A DNA stretch of 64,000 nt, taken from NCBI RefSeq assembly GCF_003991155.1, contig NZ_CP031293.1; one strand, written 5' to 3'. The position numbers and the translations under genes are program-made. Below the pieces are notes generated by a model. The model searched no databases, had not been told where the DNA came from, and worked only from the letters and a program-made list of their open reading frames with translations. Positions within the stretch are counted from its first letter, which is position 1; each line of letters starts with the position of its first letter. Origin of the DNA: Escherichia coli (GTDB lineage: Bacteria > Pseudomonadota > Gammaproteobacteria > Enterobacterales > Enterobacteriaceae). Shown here piece by piece: positions 1 to 64,000 of the stretch.

Positions 1-391
1 ATAACTCAGTGGCCATTTTAATGTTTTTTAAGCCCATCTGGCATTGCCCCATATAATAAACCAAAGAGAAATCGTTATCGGGAGATAGCATTAAACAGAT
101 ATGATACATGTCGAATGCCTTTTGATAATCTTTCTTCAATTGACAGACGGCGGCATATCCTTTTAGATAGTTATAATTTTGGAAATCATAAATACAGAGA
201 AATTTAAAAAAGAGTTCAGCTTCGTCAAGTCTTCCTTTTTCATAAAAGTTATAAGCGTAAGCATAAACGCCTTCAAGGGTATCCGGGGTTATGCCATGCA
301 GCTCTGCAAGTGTTGCTCCCATACCTAATGCACGTTCGAACTTACTGGCAATTTCTTTATTTTCTTCTAAATCCAGATTTGCGCTTTCCAT
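1..391 (-). CDS. Type III secretion class II chaperone-like protein (SycD/LcrH/SicA/IpgC family, TPR); first ~130 codons, 3' end beyond window start; possibly eicA of the ETT2-associated eip locus
   Basis: Minus-strand frame starts at ATG (plus 389-391) after an AAGGAG Shine-Dalgarno and runs off the window edge. Translation MESANLDLEENKEIASKFERALGMGATLAELHGITPDTLEGVYAYAYNFYEKGRLDEAELFFKFLCIYDF...AAVCQLKK closely resembles SicA/IpgC. Absent from ORF track because no stop lies inside the window. Confidence 0.55.
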   Translation of the reverse strand, partial: MESANLDLEENKEIASKFERALGMGATLAELHGITPDTLEGVYAYAYNFYEKGRLDEAELFFKFLCIYDFQNYNYLKGYAAVCQLKKDYQKAFDMYHICLMLSPDNDFSLVYYMGQCQMGLKNIKMATEL

Positions 392-692
392 CTCTACTCT
401 CTCCTTTCGAACATTCTTTGTTCAGACTTCACCATTTTTTAGAGGGTGGTGATATCAAAATTCGCTCATTTTTATGTCCATCCGTTGGGCTTCGTTTTCT
501 GCATTAAAAACAAGTATTGTTTCAATGAGATAAGATTTTCTATGTGATGAAATGAAAATAATGTAGAGGGAAATTTATCCACAATCCTGATGAACGGGTT
601 CAATTTTGATTGGAATTTAAAAAAGCAGGTGATTTACTGATGTGCGAGCTTAAGTCAGCGGCTGCTGGCCTGAGCGCGGAGGTGTGCGAAAT

Positions 693-986
693 TCACATAT
701 CCGGGCATTCCACCTTACCCAGCGCTTCCCAGTAGTTATTCTGATTATTACGCTCCATCGCCACAATAGCTTCGCGGATATGTTGTTTGTTACTCTCATC
801 AGACAACATTAATTTTTCCCACGCTTCGTCTGATAATGACGCCTGTGGCGTGCAAATTTTACGTAAATCTTGCAATACCGTGGTTTTCTCTTTTGCCGAC
901 TGTAGCGAGCTGAATGGCGACTCGGCCTGAGAAATGGCTGGAAAAGTCAGGAATACGGTAATCATGAGTAGCATCGTTGGCTTCAT
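693..986 (-). CDS. yicS: YicS, small periplasmic protein (97 aa)
   Basis: ORF 693..1055 trimmed to internal Met (MKPTMLLMITVF... signal peptide); matches remembered E. coli YicS. Confidence 0.8.
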   Translation of the reverse strand: MKPTMLLMITVFLTFPAISQAESPFSSLQSAKEKTTVLQDLRKICTPQASLSDEAWEKLMLSDESNKQHIREAIVAMERNNQNNYWEALGKVECPDM

Positions 987-1194
987 AGCGGCAACCTTCT
1001 GCAAATGTGCATCGAATGAAGCATAAGTGTAGTTTGCTTTTACCGCTCTCATCATGCTGTACGAAAGGTGTTTGCGTGGTCAGTAAGAAGTGCCAGTTTT
1101 TTATACCTTTTTCTTCTATTCGATAGCTTTTCGTTTTTTAAATCGTAGTGATCTTGCCATTATAGTCAGTTAATGATTAAAAAAAGGATAAAAA

Positions 1195-2013
1195 ATGAAA
1201 CTGACAACACATCATCTACGGGCGGGGGCCGCATTATTGCTGGCAGGAATTCTGCTGGCAGGTTGCGACCAGAGTAGCAGCGATGCAAAACACATTAAAG
1301 TTGGCGTTATAAATGGCGCAGAACAAGATGTCGCGGAAGTCGCTAAAAAGGTGGCAAAAGAGAAATATGGCCTCGATGTTGAACTGGTAGGATTTAGCGG
1401 TTCGTTGCTACCGAACGATGCGACAAATCATGGCGAGCTTGATGCGAACGTCTTCCAGCATCGGCCCTTTCTTGAACAAGATAATCAGGCGCATGGTTAT
1501 AAACTGGTAGCGGTGGGAAATACGTTTGTCTTCCCTATGGCGGGTTATTCCAAAAAAATCAAAACCGTGGCGCAAATAAAAGAAGGCGCGACAGTGGCGA
1601 TCCCCAACGACCCGACCAACCTTGGTCGCGCGCTTTTACTGTTGCAAAAAGAGAAGCTAATTACTCTGAAAGAGGGAAAAGGGTTATTACCTACCGCACT
1701 GGATATAACCGATAATCCTCGTCATTTGCAGATTATGGAACTCGAGGGGGCGCAGCTCCCGCGCGTACTGGATGATCCCAAAGTTGATGTGGCGATTATC
1801 AGCACCACTTACATTCAGCAGACCGGACTTTCTCCGGTGCACGACAGCGTATTTATTGAAGATAAAAATTCGCCGTATGTGAACATTCTGGTAGCACGGG
1901 AAGATAATAAGAATGCAGAAAACGTGAAGGAATTTCTGCAATCTTATCAATCATCCGAAGTCGCTAAAGCGGCAGAAACCATCTTTAACGGTGGCGCGGT
2001 GCCTGGCTGGTAA
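1195..2013 (+). CDS. nlpA: Lipoprotein-28, methionine-binding lipoprotein family (MetQ paralog)
   Basis: 272 aa; lipobox LAGC after signal peptide; sequence matches E. coli NlpA. Confidence 0.9.
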   Translation: MKLTTHHLRAGAALLLAGILLAGCDQSSSDAKHIKVGVINGAEQDVAEVAKKVAKEKYGLDVELVGFSGSLLPNDATNHGELDANVFQHRPFLEQDNQAHGYKLVAVGNTFVFPMAGYSKKIKTVAQIKEGATVAIPNDPTNLGRALLLLQKEKLITLKEGKGLLPTALDITDNPRHLQIMELEGAQLPRVLDDPKVDVAIISTTYIQQTGLSPVHDSVFIEDKNSPYVNILVAREDNKNAENVKEFLQSYQSSEVAKAAETIFNGGAVPGW

Positions 2014-2016
2014 TTC

Positions 2017-2940
2017 TCACTCATCCCGCGCCGGACGATTTATTTTTCTGGCGCGGCGACGGGAATCCATTGAAATCAAAATCACTGATGACAGAATCAG
2101 AAGCGTTCCCAGCCAGTCCGGTAATGTGAATGTGATCCCCAGCAACAGCAAAGAGAGCAGCGCGCTACTTAATGGTTCTGCACAGCTCAAAATGCTGGCT
2201 TTTGGACCGCCAATTAATTGTGCTCCTTTCAGGTACAGACTAAATGTCAGGGACGTACCAATGACCACCAAATAAAAAAACGCCAGAATCAAACTGCCGT
2301 TAACGACAAAGTTTGTCCCTTGTCTGGCATAAAAAGGCAACAGAATCAGACCGCCGATCAGCATACTCCAGCCGACGACAGGCAACGTGCCATAGCGGGC
2401 AATTAGCGTTGAGGGATAGGTGGTATAGAATGCCGCAGCAAATGCCGAGGCAATGCCCCAGAATAACGCGGCAGGAGAGATCGATAATGACGTCGGATTA
2501 CCGTGTGTCACCAGTAAAAAAGTCCCGACCAGCGATGTCAAAATAGCGCAAAAAACCAGAATGCCCGGGCGCGATTTACGTACCAGTGAGAACCAGGCGA
2601 CGATAATCGTCGGTGAGAGGAATTGCAGCACCGTTGCCGTGGCTGCGTTCGATTTTTCGATGGTTAGCAAAAAAGTGAGCTGTACGGTTAGCGCGCCAAC
2701 CACGGAAAAAATCAGCAGACTAATGGCATCTTTGTGATTGTTAATAATAGAAAAGATTTTATCGCCATGAACAAATGACAGCGTCAGCAGAATCAAACCG
2801 GCGAATATCAAACGCGTCATAGTCAAAAACTGCGACGACATCTGGCTTTGCTCCATGATGTATTGCGCGCAGACCCCTGAACTTCCCCACAACACGGCGG
2901 CAATCAGAACGTTCAGCATCCCCTTTCTGGTGGAACCCAT
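2017..2940 (-). CDS. yicL: EamA/DMT-family inner membrane transporter YicL
   Basis: 307 aa polytopic membrane protein; position between nlpA and setC as in E. coli. Confidence 0.8.
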
Positions 2941-3050
2941 TTTTCCCTCTGCATACTGTTTTGTCGTTTATGTATGCAGGCATGATAGCAAAAATGGCGA
3001 GGATGGCTCTGTTTGCGCCACGCCGATTTTTCTTAGCCCAGACTGGTGAG

Positions 3051-4235
3051 CTAAATATCTTTAATAAACAGCAGGCAAATCATCGCAATACCCAACATCC
3101 CTATCGCCAGCCAGAACAACGCGTGGTAGCTCCAGATTTCAACCATAATTCCGTCAACAGAGCCGGCGATAATCCAGCCGACGCGTGAGGTATTTGCATA
3201 TAACGTTGTCGCAGAGCCTATTTTTTCAGGCATCAGATCCTGAAAATAAAGCATGCCGATACCACAGAGAATACCAAGGAAGATGGCATTAAGAATTTGC
3301 AATTCCAGCTCAACTGCCGGAGTCGTCGCCATGAGTACGCTGGCGTAAAAACACATTCCACTCACGATAGCAATGAGCATTAATAGCCGCTTGCCAATAC
3401 GTTTCATGTAATAGCCTGCGATTAACATCATCGGAATTTCCAGACCGGCAGCGATACCAATCATTTCTCCAGCCAGTTTATCGGTTAGATGCAGTTCATC
3501 AATAATAAATAGCGGCATATTTATCATGTAGAGATTATTCGCCGCCCACATCATTGAACAGACCACAAAAAGTAGCCGCGTATCCCGCTTCCTGTGGGTG
3601 GAGGGTAAAATTTCTATGGGTTGGGTAACGACAGGAATATTTCTTTGTATTGATGGCAAAAACAACCAGACTATCAGTCCGCAAACAACAAATGCGATGG
3701 CAGCGGTGAGATACATCACTTTAAAACTAAATCCCATTGCCAGTTCATAAGCGAGCGGTGGCCCGATAACCCAGGCAAGCGAGATCTGAGCACGTAAAAA
3801 TGTACTGAACATGACCGTCTCACGGCCTGTTCTGTCGGCGTGTTCACGGGCGAGGGCGAACATTTGCGGGTTTGCAGTGGAAGCAAAACTACTCAGAAGT
3901 ACGCCCGTTGAGAGGAGAATGAAGTAGTTGCGATTCCACGCAAAAAGCGTGCAGGCCAGCACTCCAAATAAGCAACATAGCAGGATCAGTAATTTACGGT
4001 CGCCTTGTTTATCGGAGTGCCTTGCCAGAAATTGACTGACCAGAATTCCCATAATAGCGCTACCGGTGAAGAAAAAACCTACCATTATAGGACGGGCTTT
4101 CAGTTCATCTGCGAGGAATATACTTAGGGTGGGAGTCTGGAGAGCGCCCGCAATACCCGTCAGAAAGGCGACAAGTAAAAATGCCGCGGCAGTGAGATCA
4201 AGTATTTTTGATGGAGTAGTAGCCGTTTTTTGCAT
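3051..4235 (-). CDS. setC: Sugar efflux transporter SetC (MFS)
   Basis: 394 aa MFS protein matching E. coli SetC; canonical neighbour of selC. Confidence 0.85.
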   Translation of the reverse strand: MQKTATTPSKILDLTAAAFLLVAFLTGIAGALQTPTLSIFLADELKARPIMVGFFFTGSAIMGILVSQFLARHSDKQGDRKLLILLCCLFGVLACTLFAWNRNYFILLSTGVLLSSFASTANPQMFALAREHADRTGRETVMFSTFLRAQISLAWVIGPPLAYELAMGFSFKVMYLTAAIAFVVCGLIVWLFLPSIQRNIPVVTQPIEILPSTHRKRDTRLLFVVCSMMWAANNLYMINMPLFIIDELHLTDKLAGEMIGIAAGLEIPMMLIAGYYMKRIGKRLLMLIAIVSGMCFYASVLMATTPAVELELQILNAIFLGILCGIGMLYFQDLMPEKIGSATTLYANTSRVGWIIAGSVDGIMVEIWSYHALFWLAIGMLGIAMICLLFIKDI

Positions 4236-4689
4236 TCTTCTGAATCACCGGGCGACAAAATATAACTGAGTTACAAATAAGTACCAGTCGAATGAGTATT
4301 GTATTAAGAATTTTTGAGTATCGCTGATACAACCAGAAAGCAATGCTAGCGCAATATTATAGGGCCAGCAATTGAGATTATTAGCAAAAGCATGTTAAGA
4401 GTTAATCACCGAATTTATATATTAATTATAGTAAGACAATGAGCTATTTTTGATAGTAAAAATAAAACAAATTTATTTGATATATTAAATGAACAAATTA
4501 ATCTTGATGGCAGTCTGATTATTGGTGAAGTTTACAGGTCAGTTTTTTTCGCCAGCGGTTAAAGGAATAGAATCGTCGTATAAAAAAAGGGTGTTCTGGG
4601 GCGTGTAAAACAACATCTTCACCTTAATGGCGATACAGTTGGCTGAGAGTCAGCAGGGGGGCAAATCACCTGCAAATAAACACGGCGCA

Positions 4690-4810
4690 TGCTGGCGCGA
4701 ATATCGCGGATGCGTTCGAGGACAGAAGAACCGACAGGCGGATTCTTCAGCCGCTCATCGTCCATCACAAAACCTTTGACCAGGTATTCCTGAAGCCGAT
4801 TGAATATTGA
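4690..4810 (-). pseudogene. Fragment of a RhuM-family (virulence protein RhuM-like) gene
   Basis: Minus-strand translation ...NRLQEYLVKGFVMDDERLKNPPVGSSVLERIRDIRASMRRV contains the LERIRDIRAS motif remembered from RhuM-family proteins; no intact ORF. Confidence 0.35.
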
Positions 4811-4872
4811 GCAGTAGAAAATATCTGGATTGACAGTATTACAAGGGATTGGAGAACGTCAGAAGAGGCATT

Positions 4873-4897
4873 TTGGCGGAAGATCACAGGAGTCGAA
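4873..4897. repeat. attR-like direct repeat: partial copy of selC 3' end (TTGGCGGAAGATCACAGGAGTCGAA)
   Basis: Exact 25-bp match to 49999..50023 (3' end of selC); additional AGAAGAGG shared just upstream. Confidence 0.8.
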
Positions 4898-5032
4898 TAT
4901 GAGAGTTAATGTTTTGATTTTAAATGATTAATACGTGTTGGATAAATGAGTAACCCCCATAAGAACCCCCAAATGACTTTGCGTAAGGGAATGAGGCTAA
5001 AATACACAATCGAATCAATTCTTAGAGCTTTA

Positions 5033-5878
5033 TTATGAAGGTAACACTCCCGGATAGTGTTTCGCAATAATCTCATTAAGTCTGTCAACCAGTTCTGGTT
5101 TCCTGAACGTGATGTGCGCGGAGCCCTTCTTAAAGTATCTGATGCTGAACATCTCATCTTCATAGTCCTCTTTACCCTGAACTGAGTGGATGTGATCATC
5201 CAGACGAATAGTGATGTTTTCCCGGTTGTCGGGGATCGGTTTGCCGCTGAACAGGTGTAGCATTCTTTCCAGATCGGCAAGTCGATCTGCCTGTTGCCCG
5301 GTGATAAGATGAAACCCCCACCGGTCCCACCTCACCAGGTTGTTGACGATAATTTTACTGCCAAATTTACAGGGCGAGTTGGTTTTGTAATCCCAGCCCA
5401 GTCCTCTGAAAACGTTGATCACCCCTCGCTCAAACACCTCATCCTTATTCTGGTGCAGTTGTTCAAATGTGCTCAGAATGTTCGCTTCATTGATTTTCGG
5501 AAAATTATCATATTCCAGTGACCGGTACCATGTATCACGGGCCTGTGCATCCATTAAGGAAAGCATCCCTGAACGTTGCATCAAGTTTCGCCAGATTTCA
5601 CGGTCAAGGTTCCGGGTGATGGCTTTCATTGCGGTTTCCGGTTTTTCCATCAGCCAGCAACCGCAGCGAAAATCCTGTTTCATCGCCCAGTCCAGGGCGG
5701 TTTTACCTCCAATACTTTCTGTCAGTACTGAGATTTCTGCCAGTTGCCGGATAAGTGTGTCGATTTGCAGCAGCGCACTCTTTCGTACAGCCAGAATGTG
5801 GCGGATACTGGTTGAGCAGATAACGTCCGTATGCCCGTTGACCAGTTCCGGGCGGGAGATTGTGATATCTGACATCAT
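5033..5878 (-). CDS. Conserved island-end protein, probably DUF4942 family
   Basis: 281-aa ORF at the integrase-distal island end downstream of the CbtA module; family assignment from memory. Confidence 0.55.
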   Translation of the reverse strand: MMSDITISRPELVNGHTDVICSTSIRHILAVRKSALLQIDTLIRQLAEISVLTESIGGKTALDWAMKQDFRCGCWLMEKPETAMKAITRNLDREIWRNLMQRSGMLSLMDAQARDTWYRSLEYDNFPKINEANILSTFEQLHQNKDEVFERGVINVFRGLGWDYKTNSPCKFGSKIIVNNLVRWDRWGFHLITGQQADRLADLERMLHLFSGKPIPDNRENITIRLDDHIHSVQGKEDYEDEMFSIRYFKKGSAHITFRKPELVDRLNEIIAKHYPGVLPS

Positions 5879-5890
5879 CGTTTTTCCTTT

Positions 5891-5930
5891 TGGTTTATAA
5901 ACGAAAACGCCAGCCCTGTTCAGGCTGGCG
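5891..5930 (-). terminator. Rho-independent terminator-like hairpin
   Basis: Stem CGCCAGCC/GGCTGGCG (5908-5930) followed on the minus strand by TTTTCGTTT. Confidence 0.5.
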
Positions 5931-5959
5931 TCAGTGGAATGAAGTCTGGTGAGTGAGAT

Positions 5960-6202
5960 TCACCGGTTCTGGTGCAGAAGCTGCAGTTGGCGCAGGGTAT
6001 GGATATCCTCCCTCGCCTGTTCAATACAGGACAACAGTGCTGCCGAATCCGTTTTATCCTCATTGTTGTCAAAGATAATTCCGGATTCGCAGTCGATATT
6101 GTCCTGCAGCCACGCAATCAGAATATCCAGTGCGGTTTCCGTGGTTAATGATTTCATGTTGCTCCTGGTTACCAGTTGAAAGTGGGTAAACCCGGCAGGC
6201 AT
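5960..6202 (-). CDS. Small YeeW-like protein
   Basis: 80-aa ORF (probable start at internal Met, ~6157) downstream of the cbtA-like toxin; resembles YeeW family. Confidence 0.4.
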   Translation of the reverse strand: MPAGFTHFQLVTRSNMKSLTTETALDILIAWLQDNIDCESGIIFDNNEDKTDSAALLSCIEQAREDIHTLRQLQLLHQNR

Positions 6203-6657
6203 TCAGCGCTGGCATCCAGATGAATGAGACTGACGCCATAACGTCGGGTAAGTGTGATAACCAGACGACGGAACGTTTTTGACAGCCCCAGGCGTTTAAG
6301 CCGCAGAACCGGATATGACCACGCATCGGTACGTAACAGATATCCGCTACCTGTGAAATGAATCCATTCTGATTCACCGAAGTCACTGGTCTGGTGTGAC
6401 AGCGAGTACAGCCAGGCGTTGTCCGTTTCCGTGATATGTGCGGTACTGCAGCGTATACCGGTCAGGGCAGCAAATGGTGGCATGCAGTCTGTTGAGGCCC
6501 GGTCAGATGCATCAACAACACGAAGGGAGTGGCCATTATCACAGACCACGTTAATCAGTTCAGCGAGATTAACACCATCGACGTCAACGACAATGCGTCC
6601 CATGTTCAGTGCCTGCACGTTAATGCTGTCGGCTTCCAGCGTCAGGGCCAGTTTCAT
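6169..6657 (-). CDS. Hypothetical protein, possibly DUF5983 family
   Basis: 162-aa ORF whose start overlaps the toxin stop (ATGA coupling). Confidence 0.5.
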
Positions 6658-7031
6658 TGTTTCGCCTCCGGATGTTTCCCCTGGGTAATGTTATTTACCG
6701 TTCTGTAGTTATCGCGGGTCATCAGGCCGGTTGCCCTGCGAGCCCGGAGAATATCAATACTGTTTATTAACTGAGAGCGGGTACAGGCGCTGAATCCCGG
6801 CTGGTCGGTACGTATCAGTGCGTATTTTTCAACGAGAAAGTTCACCGCATCACACAGTGAAATGCCAGCTTCAATATGCTGCTCAATCACACGTTCATCG
6901 GCGAACGGTGTGTCATTCAGTGTGAGGCCATAGTGCTGGTCCAGCAACCGGGACAGCAGTGTCTGCCAGATGGTGACGGGAGACGGGCAGCGAGATACCT
7001 CCCGTACATGTGTGTCGGATAATGTTTTCAT
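6654..7031 (-). CDS. Type IV toxin, CbtA/YeeV/YkfI family
   Basis: 125 aa; near-identical in long stretches to remembered YeeV (…[50 protein letters not shown]…). Confidence 0.85.
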
Positions 7032-7077
7032 CTTAAGTTCTCTGTAACTGGTAGTGCTAAAGGTGAGAGCTTCGGGG

Positions 7078-7452
7078 TTATGAGGTGGTTGCGGGTGCTG
7101 GTGTCGGATAAACAGTCAGATAAACGTAACCACAGGAGCCGAGGGTGTCGGCTTCGCAGGTCAGCCCTTTTGCATACAGCGTGACGGTATGCTGATGTCG
7201 GGGATTCAGTTCACCGCTGGTGAGCATGAGTTCCAGTTGTTTCATCAGCAGCGGAAAGGCCTGGTCCAGATGGTATGCATCTGCGTCGCTGAAGCGGCCT
7301 CTGATACCCGCGCGGTCGGCAAGGTAATGCAGGTGGTTACCCTCCTGCACCAGACGGGCGCCAAAACAGGGCCTCACTGTGCAGGGAAGCCCCCACCAGG
7401 GGCGGTCGTGATTGTCGTCGGGATGAGTTATCCCGGAGAGTTTGTCTGACAC
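7078..7452 (-). CDS. Type IV antitoxin, CbeA/YeeU/YfjZ family
   Basis: 124 aa; [43 protein letters not shown] matches YeeU. Confidence 0.85.
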
Positions 7453-7614
7453 GATAAAATCCTCTCTGAAAAGTGGTTAAGAATGGTTTAACGATGACAG
7501 GTCAGCCGGCGCGCTGACCGGTTTCGGTGAAGATGTATGCATTGATGAGAATGGCCTCATCCACAGCGGCGTCTGAGGTCATCTGGTCGTACTCGTTTCC
7601 CGGGTGACGGAACA

Positions 7615-7836
7615 TCAGTTCAGGGTGACACTCATCAGCCGGACATACGGGCCAAAACTGTCCTTACGGCGTTCTGCAAACACAGCCAGCACACCGGGAA
7701 TATCCTGCACTTCACGACCGGTATACGCTTCAGTGCCACCGTGCCAGCGGTACTTACCTGTGCAGAACGGAAAAAGACGGGATGCAGGATGCTGTTGGTG
7801 AATACGCATGGCTTCACCACGGGTGATGATTCTCAT
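7615..7836 (-). CDS. YeeT/YkfH-like protein (DUF987)
   Basis: 73-aa ORF in the conserved position between the RadC-like gene and the antitoxin. Confidence 0.55.
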   Translation of the reverse strand: MRIITRGEAMRIHQQHPASRLFPFCTGKYRWHGGTEAYTGREVQDIPGVLAVFAERRKDSFGPYVRLMSVTLN

Positions 7837-7898
7837 GATGTGATACCTCTGAAGACAGAAGATAAAAGTGAAAACAGGTGTGATGTGGTTGTGACGGG

Positions 7899-8375
7899 TT
7901 AAAGCAGACCATGTTCGGCAAAGGAGAATACCTGGCTGCCACCGACTATCAGATGGTCCGGCACCCGGATATCCACCAGGGCCAGCGCCTGAACCAGACG
8001 TTCCGTAATAAGCCGGTCTGCCTTACTGGGTGTGACTTCACCGGACGGATGATTGTGCGCCAGCACCACGGCAGCGGCATTGTGGTACAGGGCGCGTTTA
8101 ATCACCTCCCGGGGATGAACTTCCGTGCGGTTGATGGTGCCGGTGAAGAGGGTTTCACCGGCAATCAGCTGATTCTGGTTGTTCAGATACAGCACCCGGA
8201 ACTCTTCACGCTCCAGTCCCGCCATGTTCAGAATCAGCCATTCTCGTGCCGCACGGGTGGAGGTGAAGGCCACGCCGGGTTCATGAAGATGGCGGTCCAG
8301 GGTTTTCAGGGCCCGTTGAATGAGGCTGCGCTCACCGGGCGTCATTTCTCCGGGCAGAAAGGAAATCTGTTGCAT
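7899..8375 (-). CDS. RadC-like JAB-domain protein (YeeS/YfjY/YkfG family)
   Basis: 158 aa; HNHPSGEVTPSKADRLITERL matches the JAMM/RadC motif. Confidence 0.8.
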   Translation of the reverse strand: MQQISFLPGEMTPGERSLIQRALKTLDRHLHEPGVAFTSTRAAREWLILNMAGLEREEFRVLYLNNQNQLIAGETLFTGTINRTEVHPREVIKRALYHNAAAVVLAHNHPSGEVTPSKADRLITERLVQALALVDIRVPDHLIVGGSQVFSFAEHGLL

Positions 8376-8389
8376 TGTTCCGGCCCCTT

Positions 8390-8869
8390 TCAGTCAATGA
8401 TGCGCATAATGGCGCTGCATTCCGGATGCTGCAGGGCGTAATCCCGCAGCCGGTAATAATGGACCGTCATGGCATAACATTCCGTACGACAGGCATGATG
8501 GCTGTACGTCATCAGACAGGCGGCAATACCGGCAGCTTCCGGACTCATTTCAGCGCGGTTACCGTTCATGGCATTGAACAGTACCCATGTTTCGTCATCA
8601 TCGTCATCCGGTTCAGGTGCCATAAATGCGCCACCGTTGTTCAGGGTGTACAGATTCCAGATGCCCCCGCAGTAGTCTTCGCACAGACGGTCCATCCAGC
8701 CGAAGACACGGGGCTCCAGGGTCACCCACTGTGGAATGAGGCCAAAATGCTGCGGCCAGAAGCTGATACGTTGTTCATCAGGGACGGGAGTAGCAACCAG
8801 TTGGGGCTGGTTATTCCCTGGTGCTGTGGCTGAAGAAAGAGCAGTTGTGTTCTGAGAAACGATTTTCAT
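8390..8869 (-). CDS. Antirestriction protein, KlcA/ArdB-like (YfjX/YeeR-position)
   Basis: ORF 8390..8941 trimmed to Met25 (MKIVSQ...) with an upstream AAGGAT ribosome-binding site; acidic DDDDDE tract. Confidence 0.65.
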   Translation of the reverse strand: MKIVSQNTTALSSATAPGNNQPQLVATPVPDEQRISFWPQHFGLIPQWVTLEPRVFGWMDRLCEDYCGGIWNLYTLNNGGAFMAPEPDDDDDETWVLFNAMNGNRAEMSPEAAGIAACLMTYSHHACRTECYAMTVHYYRLRDYALQHPECSAIMRIID

Positions 8870-9134
8870 GAGTGAAATCCTTACAATGTGTATAAATGAG
8901 AGGAAATAAAGGCCGGGGGCTGACAACATCACGTTCATCACTGACCGTGAGACCCGGCAATATCAGGGATGAATGATATTCGGCTGAAATTCCGGACAGC
9001 CGTACGCGTAACCGTTCCGGTCACAGACGGATGGCCAGAAGATGCCATTGCCTGTACTCAGTCTGCACAGACTGAGTTCTCCGGGGCGTCGGGTGATTCT
9101 GGTGCCTGAATCACGCCTTCAGGGACAGATTGCA

Positions 9135-9953
9135 TCAGCGCAGGCTCTCCAGTAGCGTTTCTGCCATCACCCACAATGCGCGATTGAGCTTAATGTCGGT
9201 GTCGATGCTGTGAATGGCACGGGTGTGGATACGTTTTCCTCTGGCACTGCGACCGGAAATTCCGCCTTTCAGCATATTCTCCTGGATGGTCTGATAAGTA
9301 CTCCACAGGTCCTTACCGTAATCCTCCCGGCGTCGTGGCGTCAGAATGTCGGTAGTGGTGACGGGCTGATGTTCATCACCATAACGGTAAGTCAGCGCCG
9401 CCTGTGCCAGCGCCTGGCGTGCCGGTGGCGGCAGGACCAGCGACTGCATGGCATCACGCTTTTCCTCAATCCGGTCAAACACGCCCACCACTTCGTAAGC
9501 ACCTTCTATGACCCTGTCCACCACGTTTCCCCGGTGTGGCACCCGGACTTCTCCCAGCGACTGACCGCAGACCAGGCCATTGGTACAAATGGCACGAAAA
9601 TATCCGGGTAACATCTGGTAGCTGGATGAACCGTCATGGGAGTTGAGCAGAATAATTTCAGGCACATGCTGACCGGTTATCTGTCCGGCCCGCCGCAGAC
9701 GCAGCATATGTTTGGTATATTCCCGGCGGCTCTGGTCGCGCACACGGGTCTGGCAGGCGAAGAACGGCTGAAAGCCTTCCCGCTGCAGATTTTCCAGGAC
9801 GGTGATGGTGGGAATGTACGCATACCGTTCACTGCGGGAGGTGTGCCGGTCTTCTCCAAAAATACTCGGGACGTGGTACATCAGTTCTTCGCGTGTCAGT
9901 GGGCGCTCCCGACGGATCTGATTTACATGACCAAAACGACTGGCTAATTGCAT
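9135..9953 (-). CDS. DUF932-family protein (YfjQ-like)
   Basis: 272 aa; size, position and sequence resemble YfjQ of CP4-57. Confidence 0.65.
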   Translation of the reverse strand: MQLASRFGHVNQIRRERPLTREELMYHVPSIFGEDRHTSRSERYAYIPTITVLENLQREGFQPFFACQTRVRDQSRREYTKHMLRLRRAGQITGQHVPEIILLNSHDGSSSYQMLPGYFRAICTNGLVCGQSLGEVRVPHRGNVVDRVIEGAYEVVGVFDRIEEKRDAMQSLVLPPPARQALAQAALTYRYGDEHQPVTTTDILTPRRREDYGKDLWSTYQTIQENMLKGGISGRSARGKRIHTRAIHSIDTDIKLNRALWVMAETLLESLR

Positions 9954-9979
9954 ACTTTGCTCCTTATGAATGAATTAGC

Positions 9980-10021
9980 GGTATAAACGAAAAGGCCGCG
10001 TCTCCCGGAGAAGACGCGGCC
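9980..10021 (-). terminator. Rho-independent terminator-like hairpin
   Basis: Stem GGCCGCGTCT/AGACGCGGCC followed on the minus strand by TTTTCGTTTATA; same TATAAACGAAAA motif as the hairpin at 5891-5930. Confidence 0.5.
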
Positions 10022-10042
10022 TGATGGATGAAATGAAGACGT

Positions 10043-10276
10043 TTATTGCCTGAGAATTCCCTCACTGGCGAGGTACGAATTTAGCTGTTTTCCGGCGTCA
10101 GACTCAAAATTCCAGCACCGCCAGCGTAGTTGCCCTTCGGCATTGCGGATAACCAGCAGGAAATGCGTTCCATGGTCATCTTCAATAAGCACATTGCGGT
10201 AAGCTGTTGTGGCAGCCATTGCCTGTTTGCGTGAGAAAGGGCCTTCGGGCAATAAAACAGGGTGACAGTCCGACAT
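10043..10276 (-). CDS. Small hypothetical protein (77 aa)
   Basis: ORF sits in the operon-like minus-strand array and is followed by a terminator hairpin. Confidence 0.4.
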
Positions 10277-10281
10277 ACCGG

Positions 10282-10959
10282 CTATTTTCCGATAAATTCA
10301 ACGCTGGCACTGGTGGCATTACCGTCAGCACCAACCGTGACGGTCACTTTGTCGTACGCACGGTCTTCAGGATTGAATACTTCAAACTCAACCTTATTGC
10401 CTTTTACTTCGTAAGAGCCAAAATCAGCGGTTTCTGTTGTTTCCTCGTCATATTCCCGGGCGTATGCCTGCCGGGCAGCCTGCAGGACGGAGTCTTTATT
10501 AATAGTGGTCGTCTGTTTCGGGGAAAAACCGGCAAGTGATGTGACAAATTTCGGACAGACCTTCAGCATATCACCGCGGGTGAATTCCATTCGTACACCA
10601 AATGCCTGTAAAACGGACACATCACGCTCTGCTATGGAGTGAACGGCTTTTTTGACCATTTCCGGCGCCTGTCCGATTTCCACCTCAACAGCCCTGAATC
10701 CCGTCTGCTGATTACACATTTGTGATGTGGGGATCAGGTTACCGTTAATACTGATACGGCTGCCCAGGAGCGTCTGTACGCCATTCGGGCATCCCTGCAT
10801 CAGGCCGGTAATACCAATCGTGCCATTTTTCAGCATTACCAGCGCCTGACCATCTTCCGTCATGGTCTGACACCAGCCGTTTTTGACAGCCCAGTTGCCG
10901 GCGGAGGCGGAGAATGATGCCACAGTGAACAGCAGGGGAAAAAGAGCTCTGGTATTCAT
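10282..10959 (-). CDS. Secreted hypothetical protein (signal peptide, ~225 aa)
   Basis: ORF 10282..11064 trimmed to the internal Met preceding [20 protein letters not shown] (typical signal peptide). Confidence 0.5.
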
Positions 10960-11106
10960 GACTGACCTCTGAAATGAACGTACGGTGTTATTGATAATGA
11001 TGGAAGGTATGCAGTGACTGTTCAGGGAATGACGTAGCCGTATATTTAGTTTTCTGTTCAACATATTGTCTCCATACCTGTCGGGACGGCTTTGGCAGGC
11101 CGGCGA

Positions 11107-11787
11107 TCACAGGTTAAAGGTGTTGATAAGTTTATGGATGAAAGAGAAATGTGGCAGGGCGGAGATAAAACGCTCTTCAGCGACCAGACTGTGGATGTGG
11201 CCTCTCCGTTCAAACCGTTCTGATGTCAGGCTGACTGATTTGATATCTGCCAGAGGAAAGACCTGCAGTTTTCCCTTCTGTAACGCGATCAGATACCAGC
11301 TACCGCTGTAATAAATGAGCCGGCAGGGCTCCAGTGACGGATACCATCGCTCAGTCATCAGAGAGATGTGGATACACTGTCTTATTGCCAGGATGAGTTG
11401 CGAGAAACACTCGGGGAACGTTGCAGTGATATTCGGCGCCGGTAGCCAGATAAGGCAGGGAGAGGGCTCCTGGTTGTCGGTAAGACAGGTTATCAGTCGT
11501 CCGTTCCGGAGCGGAAGTATCCGTGCGATCCCGGTATTCTGTATAAAAGAAAGCATTTCAGGGATCGCACCTGGGCTGCTCTGTCGTCTGAGGCTGTACC
11601 TGCCATTTCTGTACTCTAAATCCAGGTGAACCAGACGCTGATGAAAATCGCGCTGTAAAGTACGTTCTGTAACGCCAAATTCATCTGACAGTGTTTTTAG
11701 TGACAGAGATTCTCCGGCCATCAGTCGGCTGATAATGAGTGATAAGCGAACCGCCAGGCGATCATGCCGGGAACGATTATCAGACAT
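11107..11787 (-). CDS. WYL-domain transcriptional regulator (YfjR-like, DeoR-type HTH)
   Basis: 226 aa; N-terminal HTH (LKTLSDEFGVTERTLQRDF); position next to the YfjP-like GTPase. Confidence 0.65.
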   Translation of the reverse strand: MSDNRSRHDRLAVRLSLIISRLMAGESLSLKTLSDEFGVTERTLQRDFHQRLVHLDLEYRNGRYSLRRQSSPGAIPEMLSFIQNTGIARILPLRNGRLITCLTDNQEPSPCLIWLPAPNITATFPECFSQLILAIRQCIHISLMTERWYPSLEPCRLIYYSGSWYLIALQKGKLQVFPLADIKSVSLTSERFERRGHIHSLVAEERFISALPHFSFIHKLINTFNL

Positions 11788-11989
11788 AGATGTGCACTCC
11801 GTAAGAAAACATCTTTTATTTCATGATGTTATTATGCCTCATGGTGTTGAAAGGATGTGTCGTATCTGAATAATCAGGAATAAAATGCAGCAGAAAAAAT
11901 ATTCCTTTAATTATCTGATTTTTAATGATGATTTCATAAAAAGAAGAATACTCATTAATCCAGCGACACATCCTGTCGGCGTGAGTGTG

Positions 11990-12874
11990 TCAGAACAGAC
12001 GATCCCACAGTGTTTCCAGCAGGCGGATAATGCGGTCCCGGGCTTTACGCAGAAGCTGTAACATCCAGACCGGAAAAGTGAACCGGGCAACGGCGTCGTC
12101 AAAACTTTTCCCGATGGCGTCACCAAAAGTCTGTTGTGCGTGTTTCTGGGCCTGTTCAGAGCGGTTTTCCCCCCGGATATGTGAATAAACCGCACTGGTT
12201 GCCTGCGGTGGCAGGGCGTGGATCATCAGCGACACAAACGCCGGAAGATTCCAGCCGACAGGCGCAGCAACGGGGAGTACCGGAAATGATGACGGGAACA
12301 GGGTTGCCACCCTGGCTGTAACAGTTGCCAGTGAGAGTTCCTGGTGACGGGATGGGCATTTTTCTGTGGCATTCCATTCTTCAGCAGGAAACACGCGATC
12401 GGCATGGCTGAGAACAAACAGAAAACGCGAGGGATCTGCACCTTCATTCAGTAAAAACTGATGCATGGCAATATCGGCAGCATACGCACGTTCATCAGCC
12501 CGCAGGATCCAGATAATCAGATCCAGTTCCGGCAGTAACTGACGGTAAAGCTCCCGGTATTCCTGATCATGCTGCGGTGTCTCACCAATGCCGGGCAGAT
12601 CGACCAGCGTCATTCTGCGTTCACCAATCTGCAGGGTGAGGCGATGAGCCTGGCGGGTGCAGCCGTTCAGGGGATGCGTGGCGCAGATACGGGACTGAAA
12701 AATGGCATTACACAGACTGCTTTTGCCGGAGCCGGATTTACCCATAATGCCAATCACGGGCTCGTAATGAATAACACCGTGGAGATGTTCAAGGATTTTC
12801 TGGCGAATTTCTTCAGGAAGAAACGTCAGATATGATTTCACTTGCGCGGAGAGGGAAGAATTGCTGAATGGCAT
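11990..12874 (-). CDS. YfjP/YkfA-like GTPase
   Basis: 294 aa; P-loop GIMGKSGSGKSS and DLPG motif. Confidence 0.8.
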   Translation of the reverse strand: MPFSNSSLSAQVKSYLTFLPEEIRQKILEHLHGVIHYEPVIGIMGKSGSGKSSLCNAIFQSRICATHPLNGCTRQAHRLTLQIGERRMTLVDLPGIGETPQHDQEYRELYRQLLPELDLIIWILRADERAYAADIAMHQFLLNEGADPSRFLFVLSHADRVFPAEEWNATEKCPSRHQELSLATVTARVATLFPSSFPVLPVAAPVGWNLPAFVSLMIHALPPQATSAVYSHIRGENRSEQAQKHAQQTFGDAIGKSFDDAVARFTFPVWMLQLLRKARDRIIRLLETLWDRLF

Positions 12875-12974
12875 ACCGGTATCCTGTTGATTTCACTGAA
12901 CCGGATCACACTAATCCGGTTTATCATTCAGGTAATATGGGTGTGAAAATTTTTCCATTGACGGGAAGAAGAGT

Positions 12975-14198
12975 ATGGCTAAAAACAAAGGTATCTGTCG
13001 GAATAAAAAATGCAGTAATCCTGTTTCAGAATTTGATGAGGCAAATGCCTTAAGGTTATGCGATGATCATTATAAGCTATGGAAGCGAAATAAAGAGAAT
13101 CGTCGGGTCAGGAATATTTGTCGTATAATTAGTAGATATGACAAAAGTCTGGACTGGGAGATATTTTATAGAGTAAGAGATGCTGCAAAAAATAAAACGG
13201 GAAAGAGAATTATTGAGGACGCAAAAATATTACATCAATGGCGTGCTTCAAAGCAAGTAAGAAAAAGTTTTCACAAGGGTGTGCTTCGGTCACGGGAATG
13301 GCTTAATACACAGGAGTTACTGAGCAGAAAACATATATCTGTTACAGGTGAACTATTTAAATTTTACATAAAAGATATTATCAGATTATATTGCTATAAG
13401 TTTCTCTACAGCAGAGAATATCTTAATGAAAACGCATACAAAAAACGATATCAGAGAGATATTCACCCCAGAAAAGTTAATGTTCCGATACTGCAACTTG
13501 AAGTTGCATGGATAAATAATAATTGCCGCTCAAGTGATTCAAGCACTGATATTATTATCCTTCCGAGGATGATAAGAAGAATGGTTGTATTTAATTATAC
13601 GAAGATAAATAAACAATTAGAGAAAGTGTTGGGGGGGATAGCACGAAAACAAACCTCAGAAAGGAATAAAGGCGGTCTCTATACCAGAATAAAAAAAGAA
13701 AGTGACTTTCTTTCTATGGATAGATTTATGGTGGAAATAGAAAATATCATAAGACCTGAAAGGTTTCCTACATCAATTTATCCAGTCTTTTCACATTCAT
13801 TTATTGAACGAGAGCTTCCGCTACTGAATCTTGCCCGATCACAGTATAAAAGAGCAATAAGTAAAAGAGTGGCGAATTCAATTTTTTATACTTTGCAAAA
13901 AACTAACGTGGCATTATGGCTATATCTTGAAATGTTTGCTCTGGTGGCATTCATTAAACTGTATACAGGAAAAGGTTTTGAATTCATAAAGAACATGTGT
14001 GTATTTATCGATTATGAGAAAGGGATAATAAAATCCACACATGAAGAACTGCTGGGTGAAATTAAGCGTAACATTCAAGTGAATTTGAAGGTGAATCCTG
14101 ATAATTTTCCAGAGTTAATAGACATATACAATTCATGCTTTAGTGAAAATATATTGTCATATGATATTCAGGATGGTAATTTTAAATGGCGCTCATGA
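12975..14198 (+). CDS. Orphan hypothetical protein, 407 aa, AT-rich, lysine/arginine-rich with N-terminal Cys/His cluster
   Basis: Long uninterrupted ORF in strongly AT-rich DNA, divergent from the GTPase gene; no family recognised. Confidence 0.6.
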   Translation: MAKNKGICRNKKCSNPVSEFDEANALRLCDDHYKLWKRNKENRRVRNICRIISRYDKSLDWEIFYRVRDAAKNKTGKRIIEDAKILHQWRASKQVRKSFHKGVLRSREWLNTQELLSRKHISVTGELFKFYIKDIIRLYCYKFLYSREYLNENAYKKRYQRDIHPRKVNVPILQLEVAWINNNCRSSDSSTDIIILPRMIRRMVVFNYTKINKQLEKVLGGIARKQTSERNKGGLYTRIKKESDFLSMDRFMVEIENIIRPERFPTSIYPVFSHSFIERELPLLNLARSQYKRAISKRVANSIFYTLQKTNVALWLYLEMFALVAFIKLYTGKGFEFIKNMCVFIDYEKGIIKSTHEELLGEIKRNIQVNLKVNPDNFPELIDIYNSCFSENILSYDIQDGNFKWRS

Positions 14199-15434
14199 TG
14201 TAAAAATATTAATTTCACATTACATATTAATTATTCACAAAAAACATATAATTAATTTCAATGAGTTACATATAAAAATGTTGATGATTAGCCAGCTTAG
14301 TATGGTTATGCAATGTGATGCTTAACGCTTACAGATAATAACACATTCATATGAGCTATATATCATAATATTCAATAATCATGATATGCTAATCTGATTA
14401 TGGATAAAAATTACTGAATGACGCCATATTATGATTGGCAGTGTTTCCTGTATACGATGACTTATCTCTCCCGCATCATATGGGGGCACGTTTCTTAGGA
14501 AAAGTGACGGGGTTACAGAAGCCAATTACGATAGTTTGTTGTAGAGTTATCACGAGTTTTTGTTGTTCTGAAGACGGAATCAAAAAAATAATTCCAGAGT
14601 AAACCTGTCTGTTTTTTGACCAGTAAAGATCCATGCTGGCCGTGAAAAACTGAAATCAACACTCAGTCTGCATGGATGTCTGAAGATATTGAGAATGTCG
14701 GGAATGGTACTATATACGTATTATACAGACATATCTTCACTAAGTGTTATACACGCATTTTCATAAACAATTCTACAAGTGTTTTCATTAAGCATTGCTG
14801 TACACATTGTTTGATCTGATACACATCCAGTTTAGTAAATCTTTACGTTAGCTAAAATCAGTTTAAAGCTGCTACAAAACAATTTTTCTTGTTTAAGTAA
14901 TCAGGATGATATTCTATTTTTCTGAAGTTACGTTTAACCTTTTCTTAGTTTTTGTGTTTTTAGTCGTTAACCTGAGACAAGTGTCTTTATGTAAAAACGC
15001 AAATCCGGCTGAGATAACCTGGCGTGATTTACTGTGTGCTTACGATGATTTTGTTAAATGGTTTTATGGATGATTTTGTAACGATGAGATTGATGAGATG
15101 ATTAACTGGCCCTGGTGTTTTTTCTCAGCGCAAGACTCTTTTCAGGAAAAGCGTGATGATTGGTTCTGGTGTTTTGATTCAGATGAGGTTTACGTTATCG
15201 ATGGTTAACCGTTTTTATGGAGCGTAGTTAAAAGTAACGTTTTCAGTATAAGAAAATCGATTCTGATGTTGGTGGTTTTTGTTCTTGGGGCGGGGGTGTC
15301 TGTAAACAGGTTTTAATCGCGCTGTTCGGCTCTGTGATTGAGTTGTGTGGTTAAGCTGTAGGTGTGGTGTGATCTTACACAGCAATAGTGGACACGCGGC
15401 TAAGTGAGTAAACTCTCAGTCAGAGGTGACTCAC

Positions 15435-15734
15435 ATGACAAAAACAGTATCAACCAGTAAAAAACCCCGTAAACAGCATTCGCCTGAATTTCGCAGTGAA
15501 GCCCTGAAGCTTGCTGAACGCATCGGTGTTACTGCCGCAGCCCGTGAACTCAGCCTGTATGAATCACAGCTCTACAACTGGCGCAGTAAACAGCAAAATC
15601 AGCAGACGTCTTCTGAACGTGAACTGGAGATGTCTACCGAGATTGCACGTCTCAAACGCCAGCTGGCAGAACGGGATGAAGAGCTGGCTATCCTCCAAAA
15701 GGCCGCGACATACTTCGCGAAGCGCCTGAAATGA
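15435..15734 (+). CDS. insE: IS3 transposase OrfA
   Basis: [29 protein letters not shown]... matches IS3 OrfA; ORF-track start 15426 is an upstream GTG. Confidence 0.85.
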
Positions 15735-16597
15735 AGTATGTCTTTATTGAAAAACATCAGGCTGAGTTCAGCATCAAAGCAATGTGCCGCGTGCTCCGGG
15801 TGGCCCGCAGCGGCTGGTATACGTGGTGTCAGCGGCGGACAAGGATAAGCACGCGTCAGCAGTTCCGCCAACACTGCGACAGCGTTGTCCTCGCGGCTTT
15901 TACCCGGTCAAAACAGCGTTACGGTGCCCCACGCCTGACGGATGAACTGCGTGCTCAGGGTTACCCCTTTAACGTAAAAACCGTGGCGGCAAGCCTGCGC
16001 CGTCAGGGACTGAGGGCAAAGGCCTCCCGGAAGTTCAGCCCGGTCAGCTACCGCGCACACGGCCTGCCTGTGTCAGAAAATCTGTTGGAGCAGGATTTTT
16101 ACGCCAGTGGCCCGAACCAGAAGTGGGCAGGAGACATCACGTACTTACGTACAGATGAAGGCTGGCTGTATCTGGCAGTGGTCATTGACCTGTGGTCACG
16201 TGCCGTTATTGGCTGGTCAATGTCGCCACGCATGACGGCGCAACTGGCCTGCGATGCCCTGCAGATGGCGCTGTGGCGGCGTAAGAGGCCCCGGAACGTT
16301 ATCGTTCACACGGACCGTGGAGGCCAGTACTGTTCAGCAGATTATCAGGCGCAACTGAAGCGGCATAATCTGCGTGGAAGTATGAGCGCAAAAGGTTGCT
16401 GCTACGATAATGCCTGCGTGGAAAGCTTCTTTCATTCGCTGAAAGTGGAATGTATCCATGGAGAACACTTTATCAGCCGGGAAATAATGCGGGTAACGGT
16501 GTTTAATTATATCGAATGTGATTACAATCGGTGGCGGCGGCACAGTTGGTGTGGCGGCCTCAGTCCGGAACAATTTGAAAACAAGAACCTCGCTTAG
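15731..16597 (+). CDS. insF: IS3 transposase OrfB (DDE integrase domain; made as OrfAB fusion by -1 frameshift)
   Basis: 288 aa with DDE motif region (…HTDRGGQY…CYDNA…). Confidence 0.85.
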
Positions 16598-16911
16598 GCC
16601 TGTGTCCATATTACGTGGGTAGGATCAGTGTTGCTGTTGATTTACAGCGCCAGAAAGCGTTCTGATTGCGTTTCTGACGTTTTGTTTGCGCGTTCTGTTG
16701 ATCCGTTTCCCTTCAGGCTTTGTAGTTTTTAAAAAACATTTATGCCGTTGTTGTGTGTTTTACTCTGCGTGTAGGTTTATTTTTTCTTCGTGGGGGATTC
16801 ATTCTGTTTTAATCAGGAGCCATTGGCGTTGCTCAATGGCGGGATGCCGTAAAGTTTTACCGCAGTGATTAATGATGTGAAGTCAATCCAAATCAACGGA
16901 GATCTCTCATC

Positions 16912-17643
16912 ATGAATCAACCAATACACAATGCTTACTGGTTATCCCGTTTTGAAAGTATTCTCAACAGTGCCCTGGCGCAACACCGTGCCGTCTCGTT
17001 AATCCGGGTGGATTTACGTTTCCCTGAGTATATGCCTGTCACCATCATGGATCCCGATCCGGATTCAGCGGTGATTTCCCGTTTTTTCGCATCCCTGAAA
17101 GCCAAAATTCAGGCTTACCAGCGGAAAAAAAGATGGGCCAATCAGCGTGTGCATGCAACCAGCCTGCGTTATTTCTGGTGCCGGGAGTTCGGCAAGATGT
17201 ATGGCAGGAAACATTATCACGTGATATTACTGCTCAACAAAGATACCTGGTGCTCGCTCGGGGATTTCAGCGAACCGTCTTCGCTGGCGACGATGATCCA
17301 GGAGGCATGGTGCAGCGCCCTGCATCTTGAGCCCTGGCAAGGCGATGGCCTGGTCCATTTTTCCAGGTGGACGCCTTCCCGTAAACCGACATCGTCTGAT
17401 GCTCGCCCTTCTTCCGATGACACGCCTTTGTCGGGTGGATGTTCTGATACCAGGAAGGCTTCAGACAAAAAGCCAGGTGAAGCCGCTGTGCTCTGGATCA
17501 AGCGTGGTGATGTGGAAGCGCTGCAGAAAGCCCGGAACAGAGCCAGTTATCTCGTGAAATATGAGACGAAGCAGCATGACGGTTCCGGGCAACGTAATTA
17601 TGGTTGCAGTCGTGGGCCGGGGCGTCTACTGGATGGCAGGTGA
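16912..17643 (+). CDS. YagK/YfjJ-family protein (inovirus Gp2-like domain)
   Basis: 243 aa; …SLIRVDLRFPEY… and …HYHVILLL… motifs typical of the family. Confidence 0.55.
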   Translation: MNQPIHNAYWLSRFESILNSALAQHRAVSLIRVDLRFPEYMPVTIMDPDPDSAVISRFFASLKAKIQAYQRKKRWANQRVHATSLRYFWCREFGKMYGRKHYHVILLLNKDTWCSLGDFSEPSSLATMIQEAWCSALHLEPWQGDGLVHFSRWTPSRKPTSSDARPSSDDTPLSGGCSDTRKASDKKPGEAAVLWIKRGDVEALQKARNRASYLVKYETKQHDGSGQRNYGCSRGPGRLLDGR

Positions 17644-18163
17644 ACCCGGTAAAACAGCATCCGGTGCCTGAGCGTATACCACGGTCAGGACGTTGGCTGA
17701 CGCCCTTAGCTCGTTTTCTGATAATCGCCCTGAAGTCATGAAACGGTATTTTTATCTGCTTCCATTCTCATGTTCATATTTCCCCTTACACTTTCACTGT
17801 CTGTCATTGGAAGTACCGATTTATTTTGGTGCTGCTCACTTACTGCCATTCACGGAAGAGGATAGTGGTGAACCGTACGATCCTGACTGCTGGCGAGGGA
17901 AGGTTCAGAACTGGTATGAGGTTTAGTGCTGGAAGATGACTTTGAATCCCGGACTGAGCAGTGAGGGGGCAGTGGGAGGATGCTCTGGTGTAACAGGCCT
18001 GGATTGCAAAATACAAAACCGGTTGTACACTCGTAACGGGCAAAAGGATACGGGCAATAACACGTGGTACCCGGTGAGACAGGATCTTGTATCGCATTAC
18101 CGGGAATATTCTGACAGGTGAAATGTTCTGATAAGAATCATCCTGAGGGAGGATACAACGGAT

Positions 18164-18616
18164 ATGCACGTTATTAACAGCGGCATTCGTGATGTGAAAT
18201 TTGGTGAAAATGTGAAAGTCGTCATGCCAGTAAACCTCTATGAATGTGAACTGGGGGATGATGTTTTTATCGGTCCCTTTGTGGAAATACAGAAGGGATG
18301 CATCATTGGCAAGCGGAGCCGAATTCAGTCCCACAGTTTCATCTGTGAGAACGTCATTTTAGGTGATGGCTGTTTCATCGGTCATGGCGTAACTTTTGCT
18401 AATGATCTTTTTAAGTGTGGTGGTCCCGATGCCTCTGCAGAAAGCTGGATACGTATCGTATTAGGTAACACTGTAACAGTGGGTAGCGGAGCGACTATTT
18501 TAACAACAGAAATTTGCAGTGGAGCAGTGATTGGGGCTGGTAGTGTGGTTACAAAGCCCGTGCTGGTAAAAGGCGTGTATGCCGGTAATCCAGCCAGACT
18601 TTTGAGAACGCTTTAA
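18164..18616 (+). CDS. Hexapeptide-repeat (left-handed beta-helix) acetyltransferase
   Basis: 150 aa with repeated [LIV]G..[LIV] hexapeptide pattern. Confidence 0.65.
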   Translation: MHVINSGIRDVKFGENVKVVMPVNLYECELGDDVFIGPFVEIQKGCIIGKRSRIQSHSFICENVILGDGCFIGHGVTFANDLFKCGGPDASAESWIRIVLGNTVTVGSGATILTTEICSGAVIGAGSVVTKPVLVKGVYAGNPARLLRTL

Positions 18617-19151
18617 TTATTATATTTACAAATCGTAAGCCAGAATTGACTCCAGACCATTATGTGCCTTATTCACCATGAGTGAAATGCGGGATGAGCC
18701 TGCAAGTTAAGAGGATATCGGAAACCAGCAACCAGGGCAGTGAGAGCGCTGTCGGGGTCATTGATATCTCCGAAGGGAAGCCCTGGTATAAGGTGTTTGC
18801 ATAAAATTATTAAACAGGCTCATTTTTAGCGATCCTCATGAAATTCATCGTAACATCCTGAATATCTTATGGTGTTTCCTGTCATCTCCGGTATTTATTC
18901 CGTTCATGCAAATAACCTGATGAAACAGGGCAACGCCATAAAACCGGATAAGGACAACATGGATTAACGATAAAAATTGTGATCCTGTTTTCATTTTTCA
19001 CTTTTTGATTCTGGACTGGTATTTACATTTCTAAAAACAGGCATAAAGTGAACACATGTTTGATTTTGAATATATGTTCAACTCTATCTGCGTGGTCGAA
19101 TAGAAATACAGATTTATTATTTTTGTGTTTTTAAATGTCAGGAGATGTGCC

Positions 19152-20087
19152 ATGTGTGATAAGGAATACATCATCACAATTGGCTCTGCCAATATAGATA
19201 TAGCCGGATATTCGTATGCCTCCTTAAATTATGCTGATTCTAACCCGGGGAAGATTAAATTCACGCCCGGAGGTGTGGGGCGTAATATTGCACATAATCT
19301 TGCTCTGCTGGGTAAAAAATCATGGCTGATGTCAGCTGTGGGAGATGATTTCTACGGGCAATCATTATTAGCACAAACGACTCAGTCCGGCGTTAATGTT
19401 GATAAATGTCTGATTGTTAATGGAGAAAATACCTCAAGTTATTTATCACTTCTCGATAAAACCGGTGAAATGTTGGTGGCAATAAATGACATGACGATTA
19501 GTGAACATATTTCAGCTGAGTTTTTATCACAGCATATTGATTTTATTCAGGGAGCGAAGGTTATTGTTGCAGACTGTAATATCAGTGAGTCAACACTTGT
19601 CTGGCTACTGAATAATGCAGGTAAGGTTCCGGTATTTGTTGACCCGGTATCTGCATGGAAGTGTGTCAAAATTCGTGAACATTTAGCACAAATTCATACT
19701 CTCAAGCCCAACCGGCTTGAAGCAGAAACACTCAGTGGTATTTCGCTTTCAGATCGGAATGATGCTGAAAAAGTGGCGGTATGGTTCCATACACATGGTC
19801 TGAATCGCCTTGTGCTCAGCATGGGGGGGGATGGAGTTTATTACAGCGAACTGTACGGAGCCAGCGGCTGGTCGCCGCCAGTAAAAACACAGGTGGTGAA
19901 CGTTACGGGGGCAGGGGATGCCATGATGGCAGGGCTGGCTTCCTGCTGGGTTGATAATATGCCATTTATTGATTCCATTCGATTTGCACAGGGGTGTTCA
20001 TCAATGGCGCTGGCCAGTGAGTATACCAATAATCCTGAATTATCTGTTGCTAACGTTAAAAGCTTAGTGGAGAAACAGAATGTCTGA
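19152..20087 (+). CDS. PfkB-family kinase, pseudouridine kinase (PsuK/YeiC)-like
   Basis: ORF 19125..20087 trimmed to Met10 after an AGGAGA ribosome-binding site; PfkB motifs GGVGRNIA and GAGDA. Confidence 0.75.
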   Translation: MCDKEYIITIGSANIDIAGYSYASLNYADSNPGKIKFTPGGVGRNIAHNLALLGKKSWLMSAVGDDFYGQSLLAQTTQSGVNVDKCLIVNGENTSSYLSLLDKTGEMLVAINDMTISEHISAEFLSQHIDFIQGAKVIVADCNISESTLVWLLNNAGKVPVFVDPVSAWKCVKIREHLAQIHTLKPNRLEAETLSGISLSDRNDAEKVAVWFHTHGLNRLVLSMGGDGVYYSELYGASGWSPPVKTQVVNVTGAGDAMMAGLASCWVDNMPFIDSIRFAQGCSSMALASEYTNNPELSVANVKSLVEKQNV

Positions 20088-21015
20088 AATAACCATTTCT
20101 TCTGAATTACTGCAAATTTCACCGGAAGTACAGGATGCCATTAACAGTAAAAAACCTGTTGTTGCTCTCGAGTCAACAATTATCTCACATGGTATGCCTT
20201 TTCCTCAGAATGCTCAGACGGCTATTGAAGTCGAAGAAACTATACGTAAACACGGAGCAGTACCAGCCACCATTGCCGTTATTGGCGGTGTAATGAAAGT
20301 CGGGTTAAGTAAAGATGAGATTGAATTACTGGGTCGCGAAGGACATAACGTTACCAAAGTCAGTCGCCGGGATTTACCTTTCGTTATTGCTGAAGGAAAA
20401 CATGGTGCAACAACGGTAGCTTCAACCATGATTATTGCTGCTCTTGCCGGAATTAAAGTTTTTGCCACAGGAGGAATTGGCGGCGTTCATCGCGGTGCAG
20501 AACACACTTTTGATATTTCAGCCGACCTACAGGAACTGGCACATACTAATGTCACCGTGGTTTGTGCAGGCGCGAAATCCATTCTCGATTTAGGGTTAAC
20601 CACGGAATATTTAGAAACATTTGGTGTACCTTTAATTGGCTATCAGACAAGATCATTGCCGGCATTTTTTTGCCGCACCAGTCCGTTTGAGGTCAGTATA
20701 CGTCTGGACAGTGCAAAAGAGATTGCCCGCGCGATGGCAGTGAAATGGCAAACCGGCCTGAACGGTGGTCTGGTTGTTGCCAATCCGATTCCGGAAGCTT
20801 ACGCCATGGCGGAAGAGAAAATTAATGCAGCAATTGACCAGGCCGTAAAAGAAGCGGAAGTGCAGGGCATTACCGGTAAAGAAAGCACACCGTTCCTGCT
20901 GGCACGGGTGGCAGAATTAACCGGTGGTGACAGTCTGAAATCAAATATTCAGCTGGTATTCAACAACGCAGTTCTGGCCTGTGAGATAGCAAAAGAATAT
21001 CAACAAATTGTCTGA
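20080..21015 (+). CDS. Pseudouridine-5'-phosphate glycosidase (PsuG/YeiN, IndA family)-like
   Basis: 311 aa, collinear with PsuG; start overlaps the upstream kinase stop. Confidence 0.8.
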   Translation: MSEITISSELLQISPEVQDAINSKKPVVALESTIISHGMPFPQNAQTAIEVEETIRKHGAVPATIAVIGGVMKVGLSKDEIELLGREGHNVTKVSRRDLPFVIAEGKHGATTVASTMIIAALAGIKVFATGGIGGVHRGAEHTFDISADLQELAHTNVTVVCAGAKSILDLGLTTEYLETFGVPLIGYQTRSLPAFFCRTSPFEVSIRLDSAKEIARAMAVKWQTGLNGGLVVANPIPEAYAMAEEKINAAIDQAVKEAEVQGITGKESTPFLLARVAELTGGDSLKSNIQLVFNNAVLACEIAKEYQQIV

Positions 21016-21098
21016 TATAAATGAACGGGCAGTGTGAGGTCGCCCGAAATTACCTGAACCAGATTCCGTGTCTGGTTCAGGTATAAGGGGAGAGCATT

Positions 21099-22349
21099 AT
21101 GGACATCATGAGAAGTATAGTGGGAATGGCAGTATTGCTGATAATTGCATTTCTACTATCAGTGAATAAAAAACGTATCAGTTTACGTACCACAGGAGCT
21201 GCACTGGTTCTTCAAATCGCGATTGGTGGGATCATGCTCTATTTCCCCCCGGGGAAATGGCTGGTTGAACAGGCTGCACTGGGCGTACATAAAATTATGT
21301 CTTACAGTGATGCGGGCAGTGCCTTTATTTTTGGCTCTCTGGTAGGGGACAAAATGGACGTACTGTTCGATGGGGCGGGTTTTATCTTCGCCTTCCGTGT
21401 ACTTCCTGCCATCATTTTTGTTACAGCGCTTATCAGTCTGCTGTACTACATCAGAGTGATGGGGGGGCTTATCCGTATTCTGGGGGGGATTTTTCAGAAA
21501 GCTCTGAACATAAGTAAAGTTGAGTCATTTGTGGCAGTAACGACAATTTTCCTGGGGCAAAACGAGATCCCGGCAATTGTAAAACCGTTTATTAATCGTC
21601 TGAATCGTAATGAATTATTTACTGTCATCTGCAGTGGGATGGCTTCGATTGCCGGTTCAATGATGATCGGCTATGCCGGGATGGGGGTTCCGATTGACTA
21701 TTTGCTGGCGGCGTCGTTGATGGCGATCCCGGGGGGGATCCTTTTTGCCCGTATTCTGAGTCCGGCCACAGAAGAATCAAAAGTCACTTTTGAAAATCTT
21801 TCTTTCACTGATACTCCTCCCAAAAGTGTTATTGAAGCAGTGGCCAGCGGGGCGATGACCGGGTTGAAAATCGCTGTCGGAGTTGCAACGGTAGTGATGA
21901 CCTTTGTTGCTATTATTGCTCTGATTAACGGTATAATCGGTGGTATCGGAGGCTGGTTTGGTTATGGTAATATTACCCTTGAGGGCATTTTCGGCTGGAT
22001 TTTGGCTCCCCTTGCGTGGATCATGGGCGTTGACTGGGCGGATGCTTCACTGGCAGGAAGTCTGATTGGTCAGAAGCTGGCAATTAACGAATTTGTTGCT
22101 TATCTCAATCTTTCACCCTATTTACAGCCAGGCAGTACGCTTGATGTGAAAACCACCGCAATTATTTCTTTTGCACTGTGTGGTTTTGCCAACTTTGGCT
22201 CCATTGGTGTGGTGGTGGGTGCCTTTTCAGCCATATCACCTCAGCGTGCACCTGAAATTGCACAACTGGGCATGCGTGCACTGGCGGCGGCCACCCTGTC
22301 AAACCTGATGAGTGCGACTATCGCTGGTTTTTTCATTGGGCTGGCATAA
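21099..22349 (+). CDS. NupC-family nucleoside transporter (PsuT/YeiM-like)
   Basis: 416-aa polytopic membrane protein with NupC-like sequence. Confidence 0.8.
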   Translation: MDIMRSIVGMAVLLIIAFLLSVNKKRISLRTTGAALVLQIAIGGIMLYFPPGKWLVEQAALGVHKIMSYSDAGSAFIFGSLVGDKMDVLFDGAGFIFAFRVLPAIIFVTALISLLYYIRVMGGLIRILGGIFQKALNISKVESFVAVTTIFLGQNEIPAIVKPFINRLNRNELFTVICSGMASIAGSMMIGYAGMGVPIDYLLAASLMAIPGGILFARILSPATEESKVTFENLSFTDTPPKSVIEAVASGAMTGLKIAVGVATVVMTFVAIIALINGIIGGIGGWFGYGNITLEGIFGWILAPLAWIMGVDWADASLAGSLIGQKLAINEFVAYLNLSPYLQPGSTLDVKTTAIISFALCGFANFGSIGVVVGAFSAISPQRAPEIAQLGMRALAAATLSNLMSATIAGFFIGLA

Positions 22350-22367
22350 AAAATACAATCCCGGGTG

Positions 22368-23462
22368 TTACCCCCGGGATGTTTTTAACAGATATTGCGC
22401 GTTATTAACGGAAAGTGTTGGGTTATTGATGCTGGTGCTGGCACGTGACAGTGCTGCACATGCCATCGCAAAGTGAGCACTTTCCTGGAAACTACTTCCT
22501 TCCAGAAAACTGTAAAGCAGACCTGCCATAAAGCCATCATCTGCACCAAAGCTGTCCACAACGGCATGAACGGGCGGTGTGAGCAGAAATTGTTCTCCCT
22601 CTCTTTGGCTACAGAAAACGGATTCATCTCCCATCCAGACAAAAATCTGTTGCACACCCTGCTGATGTAGTGCGTTCACTGCGGTGAGTAGATCGGTCTC
22701 ATTGTTGACAGGGGAACCCCATAATATCTCCAGTTCTTTTTGTGTGGGTTTCAGGGTATGGATATGCGGAAGCCAGTTTTTTACATTAACAGCCTTAAAT
22801 TTCGACACTGTATCAATAAAAACGGGAATGCCGTCAGCGACCGTAAAGATCCATTCAAGGGCGGCAGGTGTCAGATTACAGTCAGCCAGCACCACGCCAG
22901 CGTGACGGATTAACATACGTGAGGCGTCCAGCAACTGCGGCGTCAGTTGTTGCAGAATATGGGTATCATTAATCGCCATCACTGTTTCTGCCTGTAGGTC
23001 GGCGATGGAGACATAAGTTGAAGTATTTTGTCCGTTCAGTCGAATACAATTGGTGACATTAACGCCGGCCAGGCGGGTCTGCTCCAGTAATGTTTCGCCA
23101 TAAAAATCATTGCCTACAGCAGATATCAGATGCACATTGCGGCCCAGAAGGGCGAGATTATGGGCGATGTTGCGTCCGACACCTCCGGCAGAGCAGTAAA
23201 TACTGCCCGGACTGGAGGATTTCTGTGGATAATGGATATCCGCCACCCCACGGATATCCATGTTAATCGCCCCAAGAACAACACAGTATTCCTGTTCTGT
23301 CAGGATGTAGCCTTTCCCTTTAATCGCACCTTTGCGCATCAGATCCATAATGTGTGCAGCAACACGCGACCGACTGATTTGTAAAATCTCAGCAATTTCA
23401 TTCTGCTGGATCAGTGGGTTGTGACGCAGGATCCTGAGTATCTCTTTTTCTCTGTTGTCCAT
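22368..23462 (-). CDS. HTH-domain + PfkB kinase fusion protein (YeiI-like)
   Basis: 364 aa; N-terminal winged-helix (ILRILRHNPLIQQNEIAEILQISRSRVAAHI) plus PfkB kinase motifs. Confidence 0.75.
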   Translation of the reverse strand: MDNREKEILRILRHNPLIQQNEIAEILQISRSRVAAHIMDLMRKGAIKGKGYILTEQEYCVVLGAINMDIRGVADIHYPQKSSSPGSIYCSAGGVGRNIAHNLALLGRNVHLISAVGNDFYGETLLEQTRLAGVNVTNCIRLNGQNTSTYVSIADLQAETVMAINDTHILQQLTPQLLDASRMLIRHAGVVLADCNLTPAALEWIFTVADGIPVFIDTVSKFKAVNVKNWLPHIHTLKPTQKELEILWGSPVNNETDLLTAVNALHQQGVQQIFVWMGDESVFCSQREGEQFLLTPPVHAVVDSFGADDGFMAGLLYSFLEGSSFQESAHFAMACAALSRASTSINNPTLSVNNAQYLLKTSRG

Positions 23463-23900
23463 GATTATGCAACTGCCTGTTCGGTTTTTCGTCAGCGATC
23501 ATCAAAGTAAATAGCTTCGTTTTTCCCGGTGAACGTGAAGCTAGGGGAGATTATACTTCCGGATGTTCATTCAGGGCAGAAGAATAATACATCAGTTAAT
23601 TTTCTGTTAGTACTTTGTAGTCGAATGTTTGGGGAGTGTGTCTGAATGACAGCCAGATGGAATGACTTTTTGTAGCCAGGTCATGACTACGACTCATACG
23701 CTATTCTTAATTCTTATTTCTTTCCATTATACGCAAGTATTTTTAATTTAGGTTTATTACTATAATTATATTCACTTTGTCTTTATTCACTCTGTTTTTA
23801 CTTACTCTCTATCTTTACTCATTCCATTACTCTGACCCTCACCCGATTATACTTACTCCCTTCCTTGTCTAATCTTCATTGCCACCATTATCATGGTATC

Positions 23901-23927
23901 CACCTTCTCCACCTTCTCCACCTTCTC
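23901..23927. repeat. Tandem repeat 3 x CACCTTCTC inside a ~200-bp polypyrimidine (CT-rich) tract
   Basis: Direct reading of sequence. Confidence 0.6.
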
Positions 23928-24762
23928 CTTCATTCAATCATAACTACTGTAATTCATACGATACTCAGATAAGTTATTTTACTACGTTGTTGCTAATATC
24001 TACCTGTTATCAGTCTTCACTGAAACAGCAATTGATTTTAGTCATTATCCATAATGAACTGTATTGACTTAACGATGATTGTTGTTGACCTGAAGTGTTT
24101 TAACTATTCTGGTAAATATCAATACTTCTGTCATCACTGATTAACTGGATGTTTACTCTTTGATAAGGTATCCATGATTTCGTCATGTTTAACAGCGCAG
24201 GATAAACAATGAAATTAACAGAGTGAATTCCTGATTATATTTGTTCGTTTCTGATTATCTTGTATGTTAAACAAAATGAAAATTATCCATCCATGGTATA
24301 TTTTATTCTGGTACCGTGTACCCGTTAACGCTCATGTTTTGAAGTGAGTTGTTTTTAACAGATTAAATGAGAGTGTATGATTTTATCAGGTTACAGATAT
24401 GTGTTGGCCTTGTACACGTTTTTGCAGACTCACTGAGAGCAAGTTTGTAGTTTATGATGTGATTGGTCGCAATATGTTTCTTAATCTCCAGGTAGTGGGG
24501 TTTTAGCTCGTATTTTACAGTATTTCGTGATGTTTTATTGAGTCTGTATTTTCTTTACTCCTCGTTTATCTCATCTCTTTAGCTAATACCATCAGATAAT
24601 CCATTTCTTTCTGCATAATGCTGCGTATCGTTAATAACCCGTCGTATCCATTCTGCTACAGCATGCCTGATAAATACCATCTGTAAGTTATTACCGTTAT
24701 GAGCGAAAGCATTAATTCGTTCACAGAGCTTAAAACATCATTAACTTTCAGGAGTCATCAAC

Positions 24763-25329
24763 ATGCCTAAATCTTACACACCAAACTGGTTTTTTACCGC
24801 TTTACTTGACAATCACATCAATCAAATGCTGGCACGTTATTCCTGCCTGCGAGCTTTACGGATGGATTTCTTCTACAGGAAAGATACGCCTGATTTCTTA
24901 CAACCTGATCATCGCTGGCTTGAATTGCAGTTGCGTATGATGCTGGAACAGGTTGAACAATTTGAAAATATCGTTGGCTTCTTCTGGGTGATTGAATGGA
25001 CGGCTGATCATGGTTTTCATGCGCATGCGGTTTTCTGGATCGATCGTCAGAGGGTTAAAAAAATATATCCCTTTGCGGAGCGGATTACGGAATGCTGGCG
25101 GTCTATTACGCATAACAGCGGTTCGGTACATCGCTGTACATATCAGCCGCATTATACATACAACATCAACATTCCTGTGCGCCACAACGATCCTGAAAGC
25201 ATCAATAATATTCGCGGTGCCCTGCATTATCTGGCGAAAGAAGAGCAAAAAGACGGGTTGTGTGCCTACGGCTGCAATGAAGTTCCTGAACGTCCTGCTG
25301 CAGGGCGTCCTCGTAAGCCTCACTTCTGA
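24763..25329 (+). CDS. YagK/YfjJ-family protein (paralog)
   Basis: 188 aa; …LRALRMDFFYRKD… motif; upstream region similar to that of the 16912 gene. Confidence 0.5.
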   Translation: MPKSYTPNWFFTALLDNHINQMLARYSCLRALRMDFFYRKDTPDFLQPDHRWLELQLRMMLEQVEQFENIVGFFWVIEWTADHGFHAHAVFWIDRQRVKKIYPFAERITECWRSITHNSGSVHRCTYQPHYTYNINIPVRHNDPESINNIRGALHYLAKEEQKDGLCAYGCNEVPERPAAGRPRKPHF

Positions 25330-25575
25330 AGCTTAAGGCCTGAGCCTCCGCTCCTGGAAACACTCCGTCGGTAAAACCTTACCACCTTGCTTAATGATGT
25401 GAACTGAAGTCAACGGAGATCATTCATCCTGAACCTGAATCCGGTGTTCTGTCCCTTATCTTCCCGTTCTGCTTCAGTTCTTCACTTATTCCATCAACCC
25501 CATCCGCAAACCATAACACGTCAGCGCATCCACGGGCAGGACGCGTTGTGGGCTGCGCATAACGGAACATATCTT

Positions 25576-25959
25576 ATGAATGCTATTCCTTATTTCGACT
25601 ATAGCCTGGCACCCTTCTGGCCATCTTATCAGAACAAAGTCATCGGCGTCCTTGAGCGTGCGCTACGTGAGCAGTCCTGCGCCCGGGTACGGCGGATCCT
25701 GCTTCGCCTGCCGGGGGAACATGACAACATCTTCAGTGACAGAAAAACCTGGTTCGGTATGGCCTTTATCGAAACTGTCAGTGCGCTGATGAATGCAACC
25801 CCCGGACGCGACCTCTGCTGGCTCCTGACCCGTCATCCTGAAAAGCCGGAATACCACGTGGTGCTGTGTGTCAGACAGGAGTATTTCGACGGCCCTGAAC
25901 TGGACCGGCTGATTCTGGATGCCTGGAGCAACGTACTGGGCTTCGCGTCACCGGGTTAA
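25576..25959 (+). CDS. YagK/YfjJ-family-like protein, short (paralog or fragment)
   Basis: ORF 25444..25959 trimmed to Met45; …ARVRRILLRLPGEHD… and …YHVVLCV… motifs. Confidence 0.4.
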   Translation: MNAIPYFDYSLAPFWPSYQNKVIGVLERALREQSCARVRRILLRLPGEHDNIFSDRKTWFGMAFIETVSALMNATPGRDLCWLLTRHPEKPEYHVVLCVRQEYFDGPELDRLILDAWSNVLGFASPG

Positions 25960-26219
25960 GCAAAGCCGTATCAGAAGCAGATCACCCGGGATGTAGTACT
26001 GGACAGTCGTTCGCCGGACTGCGAAGACCTGTTTAAAGACCTGATCTGGGCATTCAGCGATTTTGCCCGCGATCGTCGTGGTGTGTGCGATCCGGAAGCT
26101 CGTTGCCTTGCCGGTAATCCCGGGTATCCCGGATCTGCAGGACCGTTCTGAAAACACGGCTCAGCATCTTCTTCCGCATTTGCACAACCTTCATAAATCT
26201 CACAAAGGACATTCTGACC

Positions 26220-26453
26220 ATGTTGACCACAACAAACCACGACAGCGTGTTGCTGCGTGCCGACGATCCCCTGATCGACATGAACTACATCACCAGTTTC
26301 ACTGGCATGACAGATAAATGGTTTTACAAGCTGATCAGTGAAGGCCATTTCCCTAAACCCATCAAACTGGGGCGCAGCAGCCGCTGGTACAAAAGTGAGG
26401 TGGAGCAGTGGATGCAGCAACGAATCGAGGAATCCCGGGGGGCAGCAGCATGA
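26220..26453 (+). CDS. AlpA-family phage/island transcriptional regulator
   Basis: …MNYITSFTGMTDKWFYKLISEGHFPKPIKLGRSSRWYKSEVEQWM… is a typical AlpA HTH. Confidence 0.7.
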   Translation: MLTTTNHDSVLLRADDPLIDMNYITSFTGMTDKWFYKLISEGHFPKPIKLGRSSRWYKSEVEQWMQQRIEESRGAAA

Positions 26454-26704
26454 AACGTGTTGTAATGCCGGCGCTGGTATTGCGGAAATCAGCCCTGTCC
26501 CCGATGCTGGCGACACTCCCGCTCATCTTTCAGCTGACTCCTCTGGTCAGCCAACTGTTTGTCATCATTTCCTGACTGATTCGTCATTCCCTTCGTCCCG
26601 CCAGTCGCTGGTGTTTGTATTGTACCGTGCCGGTGTTGATGTGCGCTTTCCGTGTGTCTGCACCGGCTTAACAAAATTCAACAGGGTTTGAAAAGGAACA
26701 TTTC

Positions 26705-27253
26705 GTGCAAATAACCGAAGCCTTAATTTCAGAGCCGGGAGACATCCGGCGTTTTGTTCAGCAGGCGGTGGACCACTGGCCGCATCTGCTGGCATTTTAC
26801 TTCACACTCCATTCGGCAGAAGGAAATATCAACGGGCGACAGATTCATGCATTCTGTACTTCCTTTTACCGACAGGTGCACGAACGTATTACTGAGCGTA
26901 ATCACACGGCCAGTCCATCCTCGCCGGTGGTATTACGCTGGTTGCGGGAACAACATGGAGGAGCAACAATACGATGCCTGTTGCTGCTCAGCCAGACGAG
27001 CATTTGCCATCCGCGGGCCAGTGCCACGGTTGATGAACAATGTTCGCAAGTGGTGGATTTGCTGCAACAGAGCTGGCAGGTGATAAGTGCTGGCGGACAA
27101 TGCCGGGTGGAAAGGTGTTTTCGGGTTGCCCGGGGTGATACATCCGGCCAGTATGTTGCGTTAAAAACAGTCGCATTGTCTCTGGGGTTACCGGTTGTGA
27201 CCGCCATTACCCATCGTCCGGTACAGCGCTGTACATTGATTACAGCTCAGTGA
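26705..27253 (+). CDS. Hypothetical protein (possibly degenerate YagK/YfjJ-family)
   Basis: 182-aa ORF downstream of alpA. Confidence 0.4.
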   Translation: MQITEALISEPGDIRRFVQQAVDHWPHLLAFYFTLHSAEGNINGRQIHAFCTSFYRQVHERITERNHTASPSSPVVLRWLREQHGGATIRCLLLLSQTSICHPRASATVDEQCSQVVDLLQQSWQVISAGGQCRVERCFRVARGDTSGQYVALKTVALSLGLPVVTAITHRPVQRCTLITAQ

Positions 27254-27484
27254 ATCAGCGCTTTCTGGCTTTTCGTCGGTCATTCTGTCAACGCCACGAT
27301 GTTTGACCGTTATGGGGATGCGGACGATTTCCTGCACAGCGTTGTTTCACGGTGGTGGATGATGCAGCACCGCTGTTAAAAACAGTCGTTCAGTCCTTTG
27401 TGTTACCGGTTATGACAACAATCAGCTGGTGATGGTCGTGTGAACCAGCTGCGCTTCCGTTGATTCTTATGGACTGATAAAGTT

Positions 27485-27859
27485 TTGTCTGCTGAATCTT
27501 TATACGGAATTCTTTTCAGTATGCGTACACGAATTGATTATCTGGCGGATAAATACAGTTTTACTGAGCTGAATGAGTCTCCCCGTCTTCGCCGGCAGTG
27601 GCAGGATGTTCTGGAGGAGTGTCGGCAGACAGAGGCAGGGCCAGAAGAACGGTTGCGTATTGCACTGTTGAATGTGGATTACGTCACCAGTTTTGAACTG
27701 CCTTTTCGCTTGTTGCTTACCCGTACACCACAACTGACTGCTATGCTGCGTGAAGAATGGGATATCAGCCAGAAAAATGTGGTGTTCAACGATAAACGCT
27801 TTGGCTGCGTGTACAGCCTGAAGGCCAGTCTTTGTGGTGTGCTTCAGGCCGATGCTTAG
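27485..27859 (+). CDS. Hypothetical protein
   Basis: 124-aa ORF; no family recognised. Confidence 0.35.
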   Translation: MSAESLYGILFSMRTRIDYLADKYSFTELNESPRLRRQWQDVLEECRQTEAGPEERLRIALLNVDYVTSFELPFRLLLTRTPQLTAMLREEWDISQKNVVFNDKRFGCVYSLKASLCGVLQADA

Positions 27860-27862
27860 GCG

Positions 27863-28315
27863 TTATACGAATCCGGCAGAGTAACGGAAGCCGCGTGTAT
27901 GGCTCATTCCCGGAGAAGAATCCACGATGTGCATGTAAGAGTGCCAACCGACATCACCACGGAAGCCCTGCAGCGTATCGGCAATGGTTTGTTCCAGACC
28001 ATGCCGCTTACAGACCTCGAAATCAGTCACCGTGCAAGGTTCATAACCGCCAATCTGAAATGCCACCACCACAAAATCGGCATCCTGTAAGGCTTCTTTC
28101 TGTTGGGTGTGGCAGGTGATTTTGCCGCTGGCCCCTGCTGAATCCATCAGCTTACGCACCACAATATGCGACTCTTCCCGGCGGGTGGGATCAATGTCCA
28201 TCAGGGCAATATGCGCCGTTTTCAGCGCCTCACGATGGAACACATCACCAAGAATATTTTTAACGAAAATCGTCGAACCAGCGCCGATAAATGTAATTTT
28301 GGGTGCAGACATCAT
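27863..28315 (-). pseudogene. melA: 5' fragment of alpha-galactosidase gene melA (GH4)
   Basis: MMSAPKITFIGAGSTIFVKNILGDVFHREALKTAHIALMDIDP… matches the MelA N-terminus; reading frame ends after ~150 codons. Confidence 0.7.
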
Positions 28316-28596
28316 GCAGATCTCCTGGCTTGCTTGATAACTTCATCATGGCAGGCGAATCTGCAGAAAACCTCCGGCTTCCAGATTGAGAATTCCCATA
28401 AACTCAGATCCTGCGTGAAGCATCAGTAAATCTGAGTTTATGGGAATAAATTACCTGAAAAGAAGAGTTTTCGGCCTCATGATGCTCGGACGGACCCCTC
28501 TCCTCTCTGGGTAGAGGGTGAAAACCGTGCTCCCACTCGCAGTCATCCTCCCTCACTCCTGCCATAATTCTGATATTCCAGGAAAGAGAGCCATCC

Positions 28597-28764
28597 ATGA
28601 ATACAGATCTCTTTATGTGCAGCAGTGCTTTAATCATCCCCGTGCCAGTAATAGCAGGGGTGAAAGATCTCGAAATAACACTGATAATCAGGGCGACGAT
28701 CCCAGCCGGCTTCGCGTTTTTATCGCTGCCTGCCGCGCCTTTCTTCTCCAGCAGCACATTATAG
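28597..28764 (+). pseudogene. melR: Degenerate 5' end of melR (AraC-family melibiose regulator)
   Basis: Frame begins MNTDLFMCSS (MelR N-terminus) then diverges; divergent from the melA fragment across a ~280-bp gap, as in the mel locus. Confidence 0.35.
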
Positions 28765-28801
28765 AGCAGGCGATAAACCTGCTGTACCTCATTACCAATA
28801 A

Positions 28802-28978
28802 CTATCTGGAACTGAAGCCTTTCTCCACCACGCAGATCAGGCCAGGGAGGGCACCAATCTGCGCATTGTTAACCTTTGAGCTGTCGTTGAACTCGGGGTA
28901 AGCAATGGTGAGCATACGGATGTTTTCCGCACCGCCCATCACGTAGAGGATTTTGTCTGCTGTTTCGTTATAGTTCAT
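28802..28978 (-). pseudogene. Degenerate N-terminal fragment of a glucose-family PTS EIIB domain
   Basis: …ADKILYVMGGAENIRML…KVNNAQIGALPGLICVVEKG resembles BglF-type EIIB but lacks the catalytic Cys motif. Confidence 0.3.
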
Positions 28979-29398
28979 AGTGTCCCCTAGTGTTGGCGCA
29001 AAAAAGACCAAAACGGCAGTGGCAATGGCATTCTCCAGCGTTTAAACGGAGAGCCGGATGCGTTGAAAGGTGCTGCTCCGGTTCGGAGAGGAGATACTGG
29101 GAAATAGTTCGACTACCCCCTATCTCTTACTCTACTCTGGACAGGTTAACGATGAGATACCTCACAGTAATATTTGCTCTGTTCGCAAGAAAGCTAGTGG
29201 GATGGGTAATGTTGTTGGACTGAATCGCCACGGATAATCAGGCATTTCTGAGTTGTTTCAAGAAGGCGGCATTATTTGTGCTGCTCGTATCCCGGTCATC
29301 AGTGAACCGGTGAACGTAAATCAGCCGGAGGCACGATTTGGGCAAAAGAGATTTCCTGACAGGCAAGAAGCCAGCGAATGGCTGGCTTCCTGAAGGAT

Positions 29399-30646
29399 TT
29401 AGCCAAATTTAGGTAACACGTTAAAGACGTTACCGAACCAGCATAAAATTACGGTTATACCAAAGAGAATGACAATCGCCGGAATAAGATTGCCGCCCCA
29501 GACTGTGAACATCTGATTGGGAAATTTCTTGCGGGCTTTGATTGCCAGCACTGCGGGAATAATGACCGCCCAGATGGTGGCGCACAGTCCGGCACCGCCG
29601 ATCCCGTAAATAAAGCCGTTCGGGAAGATCAGATACAACAACGCGGGTGGCAGGAAGGTTAACAGCACGGTTTTGAAACGCCCGGCGTGGGAGTTATCAA
29701 TCTTAAACAGATCCGCCAGATAATCGAACAATCCCAGCGTGACACCAAAGAACGAACTGGCAACAGCTAAGTTAGAGAACACCAGCAGGCAAAACTCGAT
29801 AATCCCATGCTGTTTGGTGCCGAGGAATGATTTCACCAGCGAATCAACGTTGCCGCCTGAGGAGATTATCGCCTTAAAGCTTTCTCGCGGGATATTCCCC
29901 ATCGTGCAATAGAGCCAGAAGAGATAAATCACCAGCGCCAGCAGCGAACCGAAGACCACGCTTTTGATTAGCTTATCTTTGCGTTTTCCATAGCAAATAA
30001 TCAGGCTGGGAATATTGCCGTGGAAACCAAATGACGCCAGACACACCGGCAAAGCCATAAAGATATACGGGAAGTAAGACTTACCCGCAGTGGAGCTGGC
30101 TGCATCGCGCAGAATGGAATAATCGGCCTGGAAGAAGAGAGAGCCAAACACGATCACAAAGGAGATAATCTTCAGCCCGAGGAACAATGAGGTAATACGA
30201 CTGGCGGCTAACGAACTTATCCACAATACGCTGGCAACGAAAATGGCTGTGCAGACTCCGACAATACGTGGATTAGCGTGATAACTCAGATTCATTGATA
30301 TCGTTTCGCTAATGATTGCGCCGTTAGCAGAAATATAGGCATAAGTGAGGATATAGAGAACGAAGGCAACGGTAATACCGCTGATAATGTTCCAGGTGTT
30401 ACCGATTAAATCTTTGGCGATGGTGTTAAAACTGGATCCGACGGGATAGTTTAAATTTGCTTCTAATAACAATAACCCGGAATGAAGCATTGAAAACCAG
30501 GCAATGATAAGGATAAAGGCTCCCCAGAAAAACCAGGCACCGGCAAGATCAACAGGTAAAGCAAACATCCCACCGCCAATTACCGTACCGGCTATAACCA
30601 TAACACCCCAAAATGCAGAGTGTTTTTTTTCAGCTTGTTCAGTCAT
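29399..30646 (-). CDS. tnaB: Low-affinity tryptophan permease TnaB
   Basis: 415 aa; matches E. coli TnaB. Confidence 0.9.
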   Translation of the reverse strand: MTEQAEKKHSAFWGVMVIAGTVIGGGMFALPVDLAGAWFFWGAFILIIAWFSMLHSGLLLLEANLNYPVGSSFNTIAKDLIGNTWNIISGITVAFVLYILTYAYISANGAIISETISMNLSYHANPRIVGVCTAIFVASVLWISSLAASRITSLFLGLKIISFVIVFGSLFFQADYSILRDAASSTAGKSYFPYIFMALPVCLASFGFHGNIPSLIICYGKRKDKLIKSVVFGSLLALVIYLFWLYCTMGNIPRESFKAIISSGGNVDSLVKSFLGTKQHGIIEFCLLVFSNLAVASSFFGVTLGLFDYLADLFKIDNSHAGRFKTVLLTFLPPALLYLIFPNGFIYGIGGAGLCATIWAVIIPAVLAIKARKKFPNQMFTVWGGNLIPAIVILFGITVILCWFGNVFNVLPKFG

Positions 30647-30737
30647 GATGCCACCTTTAGATGAAGGCTATTTTTATTATTGAGGATGTAGGGTAAGAGA
30701 GTGGCTAACATCCTTATAGCCACTCTGAGTGTTTTAA

Positions 30738-32153
30738 TTAAACTTCTTTCAGTTTTGCGGTGAAGTGACGCAATACTTTCGGTTCGTAGGTAAAGGTTAA
30801 CCCTTTAATATTCGCCGCGTTCTCTTTCACATGTTTAAAGGCTTCAATAATGAAGTCCATATGTGTTTGAGTATATGTTGCGCGCGGAATGGTTAAACGC
30901 AGCAGTTCAGCCGGGCATGGCAGTTGTTTACCGGTTTTCGGATCGCGGCCTAACAGGAAAGAGCCAATTTCTACCGCACGGATACCGGCGACTTTATACA
31001 GCTCGCAGGCCAGCGCCTGTGCCGGGAACTGATCTGCCGGGATATGCGGCAGTAGTTTACCGGCATCAACGAATGCCGCGTGACCGCCCGCCTGCTGGCA
31101 GACAACGCCAATCTCTTCCAGGCCATCGACCAGATACTGCACCTGCGCAATACGATAAGCCAGCCAGTCCAGATTCATGCCGTCATACAGACCTACCGCC
31201 AGACGCTCCATAGCGCCGCCTTCCAGGCCGCCATATGTCGGGAAGCCTTCCTGCACCACGCAAAGGGTTCTGCATTCGGTGTACACATCAAAGAAGCTGT
31301 CGTCTTTCATGCACAGCAGGCCGCCCATCGGCACCATCGCATCTTTCTTGGCGGACATCGCCAGCATATCGGCATATTTGTAGGTTTCGCGGGTGATTTG
31401 CTCGATGGTCCAGTCTTTGTATTCTGCTTCACGCTGCTTGATGAAATAGGCGTTTTCGGCAAAGCGTGCGGAGTCCATTACCACCGGAATATCGTATTTC
31501 TTCGCGATGCTGTACATCGCTTTTAAGTTTGCCAGTGAAACCGGCTGACCACCTGCGGAGTTACTGGTGATGGTTGCAACGATATACGGCACGTTATTCG
31601 GGCCAACTTCTTCAATACCGCGTTCTAATCCCTCAAGGTCAAAGTTGCCTTTAAAGTCGTAACGCACGCCCGTATCGAAGGCTTCTTTGATATAGACGTT
31701 ACGCACGGTACAGCCGTTAATCTGGCTATGGCCCTGCGTGGTATCAAAGAAATAGTTAGAGAACGCCACCATTTTGCTGCGATCCAGGCCTTTTTCCTGC
31801 TCGCGTTTTTTAATCAGTACCGGAATATAGATTTGCTCTGCACCACGGCCCTGGTGAGTCGGAATAGTGTATTGATAACCAAAGATATTTTTCACTGACT
31901 CGGCTAACGCGTAGTAGCTGCGGCTGCCGCTGTAAGCTTCGTCGCCGCGCATCATCGCGGCCTGCATACTCTGCGTCACCGCCCCGGTACCGCTGTCGGT
32001 CAGTAAATCGATAAACACATCTTCACTATCCAGCAGGAACGGGTTCATGCCGGCTTTAATAATTGCTTCTTCACGATAAGCGCGAGTGGTACGTTTTACT
32101 GGCTCAATAACACGAATGCGGAACGGTTCAGGGAGATGTTTAAAGTTTTCCAT
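30738..32153 (-). CDS. tnaA: Tryptophanase TnaA
   Basis: ORF 30738..32168 trimmed to [11 protein letters not shown] (471 aa); matches E. coli TnaA. Confidence 0.9.
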
Positions 32154-32359
32154 TACGTAATCCTTCATTTATTTTAAGGACAGAAAATTACGGAGATATT
32201 GCAAATGCAATACCCGATAGTTCGCTAAAATATTTGCAAGAGACATCATTTATAAAAATGAATGATAGTCTTTACAAAAGCAGAAATAAGATATGCCAAA
32301 CAGACAGGTTAGATGGAATTCAATCTATTTGACAAAAATGATGGTTACAGAAAGGCAAG

Positions 32360-32434
32360 TTAAGGGTGGTGTTCAACAATCTTGTTGTCGATATTGAACC
32401 ATTTTGAGGTCACACATATATGTAAGATATTCAT
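32360..32434 (-). CDS. tnaC: tna operon leader peptide TnaC (24 aa)
   Basis: Minus-strand ATG AAT ATC TTA CAT ATA TGT GTG ACC TCA AAA TGG TTC AAT ATC GAC AAC AAG ATT GTT … CCT TAA gives MNILHICVTSKWFNIDNKIV..P with Trp12 and Pro24, ~205 bp upstream of tnaA. Confidence 0.75.
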   Translation of the reverse strand: MNILHICVTSKWFNIDNKIVEHHP

Positions 32435-32509
32435 AATGCACTTATCCTCGAAAGACACGAGGTTACAGTATAATACTCAAGAAATTTGTCTATCCTGAAA
32501 TTGTTTAAA

Positions 32510-32525
32510 TGTGAATCGAATCACA
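32510..32525 (-). promoter_or_regulatory. CRP (CAP) binding site of the tna promoter
   Basis: TGTGAatcgaaTCACA perfect consensus half-sites ~80 bp upstream of tnaC; tna promoter is known to be CRP-dependent. Confidence 0.55.
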
Positions 32526-33488
32526 GTTGGTTATTAGTGATATAAAATGACAATGATTTTGCATCATTAAAAATATTTATCAATTACGTTGATAAAACTA
32601 TTACATGCAGGTGTTAATAAATGGTGATAAAAATGGTAAATGACAGAGATGTAATGTTGAAGATGATTCCTTGATGAGAATTATGTTCTACGGAAGTGGT
32701 ACATCAACTTTTTGGGAAGGTATATAAATAAAGCAGAATAGATCACGTTTGGCACACATCTGATTACTCATGTAATTAACTAATTTCAGCACGGTTTTTC
32801 TTGCTTTTTTAGAGTAATTAATATACCGATGCCCAAGATGAATATCATAAGAAATACTATCAAAATAATGTCTGGAATGAAATATTATACAGATGAATGA
32901 TTGCGGTTACCTGATGATTTAAATAATGAATATGTGATTTGCTTGTTATATAAGAAAATTTAAATATTGCCGATAGTGTATTGAATAGTGCCTGCTTAAC
33001 GGGGTCCCCTGTTAAGTTGTCAAGCATGTTTATGAGACTGCTGGGGGATAAAAAGTCCCGGCACACATCCTGCTAACAGGACATCACTGCACTGTCTGAG
33101 CGATAAACGCTTGGTTGTGTCGTATTCCACGGCTCATTTTACGTGTGTAGTACGTTTGGGTATTGGTTTTCGGAGAGCAGCAAAGGCTGACAGGAACAAT
33201 GCCCGTTTGATGAGTTTATTGTCTCGTCTTGGCGGATGTTCGCCACATATTGATGAACCGTAACGCTAGGTAAAAAGGGGAAGCAAGACCCCACTGTTTC
33301 ACTTCAAAAGCCTTGCTTATGTAGAGTGATGAGATGGAGTGCCAGAAGGCCTGGAGTGGCAGAATAACGACTGCGGCATGCGTACCGGGAGCGATCATGG
33401 TTTGTTGTACCAGTGCCTGAGTGATGTCTGCCGCGGGGCGTTTTTCAAGATGAGGCTCAAGCTTGCAGGGCTGCCAGCTTCTTTTCAC

Positions 33489-34883
33489 TTAGCGAAGCCA
33501 GTTTTTCCGGCCTACGGCTACTCCCCGTAAGGCGTTCTCTGCGATGTTGTTGTCGATTTCCACCCAGCCATTGCTGCAGTACACGTTCAGGCCATCCCAC
33601 TGTTTCAGCAGGTATGCGAACGCTTTTGCCGTATCTGAGTGACGCGACAGTGTTTTCATCTGTTGCTGTATCCAGTCATACAGTGACTGCATCAGTGGCG
33701 CGGCTCTGGCTTTTCTTGCCGCCAGACGCTGTTCTGCTGAACAGCCCCGGACCTCTGCCTCGATGGCATACAGTTCACCGATACGCTGCAGGGCTTCCGT
33801 GGTGATGTAGGTGGGCGCTCTTGCATGCACATCGTGGATTTTTCTCCGGGCATGAGCCATACACGCGGCTTCCGTTATTCTGCCGGATTCGTATAACGCC
33901 CGGTAACCACCGTAAGCATCGGCCTGAAGCACACCGCTGTAACCGGCCAGGTGATTTTGTGGATGGATACCTTTCCGGTCCGGACTGTACGCGAACCAGA
34001 CCGCCGGGGGCATCTGTGAACCGGCGTTACGGTCATCACGGACGTAGACCCACAGCCGGGCTGTCCGGGTTTTACCGCTGCCCGGCTCCTGGACCGGGAC
34101 GGGGATATCATCAGCATGGACTTTACCGGGCATCAGCACATACTGGCGCAGGACGTCATACAGCGGCTCCAGCAGTTCAGCAACAGCACCTGTCCAGCGC
34201 CCCAGTGTGGCACGGCTCAGCTCCACTCCCTGACGACGGTATATTTCTGACTGGCGGTATAACGGCAGATGGTCTGCATATTTCCCGGTGACAACATGGG
34301 CCAGAAGCCCCGCTCCGGCATAACTGCGTGCAATGGGTTTTGAAGGTACTGGTGCCTGCACGATATGGTCGCACCGGCAACAGGCCTGTTTCGGACGTTG
34401 TGTTTCGATAACCTTAAAGGCGCTGCTGATAAGCTCCAGTTGCTCTGACACATCACATCCCAGAGAACTGAGTTCACCACCACAGGCAGGACAGCATTCC
34501 TCTTCCGGCCGGATAACCCGGGTTTCACGGGGAAGTGAGGCCGGTAACGGTTTACGGGCTGAAGACTGGCGCAGGGCGGATGGCAGTACCGGGTCATATT
34601 GCTCACCCAGCGTTTCCGCCATTTCTTCCTGAAGTGCGCTGATTCGCTCCTGTGCTTCCTGTATCTGCCGTTCGGTTTTTGCACGAAGTTTTTCTGAGCT
34701 TTTACCGAACTGCATACGTTGCAGTTTCGCAACCAGCGCCTTCAGCCGGTTGATTTCGGAAGCATAAGCCGCCACCCGCTGTGAGAGCAGGCGGTTGTAT
34801 TCAGCCATCTGGCGGATGGTGTCCTGTTGCGTCTGCAACAGTGCCCGCAGGCGGGCGTTCTCATGAGCAAGTGAGGTGTCCAT
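33489..34883 (-). CDS. IS66-family transposase TnpC (orf3), C-terminally truncated
   Basis: 464 aa with the CxxC…CxxC zinc-finger region and DDE domain typical of IS66 TnpC. Confidence 0.75.
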
Positions 34884-34902
34884 ATCCTCACTTTACAACG
34901 GG

Positions 34903-35250
34903 TTATATGCGGATTCCAGCGCGTTCCGTTCGTTTCGGGTGCTTCCAGTTGATACCTTCAAGAAGCATGGATAACTGAGCCGGAGTAAGGTGCACCTTGC
35001 CGTCACGGGTGACTGGCCAGACGAAGCGGCCCCGCTCCAGGCGTTTGGTGAAGAGGCACAGTCCGTCACTGTCAGCCCACAACACTTTTATCTGGTCACC
35101 CCGGCGTCCGCGGAAGATGAACAGGTGTCCGGAGAACGGGTCATCCTTCAGGACGTTCTGAACTTTTGATGCCAGGCCGTTAAAGCCATTTCGCATATCG
35201 GTGATACCTGCAACCAGCCAGATACGCGAACCTGCAGGGAGAGATATCAT
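34903..35250 (-). CDS. IS66-family TnpB (orf2)
   Basis: 115 aa; MISLPAGSRIWLVAGITDMRNGFNGL… typical of IS66 orf2. Confidence 0.75.
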   Translation of the reverse strand: MISLPAGSRIWLVAGITDMRNGFNGLASKVQNVLKDDPFSGHLFIFRGRRGDQIKVLWADSDGLCLFTKRLERGRFVWPVTRDGKVHLTPAQLSMLLEGINWKHPKRTERAGIRI

Positions 35251-35927
35251 CAGTGGCTGCTCCCTTTTATTTCGCGGATAAGTGTCTGTAATAACGCCGG
35301 CGTCAGTTTACCTTTAAGCCTGAGAGTTCCGGCCGGCAGAACCAGCTCACAACACAGACTGTCGGACGGTGTATTTATCTGCTCTGGTTCCTGTGCGGGG
35401 GCCGGGATTTTATTATCCGGCTCCGGCGTTAACGTCACGGGAAGCAGTGCCGGCATATTTTTTCCGGAAGGCAGCAGGCCACCTTTCCGGTATTGATGGC
35501 GCCAGTTGAAGAGCAGGTTATCGTTGATTCCGTTTTCCCGGGCGATCTGCGCCACACAGGCTCCGGGCTGCAGTGACTGCTCCACTAAGGCGATTTTAAA
35601 CTCATAAGGGAAGTTGGGCCGCCGGGGACGTTTTTTTACCACGGGGGCTTCGGATATAACGGTGCTTTCAGGACGTACGACTGGTACCGTGGAAAATTGT
35701 CCGTAAAGGCAGGCATCAAGTTCCTGCTCCGACATGCCTGCGGGCAAAGGCCACGAAAGGCCAGCTCTCCGAAAGCGCACGAACATACTACAAACTGTTG
35801 ATTTTGGTACACCCAGGCGACGCCCGGCCACAACCCGGGGTAAATGTTCTTCAAAGTGAAGACGTAAAGCTTCAGTGATCCAGGTCCGGTGTTTCATACG
35901 ATAGTGTCCATTAAAAATGATGGACAT
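35250..35927 (-). CDS. IS66-family orf1 (TnpA) with N-terminal extension
   Basis: C-terminal half (…FPYEFKIALVEQSLQPGACVAQIARENGINDNLLFNWRHQY…) is IS66 orf1-like; N-terminal ~65 aa of unclear origin. Confidence 0.55.
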   Translation of the reverse strand: MSIIFNGHYRMKHRTWITEALRLHFEEHLPRVVAGRRLGVPKSTVCSMFVRFRRAGLSWPLPAGMSEQELDACLYGQFSTVPVVRPESTVISEAPVVKKRPRRPNFPYEFKIALVEQSLQPGACVAQIARENGINDNLLFNWRHQYRKGGLLPSGKNMPALLPVTLTPEPDNKIPAPAQEPEQINTPSDSLCCELVLPAGTLRLKGKLTPALLQTLIREIKGSSH

Positions 35928-35976
35928 TATTTTTGTAGAGCCGGAGGAAACAGACCAGACGGTTTAAATGAGCCGG

Positions 35977-36180
35977 TTACTTTCCCTCGCGCCATTGTTG
36001 TCGCCATTTGAACAACAGATTGGCGTTAATGCCATTTTCAAGAGCAAGTTTTGAGATGGATATCCCGGGTTCACAGGAGGCAGCAACGAGCTGCTGTTTA
36101 AATTCGGGAGGATAATTAGGGCAGCCTTTTCGCCTGCCGGGAGTCACATTTTTCTGCATATCTGACACTTTGGTTCCCAC
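35977..36180 (-). pseudogene. IS66-family orf1 N-terminal fragment
   Basis: …NYPPEFKQQLVAASCEPGISISKLALENGINANLLFKWRQQW… paralogous to the adjacent orf1. Confidence 0.5.
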
Positions 36181-36836
36181 TACTTATTTGGTGGACACCA
36201 CTTTGTCTAATTCGTCAGATTCTGACCAGACGGTTCAGGCTGTACGCTTACGTAGAACGCAGGTTCGTTTCGGTTCAGGATCGCGACAGTGCCCCCTCAC
36301 CTTCAGCTACAGTTCCCATAGAATTTTTTTCAGGTCAGTAATACTGGCTGCTGTTGTTGTCAGGATTTGATAGCTCATAAGCCCCGTTTGTCTTATTGGT
36401 ATAAGAGCATCTTTAAAAGCACTCTTAAAAGTACTCGTGTTGAAAAAACAGCCAGAACAAATGAAGTATGGCTCTTTCCGACAACTCTCTAAAACGTTCT
36501 GTAACACATTCTGAGCGTTTTTACGTCAGTTAGGCACGCCGCTCAGTGCTTCTGAGCGGCCTTGTTGCCGCGATCTGTTGTCCTGATCTTGATAAATGAA
36601 CATCAATACGGCGTTCCGTCAGTGTTTACAATAACTCCCAATTCATAACTACTTTTAACACATTTGTGTGATTCCCCCTTTCTGCTGAAAATATAGTTAT
36701 TTCCAATATAATCAATGAGTTTTATTAATTTGTTGATTTTTTTTTTCATGTTTTTTTTGTGATAATTATCATTTGAATGTGAATGTTGCTCCTGAATAAT
36801 GTTTATCAAAGTTGTCTGGTACGAGGGAGAAATTTC

Positions 36837-38099
36837 ATGGCTATCATCATGGGGATCATCGCTGACGATTTTACTGGCGCGACTGATATTGCCTGCTTTA
36901 TGGCAGAGAATGGTTTTCGGGTTGCGCTGTTGCCCGGTTTGCATGCACTCACGCAGTCATGGGATGAAGAGGCTGATGCAATAGTCATTTCACTGAAAAG
37001 TCGTTCATTACCCGCGAATCAGGCAATTGAGCAGACTTTGCTAAGTTATCATTGGTTGCGTGACTGTGCGGGGGCGCAGCAGATCTATTTCAAATATTGC
37101 TCAACATTTGATTCCACTGCAGATGGCAATATCGGCCCGGTCAGCGATGCACTGATGAAGGTGATGGGCACACCTTATGTCGTGCATTGTCCCGCTTTGC
37201 CCCAAAATGGCCGAACAGTTATCCATGGACATCTTTTTGTTAACGGTATACCCCTTAACGAATCCGGCATGGAAAAACACCCCCTGAATCCAATGACCGA
37301 CACTAACCTGCTGCGCGTACTGGCTGCACAAACCCCCAATAGAGTTGGTAATCTTGATCTGAGGACAGTTCAACAGGGCGAGCAAGCCATCACCACCGCA
37401 CTTTCCCGTTGTCAGGCTGAAGGGAAGCAACACATTATTGTCGATACATTAACTGAAAATGATCTGCAAAGCCTGGCAAATGTATTACGCCATACACCTT
37501 TACTGGCTGGGGGATCCGGACTGGGTGGGGCGTTAGCCGCTTTTTTACAGCAACATCCTTATACGCCAGCCTCCGCGTTTCCCAATCCTGCCAGAACGGT
37601 AATCTTCTCCGGAAGTTGTTCAGTGATGAGTAATCGACAGGTGGATGCTTATAAATCGCATGCAGCCACGCAGTTGCTTGATGTTGCTCGTTGTCTGGAC
37701 GATGGCAATAGATATATCGATCAATTACTTGAATGGACAATTGCGCACATCAATGATCCGCTTGCTCCGTTGATTTACGCCACTCAACCTGCGGATGTGT
37801 TGAAATCTATACAGCAAACCTGGGGTGAACACGCGGCAAGTAAAGCCATTGAACAAACTTTTGCGCAGCTTAGCCAAAAATTGCAGGTCGCGGGTGTCAA
37901 CACTTTTATTGTTGCTGGGGGAGAAACTTCCGGGACTGTAGTGGAAGCGCTAAATGTGAAACGGCTAACAGTGGGGAGCACTATTACGCCGGGCGTACCA
38001 TGGGTTTTTTCGGCAGAACCGCCCCTGGCACTGGCGCTGAAATCTGGCAATTTTGGGGAGCCTGATTTTTTCATTAAGGCTCAGGAGCATGGATTATGA
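36837..38099 (+). CDS. Four-carbon acid-sugar kinase family protein (DUF1537; OtnK/YgbK-like)
   Basis: ORF 36783..38099 trimmed to Met19 after a GAGGGAG ribosome-binding site; N-terminal MGIIADDFTGATD motif. Confidence 0.75.
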   Translation: MAIIMGIIADDFTGATDIACFMAENGFRVALLPGLHALTQSWDEEADAIVISLKSRSLPANQAIEQTLLSYHWLRDCAGAQQIYFKYCSTFDSTADGNIGPVSDALMKVMGTPYVVHCPALPQNGRTVIHGHLFVNGIPLNESGMEKHPLNPMTDTNLLRVLAAQTPNRVGNLDLRTVQQGEQAITTALSRCQAEGKQHIIVDTLTENDLQSLANVLRHTPLLAGGSGLGGALAAFLQQHPYTPASAFPNPARTVIFSGSCSVMSNRQVDAYKSHAATQLLDVARCLDDGNRYIDQLLEWTIAHINDPLAPLIYATQPADVLKSIQQTWGEHAASKAIEQTFAQLSQKLQVAGVNTFIVAGGETSGTVVEALNVKRLTVGSTITPGVPWVFSAEPPLALALKSGNFGEPDFFIKAQEHGL

Positions 38100-38734
38100 G
38101 TGAACTCATCGAACAAAAATTACGTGAACAACTCGTCTATTACGGGCGTTCGCTCTTTATGCGCGGTTTCAGTAGTGGCGGTTCCGGCAATATCAGCGTC
38201 AAACTGGCTGAAGACCGTTTTTTGGTCACGCCGACCAATTCCTGTCTTGGCGAGTTAGATAGTGAAAGAGTGAGTCTTATCGATATTCATGGCAACCATA
38301 TCAGTGGTGATAAGCCGTCAAAAGAGGTGCCTATGCATCTTGCCTGGTATCGACATCGTCCGAACTGTGGAGCGGTGGTACATCTGCACTCGCCATGGCT
38401 GACGGCACTTTCGTGTTTACCTTGCACAACACCAGAGAATTGCTTACCGCCGCTCACTCCCTATTACGTGATGCGTGTGGGGAAATTACCATTATTGCCT
38501 TATTTCAAACCAGGACATGAGGATATCGCTACGGCATTAAGCCATATAGCGGCCGACTCTACCGCAGCTCTGTTGGCGAATCATGGCCCCGTTGTCAGCG
38601 GAAGAACATTGCGCGAAGCGGTATTTAATGCCGAAGAGCTGGAAGACAGTGCCCGTATCTGGCTGACCTTAAAACCACTTGGCTATGTTCCTCTTTCGGC
38701 AAAAGACATCGCTGAACTGGAACAGGCCAGATGA
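38096..38734 (+). CDS. Class II aldolase/adducin-family protein (OtnC/YgbL-like decarboxylase)
   Basis: 212 aa; start overlaps the kinase stop; class II aldolase-fold motifs. Confidence 0.7.
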   Translation: MSELIEQKLREQLVYYGRSLFMRGFSSGGSGNISVKLAEDRFLVTPTNSCLGELDSERVSLIDIHGNHISGDKPSKEVPMHLAWYRHRPNCGAVVHLHSPWLTALSCLPCTTPENCLPPLTPYYVMRVGKLPLLPYFKPGHEDIATALSHIAADSTAALLANHGPVVSGRTLREAVFNAEELEDSARIWLTLKPLGYVPLSAKDIAELEQAR

Positions 38735-38749
38735 TAACGAGGTGAGAGG

Positions 38750-39556
38750 ATGATACCCGAGCAAAGGCGAGACTTTATTTACCGCTATGTCCATGAGAAA
38801 AACGTTGCTTCATTTAATGAACTGGCTGAGTTGATGAGCGTTTCGCATATGACAGTGCGTCGTGATATTCAATTACTGGAAGAAGAAGGCAAAGTTATTA
38901 CCATAAATGGCGGCGTTAAGCTGAACAACCAACTTAAATTGGAGTTACCGTGGCGAGAAAAAGCTGAACTGCATCATGATATTAAGCGTGACATGGGGCA
39001 GCTTGCTGCGATGTTGATCGAACCCGGGCAGACACTCTATTTAGATGCCGGAACCTCATTATTTGAGGTCGCAAAAGCAATCGTTGCCAGCCAGTGCTTT
39101 AATCTCACTATCGTGACAAATGATTTCTCTATCAGCCATTACCTGATGGATATGCAACATATCACGCTTTACCACACCGGGGGATTGGTAGATCAACGCA
39201 ATCGTTCTTGTTTGGGGAAAAGTGCAGCTGATTTTCTGCGCACGATTAATATCGATGTTGCATTTCTTAGCTCCTCTTCATGGGATACACAAAGAGGAAT
39301 GTCAACACCAAATGAAGGTAAAGCTACAGTGAAAGAGGCGGCGCTTACGGTCTCCCGTCGCCGCGTATTAGTGTGTGATAGCAGTAAATTCGGTAAATAC
39401 GGAATGTTCCATATATGCGAGCTCAGCCAATTGACCGATATCATTTCAGATAACCAGTTGCCTTTATCGGCGCAGGAAAGCATTACACAGCTGGGCGTGA
39501 AATTACATCTGGTTAATAGCCGGGAGGGAACGCAGCATGTTGAAGCTGGCGGCTAA
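38750..39556 (+). CDS. DeoR-family transcriptional regulator (YgbI-like)
   Basis: 268 aa; N-terminal HTH (…FNELAELMSVSHMTVRRDIQLLEEEGKV…) plus sugar-binding domain. Confidence 0.75.
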   Translation: MIPEQRRDFIYRYVHEKNVASFNELAELMSVSHMTVRRDIQLLEEEGKVITINGGVKLNNQLKLELPWREKAELHHDIKRDMGQLAAMLIEPGQTLYLDAGTSLFEVAKAIVASQCFNLTIVTNDFSISHYLMDMQHITLYHTGGLVDQRNRSCLGKSAADFLRTINIDVAFLSSSSWDTQRGMSTPNEGKATVKEAALTVSRRRVLVCDSSKFGKYGMFHICELSQLTDIISDNQLPLSAQESITQLGVKLHLVNSREGTQHVEAGG

Positions 39557-40313
39557 TCTCGACTGGTTGTTCACAGAACTGCCGATGTCTGCACGGTTTC
39601 ATGCAGCCAGACGGGAGGGGTTTCGTGCTGTTGAAGGAATGTTTTTCTGTCAGCATTCTCTGGATATGCTGAGAATTGCGCAGCAAGAATCGGGAATGAG
39701 CGTGGTGCTGATGAATGCTCCGGCAGGTGACTGGCTACGAGGTGAGCGTGGCCTGGCTGCACTTCCTGGCCGCGATGATGAATACCTGAACAGTTTGCTC
39801 ATTGCCCGCCGATATGCAGGGACGCTGGGATGCAGGCAGGTTCATGTTATGGCGGGCCTTCGGGATCACTCTGTGACAGAAGATGAACAACTGGAGTTAC
39901 TGGTTAATCGCTTGTGCATAGCCTGCGATGTGCTGGCGGAAAAAGATATTACAGTATTAATCGAACCCCTGAATTCTGAAGATATGCCTGGCTATATTAT
40001 TAATAGCCTTCCTCGAGCAAAAGATATTATCCGGCGGGTTTCTCACCAAAATATTGGTTTGCAGTTTGATATTTATCATTGCCAGAAAATTCATGGTAAT
40101 GTCACCCAAAATATAGATAAATATTTATCAATAGTTAAGCATTTTCAGATTGCCTCTGTGCCTGGTCGCCACGAACCAGGTTCTGGTGAGCTAAATGATA
40201 CGTGGATATTAAATTTTATTAATCAAAAAAACTTCCAGGGCTGGATTGGCTGTGAGTATAAACCTTCCACACTGACAACCGAGTCATTACGCTGGATGAA
40301 ACCATATTTATAA
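39537..40313 (+). CDS. Hydroxypyruvate isomerase-family TIM-barrel protein (OtnI/YgbM-like)
   Basis: 258 aa, xylose-isomerase-like TIM barrel; overlaps regulator stop. Confidence 0.65.
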   Translation: MLKLAANLDWLFTELPMSARFHAARREGFRAVEGMFFCQHSLDMLRIAQQESGMSVVLMNAPAGDWLRGERGLAALPGRDDEYLNSLLIARRYAGTLGCRQVHVMAGLRDHSVTEDEQLELLVNRLCIACDVLAEKDITVLIEPLNSEDMPGYIINSLPRAKDIIRRVSHQNIGLQFDIYHCQKIHGNVTQNIDKYLSIVKHFQIASVPGRHEPGSGELNDTWILNFINQKNFQGWIGCEYKPSTLTTESLRWMKPYL

Positions 40314-40334
40314 AATCTTTTTCTGGAGGAAAAT

Positions 40335-41147
40335 ATGTCGGATACCGTCATAATTTCGTTGGCACCTGTGGCCGCAGACTGCACCAGAGTCATACCCGAA
40401 GAATTGGCGCAGGAAATTTTGGCTTGCGTTGAATATGGAGCAGCAATTGTTCATTTACACGTTCGTGATAAGCAAGGCAAGTTAACGCCAGATACAACCG
40501 ATTTCCAGTCAACCATTGATCTCGTCAGACATCAATCAGACTTAATTATTCAGGCTTCTACGGGCGGAGTCTCTGCCATGTCAATAGCCGAGCGTTGCGC
40601 GCCTCTGGACTGCCCTGGCGTTGAAATGGCGTCGCTGAATGTAGGGTCGGTGAACCTTGGTGATGCCGTCTACGCTAATCCAACACCGGATGTCGAATAT
40701 TGTTCACAGCAAATTACCGCGCGTAGTATTGTTCCTGAATTTGAAGTGTTTGAAATTGGAATGGTTAATAATATTTTAACCCTCAATGAAAAGATAAAAT
40801 TCAGAAACCCCATGTTATTTAATATTGTACTTGGTCATAGAGGAAGTTCTCCGGCGACAATAGATGCATTAATTGCGATGCGCAGTATGATCCCGCGAGA
40901 TGCATTATGGGGTATTACTCACTTTGGCAGAAAGAATTTTGATGTTATTGCTGCTGCGGTAGCTATGGGAGCTAGCGAGGTCAGAATTGGTTTTGAAGAT
41001 AGTTATTATTTAAGTGCAGAGGAGATGGCGGAACAAAATTATCAGCAAGTTAAAAAACTCGCCAGACTTATTCGTAGTATGGATAAACAAGTGGCCTCAC
41101 CGGAAATTGCCCGACGGATATTAAATATCCCAATCCGGCAGCAATGA
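40335..41147 (+). CDS. Beta-keto acid cleavage enzyme (BKACE/DUF849, 3-keto-5-aminohexanoate cleavage enzyme family)
   Basis: 270 aa; …AAIVHLHVRDKQGK… resembles the BKACE metal-binding motif. Confidence 0.6.
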   Translation: MSDTVIISLAPVAADCTRVIPEELAQEILACVEYGAAIVHLHVRDKQGKLTPDTTDFQSTIDLVRHQSDLIIQASTGGVSAMSIAERCAPLDCPGVEMASLNVGSVNLGDAVYANPTPDVEYCSQQITARSIVPEFEVFEIGMVNNILTLNEKIKFRNPMLFNIVLGHRGSSPATIDALIAMRSMIPRDALWGITHFGRKNFDVIAAAVAMGASEVRIGFEDSYYLSAEEMAEQNYQQVKKLARLIRSMDKQVASPEIARRILNIPIRQQ

Positions 41148-41168
41148 CGACAGACAGGACATTTTACT

Positions 41169-42479
41169 ATGACTATAACAACCCTAATACAAAAAGCAGG
41201 ACTTACAATCTGTATAGCTGGCGGTGTACTCGCGGCAACAGGCGGGTTGATGCAATCCGCTGTGCTCTGGCAACCTGGATTGGTGATGCTTACTGCAGGC
41301 TTTGCCCTCGGTGCTGGTTACTGGCCGATACTTCGAAGTTATCAATTCACGTTATGGATTATCGCAGGTTTCGTGGCTGCGATGACCTGGTCGATGGATT
41401 TGATTGTCTGGGGCGGGTTTAACATTACTCACAAATGGATCGTGTTTTTAGTCATTCAGGCAACGATGTTCAGTATGGGTACCAAACTGACGATTCAGGA
41501 TTTTATCGATGTTGCCAAAATGCCATGGGCGGTGTTTATTGGCACCTTCTGCCACTTTGTGATTATGCCGTTGCTGGGGCTAACCATTACGCTGTTATTT
41601 GATTTTCCGCCAGAAGTTGCGGTGGGGATCCTGCTCATAGGTGCCTGCCCTAGCGGTTTATCATCAACTGTTATGGTTTATATCGCTAACGCGAACCTCG
41701 CGCTGGCGGTATCAATCGCCGCAGTTTCTACGCTGGCAGCAACGGTTATGACGCCGTTGTGGGTAAATTTGCTGGCTGGCTCCATGATTGACATCCAACT
41801 TACCGCAATGGTTATGGACGTGGTGAAAATTGTCCTTATACCAATTGGTGCAGCAATTTTGCATGACTACCTGAAAACGTACGCTGGAGTTCGAGGTCGA
41901 CGAACCGTGCAGCTTCTCGCCGGGATCTGCGCCCTGTGGCTAATTTACATGAGCTCTGGTGGTTGGGACTATCTCTTTGACAACGCCAGTGCAGACGTAC
42001 AAATGTATGCCGTGGTACTGAACTTTGTCACGGGTGGCATTGTATGGGCGTTGTTCTATAACTGGCTGTACAGTCGCGTGGAAGGCATTCAAAAGATTAT
42101 GCCAACCATCTCTATGATTGGGATCATCTTCTTTACCACCACCGCTGCGGCAGCTGGTCGTGATAACCTGTTGCAGGTTGGTTTCCTGCTTTGTTTCGCC
42201 ATGTTGTTGCATAACCTTGGCGGTTTCCTGATTGGCTATCTGATGAGTCGCTGGATATTCCGCATGGACGAACAATCGTCCCGTACCGTAGCCTTTGAAG
42301 TGGGATTGCAAAACGGAGGTATGGCGTCAGGTCTGGCAGCGGCAATGGGCAAACTGGCTACAGTTGGCCTTGCCTCTGCAGTCATGACACCTCTCGGCAA
42401 TGTGAGTGGTTCGCTGTTGGCAAACTACTGGCGCAAAAAAGACGCTCGTAAAGCACAGACTGCGAATAAAGACAAATAG
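41169..42479 (+). CDS. BASS-fold (bile acid:Na+ symporter-like) membrane transporter
   Basis: 436-aa polytopic protein; …GACPSGLSSTVMVYIANANLALAVSIAAVSTLAA… resembles BASS crossover motifs. Confidence 0.6.
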   Translation: MTITTLIQKAGLTICIAGGVLAATGGLMQSAVLWQPGLVMLTAGFALGAGYWPILRSYQFTLWIIAGFVAAMTWSMDLIVWGGFNITHKWIVFLVIQATMFSMGTKLTIQDFIDVAKMPWAVFIGTFCHFVIMPLLGLTITLLFDFPPEVAVGILLIGACPSGLSSTVMVYIANANLALAVSIAAVSTLAATVMTPLWVNLLAGSMIDIQLTAMVMDVVKIVLIPIGAAILHDYLKTYAGVRGRRTVQLLAGICALWLIYMSSGGWDYLFDNASADVQMYAVVLNFVTGGIVWALFYNWLYSRVEGIQKIMPTISMIGIIFFTTTAAAAGRDNLLQVGFLLCFAMLLHNLGGFLIGYLMSRWIFRMDEQSSRTVAFEVGLQNGGMASGLAAAMGKLATVGLASAVMTPLGNVSGSLLANYWRKKDARKAQTANKDK

Positions 42480-42514
42480 TCTGCCTGTTGTAACCTTTCA
42501 AAAGGAAACTCAAT

Positions 42515-42934
42515 ATGACGACATTGACCCTGAAACAAGCATTGCTTGCAGTAGAGTATGCGCTTGATCTTGCAGTGCAACAATATGCTGGCCGTCCTTT
42601 AAGTGTGGCAGTATGCGATGTTAATGGTGAATTGCTGAGCTTTGCCCGCATGGATAGAGCCAAACTGTTAACTATTGAATTAACGCAGCGTAAAGCACGA
42701 ACCAGTAGTCGTCTGGGCTGTACGACAGCAGCATTCTTACAGCGTCTACAAAAAGAGCAACTTGATATCAGCTATTTTGGAGATCCCCGGTTTACCGCAT
42801 TACCAGGAGGGATCCCTATTCTGGTTAAAGGAAAATGCATTGGTGCTGTTGCTGTGGGGGGATTATCCGCACGAGAAGATCATGATGCGGCACAGGCTGT
42901 CGCAGATAAACTGCTTGAGGAGATGACCAAATGA
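42515..42934 (+). CDS. GlcG/HbpS-like protein (DUF336)
   Basis: 139 aa; …GGIPILVKGKCIGAVAVGG… typical of GlcG-like proteins. Confidence 0.65.
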   Translation: MTTLTLKQALLAVEYALDLAVQQYAGRPLSVAVCDVNGELLSFARMDRAKLLTIELTQRKARTSSRLGCTTAAFLQRLQKEQLDISYFGDPRFTALPGGIPILVKGKCIGAVAVGGLSAREDHDAAQAVADKLLEEMTK

Positions 42935-43581
42935 AAAAAATAGCCATGCTTCACACCAGTTCAGCCACGCTTGCGGTGATGCAACAACTGATAGGCGATA
43001 TCATGCCTGAGGCTGAAGTGATGCATCTGGTTGAGGAGTCTATGATTAAGCAGGTGATGAAAGCGGGCGGTGTTACGCCAGATATCGCCGCACGGATCGC
43101 TGATTACATACGGATCGCTGAAAAAGCCGACTGCGATATTTTCATTACCGCTTGTTCATCAATTGGTACTGCTGTCGAACAGTGTCAATTTATGACTTCA
43201 GTACAACTGGCACGGATTGACTGTGCGATGGTGGATGAAGCAATCAACAAAGGGGAACACATTGCTGTGCTGGCAACGGTGGCCACAACGCTGAAACCGA
43301 CGCTTGATTTTGTCCGGCGAAAAGTTCAGGAAAGTGGAAAACAGCGGATTATTACACCTGTTTTAATGGAAGAAGCCTTCCATGCGTTATTGAATGGTGA
43401 TATGGGAACGCATGACCGCATTGTGAGTGAAGGATTACAAAAGGCCTTTGGGCAGGCAGATGTTATTATGTTAGCGCAGGCATCGATGGCACGGGTGCTG
43501 CAAAATATGCCTGAGCCTCCGGTTCCGGTATTAACATCGCCAGAAAGCGGTATTCGCTGGTTGAAAACATTCGCGAGTTAA
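42931..43581 (+). CDS. Asp/Glu/hydantoin racemase-family enzyme
   Basis: 216 aa; start overlaps GlcG stop; conserved Cys-containing ACSS segment. Confidence 0.6.
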   Translation: MKKIAMLHTSSATLAVMQQLIGDIMPEAEVMHLVEESMIKQVMKAGGVTPDIAARIADYIRIAEKADCDIFITACSSIGTAVEQCQFMTSVQLARIDCAMVDEAINKGEHIAVLATVATTLKPTLDFVRRKVQESGKQRIITPVLMEEAFHALLNGDMGTHDRIVSEGLQKAFGQADVIMLAQASMARVLQNMPEPPVPVLTSPESGIRWLKTFAS

Positions 43582-44101
43582 GTCAGGTATAGTTTCTATA
43601 TTAAAGACGTTTACACATAATGGTGTACAGGCCCATTCAGAAACGGAACTGGGAATTTATTAACGGATAATCCGGAAACGTATTAAATGGCAGAAGGTAA
43701 CTACTTTCTGCCATTTCACAGACAGGATGTACATATTAATCGGCCATGATGGTTGACATAAAAAATGCATCGGCAGTGATGTGGCAAGTTTTTCCCGGAC
43801 AATGTTTTTCTTCATCCCACTTGCAGAAAATATATAATATTATATTTTATATAACATTTTCTAACTCATTGAATACACTTGCAAATCTTCTCATTCTTAC
43901 TTAGAAATATTATTAATTTTAACGTTCTTTGTTGAATGTTTGTTTGGTTACAGCCATCTAATTTTTTAAATGCACAGTATCTGTGGATAACTTTGCGTAA
44001 ACACTGGGGACAGAGCTCGTTGAACCAGAGAAAGCACGCATGAAAACAAAATACTCATTCTTTAACCATTCTGTATAAGATCAGATGTCAGATCTGCTCA
44101 A

Positions 44102-44157
44102 TTCCGCTTTCCCGGTCACTGACTCGCTACGCTCGATCGTTCGGTTGCGGCGAGCGG
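44102..44157. other. ColE1/pBR322-type primosome assembly site (pas/ssi)-like sequence
   Basis: TTCCGCTTTCCCGGTCACTGACTCGCTACGCTCGATCGTTCGGTTGCGGCGAGCGG is ~90% identical to the remembered pBR322 segment TTCCGCTTCCTCGCTCACTGACTCGCTGCGCTCGGTCGTTCGGCTGCGGCGAGCGG. Confidence 0.4.
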
Positions 44158-44455
44158 AGTCTCCTTTCTCAAAATCAGGCTTCGTGCATCTGGTCACAAA
44201 CCCGTATATCAATCATCATTGATGAGAAATTATCTTTATGAGGGCGTTTTTTTGGTTTCAGTTTTGCACGGAACCAGGAGATTTTTGGGAGTTGTTTTAT
44301 GTATGTTGTAAATAAAATTTTAATATTGACATCTACTGTACGTGCATAGAGTACGCCGGTGACCAACGTCAGCATTCCACTGTTCCAGTAACTAATTAAC
44401 GTAAGTGAAGTTATCGAGGAAGCAATACTGGATGGAGAAGTCGTCCTTGAGGTAT

Positions 44456-44737
44456 TCACTTTCCTTTCGTTCTGCCCATTAGTGGACAGCTAACTAGTGG
44501 CAGGACATCGGAGTACAGCACCTTCCCGTTGTTATTTATCAGCACGGCAGCTTTCTGGTTATTGACGAGCACAGTTTTCACGCCGCCGCCAAAGTTGTGG
44601 AAGACTCGCACCAGTGACTCATGGGTATGTTCAGCATCCTGTATGGGGCAGCAAAGAGATAGAAGCGACGTGAGAACCCCCTGCGTATTAGTCGCGAAGT
44701 TAATGCAGCATCGTTGTCTGACCAGTACCCCAGTCAT
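44456..44737 (-). pseudogene. IS21-family IstA transposase fragment
   Basis: …DAEHTHESLVRVFHNFGGGVKTVLVNNQKAAVLINNNGKV… matches the IstA segment …DAEHTYESLVRAFRYFGGCVKTVLVDNQKAAVLKNNNGKV…. Confidence 0.55.
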
Positions 44738-44952
44738 GCTGGAGCTGGTAATCCGGCTGAGTTTTGAAGCGAACCGTTTTCTTCGATTTCCGTCTGGGAA
44801 GTAATCAGACTCAGCACGGACAAAAATTGCAGCGCCCGGATGGCACGGGTAATGGTCAGATTACCGGATGCGGATTAGGTGCCGCGTAGTGAAGCGCGCC
44901 GGATTCAGAGTCGCTAGTATGGTCATACAGCGAAGGAAAGCCGCCAATTTTT

Positions 44953-45225
44953 GTGCCGGACGTGGAATATACAGCGAATGCTGATGTAAAAGGCGCTCGT
45001 AATATTTTAGCTGCGGGACATACTGTGCTTGCCAGGGAAGGGATGGTGCAGTCAGACCACCCGTTGAAGCGAAATGAACCTGAACCATACGACAACCTGA
45101 AAGTAGCAGGAATCCACGCCCTGAAGGACGTGGAGGAAGTCAAATCGATGGTAGGTTGTAGGTTTATGGCAACATCTGCTTCATTAGATACATGTCGATA
45201 TACAGAACATATATCACATTTATGA
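44953..45225 (+). pseudogene. 3' fragment of an IS200/IS605-family tnpB (RNA-guided nuclease) gene
   Basis: …ANADVKGARNILAAGHTVLAREGMVQ… resembles the conserved TnpB C-terminus; no N-terminal part upstream. Confidence 0.4.
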
Positions 45226-45903
45226 ATTTTCTTTTATCCTGCTATTTTGGGGTTTATTGTGAAAGTAACTTTCAAGAACAGGCAGATAGTACCAGGATTC
45301 AGGATGTTTTTTCAGGAATTCATTTAAAAATGATTGCATTGTTAAATATAAATCTTTGTTATTTCCTTTATGTATAAAATCATAAATCCACACGTAATTA
45401 CTGTAATTAGAATCAAAGTATGATGCAATAAAATACGCATTAGCACCTGCGCGTCTTACAATATATTCCCAACCACCGTGCAACCATGCTTTCTTATTCA
45501 GTAGACAAGCTTCTCTTACAGAACCATAGTTTTCGCTACTATACACTGAGGGTATATCTGGTAATATAATCAAATTAGCTCCGTTTTTTACAAGCTTAAT
45601 CATGGCCTTTATTTCTGTAATGCCATTTTTTTCGAAAACAGTAATCTGATGCCCAAGTCCAGAAAGTGAATGTATTAATTCCAACTCATTGAGACCATTT
45701 ACAGAACTTCTATAAAAAATAAAATGTGAGTTAGATTTATATGAAAGTAGAATTTTATGAATGGCTGTCCAGTATTCACCAGAATGTAAAACTACAAACA
45801 CAGAATTATTAAGTGTTTTATGTAATGCATCCAAAAAACAGTCTTCATATATAAATTTTGTACGGTGTGCATACTCATGAAGGGTATTCATAGACACAAT
45901 CAT
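45220..45903 (-). CDS. Orphan hypothetical protein, 227 aa, AT-rich (weak resemblance to LpxL/LPLAT-type acyltransferases)
   Basis: Uninterrupted ORF in low-GC DNA; family assignment uncertain. Confidence 0.5.
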   Translation of the reverse strand: MIVSMNTLHEYAHRTKFIYEDCFLDALHKTLNNSVFVVLHSGEYWTAIHKILLSYKSNSHFIFYRSSVNGLNELELIHSLSGLGHQITVFEKNGITEIKAMIKLVKNGANLIILPDIPSVYSSENYGSVREACLLNKKAWLHGGWEYIVRRAGANAYFIASYFDSNYSNYVWIYDFIHKGNNKDLYLTMQSFLNEFLKKHPESWYYLPVLESYFHNKPQNSRIKENS

Positions 45904-45983
45904 TTTAGCCCTATTACTGACAATAATGATAATTGATATTCTGAGCGTATCGAAAATAAGTCCGAATTATCAGAAGGTTTATT

Positions 45984-46756
45984 ATGAAAATACTCATTGC
46001 AGGGGCAACCGGAAGTATTGGTCTTCATGTCGTGAATACCGCTATTGAAATGGGTCATCAGCCCGTGGCGCTGGTCAGAAATAAACGCAAAGTAAAATCT
46101 CTTCCTCGTGGAACAGATGTTTTTTACGGCGATGTTTCAATGCCGGAAACACTCACCGAATTGCCGAAAGATATTGATGCCATCATCTTCACTCTCGGTT
46201 CTGATGGCCAGGGGCGTATTGGTGCCAGAGCGATCGATTACGGAGGAGTGCGTAATATTTTGCGAATATTCAGGGATACACCTGTTCGTATCAGCTAATG
46301 ACCACGATTGGCGTGACTGAGCGGCTCAGCACTTGGAATCAACGCACTGAGGTTCATGACAGGAAAAGACGTGCCGAGCGTCTGGTCAGGGCCAGCGGTC
46401 ATCCCTATATTATCGTCCGGCCCGGCTGGTTTGATTACAACAATGATGATGAACACAGGATCGTTATGCTTCAGGGGGATCGTCGCCATGCAGGAACACC
46501 GGAAGATGGTGTGATATCCCGGGAGCAAATCGCCCAGGTTCTGGTCAGTGCCCTGACCAACGACGAGGCAAAAAATAAAACGTTCGAGCTGGTGGCTGAA
46601 CGAGGTGAAGCACCACAGGATCTTACCCCACTGTTTGCAGAACTGCAGACTGATGATGCACAAAAAAATGATGGGGTTCTGGACATAGACAATATGCAGC
46701 TGAGAGAAGAACCGGAGTGCATTATTAACGAGCTGAACCTGTATTCAAAAAATTAA
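45984..46756 (+). pseudogene. NAD(P)-binding SDR/NmrA-like oxidoreductase gene split into two ORFs (104 aa + 152 aa)
   Basis: N-terminal Rossmann motif GATGSIGLHVV in ORF1; ORF2 continues the same fold in a different frame; ORFs overlap at TAATG (46296-46300). Confidence 0.5.
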
Positions 46757-46897
46757 ACAATCTACAACCCTGACAATTTTGTCATATAGCGGTCAGCCTC
46801 ATGACAGTTTAAGTCTGTATATTTACATACACAAACGGGGATAGTTCCCTTGATACGAATCCAGTTTTAAACATAGATTTTAAAAGAGGTATTAAAT

Positions 46898-47149
46898 ATG
46901 AAAGCATTACTTATTACTACATTGGTCATGGGGTTTATTTCAGTGAATGCCGCATCTGCAGCTCAGGAAATTAACCATGCAGATGGGAAAGAAAAGATAG
47001 GTGTAGTCTCAGCCAGCAATGCCTATACGCTTGATGAATTATCGAATACGCTTTCTCGTAAGGCTGATGAACAAGGAGCAACATCGTTCAAAATTCTGTC
47101 AACCACGGGGAATAACCGGCTGCACGGGGTTGCTGAAATCTATAAGTAA
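46898..47149 (+). CDS. DUF1471 (YdgH/BhsA/McbA-family) periplasmic stress protein
   Basis: 83 aa with signal peptide and the family's C-terminal …FKI.S..G.N.L.G.AEIYK motif. Confidence 0.7.
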   Translation: MKALLITTLVMGFISVNAASAAQEINHADGKEKIGVVSASNAYTLDELSNTLSRKADEQGATSFKILSTTGNNRLHGVAEIYK

Positions 47150-47205
47150 ATCATTAGTATCCTGAGCAGGATGTGTCTTAACCCTCTTATAGCGAGCGTC
47201 GATTT

Positions 47206-47541
47206 ATGTTTAGAACAGAAGACATCATCGATGAGATAACCCAATGGATTGATTCAAATTTACATAAGCCGCTGAAGATAGAGGATGTTGCTGCGCGGGC
47301 AGGATACTCGAGGTGGCATCTTCAGCGGATTTTTGTGCAGGTGAGAGAAATTAGCCTTGGGAAGTACATAAGAGATACGAAACTTAGACTTGCAGCAAAA
47401 GATCTTATCGCGACTAATGAGCCAGTGATGGTTATCGCCTTTAAATATGGATTCGATTCACAACAAACTTTTACTCGGATTTTCTTTAAAAAATATAAAT
47501 TGCCACCATTGAAATATAGGGTAATGACTCCAACTTATTGA
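47206..47541 (+). CDS. MarA/SoxS-like small AraC-family regulator, C-terminus replaced by IS1 insertion
   Basis: 111-aa ORF with two HTH motifs; its last 7 codons lie inside IS1. Confidence 0.6.
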
Positions 47542-48038
47542 TAGTGTTTTATGTTCAGATAATGCCCGATGACTTTGTCATGCAGCTCCACCGATTTTGA
47601 AAACGACAGCGACTTCCGTCCCAGCCGTGCCAGGTGCTGCCTCAGATTCAGGTTATGCCGCTCAATTCGCTGCGTATATCGCTTGCTGATTACGTGCAGC
47701 TTTCCCTTCAGGCGGGATTCATACAGCGGCCAGCCATCCGTCATCCATATCACCACGTCAAAGGGTGACAGCAGGCTCATAAGACGCCCCAGCGTCGCCA
47801 TAGTGCGTTCACCGAATACGTGCGCAACAACCGTCTTCCGGAGCCTGTCATACGCGTAAAACAGCCAGCGCTGGCGCGATTTAGCCCCGACGTATCCCCA
47901 CTGTTCGTCCATTTCCGCGCAGACGATGACGTCACTGCCCGGCTGTATGCGCGAGGTTACCGACTGCGGCCTGAGTTTTTTAAATGGCGGAAAATCGTGT
48001 TGAGGCCAACGCCCATAATGCGGGCGGTTGCCCGGCAT
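47535..48038 (-). CDS. insB: IS1 transposase InsB
   Basis: 167 aa matching IS1 InsB. Confidence 0.9.
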
Positions 48039-48232
48039 CCAACGCCATTCATGGCCATATCAATGATTTTCTGGTGCGTACCGGGTTGAGAAGCGGTGTA
48101 AGTGAACTGCAGTTGCCATGTTTTACGGCAATGAGAGCAGAGATAGCGCTGATGTCCGGCGGTGCTTTTGCCGTTACGCACCACTCCGTCAGTAGCTGAA
48201 CAGGAGGGACAGCTGATAGAAACAGAAGCCAC
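47957..48232 (-). CDS. insA: IS1 InsA
   Basis: 91 aa matching IS1 InsA (zinc finger CPSC…CSHC). Confidence 0.9.
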
Positions 48233-48522
48233 TGGAGCACCTCAAAAACACCATCATACACTAAATCAGTAAGTTGGCAGCATCACCGAAATATAGAAAC
48301 GCGGAAAGGAGAAAAAAACTTCACCAGCCCATGTCTTAAGTTCTGTCAGTATGGCTACAGCCTGTTTGCTGAGTGGCACAAGGTGTGGTGTTCGAATCTT
48401 GGTTCCCCAATGAGAGTTCAGGCGGTGTGGGCAAATAAAAAAGAAAACATAAATAAAACCATCCGACCGTTGGTGGGGCTGGATGGTTATTCATTATTTC
48501 TATGTCACTGAACTTTCATTCA

Positions 48523-49704
48523 TCAGATCTGCTCAGAAAGTGAATCAATGTAGTCAGCATACCACTGCATCATTTCACGGCGACCATCCAGATACTGGGC
48601 ATGATTATAGGTACCTCTGATAGCGTTTTTATCCATATGAGCTAACTGCATTTCAATCCAGGCAGAATTAAAGCCCTGTTCGTGCAGAATTGTACTCATG
48701 GTGTGTCTGAAACCGTGCCCTGTGAGTCTTCCCTTATATCCTAGTAATTCAATGACTTGGTTTATGCTTTCCTTACTAATTGGTTTGCGAGGATCGTTCC
48801 TACCGATAAAGACCAGAGGATGATGTTTTGAGATTGGTTCAAGTTGCTTAAATAGCGCAATGACCTGCTCAGAGAGCGGCACAATATGAGGTCGCTTCAT
48901 CTTCATTACTTCTGCCGGGATCTCCCATAATTTTGTCTCAAAATCGATATCCTCCCAGCGTGCGAAACGCAATTCTTGAGTTCGTACACCAGTTAGCATA
49001 ATGATTTGAGTGGCTGTCTTAGTGATAATACTTCCGGTATAACCCGCCAGATCATTGAGGAAGTGGGGAAGTTCATTAGCAGTAAGAAAGGGAAAATGTA
49101 CTTTTTTCGGTGTAGCTAAAGCACTGGCAAGATCGGGAGCAGGGTTGTAGTTAGCCCGACCAGTAACAATTGCATAGCGGAACACCTCTCCACAGCGCTG
49201 GCGGACCTTACGCATTTTCTCCAGAGCTCCACGTTTTTCCATTTTACGCAATGCTTCCAGTAACTCCATTGGTTTGATTTCAGCAATAGGGCGTTTGCCA
49301 ATATAGGGAAAAATATCTTTTTCAAAGGTATCAATGATTTCATCACGATAGCGTAATGACCACCGATCGGCTTTTGACTGATGCCATTCTCGAGCAACGG
49401 CCTCAAATGTGTTTTTCAAACTCATTTGCAGCGCGATTTTTTCTTCTTTTTTTGTCTCACCCGGATCGCATCCTGCAGCGAGGATTTTCCTAGCTTCACT
49501 GCGTTTTTCGCGAGCGTCGGCTAGAGTTACATCGGGGTATACGCCAATAGAAAGCATCTTTTCTTTGCCAGCAAAGCGGTACTTCATACGCCAATATTTA
49601 GAACCATTAGTGTTAATGAGTAGATACATACCGCCACCATCAGACAGCTTATAGGGCTTTTCTTTTGGTTTTGCGGTTTTCACTTTAATATCAGTTAACG
49701 CCAT
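48523..49704 (-). CDS. P4-type tyrosine integrase (site-specific recombinase)
   Basis: 393 aa; catalytic HGFRHT and C-terminal Tyr region; immediately adjacent to selC. Confidence 0.9.
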   Translation of the reverse strand: MALTDIKVKTAKPKEKPYKLSDGGGMYLLINTNGSKYWRMKYRFAGKEKMLSIGVYPDVTLADAREKRSEARKILAAGCDPGETKKEEKIALQMSLKNTFEAVAREWHQSKADRWSLRYRDEIIDTFEKDIFPYIGKRPIAEIKPMELLEALRKMEKRGALEKMRKVRQRCGEVFRYAIVTGRANYNPAPDLASALATPKKVHFPFLTANELPHFLNDLAGYTGSIITKTATQIIMLTGVRTQELRFARWEDIDFETKLWEIPAEVMKMKRPHIVPLSEQVIALFKQLEPISKHHPLVFIGRNDPRKPISKESINQVIELLGYKGRLTGHGFRHTMSTILHEQGFNSAWIEMQLAHMDKNAIRGTYNHAQYLDGRREMMQWYADYIDSLSEQI

Positions 49705-49998
49705 GACATCCTCCGGATTTTGATGAATCCATGTTCCTGGACTTCTGCCAGTAACTGACCTGATATCCCCAATGCACCCCCATGTATAACAAAGATGTTG
49801 TTAAAAGCCGTTGTTATATATCACATTTTTTCCATTATGGGGGTGCTGATATTTTAAGAGAAAATAGTACCCCCTAAAGTACCCCCAAAAGCAACTTGAT
49901 ATGGGGTGATACCGGTTGACCTCGGGATACAAAGAAATCCTGATATACAATAGGTTATATGGAGATTGTTGATATAAGGAGAGTTCAGAAGAGGTTAA

Positions 49999-50023
49999 TT
50001 GGCGGAAGATCACAGGAGTCGAA
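49999..50023. repeat. attL core: 25-bp direct repeat overlapping the 3' end of selC
   Basis: Identical to 4873..4897. Confidence 0.8.
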
Positions 50024-50094
50024 CCTGCCCGGGACCGCTGGCGGCCCCAACTGGATTTGAAGTCCAGCCGCCTCACCGGAGACGACGATCTTCC
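50000..50094 (-). tRNA. selC: tRNA-Sec (selenocysteine tRNA)
   Basis: Reverse complement matches the 95-nt E. coli selC sequence GGAAGATCGTCGTCTCCGGTGAGGCGGCTGGACTTCAAATCCAGTTGGGGCCGCCAGCGGTCCCGGGCAGGTTCGACTCCTGTGATCTTCCGCCA. Confidence 0.95.
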
Positions 50095-50386
50095 GCGCCT
50101 CGATTGCTACATGGAGGCGGGGCGCATTATAGCTACTTCCTTGAGTTTCTACATCCCCCAGATCAGTTTTTTCCGCCTAATACACGCAGCGTATTATCAC
50201 GAAAGCATTATAATTCATATAAAACCCATACTTTACAATGATATATGAGCGTAATTTACGCTACCACGATCACATAAAACAAGAATCATAAATTAATAAC
50301 CAGATATCGGAATATTCGCTCTCACAGGGATGGTTTACAAAATGCGTTATCGGTCTCAGCACCCCTATAGCATCAAGGAAAAGCAG

Positions 50387-51769
50387 ATGAAGAGTGAAGT
50401 GTTGTCCGTTAAAGAGAAAATTGGTTATGGCATGGGAGACGCCGCCAGCCACATTATTTTCGATAACGTAATGTTATATATGATGTTCTTTTATACCGAT
50501 ATTTTTGGCATTCCTGCCGGATTTGTCGGAACCATGTTTTTGGTCGCTCGTGCACTGGATGCGATTTCCGATCCTTGCATGGGGTTGTTGGCCGATCGAA
50601 CGCGCTCTCGCTGGGGTAAATTTCGTCCGTGGGTACTGTTTGGCGCACTGCCATTTGGGATCGTCTGTGTACTGGCCTATAGCACGCCAGATCTCAGTAT
50701 GAACGGAAAAATGATTTATGCAGCAATTACTTACACCCTACTTACCTTACTTTATACCATCGTTAATATCCCTTACTGCGCATTGGGTGGGGTAATCACC
50801 AATGACCCGACTCAGCGTATCTCGCTGCAATCCTGGCGTTTTGTGCTGGCGACCGCGGGAGGCATGCTCTCTACTGTTCTGATGATGCCACTGGTTAATT
50901 TAATTGGTGGTGATAATAAACCACTCGGTTTCCAGGGCGGAATCGCGGTCCTTTCCGTGGTGGCATTTATGATGCTGGCATTTTGTTTCTTCACCACTAA
51001 AGAACGCGTTGAAGCACCACCTACAACGACGTCTATGCGGGAAGATTTACGTGATATCTGGCAAAACGACCAGTGGCGTATTGTCGGTTTACTAACCATT
51101 TTCAATATTCTGGCGGTATGCGTACGCGGTGGGGCGATGATGTATTACGTCACATGGATTTTGGGTACGCCGGAAGTGTTTGTCGCTTTTCTTACCACTT
51201 ATTGCGTGGGTAACCTGATTGGTTCCGCACTGGCGAAACCGCTGACCGACTGGAAATGTAAAGTCACTATCTTCTGGTGGACGAACGCCCTGCTGGCAGT
51301 GATTAGCCTGGCGATGTTCTTTGTTCCTATGCAGGCCAGCATCACCATGTTTGTCTTCATCTTCGTGATTGGTGTGCTGCATCAACTGGTGACACCTATC
51401 CAGTGGGTAATGATGTCCGATACCGTCGATTACGGCGAGTGGTGCAATGGTAAACGCCTGACCGGGATCAGTTTTGCTGGCACGCTGTTTGTGCTCAAAC
51501 TGGGGTTGGCCTTCGGCGGCGCTCTTATCGGCTGGATGCTGGCTTATGGCGGATATGATGCGGCAGAAAAAGCGCAGAACAGCGCCACGATTAGCATCAT
51601 TATTGCGCTATTCACGATTGTTCCGGCGATCTGTTATTTGCTGAGCGCGATTATCGCTAAACGCTACTACTCACTCACGACGCACAATCTGAAAACCGTT
51701 ATGGAACAGCTGGCCCAGGGCAAACGCCGTTGCCAGCAACAATTCACCTCTCAAGAAGTGCAGAACTAA
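50387..51769 (+). CDS. yicJ: GPH-family transporter YicJ
   Basis: ORF 50330..51769 trimmed to MKSEVLSVKEKIGYG (460 aa); matches E. coli YicJ. Confidence 0.85.
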   Translation: MKSEVLSVKEKIGYGMGDAASHIIFDNVMLYMMFFYTDIFGIPAGFVGTMFLVARALDAISDPCMGLLADRTRSRWGKFRPWVLFGALPFGIVCVLAYSTPDLSMNGKMIYAAITYTLLTLLYTIVNIPYCALGGVITNDPTQRISLQSWRFVLATAGGMLSTVLMMPLVNLIGGDNKPLGFQGGIAVLSVVAFMMLAFCFFTTKERVEAPPTTTSMREDLRDIWQNDQWRIVGLLTIFNILAVCVRGGAMMYYVTWILGTPEVFVAFLTTYCVGNLIGSALAKPLTDWKCKVTIFWWTNALLAVISLAMFFVPMQASITMFVFIFVIGVLHQLVTPIQWVMMSDTVDYGEWCNGKRLTGISFAGTLFVLKLGLAFGGALIGWMLAYGGYDAAEKAQNSATISIIIALFTIVPAICYLLSAIIAKRYYSLTTHNLKTVMEQLAQGKRRCQQQFTSQEVQN

Positions 51770-51778
51770 GGAACGGCA

Positions 51779-54097
51779 ATGAAAATTAGCGACGGAAACT
51801 GGTTGATTCAACCTGGCCTCAATTTGATTCACCCGCTTCAGGTGTTCGAGGTTGAACAGCAGGGTAATGAAATGGTGGTCTATGCTGCCCCTCGTGATGT
51901 GCGTGAACGTACCTGGCAGCTTGATACGCCTTTATTTACGCTGCGCTTTTTCTCCCCACAGGAAGGTATTGTCGGTGTACGGATTGAGCATTTTCAGGGG
52001 GCGCTGAATAACGGTCCTCATTATCCGCTCAATATTTTGCAGGACGTGAAGGTCACAATCGAAAACACAGAACGTTACGCTGAGTTTAAAAGTGGCAACT
52101 TAAGCGCGCGTGTCAGCAAAGGTGAGTTCTGGTCACTGGATTTTCTGCGCAACGGCGAACGTATTACCGGTAGTCAGGTGAAAAATAACGGCTACGTGCA
52201 GGACACGAATAATCAACGAAATTATATGTTTGAGCGGCTGGATCTTGGCGTTGGCGAAACAGTTTACGGTCTGGGAGAGCGCTTTACTGCCCTGGTGCGC
52301 AATGGCCAGACGGTAGAGACCTGGAACCGGGACGGCGGCACAAGTACTGAACAGGCGTATAAAAATATTCCGTTCTATATGACTAACCGTGGTTATGGGG
52401 TACTGGTCAATCATCCTCAATGCGTCTCTTTTGAAGTGGGATCGGAGAAAGTCTCCAAAGTGCAGTTCAGCGTTGAGAGTGAATATCTCGAATACTTTGT
52501 TATCGACGGCCCGACGCCGAAAGCGGTACTTGATAGTTATACCCGTTTTACTGGTCGTCCGGCGCTGCCGCCCGCGTGGTCCTTCGGCCTGTGGCTAACC
52601 ACTTCATTTACCACCAACTACGACGAAGCGACGGTAAACAGCTTTATCGATGGTATGGCGGAACGCAATCTGCCGCTGCATGTTTTCCACTTTGACTGTT
52701 TCTGGATGAAAGCCTTCCAGTGGTGCGATTTTGAGTGGGACCCGCTGACTTTCCCGGACCCGGAAGGGATGATCCGCCGCCTGAAAGCGAAAGGGCTAAA
52801 AATCTGCGTCTGGATTAACCCCTATATCGGGCAAAAATCCCCTGTCTTTAAAGAGTTACAAGAGAAAGGTTATTTACTCAAACGCCCGGACGGTTCGCTG
52901 TGGCAGTGGGATAAATGGCAGCCAGGTCTGGCGATTTATGACTTTACCAATCCGGATGCCTGCAAATGGTACGCCGACAAACTGAAAGGTCTGGTCGCGA
53001 TGGGCGTTGATTGCTTTAAGACCGACTTTGGCGAACGTATTCCAACCGATGTTCAATGGTTTGATGGTTCCGATCCGCAGAAAATGCATAACCATTATGC
53101 GTACATCTACAACGAACTGGTGTGGAACGTGCTCAAGGAAACCGTTGGCGAGGAAGAAGCCGTCTTGTTTGCCCGCTCGGCCTCCGTCGGTGCGCAGAAA
53201 TTCCCGGTACATTGGGGTGGCGACTGTTACGCTAACTACGAATCAATGGCGGAAAGCCTGCGCGGTGGTTTGTCTATTGGCCTTTCTGGTTTTGGCTTCT
53301 GGAGCCACGATATCGGCGGCTTTGAGAATACCGCTCCGGCGCACGTTTACAAACGCTGGTGCGCGTTTGGTTTGCTCTCCAGCCATAGCCGTTTACACGG
53401 CAGCAAATCTTATCGTGTGCCGTGGGCCTATGATGATGAGTCCTGTGATGTGGTGCGCTTCTTCACGCAACTGAAATGCCGCATGATGCCGTATCTGTAT
53501 CGTGAAGCTGCACGTGCAAACGCCCGGGGTACCCCGATGATGCGGGCCATGATGATGGAGTTCCCGGACGATCCGGCTTGTGATTACCTTGACCGTCAAT
53601 ACATGTTAGGCGATAACGTGATGGTTGCTCCGGTGTTCACTGAAGCGGGCGATGTGCAGTTCTACCTGCCGGAAGGTCGCTGGACACACCTGTGGCACAA
53701 CGATGAACTCGACGGTAGTCGCTGGCATAAACAGCAGCACGGCTTCCTGAGTCTGCCCGTTTATGTGCGTGATAACACCCTACTGGCGCTGGGCAACAAC
53801 GAGCAACGTCCCGATTACGCGTGGCACGAAGGCACGGCATTCCAGCTCTTTAATCTGCAAGACGGGCATGAAGCCATCTGTGAAGTGCCCGCTGCCGATG
53901 GTTCCGTTCTTTTCACCCTGAAAGCGGCGCGTACTAGCAACACAATTACTGTGACTGGTGCGGGCGTGGCGAAGAACTGGACGCTGTGCTTGCGCAATGT
54001 TGTGAAAGTAAATGGTCTGCAAGGCGGTTCGCAGGCTGAAAGTGAGCAGGGGCTGGTGGTGACGCCTCAAGGGAATGCGCTGACAATTACGTTGTAA
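51779..54097 (+). CDS. yicI: Alpha-xylosidase YicI (GH31)
   Basis: 772 aa; matches E. coli YicI. Confidence 0.9.
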
Positions 54098-54111
54098 TCT
54101 ATTGAAGAATG

Positions 54112-54142
54112 CCGGATACGAATGGTTTTGTGTCGTATCCGG
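54112..54142 (+). terminator. Hairpin downstream of yicI (possible terminator; no clear T-tract)
   Basis: Stem CCGGATACGA/TCGTATCCGG with 11-nt loop. Confidence 0.3.
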
Positions 54143-54391
54143 TAAATAATCTCACATCTGGTAATAAATATTTCTTCCATCGTATTTGCGAGCATGATCA
54201 CGATTATTCATCACGAAAATGTGATCTGTGCTGAAAAATATCCCTTAACCGCCTTGCTTTGTTTTATCACTGTCCGGATTACGGACATATTTTAGTATTG
54301 TTGTGAAATTATTCTGCTTTATATTTACCCTCAGAGATGGCAACTGAAGCTCTTCCTCATAGGGCTTCTTAATCTGTGATAAGGGTAAAAA

Positions 54392-55945
54392 ATGCAAATG
54401 ATTACCTCGCGACAAAACAGATTATTACGATTCCTTTTACCTCGAAGGGAATATACGACTATTGTTACGATTGCCGGCTATTTAAATGTTTCGGAAAAAA
54501 CCATTCAACGTGATTTACGTTTACTTGAGCAATGGCTGGGGCAATGGAGAATAAATGTTGAGAAGCGTGCTGGCGCGGGTGTGATGTTAAGCGCGGAGAA
54601 TATTGCTGATTTGCTGCATCTTGATCATTTGTTGGGAGCAGAATGTGAAGAGATTGATGGTGTAATGAATAATGCCAGGCGCGTTAAAATAGCGTCGCAG
54701 TTATTAAGTGAAACACCGAATGAAACGTCGATCAGTAAATTGTCAGAACGCTACTTTATCAGCGGAGCCTCTATTGTTAATGACCTGAGAGTAATTGAGT
54801 CCTGGCTTGCGCCGTTGGGGTTATCATTGATCCGCAGCCCAAGTGGTACGCATATTGAAGGTAGTGAAGGGCAAGTCCGACAGGCAATGGCATTACTGAT
54901 TAACGGCATTATTAACCATAATGAGCCGCAAGGTGTCGTGTATTCACGTCTGGATCCCGGAAGTTATAAAGCATTAGTCCATTATTTTGGAGAAGAAGAG
55001 GTGTTATTTGTCCAGTCATTGTTACTGGATATGGAAAATGAATTAAGTTGGTCTTTGGGAGAGCCTTATTACGTTAACATTTTTACTCACATCCTTATTA
55101 TGATGTATCGCAACACGCACGGGAATGCGTTATCCAGAGAAGAAGATCAAACCAGGCAATATGATGAAAATATCTTTAATGTTGCCAGTCAGATGATTCA
55201 TAAGATAGAACAACGAATTGCACATACATTGCCCGATGATGAAGTCTGGTTTATTTATCAATATATCATTTCATCAGGTGTGGCGATTGATGGACAAAAA
55301 GATGTGAGCATTATTTCACATATGCAGGCCAGCAATGAAGCGCGTCTGATTACCTGGCGTTTAATTACGGTATTCAGTGACATCGTGGACTGCGATTTTA
55401 GTGAAGACAGCGCATTATATGATGGCTTGTTGGTTCATATTAAGCCGCTGATTAACCGACTAAATTATCGCATTCATATCCGTAATCCATTGCTGGAAGA
55501 TATTAAAGCAGAATTAGCGGATGTCTGGCGGTTGACGCAATATGTGGTGAATCAGGTATTTAAAACCTGGGGTGAGAATGCAGTGAGCGAGGATGAAGTG
55601 GGTTACCTGACCGTTCATTTTCAGGCTGCGATGGAGCGGCAAATTGCCCGTAAACGCGTATTACTGGTCTGTTCAACCGGAATCGGAACTTCGCATCTAC
55701 TGAAAAGCCGTATTCTGCGAGCGTTTCCTGAATGGACGATTGTTGATGTTATTTCAGCAGCGAATTTATCACAGGTTTTGCCTGACAATATCGAACTGAT
55801 TATTTCGACCATTAATTTGCCTACAGTCACTATGCCGGTCGCTTATGTTACCGCTTTTTTTAATGATGCCGATATTAAGCGGGTCACTGAAATGGTGATT
55901 ACGGAAAAATTACATCATGCGACGTCTCGGGTCGTTGAAATTTAA
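54392..55945 (+). CDS. PRD-containing transcriptional activator (MtlR/LicR/Mga-type) with C-terminal PTS EIIB-like domain; frz-type operon
   Basis: 517 aa; N-terminal HTH, PRD-like central region, C-terminal …VLLVCSTGIGTSHLL… EIIB-like phosphorylation motif. Confidence 0.7.
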   Translation: MQMITSRQNRLLRFLLPRREYTTIVTIAGYLNVSEKTIQRDLRLLEQWLGQWRINVEKRAGAGVMLSAENIADLLHLDHLLGAECEEIDGVMNNARRVKIASQLLSETPNETSISKLSERYFISGASIVNDLRVIESWLAPLGLSLIRSPSGTHIEGSEGQVRQAMALLINGIINHNEPQGVVYSRLDPGSYKALVHYFGEEEVLFVQSLLLDMENELSWSLGEPYYVNIFTHILIMMYRNTHGNALSREEDQTRQYDENIFNVASQMIHKIEQRIAHTLPDDEVWFIYQYIISSGVAIDGQKDVSIISHMQASNEARLITWRLITVFSDIVDCDFSEDSALYDGLLVHIKPLINRLNYRIHIRNPLLEDIKAELADVWRLTQYVVNQVFKTWGENAVSEDEVGYLTVHFQAAMERQIARKRVLLVCSTGIGTSHLLKSRILRAFPEWTIVDVISAANLSQVLPDNIELIISTINLPTVTMPVAYVTAFFNDADIKRVTEMVITEKLHHATSRVVEI

Positions 55946-55971
55946 TGTCAGAATTTTATGAGGTATGACGA

Positions 55972-56442
55972 ATGGACATAACAAAAATCCTGAATACGAA
56001 TCGCGTTATTTTAGATATGCAAGCGACGAATAAAGCGGAGGCGATTGAAGAATTAACTAATCTTCTCAAAAAAGATGGTGCGATCGATTGTCGGGAAACC
56101 TTTATTAAAGATGTCTGGCAGCGCGAAGCGGAAGGCTCGACTGGTTTTGAAAATCATATTGCGATCCCGCATGGTAAATCTTCTGCGGTAATTAATACTA
56201 CGCTGGCAATTGGCCGTACCCGCCAGGATATTCCCTGGGAAACGCTGGATGGCAGTAGCGTGCGCTGTATTATTTTATTTGCGGTACGTCTTGAAGATCA
56301 AAATACCACTCATATCCGTTTACTTTCCCAGGTCGCGGGCGCGCTGGCGGATGATGACATCATAGAACAATTGTTAGTTGAGACGAGTCCGCAAAAAATC
56401 ATTGATCTCTTTAGTCAGTATGCACAATCCGATGTCTGCTAA
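55972..56442 (+). CDS. PTS EIIA component, fructose/mannitol type
   Basis: 156 aa; …HIAIPHGK… active-site His motif. Confidence 0.75.
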   Translation: MDITKILNTNRVILDMQATNKAEAIEELTNLLKKDGAIDCRETFIKDVWQREAEGSTGFENHIAIPHGKSSAVINTTLAIGRTRQDIPWETLDGSSVRCIILFAVRLEDQNTTHIRLLSQVAGALADDDIIEQLLVETSPQKIIDLFSQYAQSDVC

Positions 56443-56459
56443 ATAACAGGGAGTATGTC

Positions 56460-56774
56460 ATGAATATTGTCTGTGTTGCCGCCTGTACGGCGGGTATTGC
56501 TCATACCTATATTGCTCGTGAAAAGTTAATCAAAGGAGCAAAAGCTCTGGGCCATACCATTAAAGTTGAAACCCAGGGAACCATTGGTACAGAAAATGAA
56601 TTACAGGCGGCAGATATCTCTGCTGCTGACGTCGTGATTCTTGCTGTAGATGTGAAAATAAAAGGAGAAGAACGCTTCACCAATAAACGTATTGTGCGAG
56701 TAAAGACAGAGATCGTCATTAAATCGCCCGTTCAATTTCTTGAAAAGGTCGAAAAATCACTGGGAAACAAATGA
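56460..56774 (+). CDS. PTS EIIB component, fructose type
   Basis: 104 aa; N-terminal …IVCVAACTAGIAHTY… Cys phosphorylation motif. Confidence 0.75.
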   Translation: MNIVCVAACTAGIAHTYIAREKLIKGAKALGHTIKVETQGTIGTENELQAADISAADVVILAVDVKIKGEERFTNKRIVRVKTEIVIKSPVQFLEKVEKSLGNK

Positions 56775-56798
56775 TCCTTATACTGGAGGGATCTTAAT

Positions 56799-57890
56799 AT
56801 GAAAGACAATAAAATTCCGGTTTCACAGGAAATTAAAAAACATTTATTAACCGGCATCTCGTGGATGATACCCCTTATTGTGGCCGCCGGGATATGTATT
56901 GCGTTGGGGCAAGTTCTTGGCGGTACAGATGTTGGTGAAAAAACAGGAACAATCCCGTGGATGCTTAATCAGATTGGCGGCTGGGGAATGGGGCTGATTG
57001 TGCCGCTGATTAGCGCGGCAATTGCCTATTCTATTGCCGATCGTCCCGGATTTGCCCCGGGTCTGATTGTCGGCTTTCTCTGTGGGCAAATCCATACCGG
57101 ATTTATTGGCGGTATGTTGGGTGGTTTCCTGGTGGGCTACACCATTTTGCTACTTAAACGCTATATCCGCCTGCCGCAGTCGATGCAAGGACTCATGCCA
57201 ATCATGGTGTTGCCGGTATTAAGCACCATTATCGGTGGGCTGTTAATGATGACGCTGATTGGTAAACCCATCGCCTGGTTACAAGAAGCACTGATTCATT
57301 TGCTCGAGTCGATGCAGGGCGGATCGCGCTTCCTGATGGGGGCCATACTTGGCGCGATGGCAACCTTCGATTTCGGTGGTCCGGTCAACAAAACCATGTC
57401 GCTGTTTTCCGATGGCTTGCTGGTCAGTGGCGTCTACGGACCAGAAGCCGTGAAATTTGTCGGCTCAATCATCCCTCCGTTTGGCATCACACTTTCGTTC
57501 TTACTGACACGCCATAAATACACCCGTGCGGAGCGCGAGGCGCTGAAAGCCGCGTTTCCGATGGGGATCTGCATGATCACTGAAGGAGTCATTCCGATCG
57601 CCGCGCGTGACCTGCTGCGAGTAGTGGGATCTTGTGTGGTGGCATCGGCGGTCGCGGGCGGCTTAATCATGGTGTGGGGCGTGGAGAGTCCGGTTCCGCA
57701 TGGCGGCATGTTTGTTGTGCCTCTGTTCACCCATCCTCTGCTGTTTTGCCTGGCGCTGGGTATAGGCACGGTGATTTGTGGCGTGATGCTTTCACTCTGG
57801 AAGAAACCGGTAACGGAACGCGACGAAGAGTTTGACGAACTGAGCGATCAAAAGCTGAAAGATGAAGAGATCACTTTCACCCTCGAATAA
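56799..57890 (+). CDS. PTS EIIC component, fructose-like
   Basis: 363-aa polytopic membrane protein. Confidence 0.75.
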   Translation: MKDNKIPVSQEIKKHLLTGISWMIPLIVAAGICIALGQVLGGTDVGEKTGTIPWMLNQIGGWGMGLIVPLISAAIAYSIADRPGFAPGLIVGFLCGQIHTGFIGGMLGGFLVGYTILLLKRYIRLPQSMQGLMPIMVLPVLSTIIGGLLMMTLIGKPIAWLQEALIHLLESMQGGSRFLMGAILGAMATFDFGGPVNKTMSLFSDGLLVSGVYGPEAVKFVGSIIPPFGITLSFLLTRHKYTRAEREALKAAFPMGICMITEGVIPIAARDLLRVVGSCVVASAVAGGLIMVWGVESPVPHGGMFVVPLFTHPLLFCLALGIGTVICGVMLSLWKKPVTERDEEFDELSDQKLKDEEITFTLE

Positions 57891-57901
57891 CCGGAGGCCC
57901 T

Positions 57902-58753
57902 ATGTTTGCCGATATGAAAAGTATGGTGATGAAAGCCTGGCATGAACATTACGCCTTACTGGCGATCAACTGTATGAATCTGGAAAGTGCTCACGCAGCT
58001 ATCCGCGTGGCGGAGAAGAATCGCGCTCCGATCATTCTCAATCTCTATCAGGGGCATCTGGCGCATTTTCCAGCACCCGTCGCGGCGGCAGTGGTTAAAA
58101 CGCTCGCGGAATCTGCCTCAGTACCGGTCGCTCTGGCGCTTGATCATGGCAAAAATCCGGACTGTATTCGTCAGGCGTTTCGTGCTGGTTTCAGCGGATT
58201 AATGATTGATGCTTCTGCTTTTCCCCTGGAGGAAAACGTGCGCCAGACCAGGGCGGTGGTGGAACTCGCCGCCAGCGTGCAGCTCTGCGTGGAAGGCGAA
58301 CTGGGCCATCTGGCAGATGCGCCGCGTTACGACCAGGCCGCCAATGCAGACCTGATGACGCAACCCACTGATGTGGAACCGTTTATCGCGCAGACAGGCA
58401 TTGATCTACTGGCCGTCTCGGTAGGCACGGCGCACGGCATGTACGCGCCTGGTGTTGTACCTGCTATTGATTTTCAGCGTCTGGCGGAGATTTTCCACTG
58501 CTCGAGCGTGCCTCTGGCATTACATGGCGGTAGCGGTACGCCGTTCGATCAGCTCCAGCTCTGTACGACGCTGGGGGTAGCAAAAATCAACGTGGGGGCG
58601 GCCATTTTTGAACGGGGGAAATCCGCGCTCCTGCATACCCTCTGTCACGATATATCCATTGAACTGGTGGACGCGCTGAAAGCTATGGAACTGGCCTTCG
58701 AAGAAGCGATTACACCGTATTTACAGGCGAGCGGCTCTATCGGCAAAGCCTGA
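57902..58753 (+). CDS. Class II ketose-bisphosphate aldolase (GatY/KbaY/FbaA family)
   Basis: 283 aa; …LDHG…, …GELG…, …TAHG… motifs. Confidence 0.7.
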   Translation: MFADMKSMVMKAWHEHYALLAINCMNLESAHAAIRVAEKNRAPIILNLYQGHLAHFPAPVAAAVVKTLAESASVPVALALDHGKNPDCIRQAFRAGFSGLMIDASAFPLEENVRQTRAVVELAASVQLCVEGELGHLADAPRYDQAANADLMTQPTDVEPFIAQTGIDLLAVSVGTAHGMYAPGVVPAIDFQRLAEIFHCSSVPLALHGGSGTPFDQLQLCTTLGVAKINVGAAIFERGKSALLHTLCHDISIELVDALKAMELAFEEAITPYLQASGSIGKA

Positions 58754-58833
58754 TTCATTTTCTGTCATGGCCTTTATGCCAGTGCAATAACGCACCGGCA
58801 GGGCGGACTACACGCTGAAACTGGAGATTTAAC

Positions 58834-59694
58834 ATGTTAGTTTCGATGAAAGAATTACTGCAACCTACCCGCCAGCACGGCTTTGCCATTGGCGCATTTA
58901 ATGTGGCGGATAACTGTTTCCTTCGCGCAGTCGTGGATGAAGCAGAAGCGACAAATACTCCGGCGATTATTGCCATCCATCCCAGCGAACATGATTTTGT
59001 GGGCGATGCCTTTTTCGCTCACGTTCGCGAAATTACCCAGCGTAGTCCGGTCCCGTTTGTACTGCACCTCGATCATGGTGCCTCTGTAGAGCATGTTTTG
59101 CGTGCGATTCGCTGCGGATTTACCTCAGTAATGATCGACGGTTCGCTGCTGCCGTATGAAGAAAACGTGGCGCTGACCGCAGAAGTGGTTCGCCTCGCTC
59201 ACGCGGTTGGAGTGTCGGTTGAGGGTGAACTGGGAACCATCGGACAAACAGGAACGTCGGTAGAAGGTGGTGTTTCACAAGTGACCTACACAGATCCGGC
59301 GCAGGCCGCCGATTTTATTGCTCGTACAGGTGCCGACACTCTGGCTGTGGCGATTGGTACAGCACATGGCATCTATCCAAAAGGGATGCAGCCGAAGCTG
59401 CAAATGGACATTTTGCGCGACATTGCCGGACGTATTGATATTCCGCTGGTGCTACACGGTGGTTCGGCAAACCCGGACGCGGAGATTGCTGAATCAGTTA
59501 CGCTCGGCGTCGGCAAAATCAATATCTCCAGCGATATGAAATACGCCTATTTCCAGAAAGTGCGTGAAATTCTCGCTAAAGAGAGCTGGTGGGACCCGAA
59601 CGTCATCTATCCGGATGCGATTAACGCGGCGCGGGAAGTCATTCGCCACAAAATGAAACTGTTCGGTTCGCTCGGTAAAGCATCACTGTACTAA
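58834..59694 (+). CDS. Class II ketose-bisphosphate aldolase (second paralog)
   Basis: 286 aa; …LHLDHG…, …EGELGTIG…, …TAHGIYP… motifs. Confidence 0.75.
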   Translation: MLVSMKELLQPTRQHGFAIGAFNVADNCFLRAVVDEAEATNTPAIIAIHPSEHDFVGDAFFAHVREITQRSPVPFVLHLDHGASVEHVLRAIRCGFTSVMIDGSLLPYEENVALTAEVVRLAHAVGVSVEGELGTIGQTGTSVEGGVSQVTYTDPAQAADFIARTGADTLAVAIGTAHGIYPKGMQPKLQMDILRDIAGRIDIPLVLHGGSANPDAEIAESVTLGVGKINISSDMKYAYFQKVREILAKESWWDPNVIYPDAINAAREVIRHKMKLFGSLGKASLY

Positions 59695-59741
59695 GCCAGA
59701 AGGGCGGGGTGACCCGCCTTTTACGCAACAAGGAACGAGAA

Positions 59742-60674
59742 ATGCACTATCTGGGGTTGGATATTGGTGGGACCAAAATCGCCGCCGTCGTCATGGATGC
59801 GCATGGCTGGGAGATTCGCCGTTACCGCTGCCCGACGCAAAAGTCGACATATCAACAATTTGTCTCATGTGTTGTGGCGCTTATCGAGCAGATTAGGCGG
59901 GACGTTCAACGACCGATGCTGACAGGGATCGCCTTACCCGGCAGTATCTCGCCACTCACTGGCCTGATTAAAAACGCGAATATTCAGGTGATTAACGGTC
60001 ATGCGTTACAGGCTGATTTGCAGCAATTGCTTGGGCAACCGGTGGTGATAGCCAATGATGGTAACTGTTTCGCGCTATCAGAAGCTTGCGACGGTGCCGG
60101 GCAAGATTATGACGTGGTATTTGGTATTACGCTTGGTACGGGCTGCGGCGGTGGCATTGCCATCAAGCAACGACCGTTTATAGGGGCCTGGGGAAATGCT
60201 GCCGAATGCGGTCATATCACGTTGCCAGGCTATACGGAGCAGGAAGATGGTCCATCAGTCAGTTGCTATTGCGGCAAACACAACTGCGTGGAGTCGTTTG
60301 TTTCCGGCAGCGGTTTTAGTGAACGCTATCAACAGATGACTGGTAACTTGCTCACTCCTGCGGCGATTGTCACCCTGGCACAACGTGGTGATGCTGGTGC
60401 CATGCAGCAGGTGGCACGTTTTCGCCAACAGCTTGCCCGCACGCTGGCAACCATCGTTAATGTTGTTGACCCTGGCGTGATTGTGATCGGCGGCGGGCTT
60501 TCGAATGTGGAACTGCTTATCACCGATCTGAACGCAGAAGTTGCTCCACTGGTTTTCACCGATCAATTCACCACTCCCATTGTAAAAGCACAGCACGGCG
60601 ACAGTAGCGGAATGCGTGGCGCTGCCTGGCTTGCTATGCGCAACGGAGAAGCCAATGAAACGTTCACAAATTAA
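59742..60674 (+). CDS. ROK-family sugar kinase
   Basis: ORF 59709..60674 trimmed to MHYLGLDIGGTK; ROK zinc motif CYCGKHNCVE. Confidence 0.75.
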   Translation: MHYLGLDIGGTKIAAVVMDAHGWEIRRYRCPTQKSTYQQFVSCVVALIEQIRRDVQRPMLTGIALPGSISPLTGLIKNANIQVINGHALQADLQQLLGQPVVIANDGNCFALSEACDGAGQDYDVVFGITLGTGCGGGIAIKQRPFIGAWGNAAECGHITLPGYTEQEDGPSVSCYCGKHNCVESFVSGSGFSERYQQMTGNLLTPAAIVTLAQRGDAGAMQQVARFRQQLARTLATIVNVVDPGVIVIGGGLSNVELLITDLNAEVAPLVFTDQFTTPIVKAQHGDSSGMRGAAWLAMRNGEANETFTN

Positions 60675-61335
60675 TTATGTTATTGATAAAGCACATGCCA
60701 TTGCGCAGACCTTCCGCGTTTGTTTGCCAGAGTTCGCCTATTTTACGGTGGATGACTGGCTGCAGCGGGAACGGGATAACTGGCAAGAAGTGGTCGACTT
60801 ACAGCTCGGTTGGGATATCACCGATTTTGGTCGTGGTGATTTCAACCAAACGGGACTAACACTGCTAACGATGCGCAACGGCGCGCTGGGGTCGGCGGCA
60901 TATCCAAAACCGTATGCTGAGAAAATGTTGCAGATCCAACAAGATCAGCAGACTCCCTGGCATTTTCACACCCACAAAATGGAAGATATCCTCAATCGGG
61001 GCGGTGGAGACTTATGCATGCAGTTGGCCTGGGCCAACGAAGCCAATCTCTGTGATGATCAACGAGTCATTACCGTGAGTGTTGATGGTCAGCGGCGTAC
61101 CATGAAACCTGGTGAAACGCTGGTGCTAAAGCCGGGGCAGGGCATTTGCCTGCCGCCGCGTCTGTATCATCGCTTCTGGGCGGAAAAAGCGTTTGTTCTC
61201 GGCTGGGAAATTTCGATGGTAAATGATGACCAACACGATAATTATTTTCTTGAGCCGGGAGGACGTTTTCCGGCGATAGAAGAAGATGAACCGGTGAAAT
61301 GGTTATTGTGCAGTGAGTATGGAATTTTGCGCTAA
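60655..61335 (+). CDS. Cupin-superfamily sugar isomerase-like protein (D-lyxose/mannose isomerase type)
   Basis: ORF 60616..61335 trimmed to Met14 after a GGAGAAG ribosome-binding site; …WHFH.H…E… cupin metal-site pattern. Confidence 0.6.
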   Translation: MKRSQINYVIDKAHAIAQTFRVCLPEFAYFTVDDWLQRERDNWQEVVDLQLGWDITDFGRGDFNQTGLTLLTMRNGALGSAAYPKPYAEKMLQIQQDQQTPWHFHTHKMEDILNRGGGDLCMQLAWANEANLCDDQRVITVSVDGQRRTMKPGETLVLKPGQGICLPPRLYHRFWAEKAFVLGWEISMVNDDQHDNYFLEPGGRFPAIEEDEPVKWLLCSEYGILR

Positions 61336-61344
61336 TAACGGGGA

Positions 61345-61380
61345 ACGCTAGCGCTGATATCCGCTAGCGTCCTTATTTTT
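61345..61380 (+). terminator. Rho-independent terminator between the frz-type operon and yicH
   Basis: Stem ACGCTAGCG/CGCTAGCGT followed by CCTTATTTTT. Confidence 0.6.
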
Positions 61381-63088
61381 ACTGCACCGGCTCCGTCGAC
61401 GTAACTTCACCACTGGAAACGACGCCCGCATTTATGGTTTGAGTCACTTGCTGCTTTGCGGCATTCACGGCATGCAATTGCCCGCTAACCGTAGGTTTCA
61501 GCGGGACATTGGCCTGAATATCGCCACTGGCGGTAAGCTGAATATTGCCGTCGCCAGTCAACGGTAATTCAGGCCATCCCCAATGTTGCAAAATATTCAC
61601 CGGCACACCGCGTCCATTCAGGCTGATATGGGTCTGACGTTGTGGCGTTTGTGAAACACTGGCGGTGGCTTCCAGAATGCCTTTTTCAGTAAATGCACTC
61701 AGTTCGCTGATATTCACCGTGCTGCTGTTGGCGGTCAGCGCCAGCGATGGGCGACGAACATCAACACGATTGAATGTCGCGGCGGCGGCATTCAGATTCG
61801 CCGAACCACTCCAGACGCCCCATTTATGATCGGTAACCAGCGTCAGGTTGGCACCGTAACCATCGAGCGCGGTGAGCTGCCACGGGAAGTCAGGGTCGAT
61901 ATCAATGATCAGATTGCGGCTGGCGCTAAATCTCTTCAGTTGCAGGCTGTTTAACCAACCGGGTGTCGTTTCCATCCACAACTGTTGCCAGTTTTTTGGC
62001 AAGGTATATTCCAGTCCGGCAATTGCCGCATCATCGAGGATCAACATTTTCCCGTCACGCAACCAGTTCCCTGACGTTCTGACCATGCCCCCTTCCCAGC
62101 GGCTGGTGAACTGGCGCAGTGCTACGCCCTGCGGGGAAAATTCCGCGTTTATAATCGGGTCAAATAAATGCAGCGAACCATAAATGAACTCGCTGGCGTT
62201 CATCGACAGTTTGCCTTCCTGTGTCTGCCAGTCATCTTTACTGAAGGTCATGTTGCGCAAGCTGAGATCGAGGTCGGTCACCGCCCAGTCCGGACCTTGC
62301 AAACGAGCATCGATCACTTCCAGGCGACCAATCTGCAACGACGGGACAGAGCGTAATGGCGCAAAGAAGTCGGTTAGCGATTTTTCGCTTTGTAGACGGA
62401 TATCCGCCATGCGCAGATTTTCCACTTGCCAGCTGCCGTCGGCGTTACGCTGCGCGTTTCCGGTTAATGTCCCGCGGGCGATGTCGGCACCCAGGTTAGT
62501 CAGCGTAACGCGATCGTTATCAATACTGCCTTCAATCAGTACATTGGTGGCAGGAACATCATTGAGCGAAAGCGATCCGGCACTAAACTGAATCTGCGCC
62601 TTCGTACCCAGCACTTTACCGGCTTCTGGTGACCACGGAACCACGCCGCCATTTACCCGCTGCGCGCTCAGTTTCCATTCGCTATTCGGGCTATTAAACG
62701 CCATATTACGCAGTTGCAGACGATCGGCTTTGAACGGTAGCGGCGCGGTCTGGTCGGTGAGATTCAGCGTCCCGTTTTCCAGCAGGATGGTATCGACATG
62801 GCGTGGTTCGGTCAGTTGCCGACTGCTTAGCGCAATGTCGACACTTTTTGCCACCAGGGTCGCGGGCTGGCCATCACGACCAAACGTGACGTTCTCCAGC
62901 ACGATATGAGATGGCGCGGAAAAACGGTGATCCATCGCCCCGAAGGCCAGATGATAGTCGCTATTCTCGGAAACCCATGCGCTGATATGTTCTGCTCCCC
63001 AGCGAGTTTGCAGAAGAAAATAGAGGCCAGCGATCACCACTAACAGAGCGATGAGAATGTAGAGAAGCAGCTTCCCAATAAATTTCAT
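61379..63088 (-). CDS. yicH: AsmA-family protein YicH
   Basis: ORF 61379..63112 trimmed to MKFIGKLLLYIL (569 aa); matches E. coli YicH. Confidence 0.85.
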   Translation of the reverse strand: MKFIGKLLLYILIALLVVIAGLYFLLQTRWGAEHISAWVSENSDYHLAFGAMDHRFSAPSHIVLENVTFGRDGQPATLVAKSVDIALSSRQLTEPRHVDTILLENGTLNLTDQTAPLPFKADRLQLRNMAFNSPNSEWKLSAQRVNGGVVPWSPEAGKVLGTKAQIQFSAGSLSLNDVPATNVLIEGSIDNDRVTLTNLGADIARGTLTGNAQRNADGSWQVENLRMADIRLQSEKSLTDFFAPLRSVPSLQIGRLEVIDARLQGPDWAVTDLDLSLRNMTFSKDDWQTQEGKLSMNASEFIYGSLHLFDPIINAEFSPQGVALRQFTSRWEGGMVRTSGNWLRDGKMLILDDAAIAGLEYTLPKNWQQLWMETTPGWLNSLQLKRFSASRNLIIDIDPDFPWQLTALDGYGANLTLVTDHKWGVWSGSANLNAAAATFNRVDVRRPSLALTANSSTVNISELSAFTEKGILEATASVSQTPQRQTHISLNGRGVPVNILQHWGWPELPLTGDGNIQLTASGDIQANVPLKPTVSGQLHAVNAAKQQVTQTINAGVVSSGEVTSTEPVQ

Positions 63089-63208
63089 GGTCTTCCATCC
63101 CGTGAAATGCACATAAGGGAGTTATGCACGATTTACGCGCAATCCTCAAGGCGGGAATGGTGAAAGAGGTGAGACTGCGGCGGTAATTATCTTACCGCCG
63201 CCAGTGAA

Positions 63209-64000
63209 TTACTGTTTTTCTGGTGGGAAAATCAGATTCAGCACGATGGCAGTAATACCGCCCGCGGCGATCCCGGAGGAGAGCAGGTTTTTCAGCCATT
63301 CAGGGGCAAACTGCAAAATCAGCGGCTGCTGAGACACGCCCAGACCGACCGCCAGCGACAGCGCGATAATCAGAATCGCCCGGCGGTTCAGCGGCTCACG
63401 AGAAACGATACGCACACCGGAGGCGGCGATGGTGCCAAACATTACAAGCGTTGCGCCGCCCAGAACCGGTTCTGGAATGTGTTGTACAAAACCGCTCACT
63501 GCCGGGAACAGACCCAGCACGATCAACATCAGCGCGACGACAAAACCGACATAGCGGCTGGCAACACCGGTTAACTGGATCACCCCGTTGTTCTGCCCGA
63601 AGCAGGAGTTCGGGAAGGTATTAAATACCGCCGAGACAAACGAGTTCAGGCCGTTTGCCAGCACGCCGCCTTTCAGGCGTTTCATGTACAGCGGACCGGA
63701 AACCGGCTGTTCGGAAACGTCAGAGGTCGCCGTGATATCGCCAATGGTTTCCAGCGAAGTGATCATAAAGACCAGCATCAGCGGCAGCAGCAGACTCCAT
63801 TCAATGCCAAGACCGTAATAGAGCGGCGTTGGCACCATAATCAGTTCTTGCGTCATCGGTTCGTTGCTTTCTGGCAACATGTCCATAAACCACGCCAGCG
63901 CATATCCAGCCGCCATCGCAATCACCAGTGAGGCCACGCGTAAGTAAGGGTTACGTTGACGGTTAAGCAGGATAATTAAGGCTAAGACCACGCCTGCCAG
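63209..64000 (-). CDS. xanP: Xanthine permease XanP (YicE), C-terminal part; N-terminus beyond window end
   Basis: C-terminus …[21 protein letters not shown] matches XanP; frame remains open to the window edge. Confidence 0.85.

Follow-up and report, generated by a model that had tools for sequence, protein, structure and literature searches.

The closest described relatives of the locus analysed here are in the Escherichia coli K-12 islands CP4-57 and CP4-6, each of which carries a single gene of the YagK/YfjJ family (PF11726), yfjJ in CP4-57 (alpA-yfjI-yfjJ) and yagK in CP4-6. An island of the CP4-57 type has a tyrosine integrase beside a tRNA gene, flanking direct repeats, and alpA- and yfjJ-like genes with YfjI beside the integrase in the same orientation. 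For Pseudomonas tmRNA genomic islands, a published list of probable core genes includes those for Gp2-like proteins and AlpA (PMC12595487). No tested function for any YagK/YfjJ family member was found in the literature.

An earlier note had reported four YagK/YfjJ paralogs in a 64-kb stretch of E. coli DNA (the window, to which all coordinates refer). We confirmed all four ORFs at starts 16912, 24763, 25576 and 26705, and name the genes by these positions. The 16912 protein is 31% identical to YfjJ (E 8e-29) and 29% identical to YagK (E 8e-27), belongs to the same PF11726 family and has all its motifs in common with them. As in the K-12 islands, the genes belong to an island linked to a tRNA gene, and a regulator of the AlpA type is encoded close by. 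Unlike the K-12 islands, which have one copy each, four members are clustered here, and two of them are without the HUH or Tyr residues. The module also differs from that of CP4-57 in that 22 kb separate it from the integrase, to which it is oppositely oriented.

The selC island

The selC tRNA gene is at 50000-50094 and the integrase gene (48523-49704, minus strand, a 393-aa ORF) is beside it. There is a perfect pair of 24-bp att repeats, one within selC (50000-50023) and one at the distal end of the island (4874-4897, plus strand), so that the combination of tyrosine integrase, tRNA gene and direct repeats at the flanks is that of islands of the CP4-57 type. The other half of that layout is not reproduced: the AlpA gene (26220) and the four paralogs are all on the plus strand, 21-32 kb from the minus-strand integrase, and no YfjI-type (DUF3987) gene was found within the 64-kb window. 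A search for an internal att copy in the island found none. With one integrase and a single att pair, the island gives no sign of a second complete integrative element. The region forms part of the backbone of one E. coli genomic island, 45 kb long and integrated at selC, and this island is of the ordinary kind.

The island is mosaic in content, with copies or fragments of IS3, IS66, IS110 and IS1, a fragment of IncFII RepA and a group II intron fragment. The IS3 insertion (15371-16627, plus strand) ends 220 nt upstream of the first leader element described below and is missing from strains MS10711 and ET479. The next conserved module member after 26705, an ECs1377-family gene (27485-27859, plus strand), is cut by IS66 remnants and encodes 124 aa compared with about 207-219 aa elsewhere.

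Four divergent members of the YagK/YfjJ superfamily

The family is marked by a colinear motif series, RVDLRxP ... HYHxxLLLNxD ... AWxSAL ... YLxKxxTK ... GxRxFGCS. Gene 16912 (16912-17643, plus strand, 243 aa), an 'inovirus Gp2 family' protein with matches to Pfam and to YfjJ, has the complete series, including RVDLRFP (17005-17025), the HUH motif HYH (H101-Y-H103, within 17212-17238) and the Tyr motif SYLVKYETK (17545-17571), together with a low-complexity insert of about 40 aa. It is the only one of the four ORFs to pass the PF11726 gathering score of 25.8 bits directly (6e-36, 124.3 bits), and it also matches PF23343 in Pfam (5.5e-9) and PHROG replication-initiation families (1e-5 to 6e-3).

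Gene 24763 (24763-25329, plus strand, 188 aa), whose RefSeq product name is 'YagK/YfjJ domain-containing protein', is divergent and falls below the Pfam cut-off (PF11726 4e-4, 20.7 bits; PF23343 5e-5). As a single sequence it matches the YagK/YfjJ member alignment by hhalign (70%, E 4e-5), and with 16912 it forms the sole pair detected by BLASTP among the four proteins (E 8e-5). Its versions of the series are RMDFFY, HAH (H86-A-H88, within 25018-25044), CWRSI, HYLAKEEQK (25225-25251) and YGCN. The candidate catalytic tyrosine would be that of S-Y-LVK in 16912 and of H-Y-LAK in 24763.

Gene 25576 (25576-26151, plus strand) represents a divergent subfamily and is a pseudogene, interrupted by TAA at 25957-25959 where the intact 186-aa ST131 ortholog has GAA. 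It retains RILLRLP and AWSNVL; its HUH motif has degenerated to EYH (within 25849-25875), the GCS motif is missing, and the Tyr motif is lost, SDFARDRR standing in its place. Downstream is the gene for an AlpA-family helix-turn-helix protein of the excisionase/transcription-regulator type (26220-26453, plus strand, 77 aa; PF05930 2e-10; PHROG 'excisionase and transcriptional regulator' 6e-10). The fourth paralog, 26705 (26705-27253, plus strand, 182 aa), is the most divergent: only the strand/helix pattern, LLLLSQ and SWQVI remain, both histidines are gone (IRC, within 26969-26995), and the conserved tyrosine is missing from a region that is not alignable at that position. Its precomputed family assignment is PF27752.1, and some orthologs are named 'inovirus Gp2 family'.

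There is no direct PF11726 match for 25576 or 26705, and shallow family alignments of the two types gave only 72% and 15-20%, respectively, against YagK/YfjJ by hhalign. Both are connected to the family by bridging homologs. P0319, a remote homolog of the 25576 type (E 2.5e-13; BLASTP against 25576, 3e-24), matches PF11726 above the cut-off (1.4e-10, 41.8 bits), and the 25576 family with two remote members added matches the YagK/YfjJ alignment at 97.4% (E 1.5e-11). Homologs of the 26705 type on Klebsiella plasmids (tblastn 3e-5) are annotated 'inovirus-type Gp2'; one of them scores E 0.0022 (18.4 bits) against PF11726 and links 26705 (BLASTP 8e-13) to 16912 (1e-5). With two remote members the 26705 family reaches 95.7% (E 1e-8; reversed control, E 0.75). 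Nothing was detected when the 25576 and 26705 families were compared with each other by hhalign. As judged from these comparisons, all four ORFs are members of the YagK/YfjJ (PF11726, 'inovirus Gp2') superfamily, 25576 and 26705 by way of bridging homologs and profile-profile comparison. The membership reported in the earlier note is upheld for all four genes, but to say that they share family motifs was too strong: the HUH and the Tyr motif are both present in 16912 and 24763 and both lost from 25576 and 26705, and it takes remote-homology methods to place the latter two.

No sequence match to any solved structure was found. The AF2 model of the 25576 type (pLDDT 81) has as its best PDB matches the RAYT 4er8 (TnpA-REP), parvovirus NS1, AAV Rep nuclease domains and IS200 TnpA, all of them weak (E 3e-3 to 6e-2, TM 0.33-0.39). 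The model of 26705 is of no more than moderate quality (pLDDT 66) and has weak, mixed ferredoxin-like matches, IS200/IS605 TnpA among them, with the same alpha-beta-alpha-beta-beta-alpha-beta-alpha order as the 25576-type model. Generic ferredoxin-like folds also occur among the PDB matches of the models.

Pairwise identity among the four proteins is 9-20% in a multiple alignment, and similarity at the DNA level is confined to one 68-nt element. The four are therefore paralogs of ancient origin within a single Rep-like family, for which an HUH fold is predicted, and not the product of recent duplication.

A leader element present twice

There is a leader of about 68 nt, element A (16849-16916, plus strand), immediately upstream of 16912. 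It consists of the palindrome GTAAAGTTTTAC, the block TTAATGATGTGAA, the block TCAACGGAGATC and the ATG of 16912; the TCAACGGAGATC block includes the GGAG Shine-Dalgarno sequence, and the second block of this copy reads ATCAACGGAGATC. The second copy, element B (25371-25433, plus strand), has the palindrome GGTAAAACCTTACC followed by TTAATGATGTGAA and TCAACGGAGATC, with CTG (25429-25431) at the place homologous to the ATG. The two are 73.5% identical with a 5-nt indel and exact 13-mer and 12-mer blocks, and align with a score of 65 compared with 15.3 +/- 2.9 for 2000 shuffles. The whole window contains exactly two matches to TTAATGATGTGAA-N(3-14)-TCAACGGAGATC, where none is expected. The repeat upstream of 16912 and 25576 described in the earlier note is thus real; it is not near-identical overall, and B is not adjacent to 25576. 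Element B starts 42 nt past the 24763 stop and ends about 143-145 nt upstream of the 25576 start. As A abuts a start codon and B lies some 145 nt from its gene, the two copies cannot function identically.

Upstream of 24763 and 26705 no comparable element was found, except for a short palindrome, GTAA-N4-TTACC (24683-24695, plus strand), 68-80 nt before the start of 24763. This palindrome is kept in orthologous loci, and its extended likeness to A and B is not significant. The element is also absent from the regions upstream of yfjJ and yagK in K-12.

The core of the element is invariant among divergent loci. Among 5,426 complete E. coli genomes, about 1,900 have a copy of the A type and about 1,900 one of the B type. 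Element B is 84-96% identical across strains, and in three of them the downstream spacer has been replaced (51-53%). The position of B at a recombination boundary could account in part for its conservation. A search for a sigma-70-like promoter found none at A or B, so the proposed operator or promoter role is based on conservation and the palindrome.

The module in other strains

Elsewhere the order is uninterrupted: element A, a 16912-type Gp2/YagK gene, element B, a 25576-type gene, AlpA, a 26705-type gene and then ECs1377 or ProQ. This compact form, with nothing intervening, is found in MS10711, BEN2908, ET479 and ETEC O6:H16. The module is a real, widespread and conserved island backbone of E. 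coli and not a new kind of system.

In our sequence the compact order is broken by a 7.58-kb segment (17764-25343) that is missing from the MS10711-, BEN2908-, ET479- and ETEC-type modules; in MS10711, position 17763 is joined straight to 25344. The segment is flanked by a 6-nt imperfect repeat (GCTTCC / GCCTCC) and contains genes for an acyltransferase, a pseudouridine kinase, a glycosidase, a transporter and a sugar-kinase/regulator, gene 24763, and an AT-rich tract. In four strains the interval from A to B measures 936 nt; in a MAG contig it is 4.1 kb and in our sequence 8.5 kb, and its content differs in the MAG contig and again in JE86. In ST131, W409, ST95-32 and JE86 a 24763-type gene occupies the slot of the 16912 type, and in W409 a YfjI-family gene precedes the 24763-type module, as in CP4-57.

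Origin and possible role of the module

We think it probable that the locus represents a module of the island backbone, mosaic in make-up, in which Rep-like proteins are combined with AlpA and with a conserved leader of putative cis-regulatory function. The 68-nt element, with its palindrome of 6-bp arms and two invariant blocks, would be a leader inherited through tandem duplication of a gene with its 5' control region. Both copies may have been retained because a DNA-binding protein encoded by the module, AlpA or one of the Gp2-like proteins, would use them as a binding or control site, either as an operator or close to a promoter. In this lineage the 7.6-kb segment, with a pseudouridine-utilisation operon and a 24763-type paralog of the kind that takes the first slot elsewhere, separates the first gene from element B; an IS3 copy has inserted 5' of element A, and a nonsense codon has arisen in 25576. 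The retention of His-hydrophobic-His and the YLxK tyrosine makes 16912 and 24763 candidate nicking or DNA-binding Rep-like island proteins, and 25576 and 26705, which have lost these residues, might if active be non-catalytic DNA-binding or accessory partners. If the compact A-Gp2-B form was instead derived by deletion, only the direction of events changes and the paralogy stands.

The earlier note took the repeats as duplicated modules, possibly remnants of more than one integrative element. That two or more elements integrated at selC in tandem and decayed afterwards, leaving duplicated modules, seems to us unlikely, although it has points in its favour. The island is heavily mosaic, the YfjI-associated module of W409 recalls CP4-57, and sequences of two module variants have been combined here, because the 16912 and 24763 types occupy the same slot in different strains. 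Against this stand the single integrase and att pair, with no internal att copy, and the low identity of the paralogs. Moreover, many strains have three of the four paralogs as neighbours within a single module, and a second element is not required to explain why they occur together. The term duplicated modules is therefore misleading, and the suggestion of remnants is weakly supported, by the mosaic structure and the alternative slot occupant.

A more improbable reading is that A and B are an origin (nick site) and a terminator for HUH-type Gp2 proteins, and that the interval is a cargo slot whose content is filled in or exchanged by a rolling-circle mechanism of the IS91/ISCR kind. Consistent with this, an HUH and a Tyr motif survive in 16912 and 24763, A and B form a direct repeat with a small palindrome able to fold into a hairpin, the interval is variable, and the right edge of the inserted segment, 27 nt short of element B, coincides with the beginning of the conserved block. 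However, the left edge (17764) falls 850 nt past element A, the junctions show nothing beyond the 6-nt imperfect repeat, the hairpin is no more stable than shuffled sequence (z -0.2 to -1.0), and no circular or tandem products are known. The right boundary is explained equally well by homologous recombination in the shared downstream segment.

Two further readings have very little to commend them. If 25576 and 26705 were unrelated to YagK/YfjJ and alike by chance, leaving two family members, the lack of direct Pfam and significant pairwise BLASTP matches would be accounted for, but not the bridged alignments, P0319, the Klebsiella homolog, the identical predicted secondary-structure order or the conserved synteny. 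Equally improbable is that the element encodes structured RNA, either an sRNA or a leader occluding the ribosome-binding site, in place of a DNA site: AUGAUG of the 13-mer in copy A can pair with CAUCAU overlapping the start codon, but this pairing is lost in copy B, where the start codon is absent, folding energies are like those of shuffles (z -1.0 and -0.4), and an Rfam search gave no match.

Comparison with known systems

The mosaic backbone module that we favour has partial counterparts in three other settings. In HUH endonucleases (inovirus gpII/G2P, parvovirus and AAV Rep, RAYT and IS200/IS605 TnpA), His-hydrophobic-His lies on a central beta-strand with a tyrosine downstream, as in 16912 and 24763, and the matches to PF23343 (REP_ORF2-G2P) and to PHROG 'replication initiation' families, from sub-threshold to significant, point the same way. 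In contrast to these enzymes, no helicase or other domain is attached here, and two of the paralogs are without catalytic residues.

On Klebsiella IncFIB/IncHI1B plasmids (e.g. NZ_CP110517.1) there is a module with the order Gp2, AlpA, Zn-ribbon, Gp2-type and DUF2913. It is plasmid-borne, is without a 25576-type gene, has two zinc-ribbon genes between AlpA and the second paralog, and in place of the A/B blocks has only a GTAA-N4-TTAC palindrome; the order of a canonical YagK/YfjJ gene, AlpA and a 26705-type divergent paralog is nevertheless that seen here.

The tmRNA-integrated Pseudomonas islands I23, I44 and I55 (PMC12595487) belong to another genus and another integration site, have the pair at the end opposite the integrase, and are described with one Gp2-like gene and no repeated leader element. 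They share with our locus a Gp2-like gene beside alpA in a recurrent backbone with an integrase and variable cargo.

A family of four divergent paralogs

The four ORFs beginning at 16912, 24763, 25576 and 26705 belong to the YagK/YfjJ superfamily (PF11726, 'inovirus Gp2'). The earlier note had proposed this from shared motifs; remote-homology tests settle it, although direct BLASTP and Pfam searches mostly fail. In the RefSeq annotation of an identical record, 16912-17643 is an inovirus Gp2 family protein, 24763-25329 a YagK/YfjJ domain-containing protein, 25576-26151 a hypothetical protein with an internal stop and 26705-27253 a hypothetical protein. The AlpA-family gene at 26220-26453 is annotated there as a helix-turn-helix regulator, and the gene following 26705 as a DNA-binding (ECs1377-family) gene, truncated by IS66 debris.

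Pairwise BLASTP of the four proteins gave one significant pair, 16912 and 24763 (E 8e-5), so direct BLASTP is insufficient here. Only 16912 reaches PF11726 (YagK_YfjJ_C; 6e-36), and it also matches PF23343 (REP_ORF2-G2P; 5.5e-9). The 24763 protein is slightly under the cut-off for both profiles, and neither 25576 nor 26705 matches either of them directly. NCBIfam and PADLOC returned nothing informative for the four proteins and thus no tie to known defence systems.

In the window 25576 is a pseudogene: codon 128 reads TAA, against GAA in the intact ST131 ortholog (186 aa). When 1.8 billion representatives were searched exhaustively by phmmer with this intact ortholog, only 37 matched; the 25576-type family is very narrow and essentially confined to E. 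coli. The matches include two remote full-length relatives, P0319 and P0323, both 33% identical to the query (E 2.5e-13 and 1.3e-7). P0319 is above the PF11726 cut-off (41.8 bits, 1.4e-10), and when both were added to the 25576-type alignment, hhalign against the YagK/YfjJ alignment gave 97.4% probability (E 1.5e-11).

For 26705 the connection runs through plasmids. Close orthologs carry the precomputed label PF27752.1, and NCBI calls some of them 'inovirus Gp2 family protein'. A tblastn search of plasmids found Klebsiella homologs (25-32% identity) annotated 'inovirus-type Gp2 protein', one of which matches PF11726 (E 0.0022) and, by BLASTP, 16912 (1e-5). With two such Klebsiella bridges the 26705-type alignment matched the superfamily alignment by hhalign at 95.7% (E 1e-8), against E 0.75 for the reversed-sequence control; without the bridging homologs the probability was just 15-20%. 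All four proteins are thus superfamily members, yet they share only 9-20% pairwise identity; their genes are ancient paralogs. The 25576-type and 26705-type families, each found in many E. coli islands and called 'hypothetical protein' in RefSeq, can now be placed as YagK/YfjJ branches lacking the HUH (His-hydrophobic-His) motif.

Candidate activities

The 16912 protein has the first strand RVDLRFP, HYH at the HUH position, the Tyr motif SYLVKYETK and a GCS tail; the corresponding features of 24763 are RMDFFY, HAH and HYLAKEEQK. In 25576 the first strand is RILLRLP and the HUH position reads EYH; there is no Tyr motif, and AWSNVL is retained. The first strand of 26705 is not conserved, its HUH position is IRC (both His gone) and it has no conserved Tyr motif. 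AF2 models of the 25576-type protein (pLDDT 81) and 26705 (pLDDT 66) have a common alpha-beta-alpha-beta-beta-alpha-beta-alpha order. The best PDB matches of the 25576-type model are HUH enzymes (RAYT 4er8, parvovirus NS1, AAV Rep and IS200 TnpA), all weak (E at least 3e-3, TM at most 0.39), and the YagK/YfjJ profile had no match among PDB sequences.

If the family is one of HUH nickases, activity would be possible for two of the copies and impossible for the other two. Knowledge of the HUH superfamily, with the PF23343 and PHROG 'replication initiation' matches, suggests 16912 and 24763 as candidate Rep-like nicking or DNA-binding proteins and 25576 and 26705 as predicted non-catalytic partners. 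We found no functional study of the YagK/YfjJ family in the literature; the family is part of the E. coli 'y-ome'.

There is an insert of about 40 residues, rich in Ser, Pro and Asp and of low complexity, at 17362-17481 (aa ~151-190 of the 16912 protein). The 243-aa E. coli orthologs have it; YfjJ, YagK and homologs outside E. coli do not, and in several database variants there is a frameshift at this place. At the other end of the module, a 42-nt direct repeat (27160-27201 and 27375-27416, 79% identity) duplicates the 3' end of 26705 215 nt downstream. One MAG contig joins 27168 straight to 27375, which suggests a scar left by recombination or deletion.

A leader element shared by two of the genes

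The repeated stretch that the earlier note reported upstream of 16912 and 25576 is real. The 64 kb contain the pattern TTAATGATGTGAA-N(3-14)-TCAACGGAGATC exactly two times, against 0 expected, and it marks two copies of a leader of about 68 nt, element A (16849-16916) and element B (25371-25433). These are 73.5% identical with a 5-nt indel, and their alignment score is 65 compared with 15.3 +/- 2.9 in shuffles. At the head of the leader is a palindrome that reads GTAAAGTTTTAC in A and GGTAAAACCTTACC in B. In element A a GGAG Shine-Dalgarno lies in the second block and the element extends into the ATG of 16912. Element B has CTG at the matching triplet, and the real 25576 start, which the N-termini of remote homologs confirm, is about 145 nt downstream. 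Although the reading frame is open from 25429, an N-terminal extension of 25576 back to element B was rejected, as the annotated Met is where the remote homologs begin and other strains have a different spacer.

There is no extended similarity to A or B upstream of 24763 or 26705. A third, decayed copy upstream of 24763 was considered and rejected, as local alignment scores equalled those of shuffles; all that this region shares with A and B is a GTAA-N4-TTACC palindrome and an inverted 10-mer. The palindrome lies 68-80 nt upstream of 24763 and has four sites in the window against 0.47 expected. Directly after it (24695/24696), 12 nt present in five other strains are missing.

Of 5,426 complete E. 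coli genomes, about 1,900 contain the A type and about 1,900 the B type. When 100,044 species-representative genomes were scanned for the two-block pattern, it turned up in one Enterobacteriaceae MAG contig only, with both copies, so the element is lineage-restricted. Comparison with CP4-57 yfjJ, as the earlier note suggested, bears out the protein relationship (16912 is 31% identical to K-12 YfjJ and 29% to YagK) but not the leader, the element being absent upstream of K-12 yfjJ and yagK.

Across eight strains element B is 84-96% identical and the coding sequence 91-93%, and in three of them unrelated sequence (51-53%) takes the place of the spacer that separates B from the 25576-type gene. 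Conservation of B while the spacer is replaced is modest evidence that B is under constraint. The element had no Rfam match at gathering or E-value thresholds, A and B did not fold better than shuffles as ssDNA or RNA, and a promoter and terminator scan showed no sigma-70-like promoter at either. The element would be a cis-regulatory or protein-binding site, inherited through tandem duplication of a gene together with its leader.

Arrangement of the module

In MS10711, BEN2908, ET479 and an ETEC O6:H16 strain, the homolog of 16628-17763 is directly joined to that of 25344 onward. The compact order is the 407-aa ORF, element A, the 16912-type Gp2 gene, element B, the 25576-type gene, AlpA, the 26705-type gene and ProQ/FinO. 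In ST131, W409, ST95-32 and JE86 the 24763-type gene is instead directly upstream of element B. The window has both types, and a 7.58-kb segment (17764-25343) parts 16912 from element B. This segment holds an acyltransferase gene, psuK, psuG and nucleoside-transporter genes, a kinase-regulator, a 1.3-kb AT-rich tract and the 24763 gene, and its junctions show just a 6-nt imperfect repeat (GCTTCC/GCCTCC). In a MAG contig this interval has about 1.75 kb of different DNA, and in JE86 it contains IS elements, acyltransferase, and HTH and H-NS remnants.

An alternative is that A and B are cognate cis sites (nick/origin and termination) of the HUH-type Gp2 paralogs, the interval between them being a slot in which Rep-mediated rolling-circle (IS91/ISCR-like) events load or exchange cargo such as the pseudouridine operon; AlpA and the HUH-less paralogs would then be partners in specificity or regulation. 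The variable A-B interval is compatible with this, the left junction is not, and we consider it very improbable. If true, E. coli genomic islands would have a slot dedicated to cargo.

The 407-aa ORF (12975-14198, +) is a conserved feature of the module head. It is divergent from a YeeP/YfjP-like GTPase gene and had no match in Pfam, NCBIfam, PHROG or PADLOC. An IS3 insertion (15371-16627), 220 nt upstream of element A, is lineage-specific and absent from MS10711 and ET479. The AT-rich tract (23463-24762, 33-37% GC, no annotated gene) lies upstream of 24763 and is conserved, together with the 24763-type gene, in other strains; at the matching position in JE86 lies a fragment of an H-NS gene.

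The selC island

The window is chromosomal E. coli DNA. Many complete genomes match positions 16000-28000 with 100% identity, and 372 of the 5,426 carry 80% or more of this 12-kb arrangement. A 393-aa tyrosine integrase ORF (48523-49704, -) lies beside selC (50000-50094, -), whose 24-nt 3' end (50000-50023) has a perfect second copy at 4874-4897 and nowhere else. The paralog region therefore sits inside one 45-kb selC island with a single att pair. No internal att copy and no other integrase ORF were found within the island. The earlier suggestion of duplicated modules, possibly from more than one integrative element, holds only in part: the window brings together sequences of two module variants, but the island lacks a second integrase or att site and shows no recent duplication.

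The AR Bank #0349 record lacks the IS1 that lies near the integrase here (47520-48287; selC is offset by 777 bp) but is otherwise identical. Downstream of the module, amid IS and PTS-gene debris, is a group II intron fragment (29049-29135, +; RF00029, 50.1 bits, above the gathering score). The island also carries a tnaC-tnaA-tnaB tryptophanase operon (~29399-32450, -), flanked by IS110/IS66 remnants and not in its K-12 chromosomal context, with IncFII RepA and TnpB fragments to its right (~44.8-45.1 kb). Outside the island, the 3' part of a SycD/LcrH-family type III secretion chaperone gene (1-391, -; annotation of the identical record) adjoins yicS, and a SipB-like translocator gene lies nearby, just beyond the window edge.

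Significance and comparison with known systems

The region thus lies in one island and holds one conserved backbone module, in which three ancient YagK/YfjJ paralogs surround the AlpA gene. The fourth paralog (24763) arrived with the cargo segment, 25576 carries one nonsense mutation, and the leader element is conserved and duplicated. The initial observation is real and slightly under-annotated, and concerns an ordinary E. coli island backbone from a known, functionally unstudied family; it leaves the current understanding of genomic islands unchanged. A conserved candidate DNA site beside paralogs with and without catalytic residues gives assays of binding, nicking and regulation a concrete place to start.

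YagK/Gp2, YagK-like, AlpA and YagK-like genes with the conserved 68-nt leader make up a definable backbone unit that recurs in E. coli islands and on Klebsiella plasmids. In W409 the 24763-type gene comes after a YfjI-family gene, as in CP4-57. The syntenic set on a Klebsiella plasmid comprises Gp2, AlpA, two Zn-ribbon genes, a 26705-type Gp2 and DUF2913. Additionally, a 2025 PNAS paper (PMC12595487) counts Gp2-like proteins and AlpA among the genes that are likely core to Pseudomonas tmRNA islands.

Follow-up and report, generated by a model that had tools for sequence, protein, structure and literature searches.

A probable horizontally acquired copy of the pseudouridine-salvage module on a tRNA-linked genomic island of Escherichia coli

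The locus described here lies within a 64-kb window of Escherichia coli DNA (the whole stretch analysed, to which all coordinates refer). It holds five genes and the following features, in which primed names denote the island copies.

18164-18616, plus strand: hexapeptide-repeat acyltransferase; open reading frame confirmed, an island-backbone gene adjoining the cassette and outside the module
18972-23497, no strand assigned: mobile four-gene psu cassette of 4.5 kb, from the psuK promoter through yeiI' and about 25-35 bp of the former nfo 3' end
18978-18993, plus strand: putative CRP-like site, TGTGA-N6-TTTCA, from sequence reading and an alignment of 19 psuK upstream regions
19022-19049, plus strand: predicted sigma-70 promoter of psuK'G'T', TTTACA-16 nt-TAAAGT, from a consensus scan
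19050-19079, no strand assigned: tandem palindromic operators GAACACATGTTT (19050-19061) and GAATATATGTTC (19068-19079), directly 3' of the -10 element
19152-20087, plus strand: psuK', pseudouridine kinase of the PfkB family, 311 aa, equivalog match to NF007355
20080-21015, plus strand: psuG', pseudouridine-5'-phosphate C-glycosidase, 311 aa, match to Pfam PF04227
21099-22349, plus strand: psuT', NupC-family nucleoside:cation symporter, 416 aa, match to TIGR00804
22358-22380, no strand assigned: bidirectional intrinsic terminator at the psuT'/yeiI' junction, 8-bp stem with T runs on both strands
22368-23462, minus strand: yeiI', winged-HTH and PfkB kinase-like protein, 364 aa, match to NF007416

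All five genes named in a sequence-only reading of this DNA are present as open reading frames, with the psu families placed by curated cut-offs or Pfam. PsuK' scores 648.8 bits against NF007355 (cut-off 540; profile positions 1-310 of 313), PsuT' 507.3 bits against the NupC model TIGR00804 (cut-off 442), and YeiI' 732.1 bits against NF007416, the model for YeiI-type sugar kinases (cut-off 561; a full-length equivalog match), with an HTH_24 domain at residues 1-48 and a PfkB domain at 58-348. PsuG' matched none of the NCBIfam models and covers Pfam Indigoidine_A (PF04227) over its full length (E 2.9e-133, model positions 1-291 of 291). The psuK' reading frame opens at a GTG at 19125; the likelier start is the ATG at 19152, which has an AGGAG upstream and is also the RefSeq start. 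The overlap of psuK' and psuG' is 8 nt, and from the promoter, this overlap and the terminator psuK'G'T' look like one operon, as had been proposed. The YeiI-like gene, by comparison, had been read as divergent and is instead convergent, since psuT' and yeiI' lie tail to tail with stop codons 18 nt apart and share the bidirectional terminator.

The predicted psuK' promoter aligns with TTTACT and TACTAT elements that are conserved in all chromosomal orthologues. Across the 19 psuK upstream regions the TGTGA half of the CRP-like site is invariant, while its right half is TCATA or TCAAA on chromosomes and degenerate on the island. The two operators have the form GAACAnnTGTTY, are spaced 18 bp start to start, overlap the predicted psuK' transcription start, and occur as a pair only once in the window. 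In 57 of 57 Enterobacterales loci one such pair sits in this position at the kinase promoter, whereas shuffled sequence yielded 9.6 pairs per 836 kb. Where the two sites meet, the sequence may resemble a DeoR/GlpR-type arrangement of half-sites. The operator pair also lies upstream of the HTH-PsuK fusions of Yersinia, Serratia, Hafnia, and Photorhabdus, where the 18-bp spacing is kept, and two Woeseiaceae-type MAGs have it ahead of their HTH-psuK fusions at a spacing of 19 bp. A third MAG and Alkaliphilus have single matched operator sites before the fusion, with an AAAC-N4-GTTT motif ahead of the gene in Alkaliphilus.

Three comparisons bear on the limits of the cassette. The Citrobacter, Buttiauxella, and Escherichia chromosomal loci are homologous to the window at the nucleotide level over 18972-23487; the island variant of strain fS149a, which is 93% identical, shares with the window exactly the segment 18973-23497; and in a psu-less island the match to the window stops at 18620 and resumes from 23934. 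Judged by this homology, the 18972-23497 block is the functional and mobile unit, homologous end to end, promoter included, with the chromosomal fruA|psuK-psuG-psuT><yeiI|nfo segment, in which psuT and yeiI face each other. The acyltransferase had been thought to accompany the module, but it lies outside this 4.5-kb block, and either can be present where the other is missing: the MDR_56 island has the acyltransferase without psu, the fS149a cassette has the psu block without the acyltransferase, and no homologue of it was found beside psu in 57 other loci. Its matches are to generic left-handed beta-helix models, far under every curated cut-off, with the nucleotide-sugar N-acetyltransferases QdtC, WlbB, and VioB as best solved relatives (E about 1e-10). 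It was rejected as a part of the psu module and is unrelated island backbone.

The setting is that of a tRNA-associated genomic island, combining a tRNA gene and an integrase with mobility genes and a patchy distribution in the species. A tyrosine recombinase/integrase (48523-49704) adjoins tRNA-Sec (50000-50094), genes of a CP4-type island flank the psu locus, and IS elements are also present. Of 5426 complete E. coli genomes, 385 (about 7%) carry the island locus, with 376 records matching it at 99% identity or more, and 5392 have the core psuKGT genes, which bears out the view of an accessory, island-borne second psu locus. The same block adjoins cadC in another strain. On IncHI1A plasmids, psuKGT has been captured too, independently.

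The accessory copy is not a near-identical duplicate of the resident genes, as the sequence-only reading had also anticipated. Nucleotide identity between the island and core E. coli is about 77%, the proteins are 79% (PsuK'), 90% (PsuG'), 90% (PsuT'), and 75% (YeiI') identical to their core counterparts without notable indels, and dS against K-12 is at least 1.4, i.e. synonymous divergence is saturated. In a concatenated neighbor-joining tree, both island variants formed a long-branched lineage sister to C. amalonaticus and C. sedlakii with bootstrap 98, apart from Escherichia. Simple duplication of the core psuKGT genes was rejected on these grounds. C. amalonaticus and C. sedlakii were also the closest sequences found (82–86% for PsuK, 93–94% for PsuG, 92–94% for PsuT, and 81–82% for YeiI), and the species-representative genomes held no donor whose PsuK identity exceeded 86%, so the source lineage is unsampled. 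Divergence of the island from the core is the ordinary divergence between orthologues of different genera. Nor is the YeiI-like gene an accompaniment special to the island, as had been supposed: psuKGT><yeiI lies between fruA and nfo in Citrobacter, Klebsiella, Enterobacter, Kosakonia, Leclercia, Buttiauxella, Kluyvera, and E. albertii, while in core E. coli yeiL-rihB-nupX is inserted into this layout, and on this distribution psuKGT><yeiI is the ancestral chromosomal arrangement in most Enterobacteriaceae. For all four genes dN/dS was 0.02–0.14, also between the two island variants, where dS was 0.09–0.42, and the latter comparison therefore points to purifying selection after capture. These patterns are consistent with a locus that is probably an intact version of the ordinary pseudouridine-salvage module of enterobacteria, gained by horizontal transfer. 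The ancestral chromosomal block between fruA and nfo would have been taken up a single time, together with its promoter, from an enterobacterium resembling Citrobacter, and would now be carried by CP4-type islands at tRNA sites, at selC here and beside cadC elsewhere.

The substrate of the cassette is most likely pseudouridine itself, with enzyme activities and the transported substrate predicted from conserved residues and families. PsuK' keeps all ten contact residues (N14, D16, S30, N45, Y97, M114, N143, V166, S167, and K170) and the GAGD motif, identical to K-12 PsuK; the pseudouridine-contact residues of EcPsuK, including the recognition residues Ser30, Asn143, and Lys170, have been described (PMC9247573, PMC9061257). 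PsuG' keeps all nine listed EcPsuG residues (E31, K93, T130, D145, S147, K166, T270, L274, and N289), and its 33 substitutions relative to K-12 include none at catalytic or ligand positions; in PsuG, Lys166 forms the Schiff base, Glu31 is the proton donor, Asp145 binds metal, Lys93 and Ser147 contact phosphate, and Thr130 contacts uracil N1 (PMC10761123). PsuT' is 90% identical to PsuT, compared with 84% to the paralogue NupX, and core PsuT is itself annotated in K-12 as a “putative” pseudouridine transporter. Pseudouridine would thus be imported by PsuT', phosphorylated to ΨMP by PsuK', and cleaved at the C-C glycosidic bond by PsuG' through Schiff-base chemistry at Lys166 to yield uracil and ribose-5-phosphate. 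It had been suggested that the accessory module diverged to import and degrade another C-nucleoside or modified nucleoside, such as a substituted pseudouridine (N1-methyl or other) or a C-nucleoside antibiotic. The stronger divergence of PsuK' and YeiI' from the core, the long branch of the island lineage, and the finding that the EcPsuK pocket already accommodates m1Ψ (PMC9247573), which makes small shifts of preference conceivable, could be taken that way. However, the first-shell residues of both enzymes are identical to those of the characterised E. coli proteins, the transporter is close to PsuT, and the divergence equals that among neighbouring-genus orthologues at the same syntenic core locus. 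Because the contact residues are all kept and dN/dS shows neither relaxation nor positive selection, a different C-nucleoside substrate is unsupported and we regard it as highly improbable. A neutral passenger, non-functional or unexpressed and slowly decaying on a successful island, would be consistent with the frameshifted psuK of the fS149a variant, with strain Rb-50, in which only a truncated yeiI' remnant persists beside an IS3 element, and with the degenerate CRP-like half-site. It would also fit the fact that no convincing yeiI' promoter was seen within about 600 bp upstream, where the native upstream gene nfo has been lost, so that yeiI' expression is uncertain. This explanation too appears improbable, given that the four reading frames are intact in the window, that no pseudogene flag appears in the RefSeq feature tables examined, that neither the promoter nor either operator has been lost, and that the locus recurs in so many nearly identical records with low dN/dS between its variants. 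An intact pseudouridine module is thus the preferred reading, most likely an ordinary spare set of xenologous accessory genes for a pathway already known, with no new chemistry.

The yeiI' product is most likely a ligand sensor derived from a kinase and bearing an HTH domain, as opposed to a second kinase of the catabolic pathway. YeiI' keeps the pseudouridine-contact residues except for M114T, and the anion-hole motif GAGD is changed to GADD in YeiI' and in 23 of 24 YeiI orthologues, while the fusion proteins retain GAGD. Within YeiI the HTH domain is better conserved than the kinase-like domain (92.8% vs. 81.1%), and across taxa a palindromic operator at the promoter co-occurs with the HTH domain, whether in YeiI or in HTH-PsuK. 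This suggests a link between YeiI and the operators, in which binding and effector are read from co-occurrence and another regulator is possible. Tentatively, and with chances we would put close to even, YeiI is a kinase turned ligand sensor and not a kinase in practice, a pseudouridine-responsive repressor at the tandem GAACAnnTGTTY operators that arose when a bifunctional HTH-PsuK split into PsuK and YeiI. YeiI' would bind both operators and leave them once pseudouridine (or ΨMP) is bound. Alternatively, YeiI' may be an active second kinase for another ribonucleoside or sugar, with the HTH as an accessory and the operators bound by a different transcription factor. YeiI retains the catalytic Asp of G-A-x-D together with the residues that contact ribose and base, the NCBIfam name is just “sugar kinase”, machine-learning predictors label YeiI a pseudouridine kinase (PMC12506659), and the pathway kinase of Yersinia, Serratia, and their relatives has to be the HTH-fused protein itself. 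We consider this rather unlikely, as conservation within YeiI is highest in the HTH, the change to GADD has become fixed in no lineage but that of YeiI, and the operator tracks the HTH domain between orders and even phyla without another shared neighbouring regulator; moreover, where PMC12506659 cites Preumont 2008, a psuK mutant with yeiI intact is described as unable to use pseudouridine. If the repressor role is correct, the island cassette would be a complete self-regulating module, and, with about 89% identity between the HTH domains and operators that hardly differ, cross-talk with the core locus would be predicted.

The benefit of the cassette could be extra or differently regulated capacity for pseudouridine, a nutrient plentiful in the gut and in urine. 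[quoted passage not shown] We place this SNP at or beside the -35 hexamer, with an uncertain coordinate offset.

Compared with psuK-psuG-psuT (yeiC-yeiN-yeiM) of K-12, the island copy has the same three families, gene order, and psuK/psuG overlap, the same promoter architecture (-35 TTTACx, -10, and two tandem operators), and identical catalytic and ligand residues, but it lies on a tRNA-linked island rather than between fruA and yeiL, has yeiI' as its immediate next gene in place of yeiL-rihB-nupX, and differs in its degenerate CRP-like right half. The fruA|psuKGT><yeiI|nfo block of C. amalonaticus and C. sedlakii has an identical four-gene layout and orientation, with homology covering exactly the cassette; however, nucleotide identity is only about 78–81%, so these species are not the actual donor, and the island copy sits in island DNA without fruA and with nfo reduced to the short remnant. 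YeiI' resembles E. coli YeiI (b2160, an uncharacterised HTH-PfkB “putative sugar kinase”) in its HTH_24 and PfkB domains, GADD motif, and M114T, at 75% identity overall and 89% in the HTH domain, and differs in having no preceding nfo and in lying tail to tail with a psu transporter gene, whereas core yeiI adjoins nupX. Finally, the HTH-PsuK fusions encoded by the first psu-operon gene in Yersinia, Serratia, Hafnia, Photorhabdus, Woeseiaceae, and Alkaliphilus share with the cassette the HTH domain, the pseudouridine-contact residues, and upstream operators, typically as a tandem pair; they combine HTH and GAGD in one protein, whereas in Enterobacteriaceae and in the cassette these roles appear to be split between PsuK, without an HTH, and YeiI, with an HTH and an altered motif.

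The stretch is a selC island. All five of the genes that the sequence-only reading had described in and beside its pseudouridine (psu) locus were present in a six-frame ORF list and their families agree with curated models; these genes, their control sites and the island end are as follows.

18164-18616, + strand: hexapeptide-repeat acyltransferase, 150 aa, from the six-frame ORF list
19050-19061: palindromic site 1, GAACACATGTTT, directly 3' of the -10 hexamer
19068-19079: palindromic site 2, GAATATATGTTC, 18 bp from site 1
19125-20087, + strand: psuK', PfkB kinase; the ORF opens with GTG at 19125, and the RefSeq start is the ATG at 19152 behind AGGAG
20080-21015, + strand: psuG', Indigoidine_A family, overlapping psuK' by 8 nt
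21099-22349, + strand: psuT', NupC-type transporter
22358-22380: bidirectional terminator common to psuT' and yeiI'
22368-23462, - strand (opposite to the others): yeiI', HTH-PfkB protein, 364 aa
48523-49704: tyrosine recombinase
50000-50094: tRNA-Sec

Matches were 648.8 bits for psuK' against the PsuK equivalog NF007355 (cut-off 540), 507.3 bits for psuT' against NupC TIGR00804 (cut-off 442), 732.1 bits for yeiI', with its HTH_24 and PfkB domains, against the YeiI-type "sugar kinase" NF007416 (cut-off 561), and E 2.9e-133 for psuG' against Pfam PF04227. The HTH-PfkB gene had been read as divergent; it is convergent with the transporter gene, with 18 nt between the stop codons and the terminator in common. 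An Rfam scan of the psuK' leader (~95 nt) and of the non-coding 1.3 kb at 23463-24762 gave no riboswitch or sRNA, only a sub-threshold chance match to a yeast snoRNA. The latter stretch, which separates yeiI' from the following YagK/YfjJ gene, is AT-rich with no ORF of at least 80 aa; 23498-23933 within it is specific to psu-carrying islands, and a short CACCTTCTC repeat occurs three times around 23903-23929.

Several comparisons define the unit that moved. Nucleotide homology with enterobacterial chromosomes begins at 18972, ~180 bp 5' of psuK', and stops at 23487, ~25 bp past the yeiI' start codon, which corresponds to the nfo 3' end on those chromosomes. A second island variant in strain fS149a (93% nucleotide identity, IS-flanked, near yjhF) has exactly 18973-23497 in common with the window, and the psu-less island of MDR_56 matches the window up to 18620 and then again only from 23934. 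Together these limits indicate that the mobile unit is a 4.5-kb cassette of four genes (18972-23497), captured once. At its borders blastx gave no significant remnants of fruA, nfo, yeiL or rihB, ~25-35 bp past the yeiI' start still aligning at the nucleotide level, and no direct or inverted repeats that would mark transposition or integration were found flanking 18972 and 23497. The acyltransferase gene lies outside the cassette, is present without psu genes in MDR_56 and is missing in the fS149a copy, so that the functional link to the psu genes proposed from sequence is not supported. Modification of a nucleoside substrate by this enzyme was rejected on the same distribution and boundary evidence. 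The protein has only generic left-handed beta-helix family matches, far under any cut-off, and its nearest solved relatives are nucleotide-sugar N-acetyltransferases (E ~1e-10).

The proposal of an accessory second locus in E. coli was borne out: core psuKGT is present in 5392 of 5426 complete E. coli genomes and the island stretch, scored as at least 80% of 18000-23600, in 385 (7%), mostly at 99% identity or more, so that at least nine in ten carriers have both loci. A simple duplication of the core locus, which had been named as the refuting outcome and would appear as near-identity, is ruled out by nucleotide identity of ~77% and by protein identities to the core genes of 79% for PsuK', 90% for PsuG', 90% for PsuT' (84% to the paralogue NupX) and 75% for YeiI' (strain PI7 as reference; K-12 values are the same). 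The core layout of psuK, psuG and psuT convergent with yeiI, between fruA and nfo, is exactly the four-gene layout of the island, and was found, through a one-genome-per-species scan and subsequent tblastn synteny, in Citrobacter, Klebsiella, Enterobacter, Kosakonia, Leclercia, Buttiauxella, Kluyvera and Pseudocitrobacter and also in E. albertii; E. coli itself and a handful of others, in contrast, have yeiL-rihB-nupX between psuT and yeiI, an insertion that the cassette lacks. In a concatenated neighbour-joining tree (Kimura distance, numpy, 1403 columns, 200 bootstraps) the two island variants cluster together (bootstrap 100) and apart from the Escherichia clade; their sister group is C. amalonaticus with C. 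sedlakii (bootstrap 98). The cassette is most probably a xenologue, not a paralogue arisen in situ. No donor was identified among 100,044 species-representative genomes, and the best identities found, 86% for PsuK, 94% for PsuG, 94% for PsuT and 82% for YeiI, suggest that the true donor is unsampled. Between the two variants yeiI' (12401-13495 in the fS149a island, L080, against 22368-23462 here) has 88% amino acid identity and dS 0.42, far more divergence than in psuG' and psuT' (99%, dS ~0.1), which suggests a mosaic history or recombination inside the cassette. The core locus is itself unusually diverse within Escherichia: 1187 genomes match the PI7 allele at only 80-90% nucleotide identity, and K-12 and E. 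albertii differ in psuK by a dS of ~1.2, a possible sign of divergent alleles or of recombination there.

The island runs from setC through CP4-type genes (YeeU/CbtA toxin-antitoxin, antirestriction, DUF932 and others), IS3, an inovirus-Gp2/YagK-type gene, the acyltransferase and psu genes, a second YagK/YfjJ gene, a tnaCAB copy, IS66 remnants and a tetronate-type sugar-acid cluster to IS1, the tyrosine recombinase and tRNA-Sec. The acyltransferase-psu block recurs at 98.8% identity in another strain, WP4-W18-ESBL-09, in an island adjoining cadC; there (L001:31731-45601) ~6 kb separate it from a propanediol-utilisation microcompartment locus of the glycyl-radical type (grpI-grpS), suggesting that the psu cassette travels in mosaic "metabolic" islands. 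The IS3-family element at 15426-16597 is an insertion relative to this otherwise 98.8%-identical island, and the IS1 at ~47535-48300 is likewise missing from the closest matching genomes. The tnaC-tnaA-tnaB copy (tryptophanase operon; 29399-32434, - strand) is bordered by insertion-sequence (IS66) and pseudogene remnants (pieces of melA and bgl), and its RefSeq protein accessions differ from those associated with the core genes. No island-type cassette was found on plasmids, every plasmid match being at 77% identity or less, i.e. core-type or unrelated.

A different substrate had been suggested for the second copy. The pseudouridine-contact residues of E. coli PsuK are Asn14, Asp16, Ser30', Asn45, Tyr97, Met114, Asn143, Val166, Ser167 and Lys170 (PMC9247573, PMC9061257), and those with assigned roles in E. 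coli PsuG are Glu31, Lys93, Thr130, Asp145, Ser147, Lys166, Thr270, Leu274 and Asn289 (PMC10761123). All ten are identical in PsuK', together with the GAGD motif, and all nine in PsuG', which leaves a changed substrate without sequence support; moreover, the divergence is that between neighbouring-genus orthologues with the same job. By every criterion tested, all read from sequence, the cassette is a predicted member of the characterised E. coli PsuK/PsuG pathway with PsuT and YeiI. Nei-Gojobori dN/dS was 0.02-0.08 against Citrobacter or K-12 orthologues; the island variants compared with each other gave 0.02-0.14 at dS 0.09-0.42, which indicates that purifying selection went on after capture. 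Some copies decay: fS149a psuK is frameshifted and yeiI' in Rb-50 is truncated beside IS3. RefSeq already gives the cassette genes the same names, so that the locus changes little; considered by itself it adds a spare, xenologous copy to a well-characterised pathway of two enzymes and their transporter, and it serves as a worked example that a second copy alone is no ground for inferring a new substrate.

The rationale for an island copy seems to be a mundane one of dosage or altered regulation. In evolution experiments in the mouse gut a recurrent A>C change between psuK and fruA increased in most animals and affected growth (PMC9509342, PMC7518454). This SNP, 2257444 A>C, appears to map ~122-127 nt upstream of psuK in K-12, within the -35 hexamer TTTACT or next to it, the offset from NC_000913.2 to.3 being approximate and the exact base uncertain; a hit on the third T would give TTGACT, an up-promoter mutation. 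On large IncHI1A plasmids an IS-flanked segment of the core type, psuK-psuG-psuT-yeiL, marks a separate mobilisation of the psu pathway; in NZ_CP063342.1 (15687-28914) and further IncHI1A plasmids of E. coli it lies beside an IS4-family (ISVsa5) element. Together the SNP and this capture suggest that extra or up-regulated psu capacity is selected repeatedly. Genes for pseudouridine catabolism have been mobilised more than once in E. coli, in tRNA-linked islands and separately on IncHI1A plasmids, which fits the psuK promoter-region sweeps in the gut, and pseudouridine salvage may genuinely affect fitness where E. coli lives with a host.

The most interesting point left by the locus is a testable assignment, of yeiI as the putative regulator of the psu operon. 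YeiI has been called uncharacterised (PMC9061257, PMC12506659). A phylogenetic footprint across 19 psuK upstream regions is kept in the island copy, with a CRP-like left half, TGTGA, that is invariant in all 19 (the island right half is degenerate) and a predicted promoter at 19022-19049 (-35 TTTACA, 16 nt, -10 TAAAGT; -35 TTTACx across the alignment). A tandem pair of such sites, here GAACACATGTTT and GAATATATGTTC, occurs exactly once in the 64-kb window, and all of the Enterobacterales loci (57 of 57) have one at the promoter of the kinase gene, against 9.6 pairs per 836 kb in shuffled loci. Another factor could bind these sites. The HTH domain of YeiI (residues 1-55) is better conserved than its kinase-like domain (92.8% vs 81.1% mean pairwise identity in Enterobacteriaceae), and its pseudouridine-contact residues are kept except Met114, which is Thr. 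No obvious promoter lies near yeiI', and the upstream nfo is gone. Because the mobile unit has four genes, not three, and retains the operator footprint, a regulatory role is a concrete and cheaply testable proposal for this long-standing orphan.

Comparison with other taxa is consistent with regulation by YeiI. Yersinia, Serratia, Hafnia and Photorhabdus are without a separate yeiI, and their first operon gene is a 363-aa HTH-PsuK fusion (canonical GAGD) with the same pair at the same 18-bp spacing just upstream. Two Woeseiaceae-type MAGs have a AAACAnnTGTTT pair, 19 bp apart, 5' of a fusion gene ~38-40% identical, and a third such MAG and an Alkaliphilus (Firmicute) MAG have one matched site each upstream of the fusion; a fusion kinase is upstream of psuG at L036-L062 (e.g. 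L045:6842-7933), L063, L064, L066 and L067, psu loci of other taxa. This suggests that the operator accompanies this HTH domain even between distantly related taxa. An ancestral bifunctional HTH-PsuK may have duplicated, one duplicate shedding the HTH domain and remaining a kinase (PsuK), the other retaining HTH domain and ligand pocket to become a sensor-regulator (YeiI). Of 24 YeiI orthologues, 23 have GADD as the anion-hole motif, where PsuK and the fusions have GAGD. PsuK and YeiI are separate proteins in Enterobacteriaceae, whereas Yersinia, Serratia, Hafnia, Photorhabdus and the MAGs have a single HTH-PsuK fusion.

Follow-up and report, generated by a model that had tools for sequence, protein, structure and literature searches.

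The intergenic VNTRs used for MLVA typing of Escherichia coli are built from perfect head-to-tail units, vary by whole units among otherwise identical strains and change through slipped-strand mispairing. A 9-bp array that we examined on an E. coli genomic island resembles them in these respects. However, it lies on an accessory selC island (376 of 5426 complete genomes) and not in the core genome, and it sits within a predicted leader of extreme composition. Contingency loci offer a second comparison, since they also have a hypermutable tandem repeat near a promoter-like site, but the unit studied here is 9 bp long and non-coding, does not lie between promoter elements and has no evident on/off target.

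Rut regions occur in untranslated leaders, for example at lambda tR1, and Rho and H-NS silence foreign, untranslated transcription units. Like such systems, the pyrimidine-rich tract that carries the array offers at least 78 nt of C-rich, G-poor, unstructured and untranslated sequence, placed where a predicted transcript begins, and the surrounding DNA is AT-rich and foreign. It differs from rut regions in being unusually long and repeat-built, and it is a candidate by virtue of its composition and predicted structure.

Direct repeats beside the nick site are typical of Rep origins. The locus recalls the plus-strand origins of HUH Rep proteins (Ff gpII, parvovirus NS1/Rep repeats and CRESS-virus iterons) in having a conserved AT-rich core just upstream of a HUH gene, followed by short direct repeats, and in some of the lineages that carry its motif there is also a flanking inverted repeat. 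This inverted repeat is not conserved, however, similarity to the M13 origin is not significant, and a consensus -10 hexamer is a simpler account of the core.

A further comparison is with the promoter of yagK in the CP4-6 element of E. coli K-12. The yagK-yagL spacer holds a constitutive RpoD promoter, TTTAGA-16-TATAAT, which was flagged for H-NS in genomic SELEX (PMC3946193). Our locus likewise stands upstream of a YagK/YfjJ-family gene and has the same core (TAGGT, an AT-rich segment and TATAAT) followed by TACTC/TATTCAC boxes; in the paralogous K-12 yagK upstream region, the related sequence TAGGTATTATATAAT precedes TACTC and TATTCAC boxes. The two differ in that TTTAGG of our motif lies just 8 nt from TATAAT, which leaves no -35 element at a functional spacing, and in that the predicted leader is 994 nt long, as opposed to about 190 nt for the K-12 yagK promoter. 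Furthermore, a PWM derived from the 188-aa subfamily to which our gene belongs gives no score to the K-12 sites.

Feature map of the gap

The DNA analyzed is a 64,000-nt stretch, here called the window. It represents a selC genomic island of E. coli, with tRNA-Sec (window positions 50000-50094) as the integration site. The original prediction had described a CT-rich segment in a gene-free region between a YeiI-like gene and a YagK-family gene, and this arrangement was borne out. The gap measures exactly 1300 bp (23463-24762), has a GC content of 0.30-0.38, and is bounded on the left by a yeiI-like PfkB sugar kinase gene with an N-terminal HTH (22368-23462, minus strand) and on the right by a YagK/YfjJ-type gene on the plus strand. 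Its features, and the gene that follows it, are these:

23463-23741, no strand assigned: segment specific to the cargo, preceding the minus-strand yeiI-like kinase gene and lying outside the conserved module
23742-23768, plus strand: near-invariant 27-nt motif TTTAATTTAGGTTTATTACTATAATTA, with a consensus -10 hexamer TATAAT at 23761-23766
23769-23821, plus strand: decayed repeat of 15-bp period that opens the tract and has units resembling TATTCACTCTGTCTT (Tandem Repeats Finder, 3.4 copies, 72% matches)
23771-23935, plus strand: hypervariable pyrimidine-rich, C-rich and G-poor tract with degenerate YACTC-containing units (TATTCACTYTG, TTTACTC, CTTACTC)
23853-23933, minus strand: spurious open reading frame MK(EKV)nDTMIMVAMKIRQGRE through the repeat, a PGAP 'hypothetical protein'
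23865-23894, plus strand: alternative site of sigma-70 type, TTGTCT-18-TATCAT, whose end is 5 nt ahead of the repeat (consensus scan only)
23899-23928, plus strand: 9-bp VNTR, three copies of TCCACCTTC and a partial TCC (Tandem Repeats Finder and directly read arrays)
23936-24656, plus strand: AT-rich, mosaic, non-coding body of the module, moderately conserved, about 720 nt
24657-24762, plus strand: highly conserved gene-adjacent region of about 105 nt, including the ribosome-binding site AGGAG at 24750-24754
24763-25329, plus strand: YagK/YfjJ-type 'inovirus Gp2-type' protein of 188 aa, a predicted HUH endonuclease

The right-hand part of the gap is not specific to this island. About 1 kb of it (~23738-24762) recurs, unannotated, in other islands at 78-89% identity; this homology starts at gap positions 276-280, and the alignment of these copies gives the same boundary. 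The resulting module invariably lies upstream of a series of four genes, encoding the 188-aa YagK-type protein, a hypothetical protein of ~190 aa, an AlpA-family HTH protein and a hypothetical protein of ~182 aa, with the YagK-type gene as the first of this backbone operon. Its left-hand neighbors vary and include pseudouridine and sugar-kinase genes (in the window), dsdCXA, ireA with IS elements, a TIR-domain gene and YfjI. The tract belongs to the YagK-side backbone of the island and not to the yeiI-like cargo, a point that the original prediction had missed. At least one copy of part of the gap is held by 1565 of 5426 complete E. coli genomes (29%). A search of plasmids returned 12 records, all of them island fragments, and no match was obtained when a phage collection was searched with the region. 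The antiterminator AlpA of P. aeruginosa was considered as an analogue of the island AlpA protein and dropped, as the latter is a 77-aa Phage_AlpA of a different kind. The P. aeruginosa protein is larger and has a C-terminal HTH at residues ~128-142 (PMC9371919).

Copy number of the 9-bp array

Tandem Repeats Finder reports 3.3 copies of TCCACCTTC at 23899-23928, with a period of 9 and 100% matches; the threefold CACCTTCTC noted in the original prediction is the same array read in a different phase. Among perfect tandem repeats with units of 7-12 and at least three copies, this array is the only one in the window, and 100 dinucleotide-preserving shuffles yielded 0 repeats of the same class.

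The version of the gap and selC island found in the window is carried by 376 of 5426 complete E. coli genomes (~7%). The 1300-bp gap is 100% identical in many of the complete genomes, including NCTC86 and 2016C-3878, and CE10 and IAI39 match it apart from how many repeat units they have. The 376 carriers represent all copy numbers from 2 through 11, with arrays of 2, 3, 4, 5, 6, 8 and 10 copies established by direct reading and those of 7, 9 and 11 inferred from match spans. The eight loci that were read directly contain 2, 3, 3, 4, 5, 6, 8 and 10 perfect units, and the 200-bp flanks on either side of the array show 0 mismatches across all eight. In an evenly spaced (stratified) sample of 20 carriers from the ranking, 13 (~65%) have three copies, and the others have 2, 4, 5, 6, 8 or 10. 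Split-alignment spans in the ranked list assign 7-11 copies to 38 of the 376 carriers (10%), with 11 records at seven copies, 16 at eight, 5 at nine, 4 at ten and 2 at eleven. One pair of strains suggests a recent change by a single unit: PK12 has two copies and AR Bank #0349 has three, and their matches begin at the same chromosomal coordinate, 87464.

A short unit in perfect head-to-tail copies, whole-unit differences between strains and conserved flanks together define a VNTR. The array is a genuine VNTR, a known kind of element, and not a phase-variation locus, H-DNA, a structured RNA or a pseudogene. The suggestion that the region is slippage-prone was thus correct, and comparison of copy number across related strains, proposed as its check, did reveal variation. 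The same proposal took an absence of variation or of conservation as a sign of decayed sequence; on the contrary, the repeat varies and the module around it is conserved.

The array was found only in the lineage that combines selC with psu cargo. The paralogous modules carry TCCACCTTCTCC only (1.3 copies) or diverged versions of it, and therefore the array is a lineage-specific expansion. Copy numbers cluster at 3 and at 7-8; the second cluster, together with the frame-preserving 9-bp unit, could be a hint of selection or mere clonal structure.

Array length also affects genome annotation. PGAP annotates the minus-strand MK(EKV)n frame only in strains with at least eight copies of the unit, and the frame is intact in just one of 12 module types. 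Since it is called only from eight units upward, we regard this frame as a length artefact.

Conservation of the module and its 27-nt motif

The CT-rich segment of ~200 bp singled out in the original prediction is real: positions 23760-23960 are 73.6% pyrimidine, with only 10 G residues. Its best-delimited form, 23771-23935, is 78% pyrimidine and has 58 C and 8 G residues. The highest pyrimidine fraction of any 200-nt stretch in the window falls at this tract (0.75, compared to a mean of 0.49 and a standard deviation of 0.047), and so does the largest excess of C over G in any 78-nt stretch on either strand (23851-23928, with 32 C and 4 G). The tract is the most extreme anomaly of strand composition in the 64-kb window. 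YACTC occurs six times within it, and the units of the 15-bp-period repeat at its start were also covered by a repeat-family search. A perfect 12-nt inverted repeat pairs 23785-23796 with 24217-24228; as loci L003 and L007 carry no covariation that would maintain it, it was set aside as a chance match or a relic.

An alignment of 12 paralogous modules resolves four zones, namely the motif, the tract, the body and the gene-adjacent block. The tract is the least constrained and most variable of these parts. Its length ranges from 43 to 169 nt, it tolerates large deletions, and divergence across its aligned columns reaches 32%, with many indels in addition. Mean pairwise divergence in the module body is 13%, compared to 7.4% at 4-fold degenerate sites of the adjacent gene, and the gene-adjacent block diverges by 2-6%; its windows (starts 24657-24735) are the only ones in the module that match the conservation of the 27-nt motif. 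Pyrimidine content nevertheless stays within 0.73-0.79 in all 12 tracts, and this constancy might reflect function rather than shared ancestry. However, an analysis of the transition/transversion pattern revealed no substitution bias that keeps pyrimidines (Fisher p = 0.26-0.51), and therefore shared ancestry and slippage suffice to explain the composition of the tract.

Two other properties had escaped the original prediction, namely that the tract begins at the edge of a deeply conserved motif and that the tract itself varies rather than being conserved. The motif, written TTTAATTTAGGTTTATTACTATWATTA for window positions 23742-23768 in the 12-copy alignment, is the most conserved element of the module, and the tract starts 3-5 nt after it. 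Mean pairwise difference is 0.027 within the motif and 0.24 elsewhere in the module. The window has a single copy of the motif, and 16 loci likewise have one per module.

A PWM search gives exactly one match per locus, upstream of the YagK-type gene and in the same orientation, in E. coli, Klebsiella, Serratia, Enterobacter, Salmonella, Mixta and contigs from MAGs and read assemblies, whereas neither the rest of the window nor M13 contains a further match. YagK-type homologues that carry the motif, with 39-59% amino acid identity, are present in Klebsiella, Serratia, Enterobacter, Salmonella diarizonae, Mixta, Citrobacter-like contigs and a second E. coli lineage. One example from these relatives, TTAATTTAGGTTAATTAATATAATTA, shares 23 of 26 positions with the motif. 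The motif stands upstream of the gene and in its orientation irrespective of the side on which alpA lies. The distance from motif to ATG is 132-301 nt in the six other Enterobacterales lineages sampled and 791-995 nt in the main E. coli module. Just past TATAAT, at about +1 to +10, lies a box (A)CTCACTCC or TACTC, which is single-copy in most other lineages; YACTC occurs three to six times in the main E. coli module, as opposed to once in most of the others. The leaders have more C than G in all seven lineages (GC skew -0.2 to -0.49).

Several of these features point to a promoter. TATAAT or TATTAT, as expected of a sigma-70 -10 element, was found in 15 of the 16 motif-bearing loci scored, which represent seven lineages, and we read the motif as a promoter because in most lineages this consensus -10 element is as far from the ATG as is normal for a promoter. 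The SELEX promoter of K-12 yagK supports this reading by analogy. From TATAAT, transcription is predicted to start at ~23773-23774, which coincides with the start of the tract at 23771. Direct reading of the alignments of motif loci revealed no conserved -35 hexamer 16-18 nt from TATAAT, and a consensus promoter scan did not call the TATAAT site of the motif. The second conserved block, 24657-24762, could hold the real proximal promoter, and the distal motif would then serve some other purpose in E. coli.

Candidate explanations and their implications

We favor, with moderate confidence, the reading that the array is a young and essentially neutral slippage VNTR within a promoter-proximal, untranslated leader of the island backbone operon that is probably silenced by Rho and H-NS. 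The transcription start, the leader and its Rho dependence are predictions from sequence. The 27-nt motif would serve as the operon promoter, combining the -10 element with a regulator site, and the tract would form the 5′ end of the transcript within an untranslated leader of ~1 kb. In E. coli the YACTC box after the motif has been amplified and has since degenerated into the polypyrimidine tract, on the simplest view by repeated duplication, and the 9-bp array may be the latest of these duplications, its length altered by replication slippage. The C-rich, G-poor, unstructured and untranslated leader is expected to load Rho, and the joint action of Rho and of H-NS bound to the AT-rich DNA would leave the operon largely silent. 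Each unit gained or lost would make the leader 9 nt longer or shorter, a change with little or no effect on selection.

Other explanations assign the array or the tract a function, and the one closest to our own takes the tract to be a rut attenuator of the YagK operon whose copy number acts as a selected 'rheostat' of rut strength or leader length, and hence of expression between lineages. The 78-nt segment with the highest C-over-G excess of the window lies in the tract and has the extent of C-rich, G-poor sequence expected of a rut region (at least ~70-80 nt). The tract RNA is untranslated, with no conserved open reading frame, and is predicted to be unstructured (-6.1 kcal/mol per 167 nt, z = -1.1). 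The prevalence of C over G in the leaders of all seven lineages, the several YC dinucleotides added by each unit and the spread of copy numbers, with its two clusters, also agree with tuning. Nevertheless, we consider selected tuning unlikely, given that the array is confined to one cargo lineage, that the tract shrinks to as little as 43 nt in other modules that look functional, that substitutions show no tendency to preserve composition and that the clusters may be clonal. A switch of the phase-variation kind, in which repeat number would alter the spacing of promoter elements and turn a neighboring gene on or off as in contingency loci, is far less probable. The polymorphism of the array and the sigma-70-like site that ends 5 nt before it are compatible with such a switch, but the array lies downstream of the -10 element, neither between -35 and -10 elements nor within an open reading frame as in contingency loci. 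Furthermore, a 9-bp unit cannot shift the reading frame and the closest start codon is 835 nt away. The predicted site itself is deleted in four of the 12 modules, and the scan that called it produced only four sigma-70-like sites in the region, compared to 6.7 expected from shuffles. Two proposals derived from the original prediction, decayed coding sequence and a structural element, we regard as very nearly excluded. The view of the tract and gap as the remains of a gene, for instance one for a repeat-containing surface protein, draws on a unit length that is a multiple of three, on the minus-strand frame that PGAP calls across arrays of at least eight copies and on a 198-aa gene upstream of YagK in distant relatives. 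However, the (EKV)n frame owes its existence to the repeat alone, no open reading frame of at least 20 codons is intact in all 12 divergent module copies, Pfam searches with all stop-free translations of the gap matched no family, and tblastn with the 198-aa protein of the relatives found nothing in the gap. Formation of an H-DNA triplex or slipped structure by a polypurine-polypyrimidine mirror repeat, with effects on replication or recombination, has equally little chance of being correct. This idea agrees with the strong strand asymmetry and with the clustering of island homology breakpoints at the tract, but these breakpoints are explained by the divergence of the tract, which limits megablast extension. 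H-DNA is unlikely because the longest uninterrupted pyrimidine run is 11 nt, and direct reading shows that the unit lacks mirror symmetry. At the RNA level, a sliding consensus fold of the 12-sequence alignment on both strands gave z-scores like those of column shuffles. Rfam identified only tRNA-Sec and a group II intron domain in the whole window, both elsewhere, and at a permissive E-value across 22000-26500 it returned one chance snoRNA match below the gathering score.

The final alternative concerns the motif and its neighboring gene. The adjacent HUH endonuclease might recognize or nick the motif and bind the YACTC units as iterons, in which case the two would form an origin-like element for rolling-circle replication or mobilization of the excised island. 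As would be required for a Rep origin, the neighboring gene encodes a predicted HUH endonuclease, in which the HUH and YxxK motifs are invariant and the predicted fold is Rep/NS1-like. The motif accompanies this gene wherever alpA lies, and it is more conserved than the protein itself (23 of 26 nt, compared to ~50% amino acid identity). Moreover, the motif is flanked by inverted repeats (GGGAGTG/CACTCCC and GAGTAA/TTACTC) in two lineages, where changes in one arm are matched in the other, and a 10-bp hairpin built from the same box is present at K-12 yagK. Such inverted repeats are present in L016-type loci, L036 and K-12 yagK, however, and are missing from the main E. coli module and four other lineages, which make up most of those compared. 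A resemblance to the gpII nick site of M13 (TTAATAG...ACTC) was rejected, as the top local alignments are located in other parts of M13 and their scores do not exceed those of shuffled sequences. The boxes produced by amplification are degenerate and, given tracts as short as 43 nt, dispensable, and a consensus TATAAT at a normal promoter distance from the ATG is more simply a promoter. When PDB sequences were searched with a profile built from the YagK-type alignment, no meaningful match appeared, and in a literature search the repeat and motif strings were not found and the protein family names appeared as annotation labels only. We consider an origin improbable, somewhat more so than selected tuning and less so than a phase switch. 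If the origin reading were true, a domesticated inovirus-like module for rolling-circle replication or mobilization would be part of the island backbones found in 29% of complete E. coli genomes, and the turnover of repeats in the tract would be a case of iteron evolution.

The repeat by itself is of little importance. As a polymorphic marker with 2-11 copies, it could be of use in subtyping the ~7% of E. coli that carry this selC island, and its length accounts for an artefact that recurs in annotations, the MK(EKV)n 'hypothetical proteins'. The context outweighs the repeat. YagK/YfjJ-family genes are part of the unexplained 'y-ome', and many pathogenicity and fitness islands have them in their backbone. 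A 26-27-nt cis motif that is more conserved than the protein offers an experimental handle on the control of this backbone and on whether the HUH protein acts on its own upstream DNA, and the C-rich leader, expanded to ~1 kb in E. coli, offers a second such handle.

Reading frames around the repeat and the motif

A short reading frame runs antisense over the 9-bp array, which varies from 2 to 11 copies among E. coli strains.

23853-23933, minus strand: MK(EKV)nDTMIMVAMKIRQGRE open reading frame (12391-12516 and 454-597 in the compared loci L001 and L027)

PGAP annotates this product as a "hypothetical protein" only where the genome has at least eight repeat units, and the call is an annotation artefact that follows repeat length. 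In Citrobacter, Enterobacter, Salmonella diarizonae and Mixta loci (L011-L016), a conserved open reading frame of ~198 aa (MKDYKPRYEEL...) lies directly upstream of the 27-nt motif, ~600 bp ahead of the YagK-type gene; tblastn found no counterpart of this protein in the window.

Backbone operon and island cargo

25444-25959, plus strand: hypothetical gene of ~190 aa following the YagK-type gene (5114-5689 in locus L002)
~17900-18640: longer of the two "inovirus Gp2 family" genes, 243 aa (5450-6181 in L001; 31707-32438 in L008)
29049-29135, plus strand: group II catalytic intron domain (RF00029)
~29400-32450, minus strand: tnaC-tnaA-tnaB (tryptophanase) operon (16916-19951 in L008)

The gene after YagK is an annotated pseudogene with an internal stop in a strain identical to the window, and in the window its reading frame has a GTG start and encodes only 171 aa, so decay of the backbone operon may be under way in this lineage. 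The 243-aa gene lies on the far side of the pseudouridine cargo from the YagK-type gene and recurs at the equivalent position in other islands (L004, L009 and L020); thus, two HUH-family genes bracket the variable cargo. The Rfam intron match (50 bits, above the gathering score) falls within the island, with the AlpA module on one side and the tna genes on the other. The selC island of the matching strain 2016C-3878 bears the tnaC-tnaA-tnaB operon, with IS66 and IS110 fragments on either side.

Upstream elements of the YagK/YfjJ genes

24657-24697: block ranking second in conservation within the module

The high-affinity motif of H-NS is TCGATAAATT, to which CCTGATAAATACC within this block bears a partial likeness. 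H-NS might nucleate here, or the block might act as a proximal promoter.

~4950-5220 of locus L045, minus strand: K-12 yagK upstream region
6396-6547 of locus L044: K-12 yfjJ upstream region

Both K-12 regions carry elements related to those of the module, namely TTAATTT, GAGTAAAA, TAGGT-AT-rich-TATA(AT) and YACTCC boxes. Upstream of yagK, a perfect 10-bp hairpin (TACTCTTACT/AGTAAGAGTA) lies directly 3′ of the constitutive RpoD promoter mapped by genomic SELEX (PMC3946193). A single cis architecture may serve the whole YagK/YfjJ superfamily.

Follow-up and report, generated by a model that had tools for sequence, protein, structure and literature searches.

Truncated mel, PTS, insertion-sequence and intron fragments in a selC genomic island of Escherichia coli: probable debris of microhomology deletions

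In Escherichia coli K-12, the control region of melR and melAB contains five 18-bp MelR sites, two CRP sites and the melR -10 hexamer CATAAT (Samarasinghe et al. 2008, PMC2377442). The tRNA-linked genomic islands of the selC type, harboring a P4-like integrase, combine a tyrosine integrase at tRNA-Sec and a CP4-like backbone with many IS fragments, pseudogenes and metabolic cargo. Operons formed by licT, a GH1 phospho-beta-glucosidase gene and a PTS IIABC gene are found in the Klebsiella oxytoca complex, in Raoultella and on a Pantoea plasmid. It is also known that illegitimate recombination between short homologies generates deletions in enterobacteria. The locus analysed here shares traits with each of these systems, eight segments from at least five sources being packed within 1.9 kb.

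The locus is embedded in a 64,000-nucleotide stretch of an E. coli genome (assembly GCF_003991155.1, contig NZ_CP031293.1), referred to as the window. The window contains an island of about 45 kb located between setC and the tRNA-Sec gene (selC), with setC and yicJ flanking it. The tRNA-Sec gene lies at 50000-50094 and is adjoined by a tyrosine recombinase gene (48523-49704), and the whole island proves to be inserted between setC and selC when the gene order is compared with that of K-12, as expected for a selC island. According to the PGAP annotation, it includes a CP4-like backbone, numerous IS fragments, metabolic cargo and the remnant of an IncFII repA. The comparison with other tRNA-linked islands did not disclose any categorical difference, except that the local density of pieces is high here. 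Nearer the integrase, at about 44400-45100 (PGAP annotation of L001, 36996-37685), a 93-nt IncFII RepA fragment and an InsQ/TnpB-family fragment are found; these suggest the passage of part of the island cargo through a plasmid. Moreover, a 42-nt direct repeat (27160-27201 and 27375-27416, 79% identical; GTTAAAAACAGTCG...GTTACCGGTT.TGAC) lies between genes of the CP4-like backbone, upstream of an ECs1377-family gene.

The region 27400-29400 is present, 100% identical and at the same chromosomal site, in 21 out of 5,426 complete E. coli genomes, sequenced independently from humans, cattle, pigs, sheep, dogs, mink and wastewater. In the same 5,426 genomes the pieces are never joined outside these 21 carriers, and none of 72,556 plasmids harbors the mosaic. 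Since all 21 carriers are identical, they convey no evolutionary signal, neither for nor against selection. One of them, AR Bank #0349 (NZ_CP041996.1), is identical to the window across the mosaic and differs from the whole window by one mismatch and a 768-bp IS1 insertion. The window has this IS1 (47520-48287; ORFs for InsA and InsB, 9-bp target duplication), whereas AR Bank #0349 does not; thus, the window represents a different member of the carrier lineage.

The pieces, whose identity and extent were observed directly, and their surroundings are the following:

27521-27842, plus strand: ECs1377-family ("DNA-binding protein") backbone gene, 5' half only (NF052300)
27836-27981, plus strand: internal fragment of an IS66-family tnpC, nucleotides ~949-1106 of 1572 (alignment)
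27863-28315, minus strand: hybrid 150-aa ORF, MelA residues 1-115 followed by 35 residues of antisense IS66 (ORF, alignment, Pfam)
27971-28315, minus strand: melA codons 1-115, start codon and Shine-Dalgarno sequence intact (alignment with K-12 and other E. coli, PF02056)
28316-28596, no strand: complete melR-melA intergenic control region, 281 bp (282 bp in K-12) (alignment)
28597-28626, plus strand: melR codons 1-10 (alignment)
28597-28764, plus strand: hybrid 55-aa ORF, from the melR start codon and then antisense through the PTS fragment (ORF)
28620-29014, minus strand: 5' fragment of a beta-glucoside-type PTS IIABC gene, about codons 1-126 and a 36-nt leader, ATG at 28978 (alignments, TIGR01995)
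29018-29135, plus strand: group II intron, 3' end only, from the last part of domain IV through domains V-VI (Rfam, alignment)
29136-29216, plus strand: fragment of an IS3-family orfB, the 3' exon of the intron (homology running into the annotated IS3 transposase of strain YPE10)
29217-29308, no strand: 92-nt stretch separating the IS3 fragment from the region downstream of tnaB
29309-32525, minus strand: second tnaCAB operon, intact, including the promoter region with the CRP site and the terminator of tnaB (alignment, ORFs)
29399-30646, 30738-32153 and 32360-32434, all minus strand: tnaB, tnaA and tnaC, respectively, all intact (ORFs)

A preliminary description of this DNA had recognized in it a 5' fragment of melA, the intergenic region and about ten codons of melR in their native divergent order, and had proposed an alignment with the K-12 locus as a check. 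This alignment confirms the similarity: positions 27971-28625 share 96.8% identity with K-12 melR-melA over 656 columns (20 mismatches and one gap), and all the matches for the mel and PTS pieces have BLAST E values of 1e-82 or lower, which leaves no room for chance similarity. The divergent order is the same as in K-12, the intergenic region is of nearly equal length and both start codons are identical; unlike the K-12 locus, however, the island piece is ectopic, lying in the selC island, and privately mutated. It is also incomplete, since melA ends at codon 115 (of 451), melR at codon 10 (of 302) and melB is absent. The Pfam PF02056 (GH4) match spans residues 6-115 of the 150-aa ORF (E=4e-41) and is limited to profile positions 1-109 of 183, so that the Glyco_hydro_4 N-terminal domain is truncated and the C-terminal one is absent; the NF011657 profile scored 170.9 bits against a cut-off of 486, and PGAP calls the piece a pseudogene with a missing C-terminus.

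The MelR sites were placed on the window coordinates by combining the published architecture with the alignment. Two predicted 18-bp MelR consensus sites in inverted orientation (28392-28409 and 28430-28447), visible also as an inverted self-match, have the K-12 sequence, as does the predicted melR -10 hexamer CATAAT (28563-28568). Decay lesions were observed directly as well: codon 5 of melR has changed from ACG to CTC, a private change; there are other private substitutions, and one nucleotide is missing from the melA 5' UTR. Some of the substitutions adjoin MelR site 2, at the expected place of site 2', and one more falls in the spacer between sites 1 and 2.

The preliminary description had placed the mel and PTS remnants at 27863-29011. 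The content holds true, whereas the left coordinate does not, since positions 27863-27970 are IS66-derived; the last 35 codons of the 150-aa ORF being antisense IS66, that coordinate marks the end of an ORF rather than the end of homology. For annotation purposes, the 150-aa "MelA-like" ORF and the 55-aa ORF are artefacts that should not be called genes.

The adjoining PTS piece shares 77-83% nucleotide identity with intact genes for beta-glucoside-specific PTS IIABC proteins. It carries four independent deletions (1, 11, 1 and 9 nt) relative to all of the four intact homologues compared, and the IIB active-site motif HCATRLR is not in frame, because a 1-nt deletion just upstream and the 11-nt deletion remove or shift it. 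No match to the Pfam EIIB domain was found in the piece, and TIGR01995 gave E=6e-4 and 18.4 bits against a cut-off of 614.7; with about 126 codons left, it has neither the score nor the IIB-IIC-IIA order that define PRK09824/TIGR01995 members. PGAP calls it frameshifted and lacking the C-terminus. Given these two profile results, the wording used previously, a degenerate N-terminal fragment of a glucose-family PTS protein, is accurate, the type being specified here as beta-glucoside IIABC.

Concerning its origin, 5,393 of the 5,426 E. coli genomes have no counterpart of the PTS piece, and in 12 non-carrier E. coli the homologue belongs to an intact accessory licT-GH1-PTS operon (77-82%). Among the GTDB species representatives, the closest full-length relatives are those of K. 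oxytoca (83%), K. michiganensis and K. grimontii (both 81%) and Raoultella (78%); a partial match was also found in K. indica (116 nt, 89%). No mel sequence was detected near the Klebsiella and Raoultella homologues by a GTDB-wide exact-pattern scan. The coding sequence starts with 32 nt that are exactly those of the licT-GH1-PTS operons, although the island keeps just the 5' 395 nt, IIC, IIA, the GH1 gene and licT being absent and the frame being destroyed. On these sequence comparisons, the piece derives from an accessory operon and is Klebsiella/Raoultella-like, no sampled genome being its actual donor (best identity 83%). Hence, the proposal that the mel and PTS fragments are chromosomal remnants applies to the former and not to the latter.

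To the right, the mosaic continues into a group II intron and an IS3 element, a continuation that the preliminary description had missed. Rfam RF00029 matches positions 29049-29135 (50.1 bits, gathering score 40, E=5e-8), and other E. coli have introns with ltrA, inserted in IS3-family elements, to which the piece shows 81-87% identity. The homology to these introns begins at 29018, in the last ~27 nt of ltrA; thus, the domain V/VI core is present, while domains I-IV and the reverse transcriptase/maturase ORF are absent. This core was the sole match when the interval 27000-31500 was scanned for structured RNAs, including bgl-type antiterminator targets and riboswitches. The following 92 nt (29217-29308) have no match in E. 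coli genomes outside the 21 carriers.

On the left, an intact homologue shares 90% identity with the ECs1377-family gene as far as position 27842; NCBIfam NF052300 matches this gene along profile positions 1-92 of 190 (E=2e-45), and PGAP considers it partial, with a missing C-terminus. The IS66 piece, in which PGAP reports both termini as missing, contains a 12-nt internal deletion between TTAC repeats, that is, a slippage deletion. None of the hallmarks of an IS66-family element or composite transposon (terminal inverted repeats, tnpA-tnpB-tnpC, target-site duplication) is associated with it. Two inverted IS66 homologies (27859-27981 and 33778-33900), 94% complementary over 123 nt, surround a 5.8-kb block; the right one belongs to a truncated ISCro1-like IS66 element, and an IS110 fragment is also found right of tnaC. 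These homologies may be the trace of an earlier IS66-mediated rearrangement.

At each boundary, the window was then aligned with sequences related to the two parents, and three junctions could be resolved; what follows was read directly from these alignments. At the junction between the ECs1377-family gene and IS66, the heptamer GGTGTGC (27836-27842) is common to both parents (7 bp). At the IS66/melA junction (27971-27981) the parents have CGTATCGG in common, or CAGCGTATCGG when one natural melA allele is taken for comparison (8-11 bp). At the melR/PTS junction (28620-28627) the shared sequence is CAGCAG(C)G, the parents having CAGCAGCG and the window CAGCAGTG (6-8 bp). These lengths are approximate, since the parents are represented by relatives with 78-97% identity and not by the true parental sequences. 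The chance of at least 6 bp being shared at a blunt join is ~2e-4 per junction (about 1 in 4,000), so that three joins with at least six shared bases point to microhomology-mediated illegitimate recombination. No IS terminus was found at any of the three resolved junctions, and in all three the surviving parts have the orientation that a simple deletion between two genes would produce; as an example, the 5' end of melR (plus strand) faces the 5' end of the PTS gene (minus strand), which is the product of a deletion between convergent genes. The 6-11 bp shared per junction, the lack of IS ends and the deletion-like geometry agree with the deletions at microhomologies of enterobacteria, except that the mechanism is read here from its end products alone. 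The earlier suggestion that the edges of the pieces are recombination breakpoints is borne out in this respect. As regards the present junctions, a capture of pieces through IS ends was rejected, since the IS66 piece is internal to tnpC. The junction sequences can be used as lineage markers of this selC island variant (21/5,426 genomes).

On the whole, the interval is very probably made of non-functional debris of acquired genes, trimmed within the selC island by microhomology deletions. According to this model, a larger mosaic would once have stood beside the extra tnaCAB operon of the island, in the order backbone, IS66 element, melBA, melR, licT-GH1-PTS, intron-in-IS3 and tnaBAC, with the mel genes of another E. 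coli lineage, a beta-glucoside operon of Klebsiella type and a group II intron inserted in an IS3. At least three successive RecA-independent deletions between microhomologies of 6-11 bp would have cut most of this array away, leaving as survivors the 5' ends that point away from each deletion. We infer that the joins are deletions within a once-contiguous array rather than the result of end-joining of unrelated DNA. The search for an ancestral or intermediate form, i.e., a longer mel or PTS sequence in the same island, gave no result among 5,426 E. coli genomes, 72,556 plasmids and the GTDB species representatives, and the series of deletions is therefore a reconstruction.

Other ways of assembling the mosaic can be weighed against this one. 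The mel piece might be an ectopic duplication or a gene-conversion copy of the mel locus of the host, as the presence of two mel matches (the island copy and the native locus) in each of the 21 carriers could let one think. Yet the identity of the piece with the native locus of AR Bank #0349 is only 96.0% (25 differing positions and one gap in 656 columns), while it reaches 97.3% with the best of the other, unrelated E. coli strains (655 nt; ~5,400 genomes), and the CTC codon 5 of melR is absent from all the ~4,270 native alleles matched; a copy of host origin is thus extremely unlikely, and a local duplication was rejected, the native locus being less similar than those of other strains. The best allele differs from the piece by only ~1.4% within melA, which indicates an E. 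coli-like donor lineage. The piece is an acquired foreign E. coli allele, in agreement with the original idea that these fragments were carried in or captured by the island. A different scenario is that IS66-family elements moved or inverted the 5.8-kb block from mel' to tnaC as a composite unit, the mel and PTS sequences being passengers. The inverted homologies described above and the presence of tnpA, tnpB and tnpC of the IS66 family right of tnaC speak in its favor; against it, the left copy is a 146-nt internal fragment of tnpC that lacks terminal repeats, the right copy is cut short by the IS110 fragment, and the block has neither flanking IS ends nor target-site duplications, its joins being microhomologies. 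Such an event, which we consider unlikely, could be an earlier step, and it leaves the present junctions unexplained. Lastly, the probability of a chimeric contig or assembly artefact is close to nil: apart from the unusual density of junctions nothing points to it, and the same 2-kb region is 100% identical in 21 complete genomes sequenced independently.

The other question is whether any of the pieces works. No indication of function was found for the pieces of the mosaic, and neither the ORF list nor the PGAP annotation contains an intact gene downstream of either mel promoter; we infer that they have no function at present. One might suppose, nonetheless, that the retained mel region is still a bidirectional promoter responsive to MelR and CRP and having a role, such as driving the 150-aa MelA' and 55-aa MelR' ORFs, producing an antisense RNA over tnaB-tnaA or acting as a MelR decoy. 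The whole 281-bp intergenic region has been kept while the genes on both sides were cut; the two MelR consensus sites, the melR -10, both ATGs and the Shine-Dalgarno sequence of melA show no change with respect to the published architecture (PMC2377442); no terminator-like site exists on the plus strand from the melR start to tnaB, and the intact native melR of AR Bank #0349 could act in trans. Nevertheless, such retention is expected by chance if two independent deletions each end in a flanking gene, the hybrid ORFs are accidental read-throughs in which the family match is confined to the MelA part, a single extra set of binding sites would be negligible as a decoy, and the 21 identical carriers offer no signal of conservation. 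In addition, the control region itself is altered by the substitutions around MelR site 2 and in the spacer, and by the deletion in the melA 5' UTR. An active promoter with a role is therefore very improbable, and it is hardly credible that the region was kept because it had been co-opted as a MelR/CRP bidirectional promoter, with rightward transcription from the melR promoter running antisense to tnaB-tnaA; if this were true, the indole output of the second tna operon would be coupled to melibiose or cAMP signals. Some residual MelR- and CRP-dependent transcription from the control region, including antisense transcription toward tnaB, may occur, judging from the conserved sites. A scan for sigma-70 promoters and terminators gave counts at the level of shuffled sequences, such a scan being blind to the activator-dependent mel promoters. 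As debris, the mosaic is ordinary, its pieces (melA, PTS IIABC, IS66) being already flagged as pseudogenes by PGAP in public annotation, and it matters little in itself; it is, however, a clean small example of the erosion of island cargo.

The intact and diverged second tnaCAB operon represents a more interesting piece of biology than the debris adjoining it. It was found in the 21 carrier genomes alone, whose distribution was read directly from the genome search, and a literature search returned no description of a selC island with a second tryptophanase operon. In AR Bank #0349 the native tnaCAB is still present, adjoining mnmE/mdtL, and shares 94.9% nucleotide identity with that of the island, which reaches 95.1% at most with the native operons of other E. 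coli (~5,400 genomes). At the protein level, the island and native copies of AR Bank #0349 are 99.8% (TnaA) and 97.6% (TnaB) identical, and TnaC differs by D21E and R23H.

Two minor observations concern the mel sequences. The preliminary description had suggested a search for an intact mel operon elsewhere in the genome, and the native locus of AR Bank #0349 (NZ_CP041996.1, 4469021-4472214) does harbor intact melR and melA genes; a 1,665-bp segment with melB is missing, however, and yjdF abuts melA, so that both mel loci of the strain are remnants and a gene for the melibiose permease is absent. In the island, three copies of the heptamer AGATCTC lie within 350 nt. The copy at 28318-28324 is native and lies at the melA start; that at 28605-28611 was made by the three adjacent substitutions of melR codon 5, 9 nt from the junction; and that at 28665-28671 comes from clustered private substitutions in the PTS piece, the homologues having GGTGGTC on the same strand. 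These copies could be a junction-associated mutation cluster, the outcome of short-patch conversion or a coincidence.

Follow-up and report, generated by a model that had tools for sequence, protein, structure and literature searches.

A second tnaCAB operon within a selC-integrated genomic island of Escherichia coli

Indole is a major signal of Escherichia coli, with effects on biofilms, persistence, the tolerance of acid and drugs, and interactions with the host. The canonical tnaCAB operon has a CRP-dependent promoter and is controlled by TnaC-mediated, tryptophan-induced ribosome stalling and Rho-dependent attenuation. Normally, tna is a single operon at a fixed position. A lineage with a second one, borne on an island, lends itself to studying in nature how tna dosage and regulation act. 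The window, i.e. the whole stretch of 64,000 nucleotides analysed here (E. coli contig NZ_CP031293.1), contains such an operon, which raises the question whether the canonical operon has moved, has been copied or has been joined by one from elsewhere. The locus is very probably an extra, horizontally acquired tnaCAB of mosaic sequence, carried as cargo in a selC island while the resident operon was kept.

The operon, its ends and its flanks

An intact tnaC-tnaA-tnaB operon with a CRP site occupies positions 29309-32525 on the minus strand. tnaB (29399-30646) encodes a low-affinity tryptophan permease of 415 aa, tnaA (30738-32153) a tryptophanase of 471 aa and tnaC (32360-32434) the 24-aa leader peptide MNILHICVTSKWFNIDNKIVEHHP, all as intact ORFs. 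tnaB follows directly downstream of tnaA on the same strand, with a gap of 91 nt as in the canonical operon. Based on NCBIfam models, TnaA is a tryptophanase orthologue (equivalog TIGR02617, 1010.6 bits, cut-off 825.8), and both TnaB (equivalog NF007235, 913.5 bits, cut-off 497) and TnaC (TIGR02616, 37 bits, cut-off 23.55) score above their thresholds. The island TnaA differs from the canonical enzyme in a single residue out of 471 (S34A) and TnaB in 10 out of 415.

The promoter (32435-32525, minus strand) was located by homology to the canonical locus. Its CRP site, TGTGATTCGATTCACA at 32525-32510, is identical to the canonical one, and the 91 nt down to tnaC show 96-98% identity to the ST457, O157 and MS69-1 promoters. 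On this homology, which is the sole ground for calling the promoter intact, a cAMP-CRP-dependent promoter can be assigned to the island copy. A simple sigma-70 scan of the island copy did not detect it, as might be expected where a promoter depends on CRP and its -35 hexamer is poor. A preliminary description of this DNA had called the three genes and their CRP-dependent promoter intact, and the open frames, the NCBIfam scores and the identical CRP site bear this out.

Downstream of tnaB, positions 29309-29398 (minus strand) are homologous to the canonical tnaB-mdtL intergenic region and contain, at 29389-29367, the hairpin GAAGCCAGC-CATTC-GCTGGCTTC, the same as the canonical terminator hairpin. 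Homology to the canonical locus is limited to 29309-32525, ending upstream at the distal edge of the CRP site and downstream about 43 nt short of where mdtL would begin. Comparison with the canonical locus found no mnmE or mdtL sequence at the island copy, in line with the earlier statement that neither gene flanks it. The captured segment corresponds to exactly one regulatory unit, from the CRP site to just beyond the terminator hairpin of tnaB.

On the tnaB side, the operon is preceded by an IS66-family transposase fragment (27824-27982, plus strand; approximately 88% identity to ISCro1), a melR-melA fragment consisting of the 5' part of melA and the intergenic region (27971-28625, minus strand; 91-97% identity to the E. 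coli chromosomal mel), a beta-glucoside PTS IIABC gene fragment without E. coli counterpart (28614-28978, minus strand; 80% identity to a Pantoea plasmid) and a group II intron fragment covering the domain V-VI region (29049-29135, plus strand; Rfam RF00029, 50.1 bits, gathering score 40), which also matches ltrA-associated plasmid sequence. On the promoter side lies an orphan stretch of 460 bp with only 29% G+C (32526-32985), recognised by base composition and by searches in which it matched nothing outside island-carrying genomes. This AT-rich DNA, directly upstream of the operon, could attract H-NS silencing. It is followed by an IS110-family (ISEc20-like) transposase fragment, frameshifted and without its N-terminus (32998-33510, minus strand), and by the IS66-family element ISCro1 (33495-35927, minus strand; tnpA 35250-35927, tnpB 34903-35250, tnpC C-terminally truncated). 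The mel and PTS fragments on one side and the truncated IS66 element on the other had been described before; the group II intron fragment, the IS66 fragment, the AT-rich stretch and the IS110 fragment had not.

Capture of tna by a composite transposon or between two IS copies was considered and rejected. The left IS66 fragment, being about 88% identical to ISCro1 and inverted relative to it, belongs to a different element. The right ISCro1 is truncated and parted from tna by the IS110 fragment and the orphan DNA, and comparison of the flanks revealed no bracketing repeats around the tna segment.

The selC island and the canonical locus

The operon lies within a genomic island of 45.1 kb (4898-49999), delimited by repeats, an empty site and annotation. 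On the attR side the island abuts an intact tRNA-Sec gene (selC, 50000-50094, minus strand). At its distal boundary, attL (4874-4897, minus strand) is an exact copy of the tRNA 3' end, giving a 24-nt exact direct repeat at 4874-4897 and 50000-50023. A tyrosine-type integrase of 393 aa, known from annotation, adjoins selC (48523-49704, minus strand). Besides the tna module, the cargo comprises a CP4-like module with CbtA/YeeU, pseudouridine-utilisation genes, IS elements and an otnK sugar-acid cluster. An IS1 copy (47519-48287, minus strand) is present in the window strain and missing from chromosome NZ_CP041996.1.

In the close relative TCM3e1, the selC site is empty and an intact tRNA stands at the attL position. 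In its locus (L063), positions 4320-9216 correspond to window positions 1-4897 and positions 9178-23193 to 49985-64000, with an overlap of 39 bp at the att site. The flanking core (setC, yicJ) is collinear in both, and the canonical tna locus is 100% identical. The island, which has an integrase of its own, thus lies in the selC 3' end of an ST457-type chromosome as a site-specific insertion, and tna is cargo in its IS-scrambled middle. Deviant base composition is common in tRNA-integrated islands, though not obligatory. Here, the G+C content of the island parts (45-50%) equals that of the flanking core (45-50%), so that the island as a whole does not deviate, the 460-bp stretch being the sole exception.

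Islands integrated at selC include LEE, SHI-2 and Tia-PAI in E. coli and Shigella, and SPI-3 in Salmonella. The present island resembles them in the insertion at the selC 3' end, the direct repeat, the adjacent tyrosine integrase, the IS-rich mosaic, the CP4-type CbtA/YeeU module and the empty site in a relative. Unlike them, it carries metabolic cargo (tna, pseudouridine utilisation, otnK cluster) instead of a secretion system or toxins, and its G+C content is not clearly deviant.

An intact mnmE-tnaCAB-mdtL locus is found in the same genome, approximately 98 kb from the island copy (chromosome NZ_CP041996.1). The check suggested earlier, for a second tna between mnmE and mdtL, thus gave a positive answer, and these strains have two tna operons, the resident one being untouched. 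The K-12 operon had been placed about 50 kb away; in a K-12-like genome selC (3,829,582) and tnaC (3,881,795) are 52 kb apart. The island copy occurs in 21 of 5,426 complete E. coli genomes, each of which has two tna places; among the 5,424 complete genomes that gave a match, 5,403 are without it. An assembly artefact behind the two copies is very unlikely, because they recur in 21 independent complete genomes. Among these carriers, ST457 is documented for only two, MRY15-117 and MRY15-131. In all carriers listed, the canonical locus is 100% conserved. Many close relatives share the 6.1-kb canonical locus at 100% identity and have a single tna; together with the empty selC site in one of them, this disproves that the arrangement is universal in the lineage. 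A literature search retrieved, in the library that it covered, no account of a second tna copy, or of ST457 together with tna, indole or selC.

Mosaic sequence and origin

Compared with every canonical locus in about 5,400 complete genomes, the island tna shows an overall identity of 94.4-95.2%. The best canonical tnaA allele is 98.9% identical to the island tnaA and the resident allele 98.2%. At 127 positions, the island operon differs from all five canonical alleles compared, and 70 of these private differences fall within 300 bp (binomial p = 2e-38). Given these positions, and since no canonical locus exceeds 95.2% overall or 98.9% in tnaA, the island tna was not copied from the resident operon.

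Judged by its sequence, the island tna is a mosaic. tnaA (dS 0.08-0.10 vs 0.08-0.12 within E. coli) is no more diverged than E. coli alleles are among themselves, and the same holds for the 3' half of tnaB, whereas the 3' half of tnaC and the spacer are only 72% identical. The 5' half of tnaB is about 3 times more diverged (dS 0.17-0.20 vs 0.04-0.08 within E. coli) and holds eight amino acid changes missing from the five canonical alleles, in contrast to its E. coli-like 3' half. The operon combines a promoter, tnaA and tnaB 3' half of E. coli type with a tnaB 5' half that is more diverged and with a tnaC 3' end and spacer that are highly so.

A donor was sought in several collections. In a nucleotide comparison with GTDB species representatives, no species was closer than E. 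coli in any tract, spacer included; E. albertii, E. whittamii and three other Escherichia representatives show 90-95% overall identity, and the scan, which has sampling gaps, returned no E. fergusonii, E. marmotae, E. ruysiae or E. coli representative. Metagenome scans with a spacer-specific 32-mer and with the degenerate TnaC pattern WFNIDNKIVEHHP* gave 0 matches each. Exact matches to the island TnaB occur in 349 indexed collection blocks and those to TnaA in 299; all contexts read showed this one island block, and none was that of a native donor. No plasmid with the island allele or the AT-rich upstream stretch was found; the only plasmid-borne tna found is that of the Salmonella enterica plasmid NZ_CP022662.1. 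There, too, tnaA-tnaB moves as a unit on a mobile element to a non-native context, but this copy is only 81% identical and gives tna to a species without it, while the island copy is of Escherichia type and its recipient already has tna. The tna cluster of Haemophilus influenzae has likewise been described as horizontally transferred.

How, then, did the operon come to lie here? The preliminary description had offered translocation, duplication or a large IS-mediated rearrangement. Its placement of the operon in a mobile island and the second copy stand; translocation and rearrangement do not, given the intact canonical locus and the two tna places in 21 of 21 carriers, and neither does copying from the resident operon, given the private differences above. 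A move of the sole operon from mnmE-mdtL to the selC region, by translocation or IS-mediated rearrangement, would account for the absence of both genes beside the island copy and for nothing further. It is refuted by the operon still present between them in the same genome, conserved in the carriers listed, and by the collinear setC-yicJ core, and its probability is practically nil. Copying of the resident ST457 tnaCAB into the island, e.g. by IS66-mediated capture, with later divergence in place, would suit two copies about 98 kb apart on one chromosome, the IS fragments around the island copy and the 98.2% identity of tnaA. However, the resident allele is no closer than those of unrelated strains, two variants of the island share its block at 100% identity, and the 127 private positions, a spacer that is 28% diverged with a further 14 nt of gaps and a tnaB 5'-half dS of about 0.18 cannot have arisen in place while the 6.1-kb canonical locus stayed 100% identical to that of island-less relatives. 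This makes such a duplication very improbable.

The extra, acquired operon is thus the favoured reading, and tna may have arrived together with the island or entered it later, both orders being compatible with the data. A more specific history, which is plausible without quite being probable, is that of a xenolog from a more distant Escherichia-like donor, in which promoter, tnaA and tnaB 3' half were later replaced by recombination with E. coli alleles in earlier hosts, leaving the spacer and the tnaB 5' half as original parts. The sharp, block-wise divergence, with breakpoints mid-tnaC, near the start of tnaA and mid-tnaB, agrees with this, and the E. coli-type tracts, not being identical to the resident allele, imply that conversion took place elsewhere, be it in the donor or in a different host. 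On the other hand, the representatives scanned, with the gaps named above, yielded no closer species for any tract, and the tnaB 5' tract, with a dS of 0.18, would have to differ in age from the spacer, with about 0.35 substitutions per site.

Leader peptide, spacer and expected regulation

The island operon is like the canonical one in gene order, strand, CRP site, terminator hairpin and the TnaC residues W12, D16, I19 and P24, which are required for Trp-dependent stalling (PMC10941005, PMC3902921). It is unlike it in lying in a selC island without mnmE and mdtL, in addition to the canonical operon, and in its TnaC substitutions D21E and R23H, a UAA stop codon (canonical UGA), the spacer and the diverged tnaB 5' half. 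In the laboratory, R23H causes tryptophan-hypersensitive induction: in E. coli, basal reporter expression increases more than 20-fold and the [L-Trp]0.5 for ribosome stalling is about 3-fold lower (PMC8429421, PMC10941005). With the hypersensitive variants TnaC(R23H) and TnaC(R23F) (van der Stel et al. 2021, PMC8429421; J Biol Chem 2024, PMC10941005), the island TnaC shares R23H in an otherwise E. coli-type peptide. The laboratory constructs use a UGA stop and RF2, whereas the island allele has D21E, UAA and a very different spacer, so that its phenotype is a prediction.

The tnaC-tnaA spacer (32154-32359, minus strand), the Rho-dependent attenuator region of the canonical operon, measures 206 nt instead of 220 nt and is 72% identical to that of E. 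coli, with 14 nt of gaps. Elsewhere, spacers are 96-98% identical among E. coli and 83-95% identical to other Escherichia, so that its divergence is far above that in any Escherichia species compared. Of the first 21 nt past the tnaC stop, 18 are kept, as is the tnaA Shine-Dalgarno region; the remainder, about 72% identical, has a 12-nt deletion. With an attenuator spacer this diverged, Rho-dependent control of the island operon cannot be assumed.

The island operon is expected to be expressed under cAMP-CRP control and to yield active tryptophanase and permease, with an induction threshold that would differ from the canonical one because of R23H. The UAA stop, a codon that RF1 reads as well, and the altered spacer could work against R23H or in another direction; release of TnaC by RF1 is reportedly efficient (PMC8450073). 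A possible but doubtful extension is that TnaC(D21E, R23H) and the remodelled spacer make the operon a naturally re-tuned one, its tryptophan threshold being lowered or its basal level high, which would give ST457-type strains two set-points. If so, two tryptophan-uptake and indole modules could aid the ecological success of the globally spreading, multidrug-resistant ST457, and the locus would be the first natural case within E. coli of the laboratory hypersensitive R23H allele.

The acquired operon might also be a silent passenger, i.e. an inactive or redundant relic turning into a pseudogene among IS debris. Its surroundings of mel, PTS, intron, IS66 and IS110 fragments would fit, as would the 29% G+C stretch upstream and a spacer so divergent that it could reflect lost constraint. 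Moreover, occasional carriers have a damaged copy, with an internal tnaA deletion (L005) or a 1-bp tnaB frameshift (NZ_CP191552.1), which shows that the island tna is dispensable. Against this, frames, CRP site, promoter, tnaA Shine-Dalgarno, the 21 nt past the tnaC stop and the terminator hairpin are intact, at least 20 of the 21 complete carrier genomes have all frames open, and the spacer divergence, about 2-4 times the dS of the adjoining genes, goes beyond simple neutral decay. The passenger reading is rather unlikely. The low dN/dS (0.011 for tnaA, 0.077 for tnaB) mostly reflects history before the transfer, and as the island clade shows zero variation across 25406-32626, selection since acquisition is not measurable.

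The strains are an unusual gene-content variant of an E. coli lineage (ST457 type) and no new kind of system. They show that even an operon this close to the core can become mobile as a complete regulatory cassette. The natural R23H allele with its diverged attenuator provides test material for the structural and genetic model of Trp-sensing ribosome stalling, and the spacer sequence is a convenient marker of lineage or island for ST457 epidemiology. Within that spacer, the boxA-like element CGCCCTTGA reads CACCCTTAA. Loss of the rut site, which was considered as well, is unsupported, since the C>G skew (18 C and 10 G in the first 80 nt) and the YC-dimer counts resemble those of the canonical spacer.

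A second tna operon within the selC island

On the minus strand, the island copy consists of tnaC (32360-32434, 24 codons), tnaA (30738-32153, 471 aa) and tnaB (29399-30646, 415 aa), all uninterrupted reading frames, with TnaC, TnaA and TnaB each scoring above the curated NCBIfam equivalog cut-off (tna leader peptide, tryptophanase and TnaB permease, respectively). TnaA carries one conservative amino acid change and TnaB ten, none of them truncating. A perfect CRP site, TGTGATTCGATTCACA, is located at 32525-32510 (minus strand), and the 91 nt from this site to the start of tnaC are 96-98% identical to the canonical promoters of several E. coli strains. The hairpin following tnaB (29389-29367, minus strand) is the same as that 3' of canonical tnaB. 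Apart from the Rho attenuator, which may be altered, every sequence-level feature of tnaCAB that could be checked was found, and the open frames, NCBIfam scores and CRP site bear out the intact, CRP-dependent operon of the preliminary description. BLAST homology to the canonical locus of the same strain is confined to 29309-32525, from the distal edge of the CRP site to about 43 nt short of where mdtL would start. Therefore, the captured piece corresponds to exactly one regulatory unit, and neither mnmE nor mdtL lies beside it, as had been noted.

The preliminary description proposed a translocation, a duplication or a large IS-mediated rearrangement. NZ_CP041996.1, the chromosome used as same-strain genome, differs from the window by one base over 7000-47519. 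It contains an intact mnmE-tnaC-tnaA-tnaB-mdtL locus at 4,987,689-4,990,737, which answers the suggested search for a second tna there, and the island copy at 93,400-96,435; the replication-origin region lies in the roughly 98 kb between them. The island copy is present in 21 of the 5,426 complete E. coli genomes, and all 21 carriers have two tna places. Translocation and rearrangement are therefore excluded; a second copy stands, although it does not derive from the resident operon. The distance of about 50 kb to tnaC first given for K-12 also agrees with the 52 kb between the empty selC site and tnaC in a K-12-like genome.

The tRNA-Sec gene (selC) lies at 50000-50094 and 24 nt of its 3' end are repeated exactly at 4874-4897, with a gene for a 393-aa tyrosine integrase at 48523-49704. 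When the 6.1-kb canonical tna locus was used as query, many genomes proved 100% identical over this locus, yet have one tna only, so the two-copy arrangement is not universal. In one of them, TCM3e1, setC, a rhuM fragment, tRNA-Sec and yicJ follow each other directly, and the alignments of this genome to 1-4897 and to 49985-64000 share 39 bp at the att site. The intervening 45.1 kb is thus a clean site-specific insertion without counterpart in very close relatives. It has the features of a tRNA-integrated island, and the complete tna regulatory unit is its cargo, additional to the native operon and restricted to a small clade.

Mosaic origin and surroundings

Over the whole 3.2 kb, the island copy is 94.4-95.2% identical to every canonical E. 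coli locus, but strongly heterogeneous by segment. The promoter reaches 96-98% (88% against the K-12-type allele), tnaC 92-93% and tnaA 97.7-98.2%, compared to 97.7-98.1% for tnaA among E. coli. For tnaB, 95.6-96.4% is found against about 98% among E. coli, and the tnaC-tnaA spacer reaches only 71-72%, with 14 nt of gaps, against 96-98% among E. coli and 83-95% between E. coli and other Escherichia. The island and resident copies differ at more than 150 positions. The island copy stands apart from all five canonical alleles used for comparison at 127 positions, 70 of which fall within 32425-32126 (binomial p = 2e-38). Synonymous divergence (dS) from canonical alleles is 0.08-0.10 for tnaA (0.08-0.12 within E. 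coli) and 0.08-0.16 for the 3' half of tnaB (0.03-0.20 within E. coli), whereas the 5' half of tnaB has 0.17-0.20 against 0.04-0.08. Judged by these values, the island copy has a mosaic structure of alternating E. coli-type and older tracts. Since the closest canonical tnaA allele (98.9%) belongs to unrelated strains, with the resident allele at 98.2%, it is not a duplicate of the resident operon. Among representatives of Escherichia and other enterobacterial species (a set without E. fergusonii, E. marmotae, E. ruysiae and an E. coli representative), none was closer than E. coli in any tract, and two metagenome scans, including one with the spacer-specific 32-mer CATCATTTTTGTCAAATAGATTGAATTCCATC, gave no match.

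Left of tnaB lie, in order, fragments of a group II intron (29049-29135; Rfam RF00029), a beta-glucoside PTS gene (28614-28978), melR-melA (27971-28625; 91-97% identity to E. coli mel) and an IS66-family element (27824-27982), beyond which a common island backbone (YagK/YfjJ, AlpA-like, UCP030791) matches many E. coli genomes at 91.5%. On the other side, directly upstream of the CRP site, an AT-rich stretch of 460 bp (32526-32985; 29% G+C) had no match in plasmids, in any locus compared or in E. coli genomes, carriers excepted; it could be donor-derived upstream DNA or an H-NS target. To its right follow an IS110 fragment and ISCro1, with a transposase lacking its C-terminus. The flanks are thus as first described, with mel and PTS fragments on one side and a truncated IS66 element (ISCro1) on the other. 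This debris suggests that IS-mediated events took place repeatedly, on a plasmid or on an island. A composite transposon as capture vehicle does not fit the surrounding IS fragments.

E. coli has two tna promoter alleles, about 10% apart over the 91 nt from CRP site to tnaC (locus L059, ~4613-4703, versus L002, 20739-20829): a K-12 type and a type common to ST457, O157 and MS69-1, to which the island copy belongs. In O157:H7 (L060, 5003-6203) and MS 69-1 (L061, 5014-6205), a ShET2/EspL2 type III effector gene replaces mnmE directly upstream of canonical tnaC, indicating that canonical loci, too, vary in what is inserted upstream of the tna CRP site. An independent mobile tna cluster is found on the Salmonella enterica plasmid NZ_CP022662.1 (132 kb, coyote faeces), with tnaA-tnaB at 89786-92545 (match H75, 81% identity).

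Leader peptide, attenuator spacer and expected activity

The island TnaC, MNILHICVTSKWFNIDNKIVEHHP, keeps the residues that tryptophan-dependent stalling requires, W12, D16, I19 and P24 (PMC10941005, PMC3902921). Its new substitutions are D21E and R23H, and it ends with UAA, as in the three other Escherichia species aligned, UGA being found in E. coli only. In E. coli, R23H raises basal tnaA'-'lacZ reporter expression more than 20-fold and makes the [L-Trp]0.5 for stalling about 3-fold lower (PMC8429421). Most of the loss-of-function changes tested at W12, D16 and P24 are partially suppressed by it (PMC10941005). The proposed mechanism is a slowed RF2 accommodation. As TnaC is reportedly released efficiently by RF1 (PMC8450073), which also reads UAA, the two changes could pull in opposite directions.

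In the spacer (32154-32359), conservation covers 18 of the 21 nt that directly follow the tnaC stop codon as well as the Shine-Dalgarno region of tnaA, and C remains more frequent than G at the 5' end. The middle 150 nt have undergone heavy substitution and are shorter by 12 nt. The spacer is 72% identical to that of E. coli although the adjoining tnaA reaches 98%; the E. whittamii spacer has 83%. Relative to dS, it has changed several times faster than between Escherichia species. Greater age of the tract, a loss of constraint or selection for a changed regulation could each account for this. Inside the spacer (32215-32194, minus strand), an AU-rich hairpin of 9 bp, GGGTATTGCA-TTTGCAATATCT, precedes the T-run CCGTAATTTT; it looks like a terminator and is tighter than the corresponding canonical sequence.

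Based on these features, the island operon would be transcribed from its own CRP-dependent promoter and yield active TnaA and TnaB, and its induction threshold may differ from that of the native operon. The island operon is damaged in two carriers: in L005 (9033-9132) an internal deletion divides tnaA into pieces of 113 and 258 aa, and in NZ_CP191552.1 (L055, ~9508-9552) a 1-bp deletion causes a frameshift that shortens tnaB to 400 aa. Together with zero within-clade variation for measuring selection, these count against a strong functional claim. In the literature searched, an additional tna operon was described neither for E. coli nor for ST457. The island tnaCAB is a known operon type at a new site, and its regulatory allele is noteworthy; the operon's significance would be greater if the two operons were shown to have different tryptophan set-points.

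Carriers, island variants and the selC region

Two of the 21 carriers, MRY15-117 and MRY15-131, are documented as ST457 (PMC5430464). The remaining carriers have identical sequence, mostly at the same coordinates, from which we infer that they belong to the same lineage. In a public assembly collection, the exact island TnaB is indexed in 349 blocks and TnaA in 299, and every context read was the same block. In a second island variant (L007, 7254-8021; L056 and L058, 5319-7528), an IS1 copy lies 100 bp upstream of the tna CRP site (window 32626), followed by a gene for a 498-aa sulfatase-family protein (PF00884) and a full-length IS66. This variant is 100% identical to 25406-32626, indicating that the block spread or was rearranged very recently.

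Near the island integrase, an IS1 copy (47519-48287), absent from NZ_CP041996.1, truncates a small HTH gene (47206-47541). Just beyond the left edge (window 1-391 and upstream; NZ_CP041996.1 47392-64392) lie iatC, which encodes an inverse autotransporter of 3,321 aa, as well as eilA and genes for SipB/SipD-like type III translocators, all missing between nepI and yicS in a K-12-like genome. The rhuM fragment (4634-4795) separates setC from the selC att site. K-12-like and TCM3e1 genomes have it at their empty selC sites too, so an older selC island probably left it as a scar.
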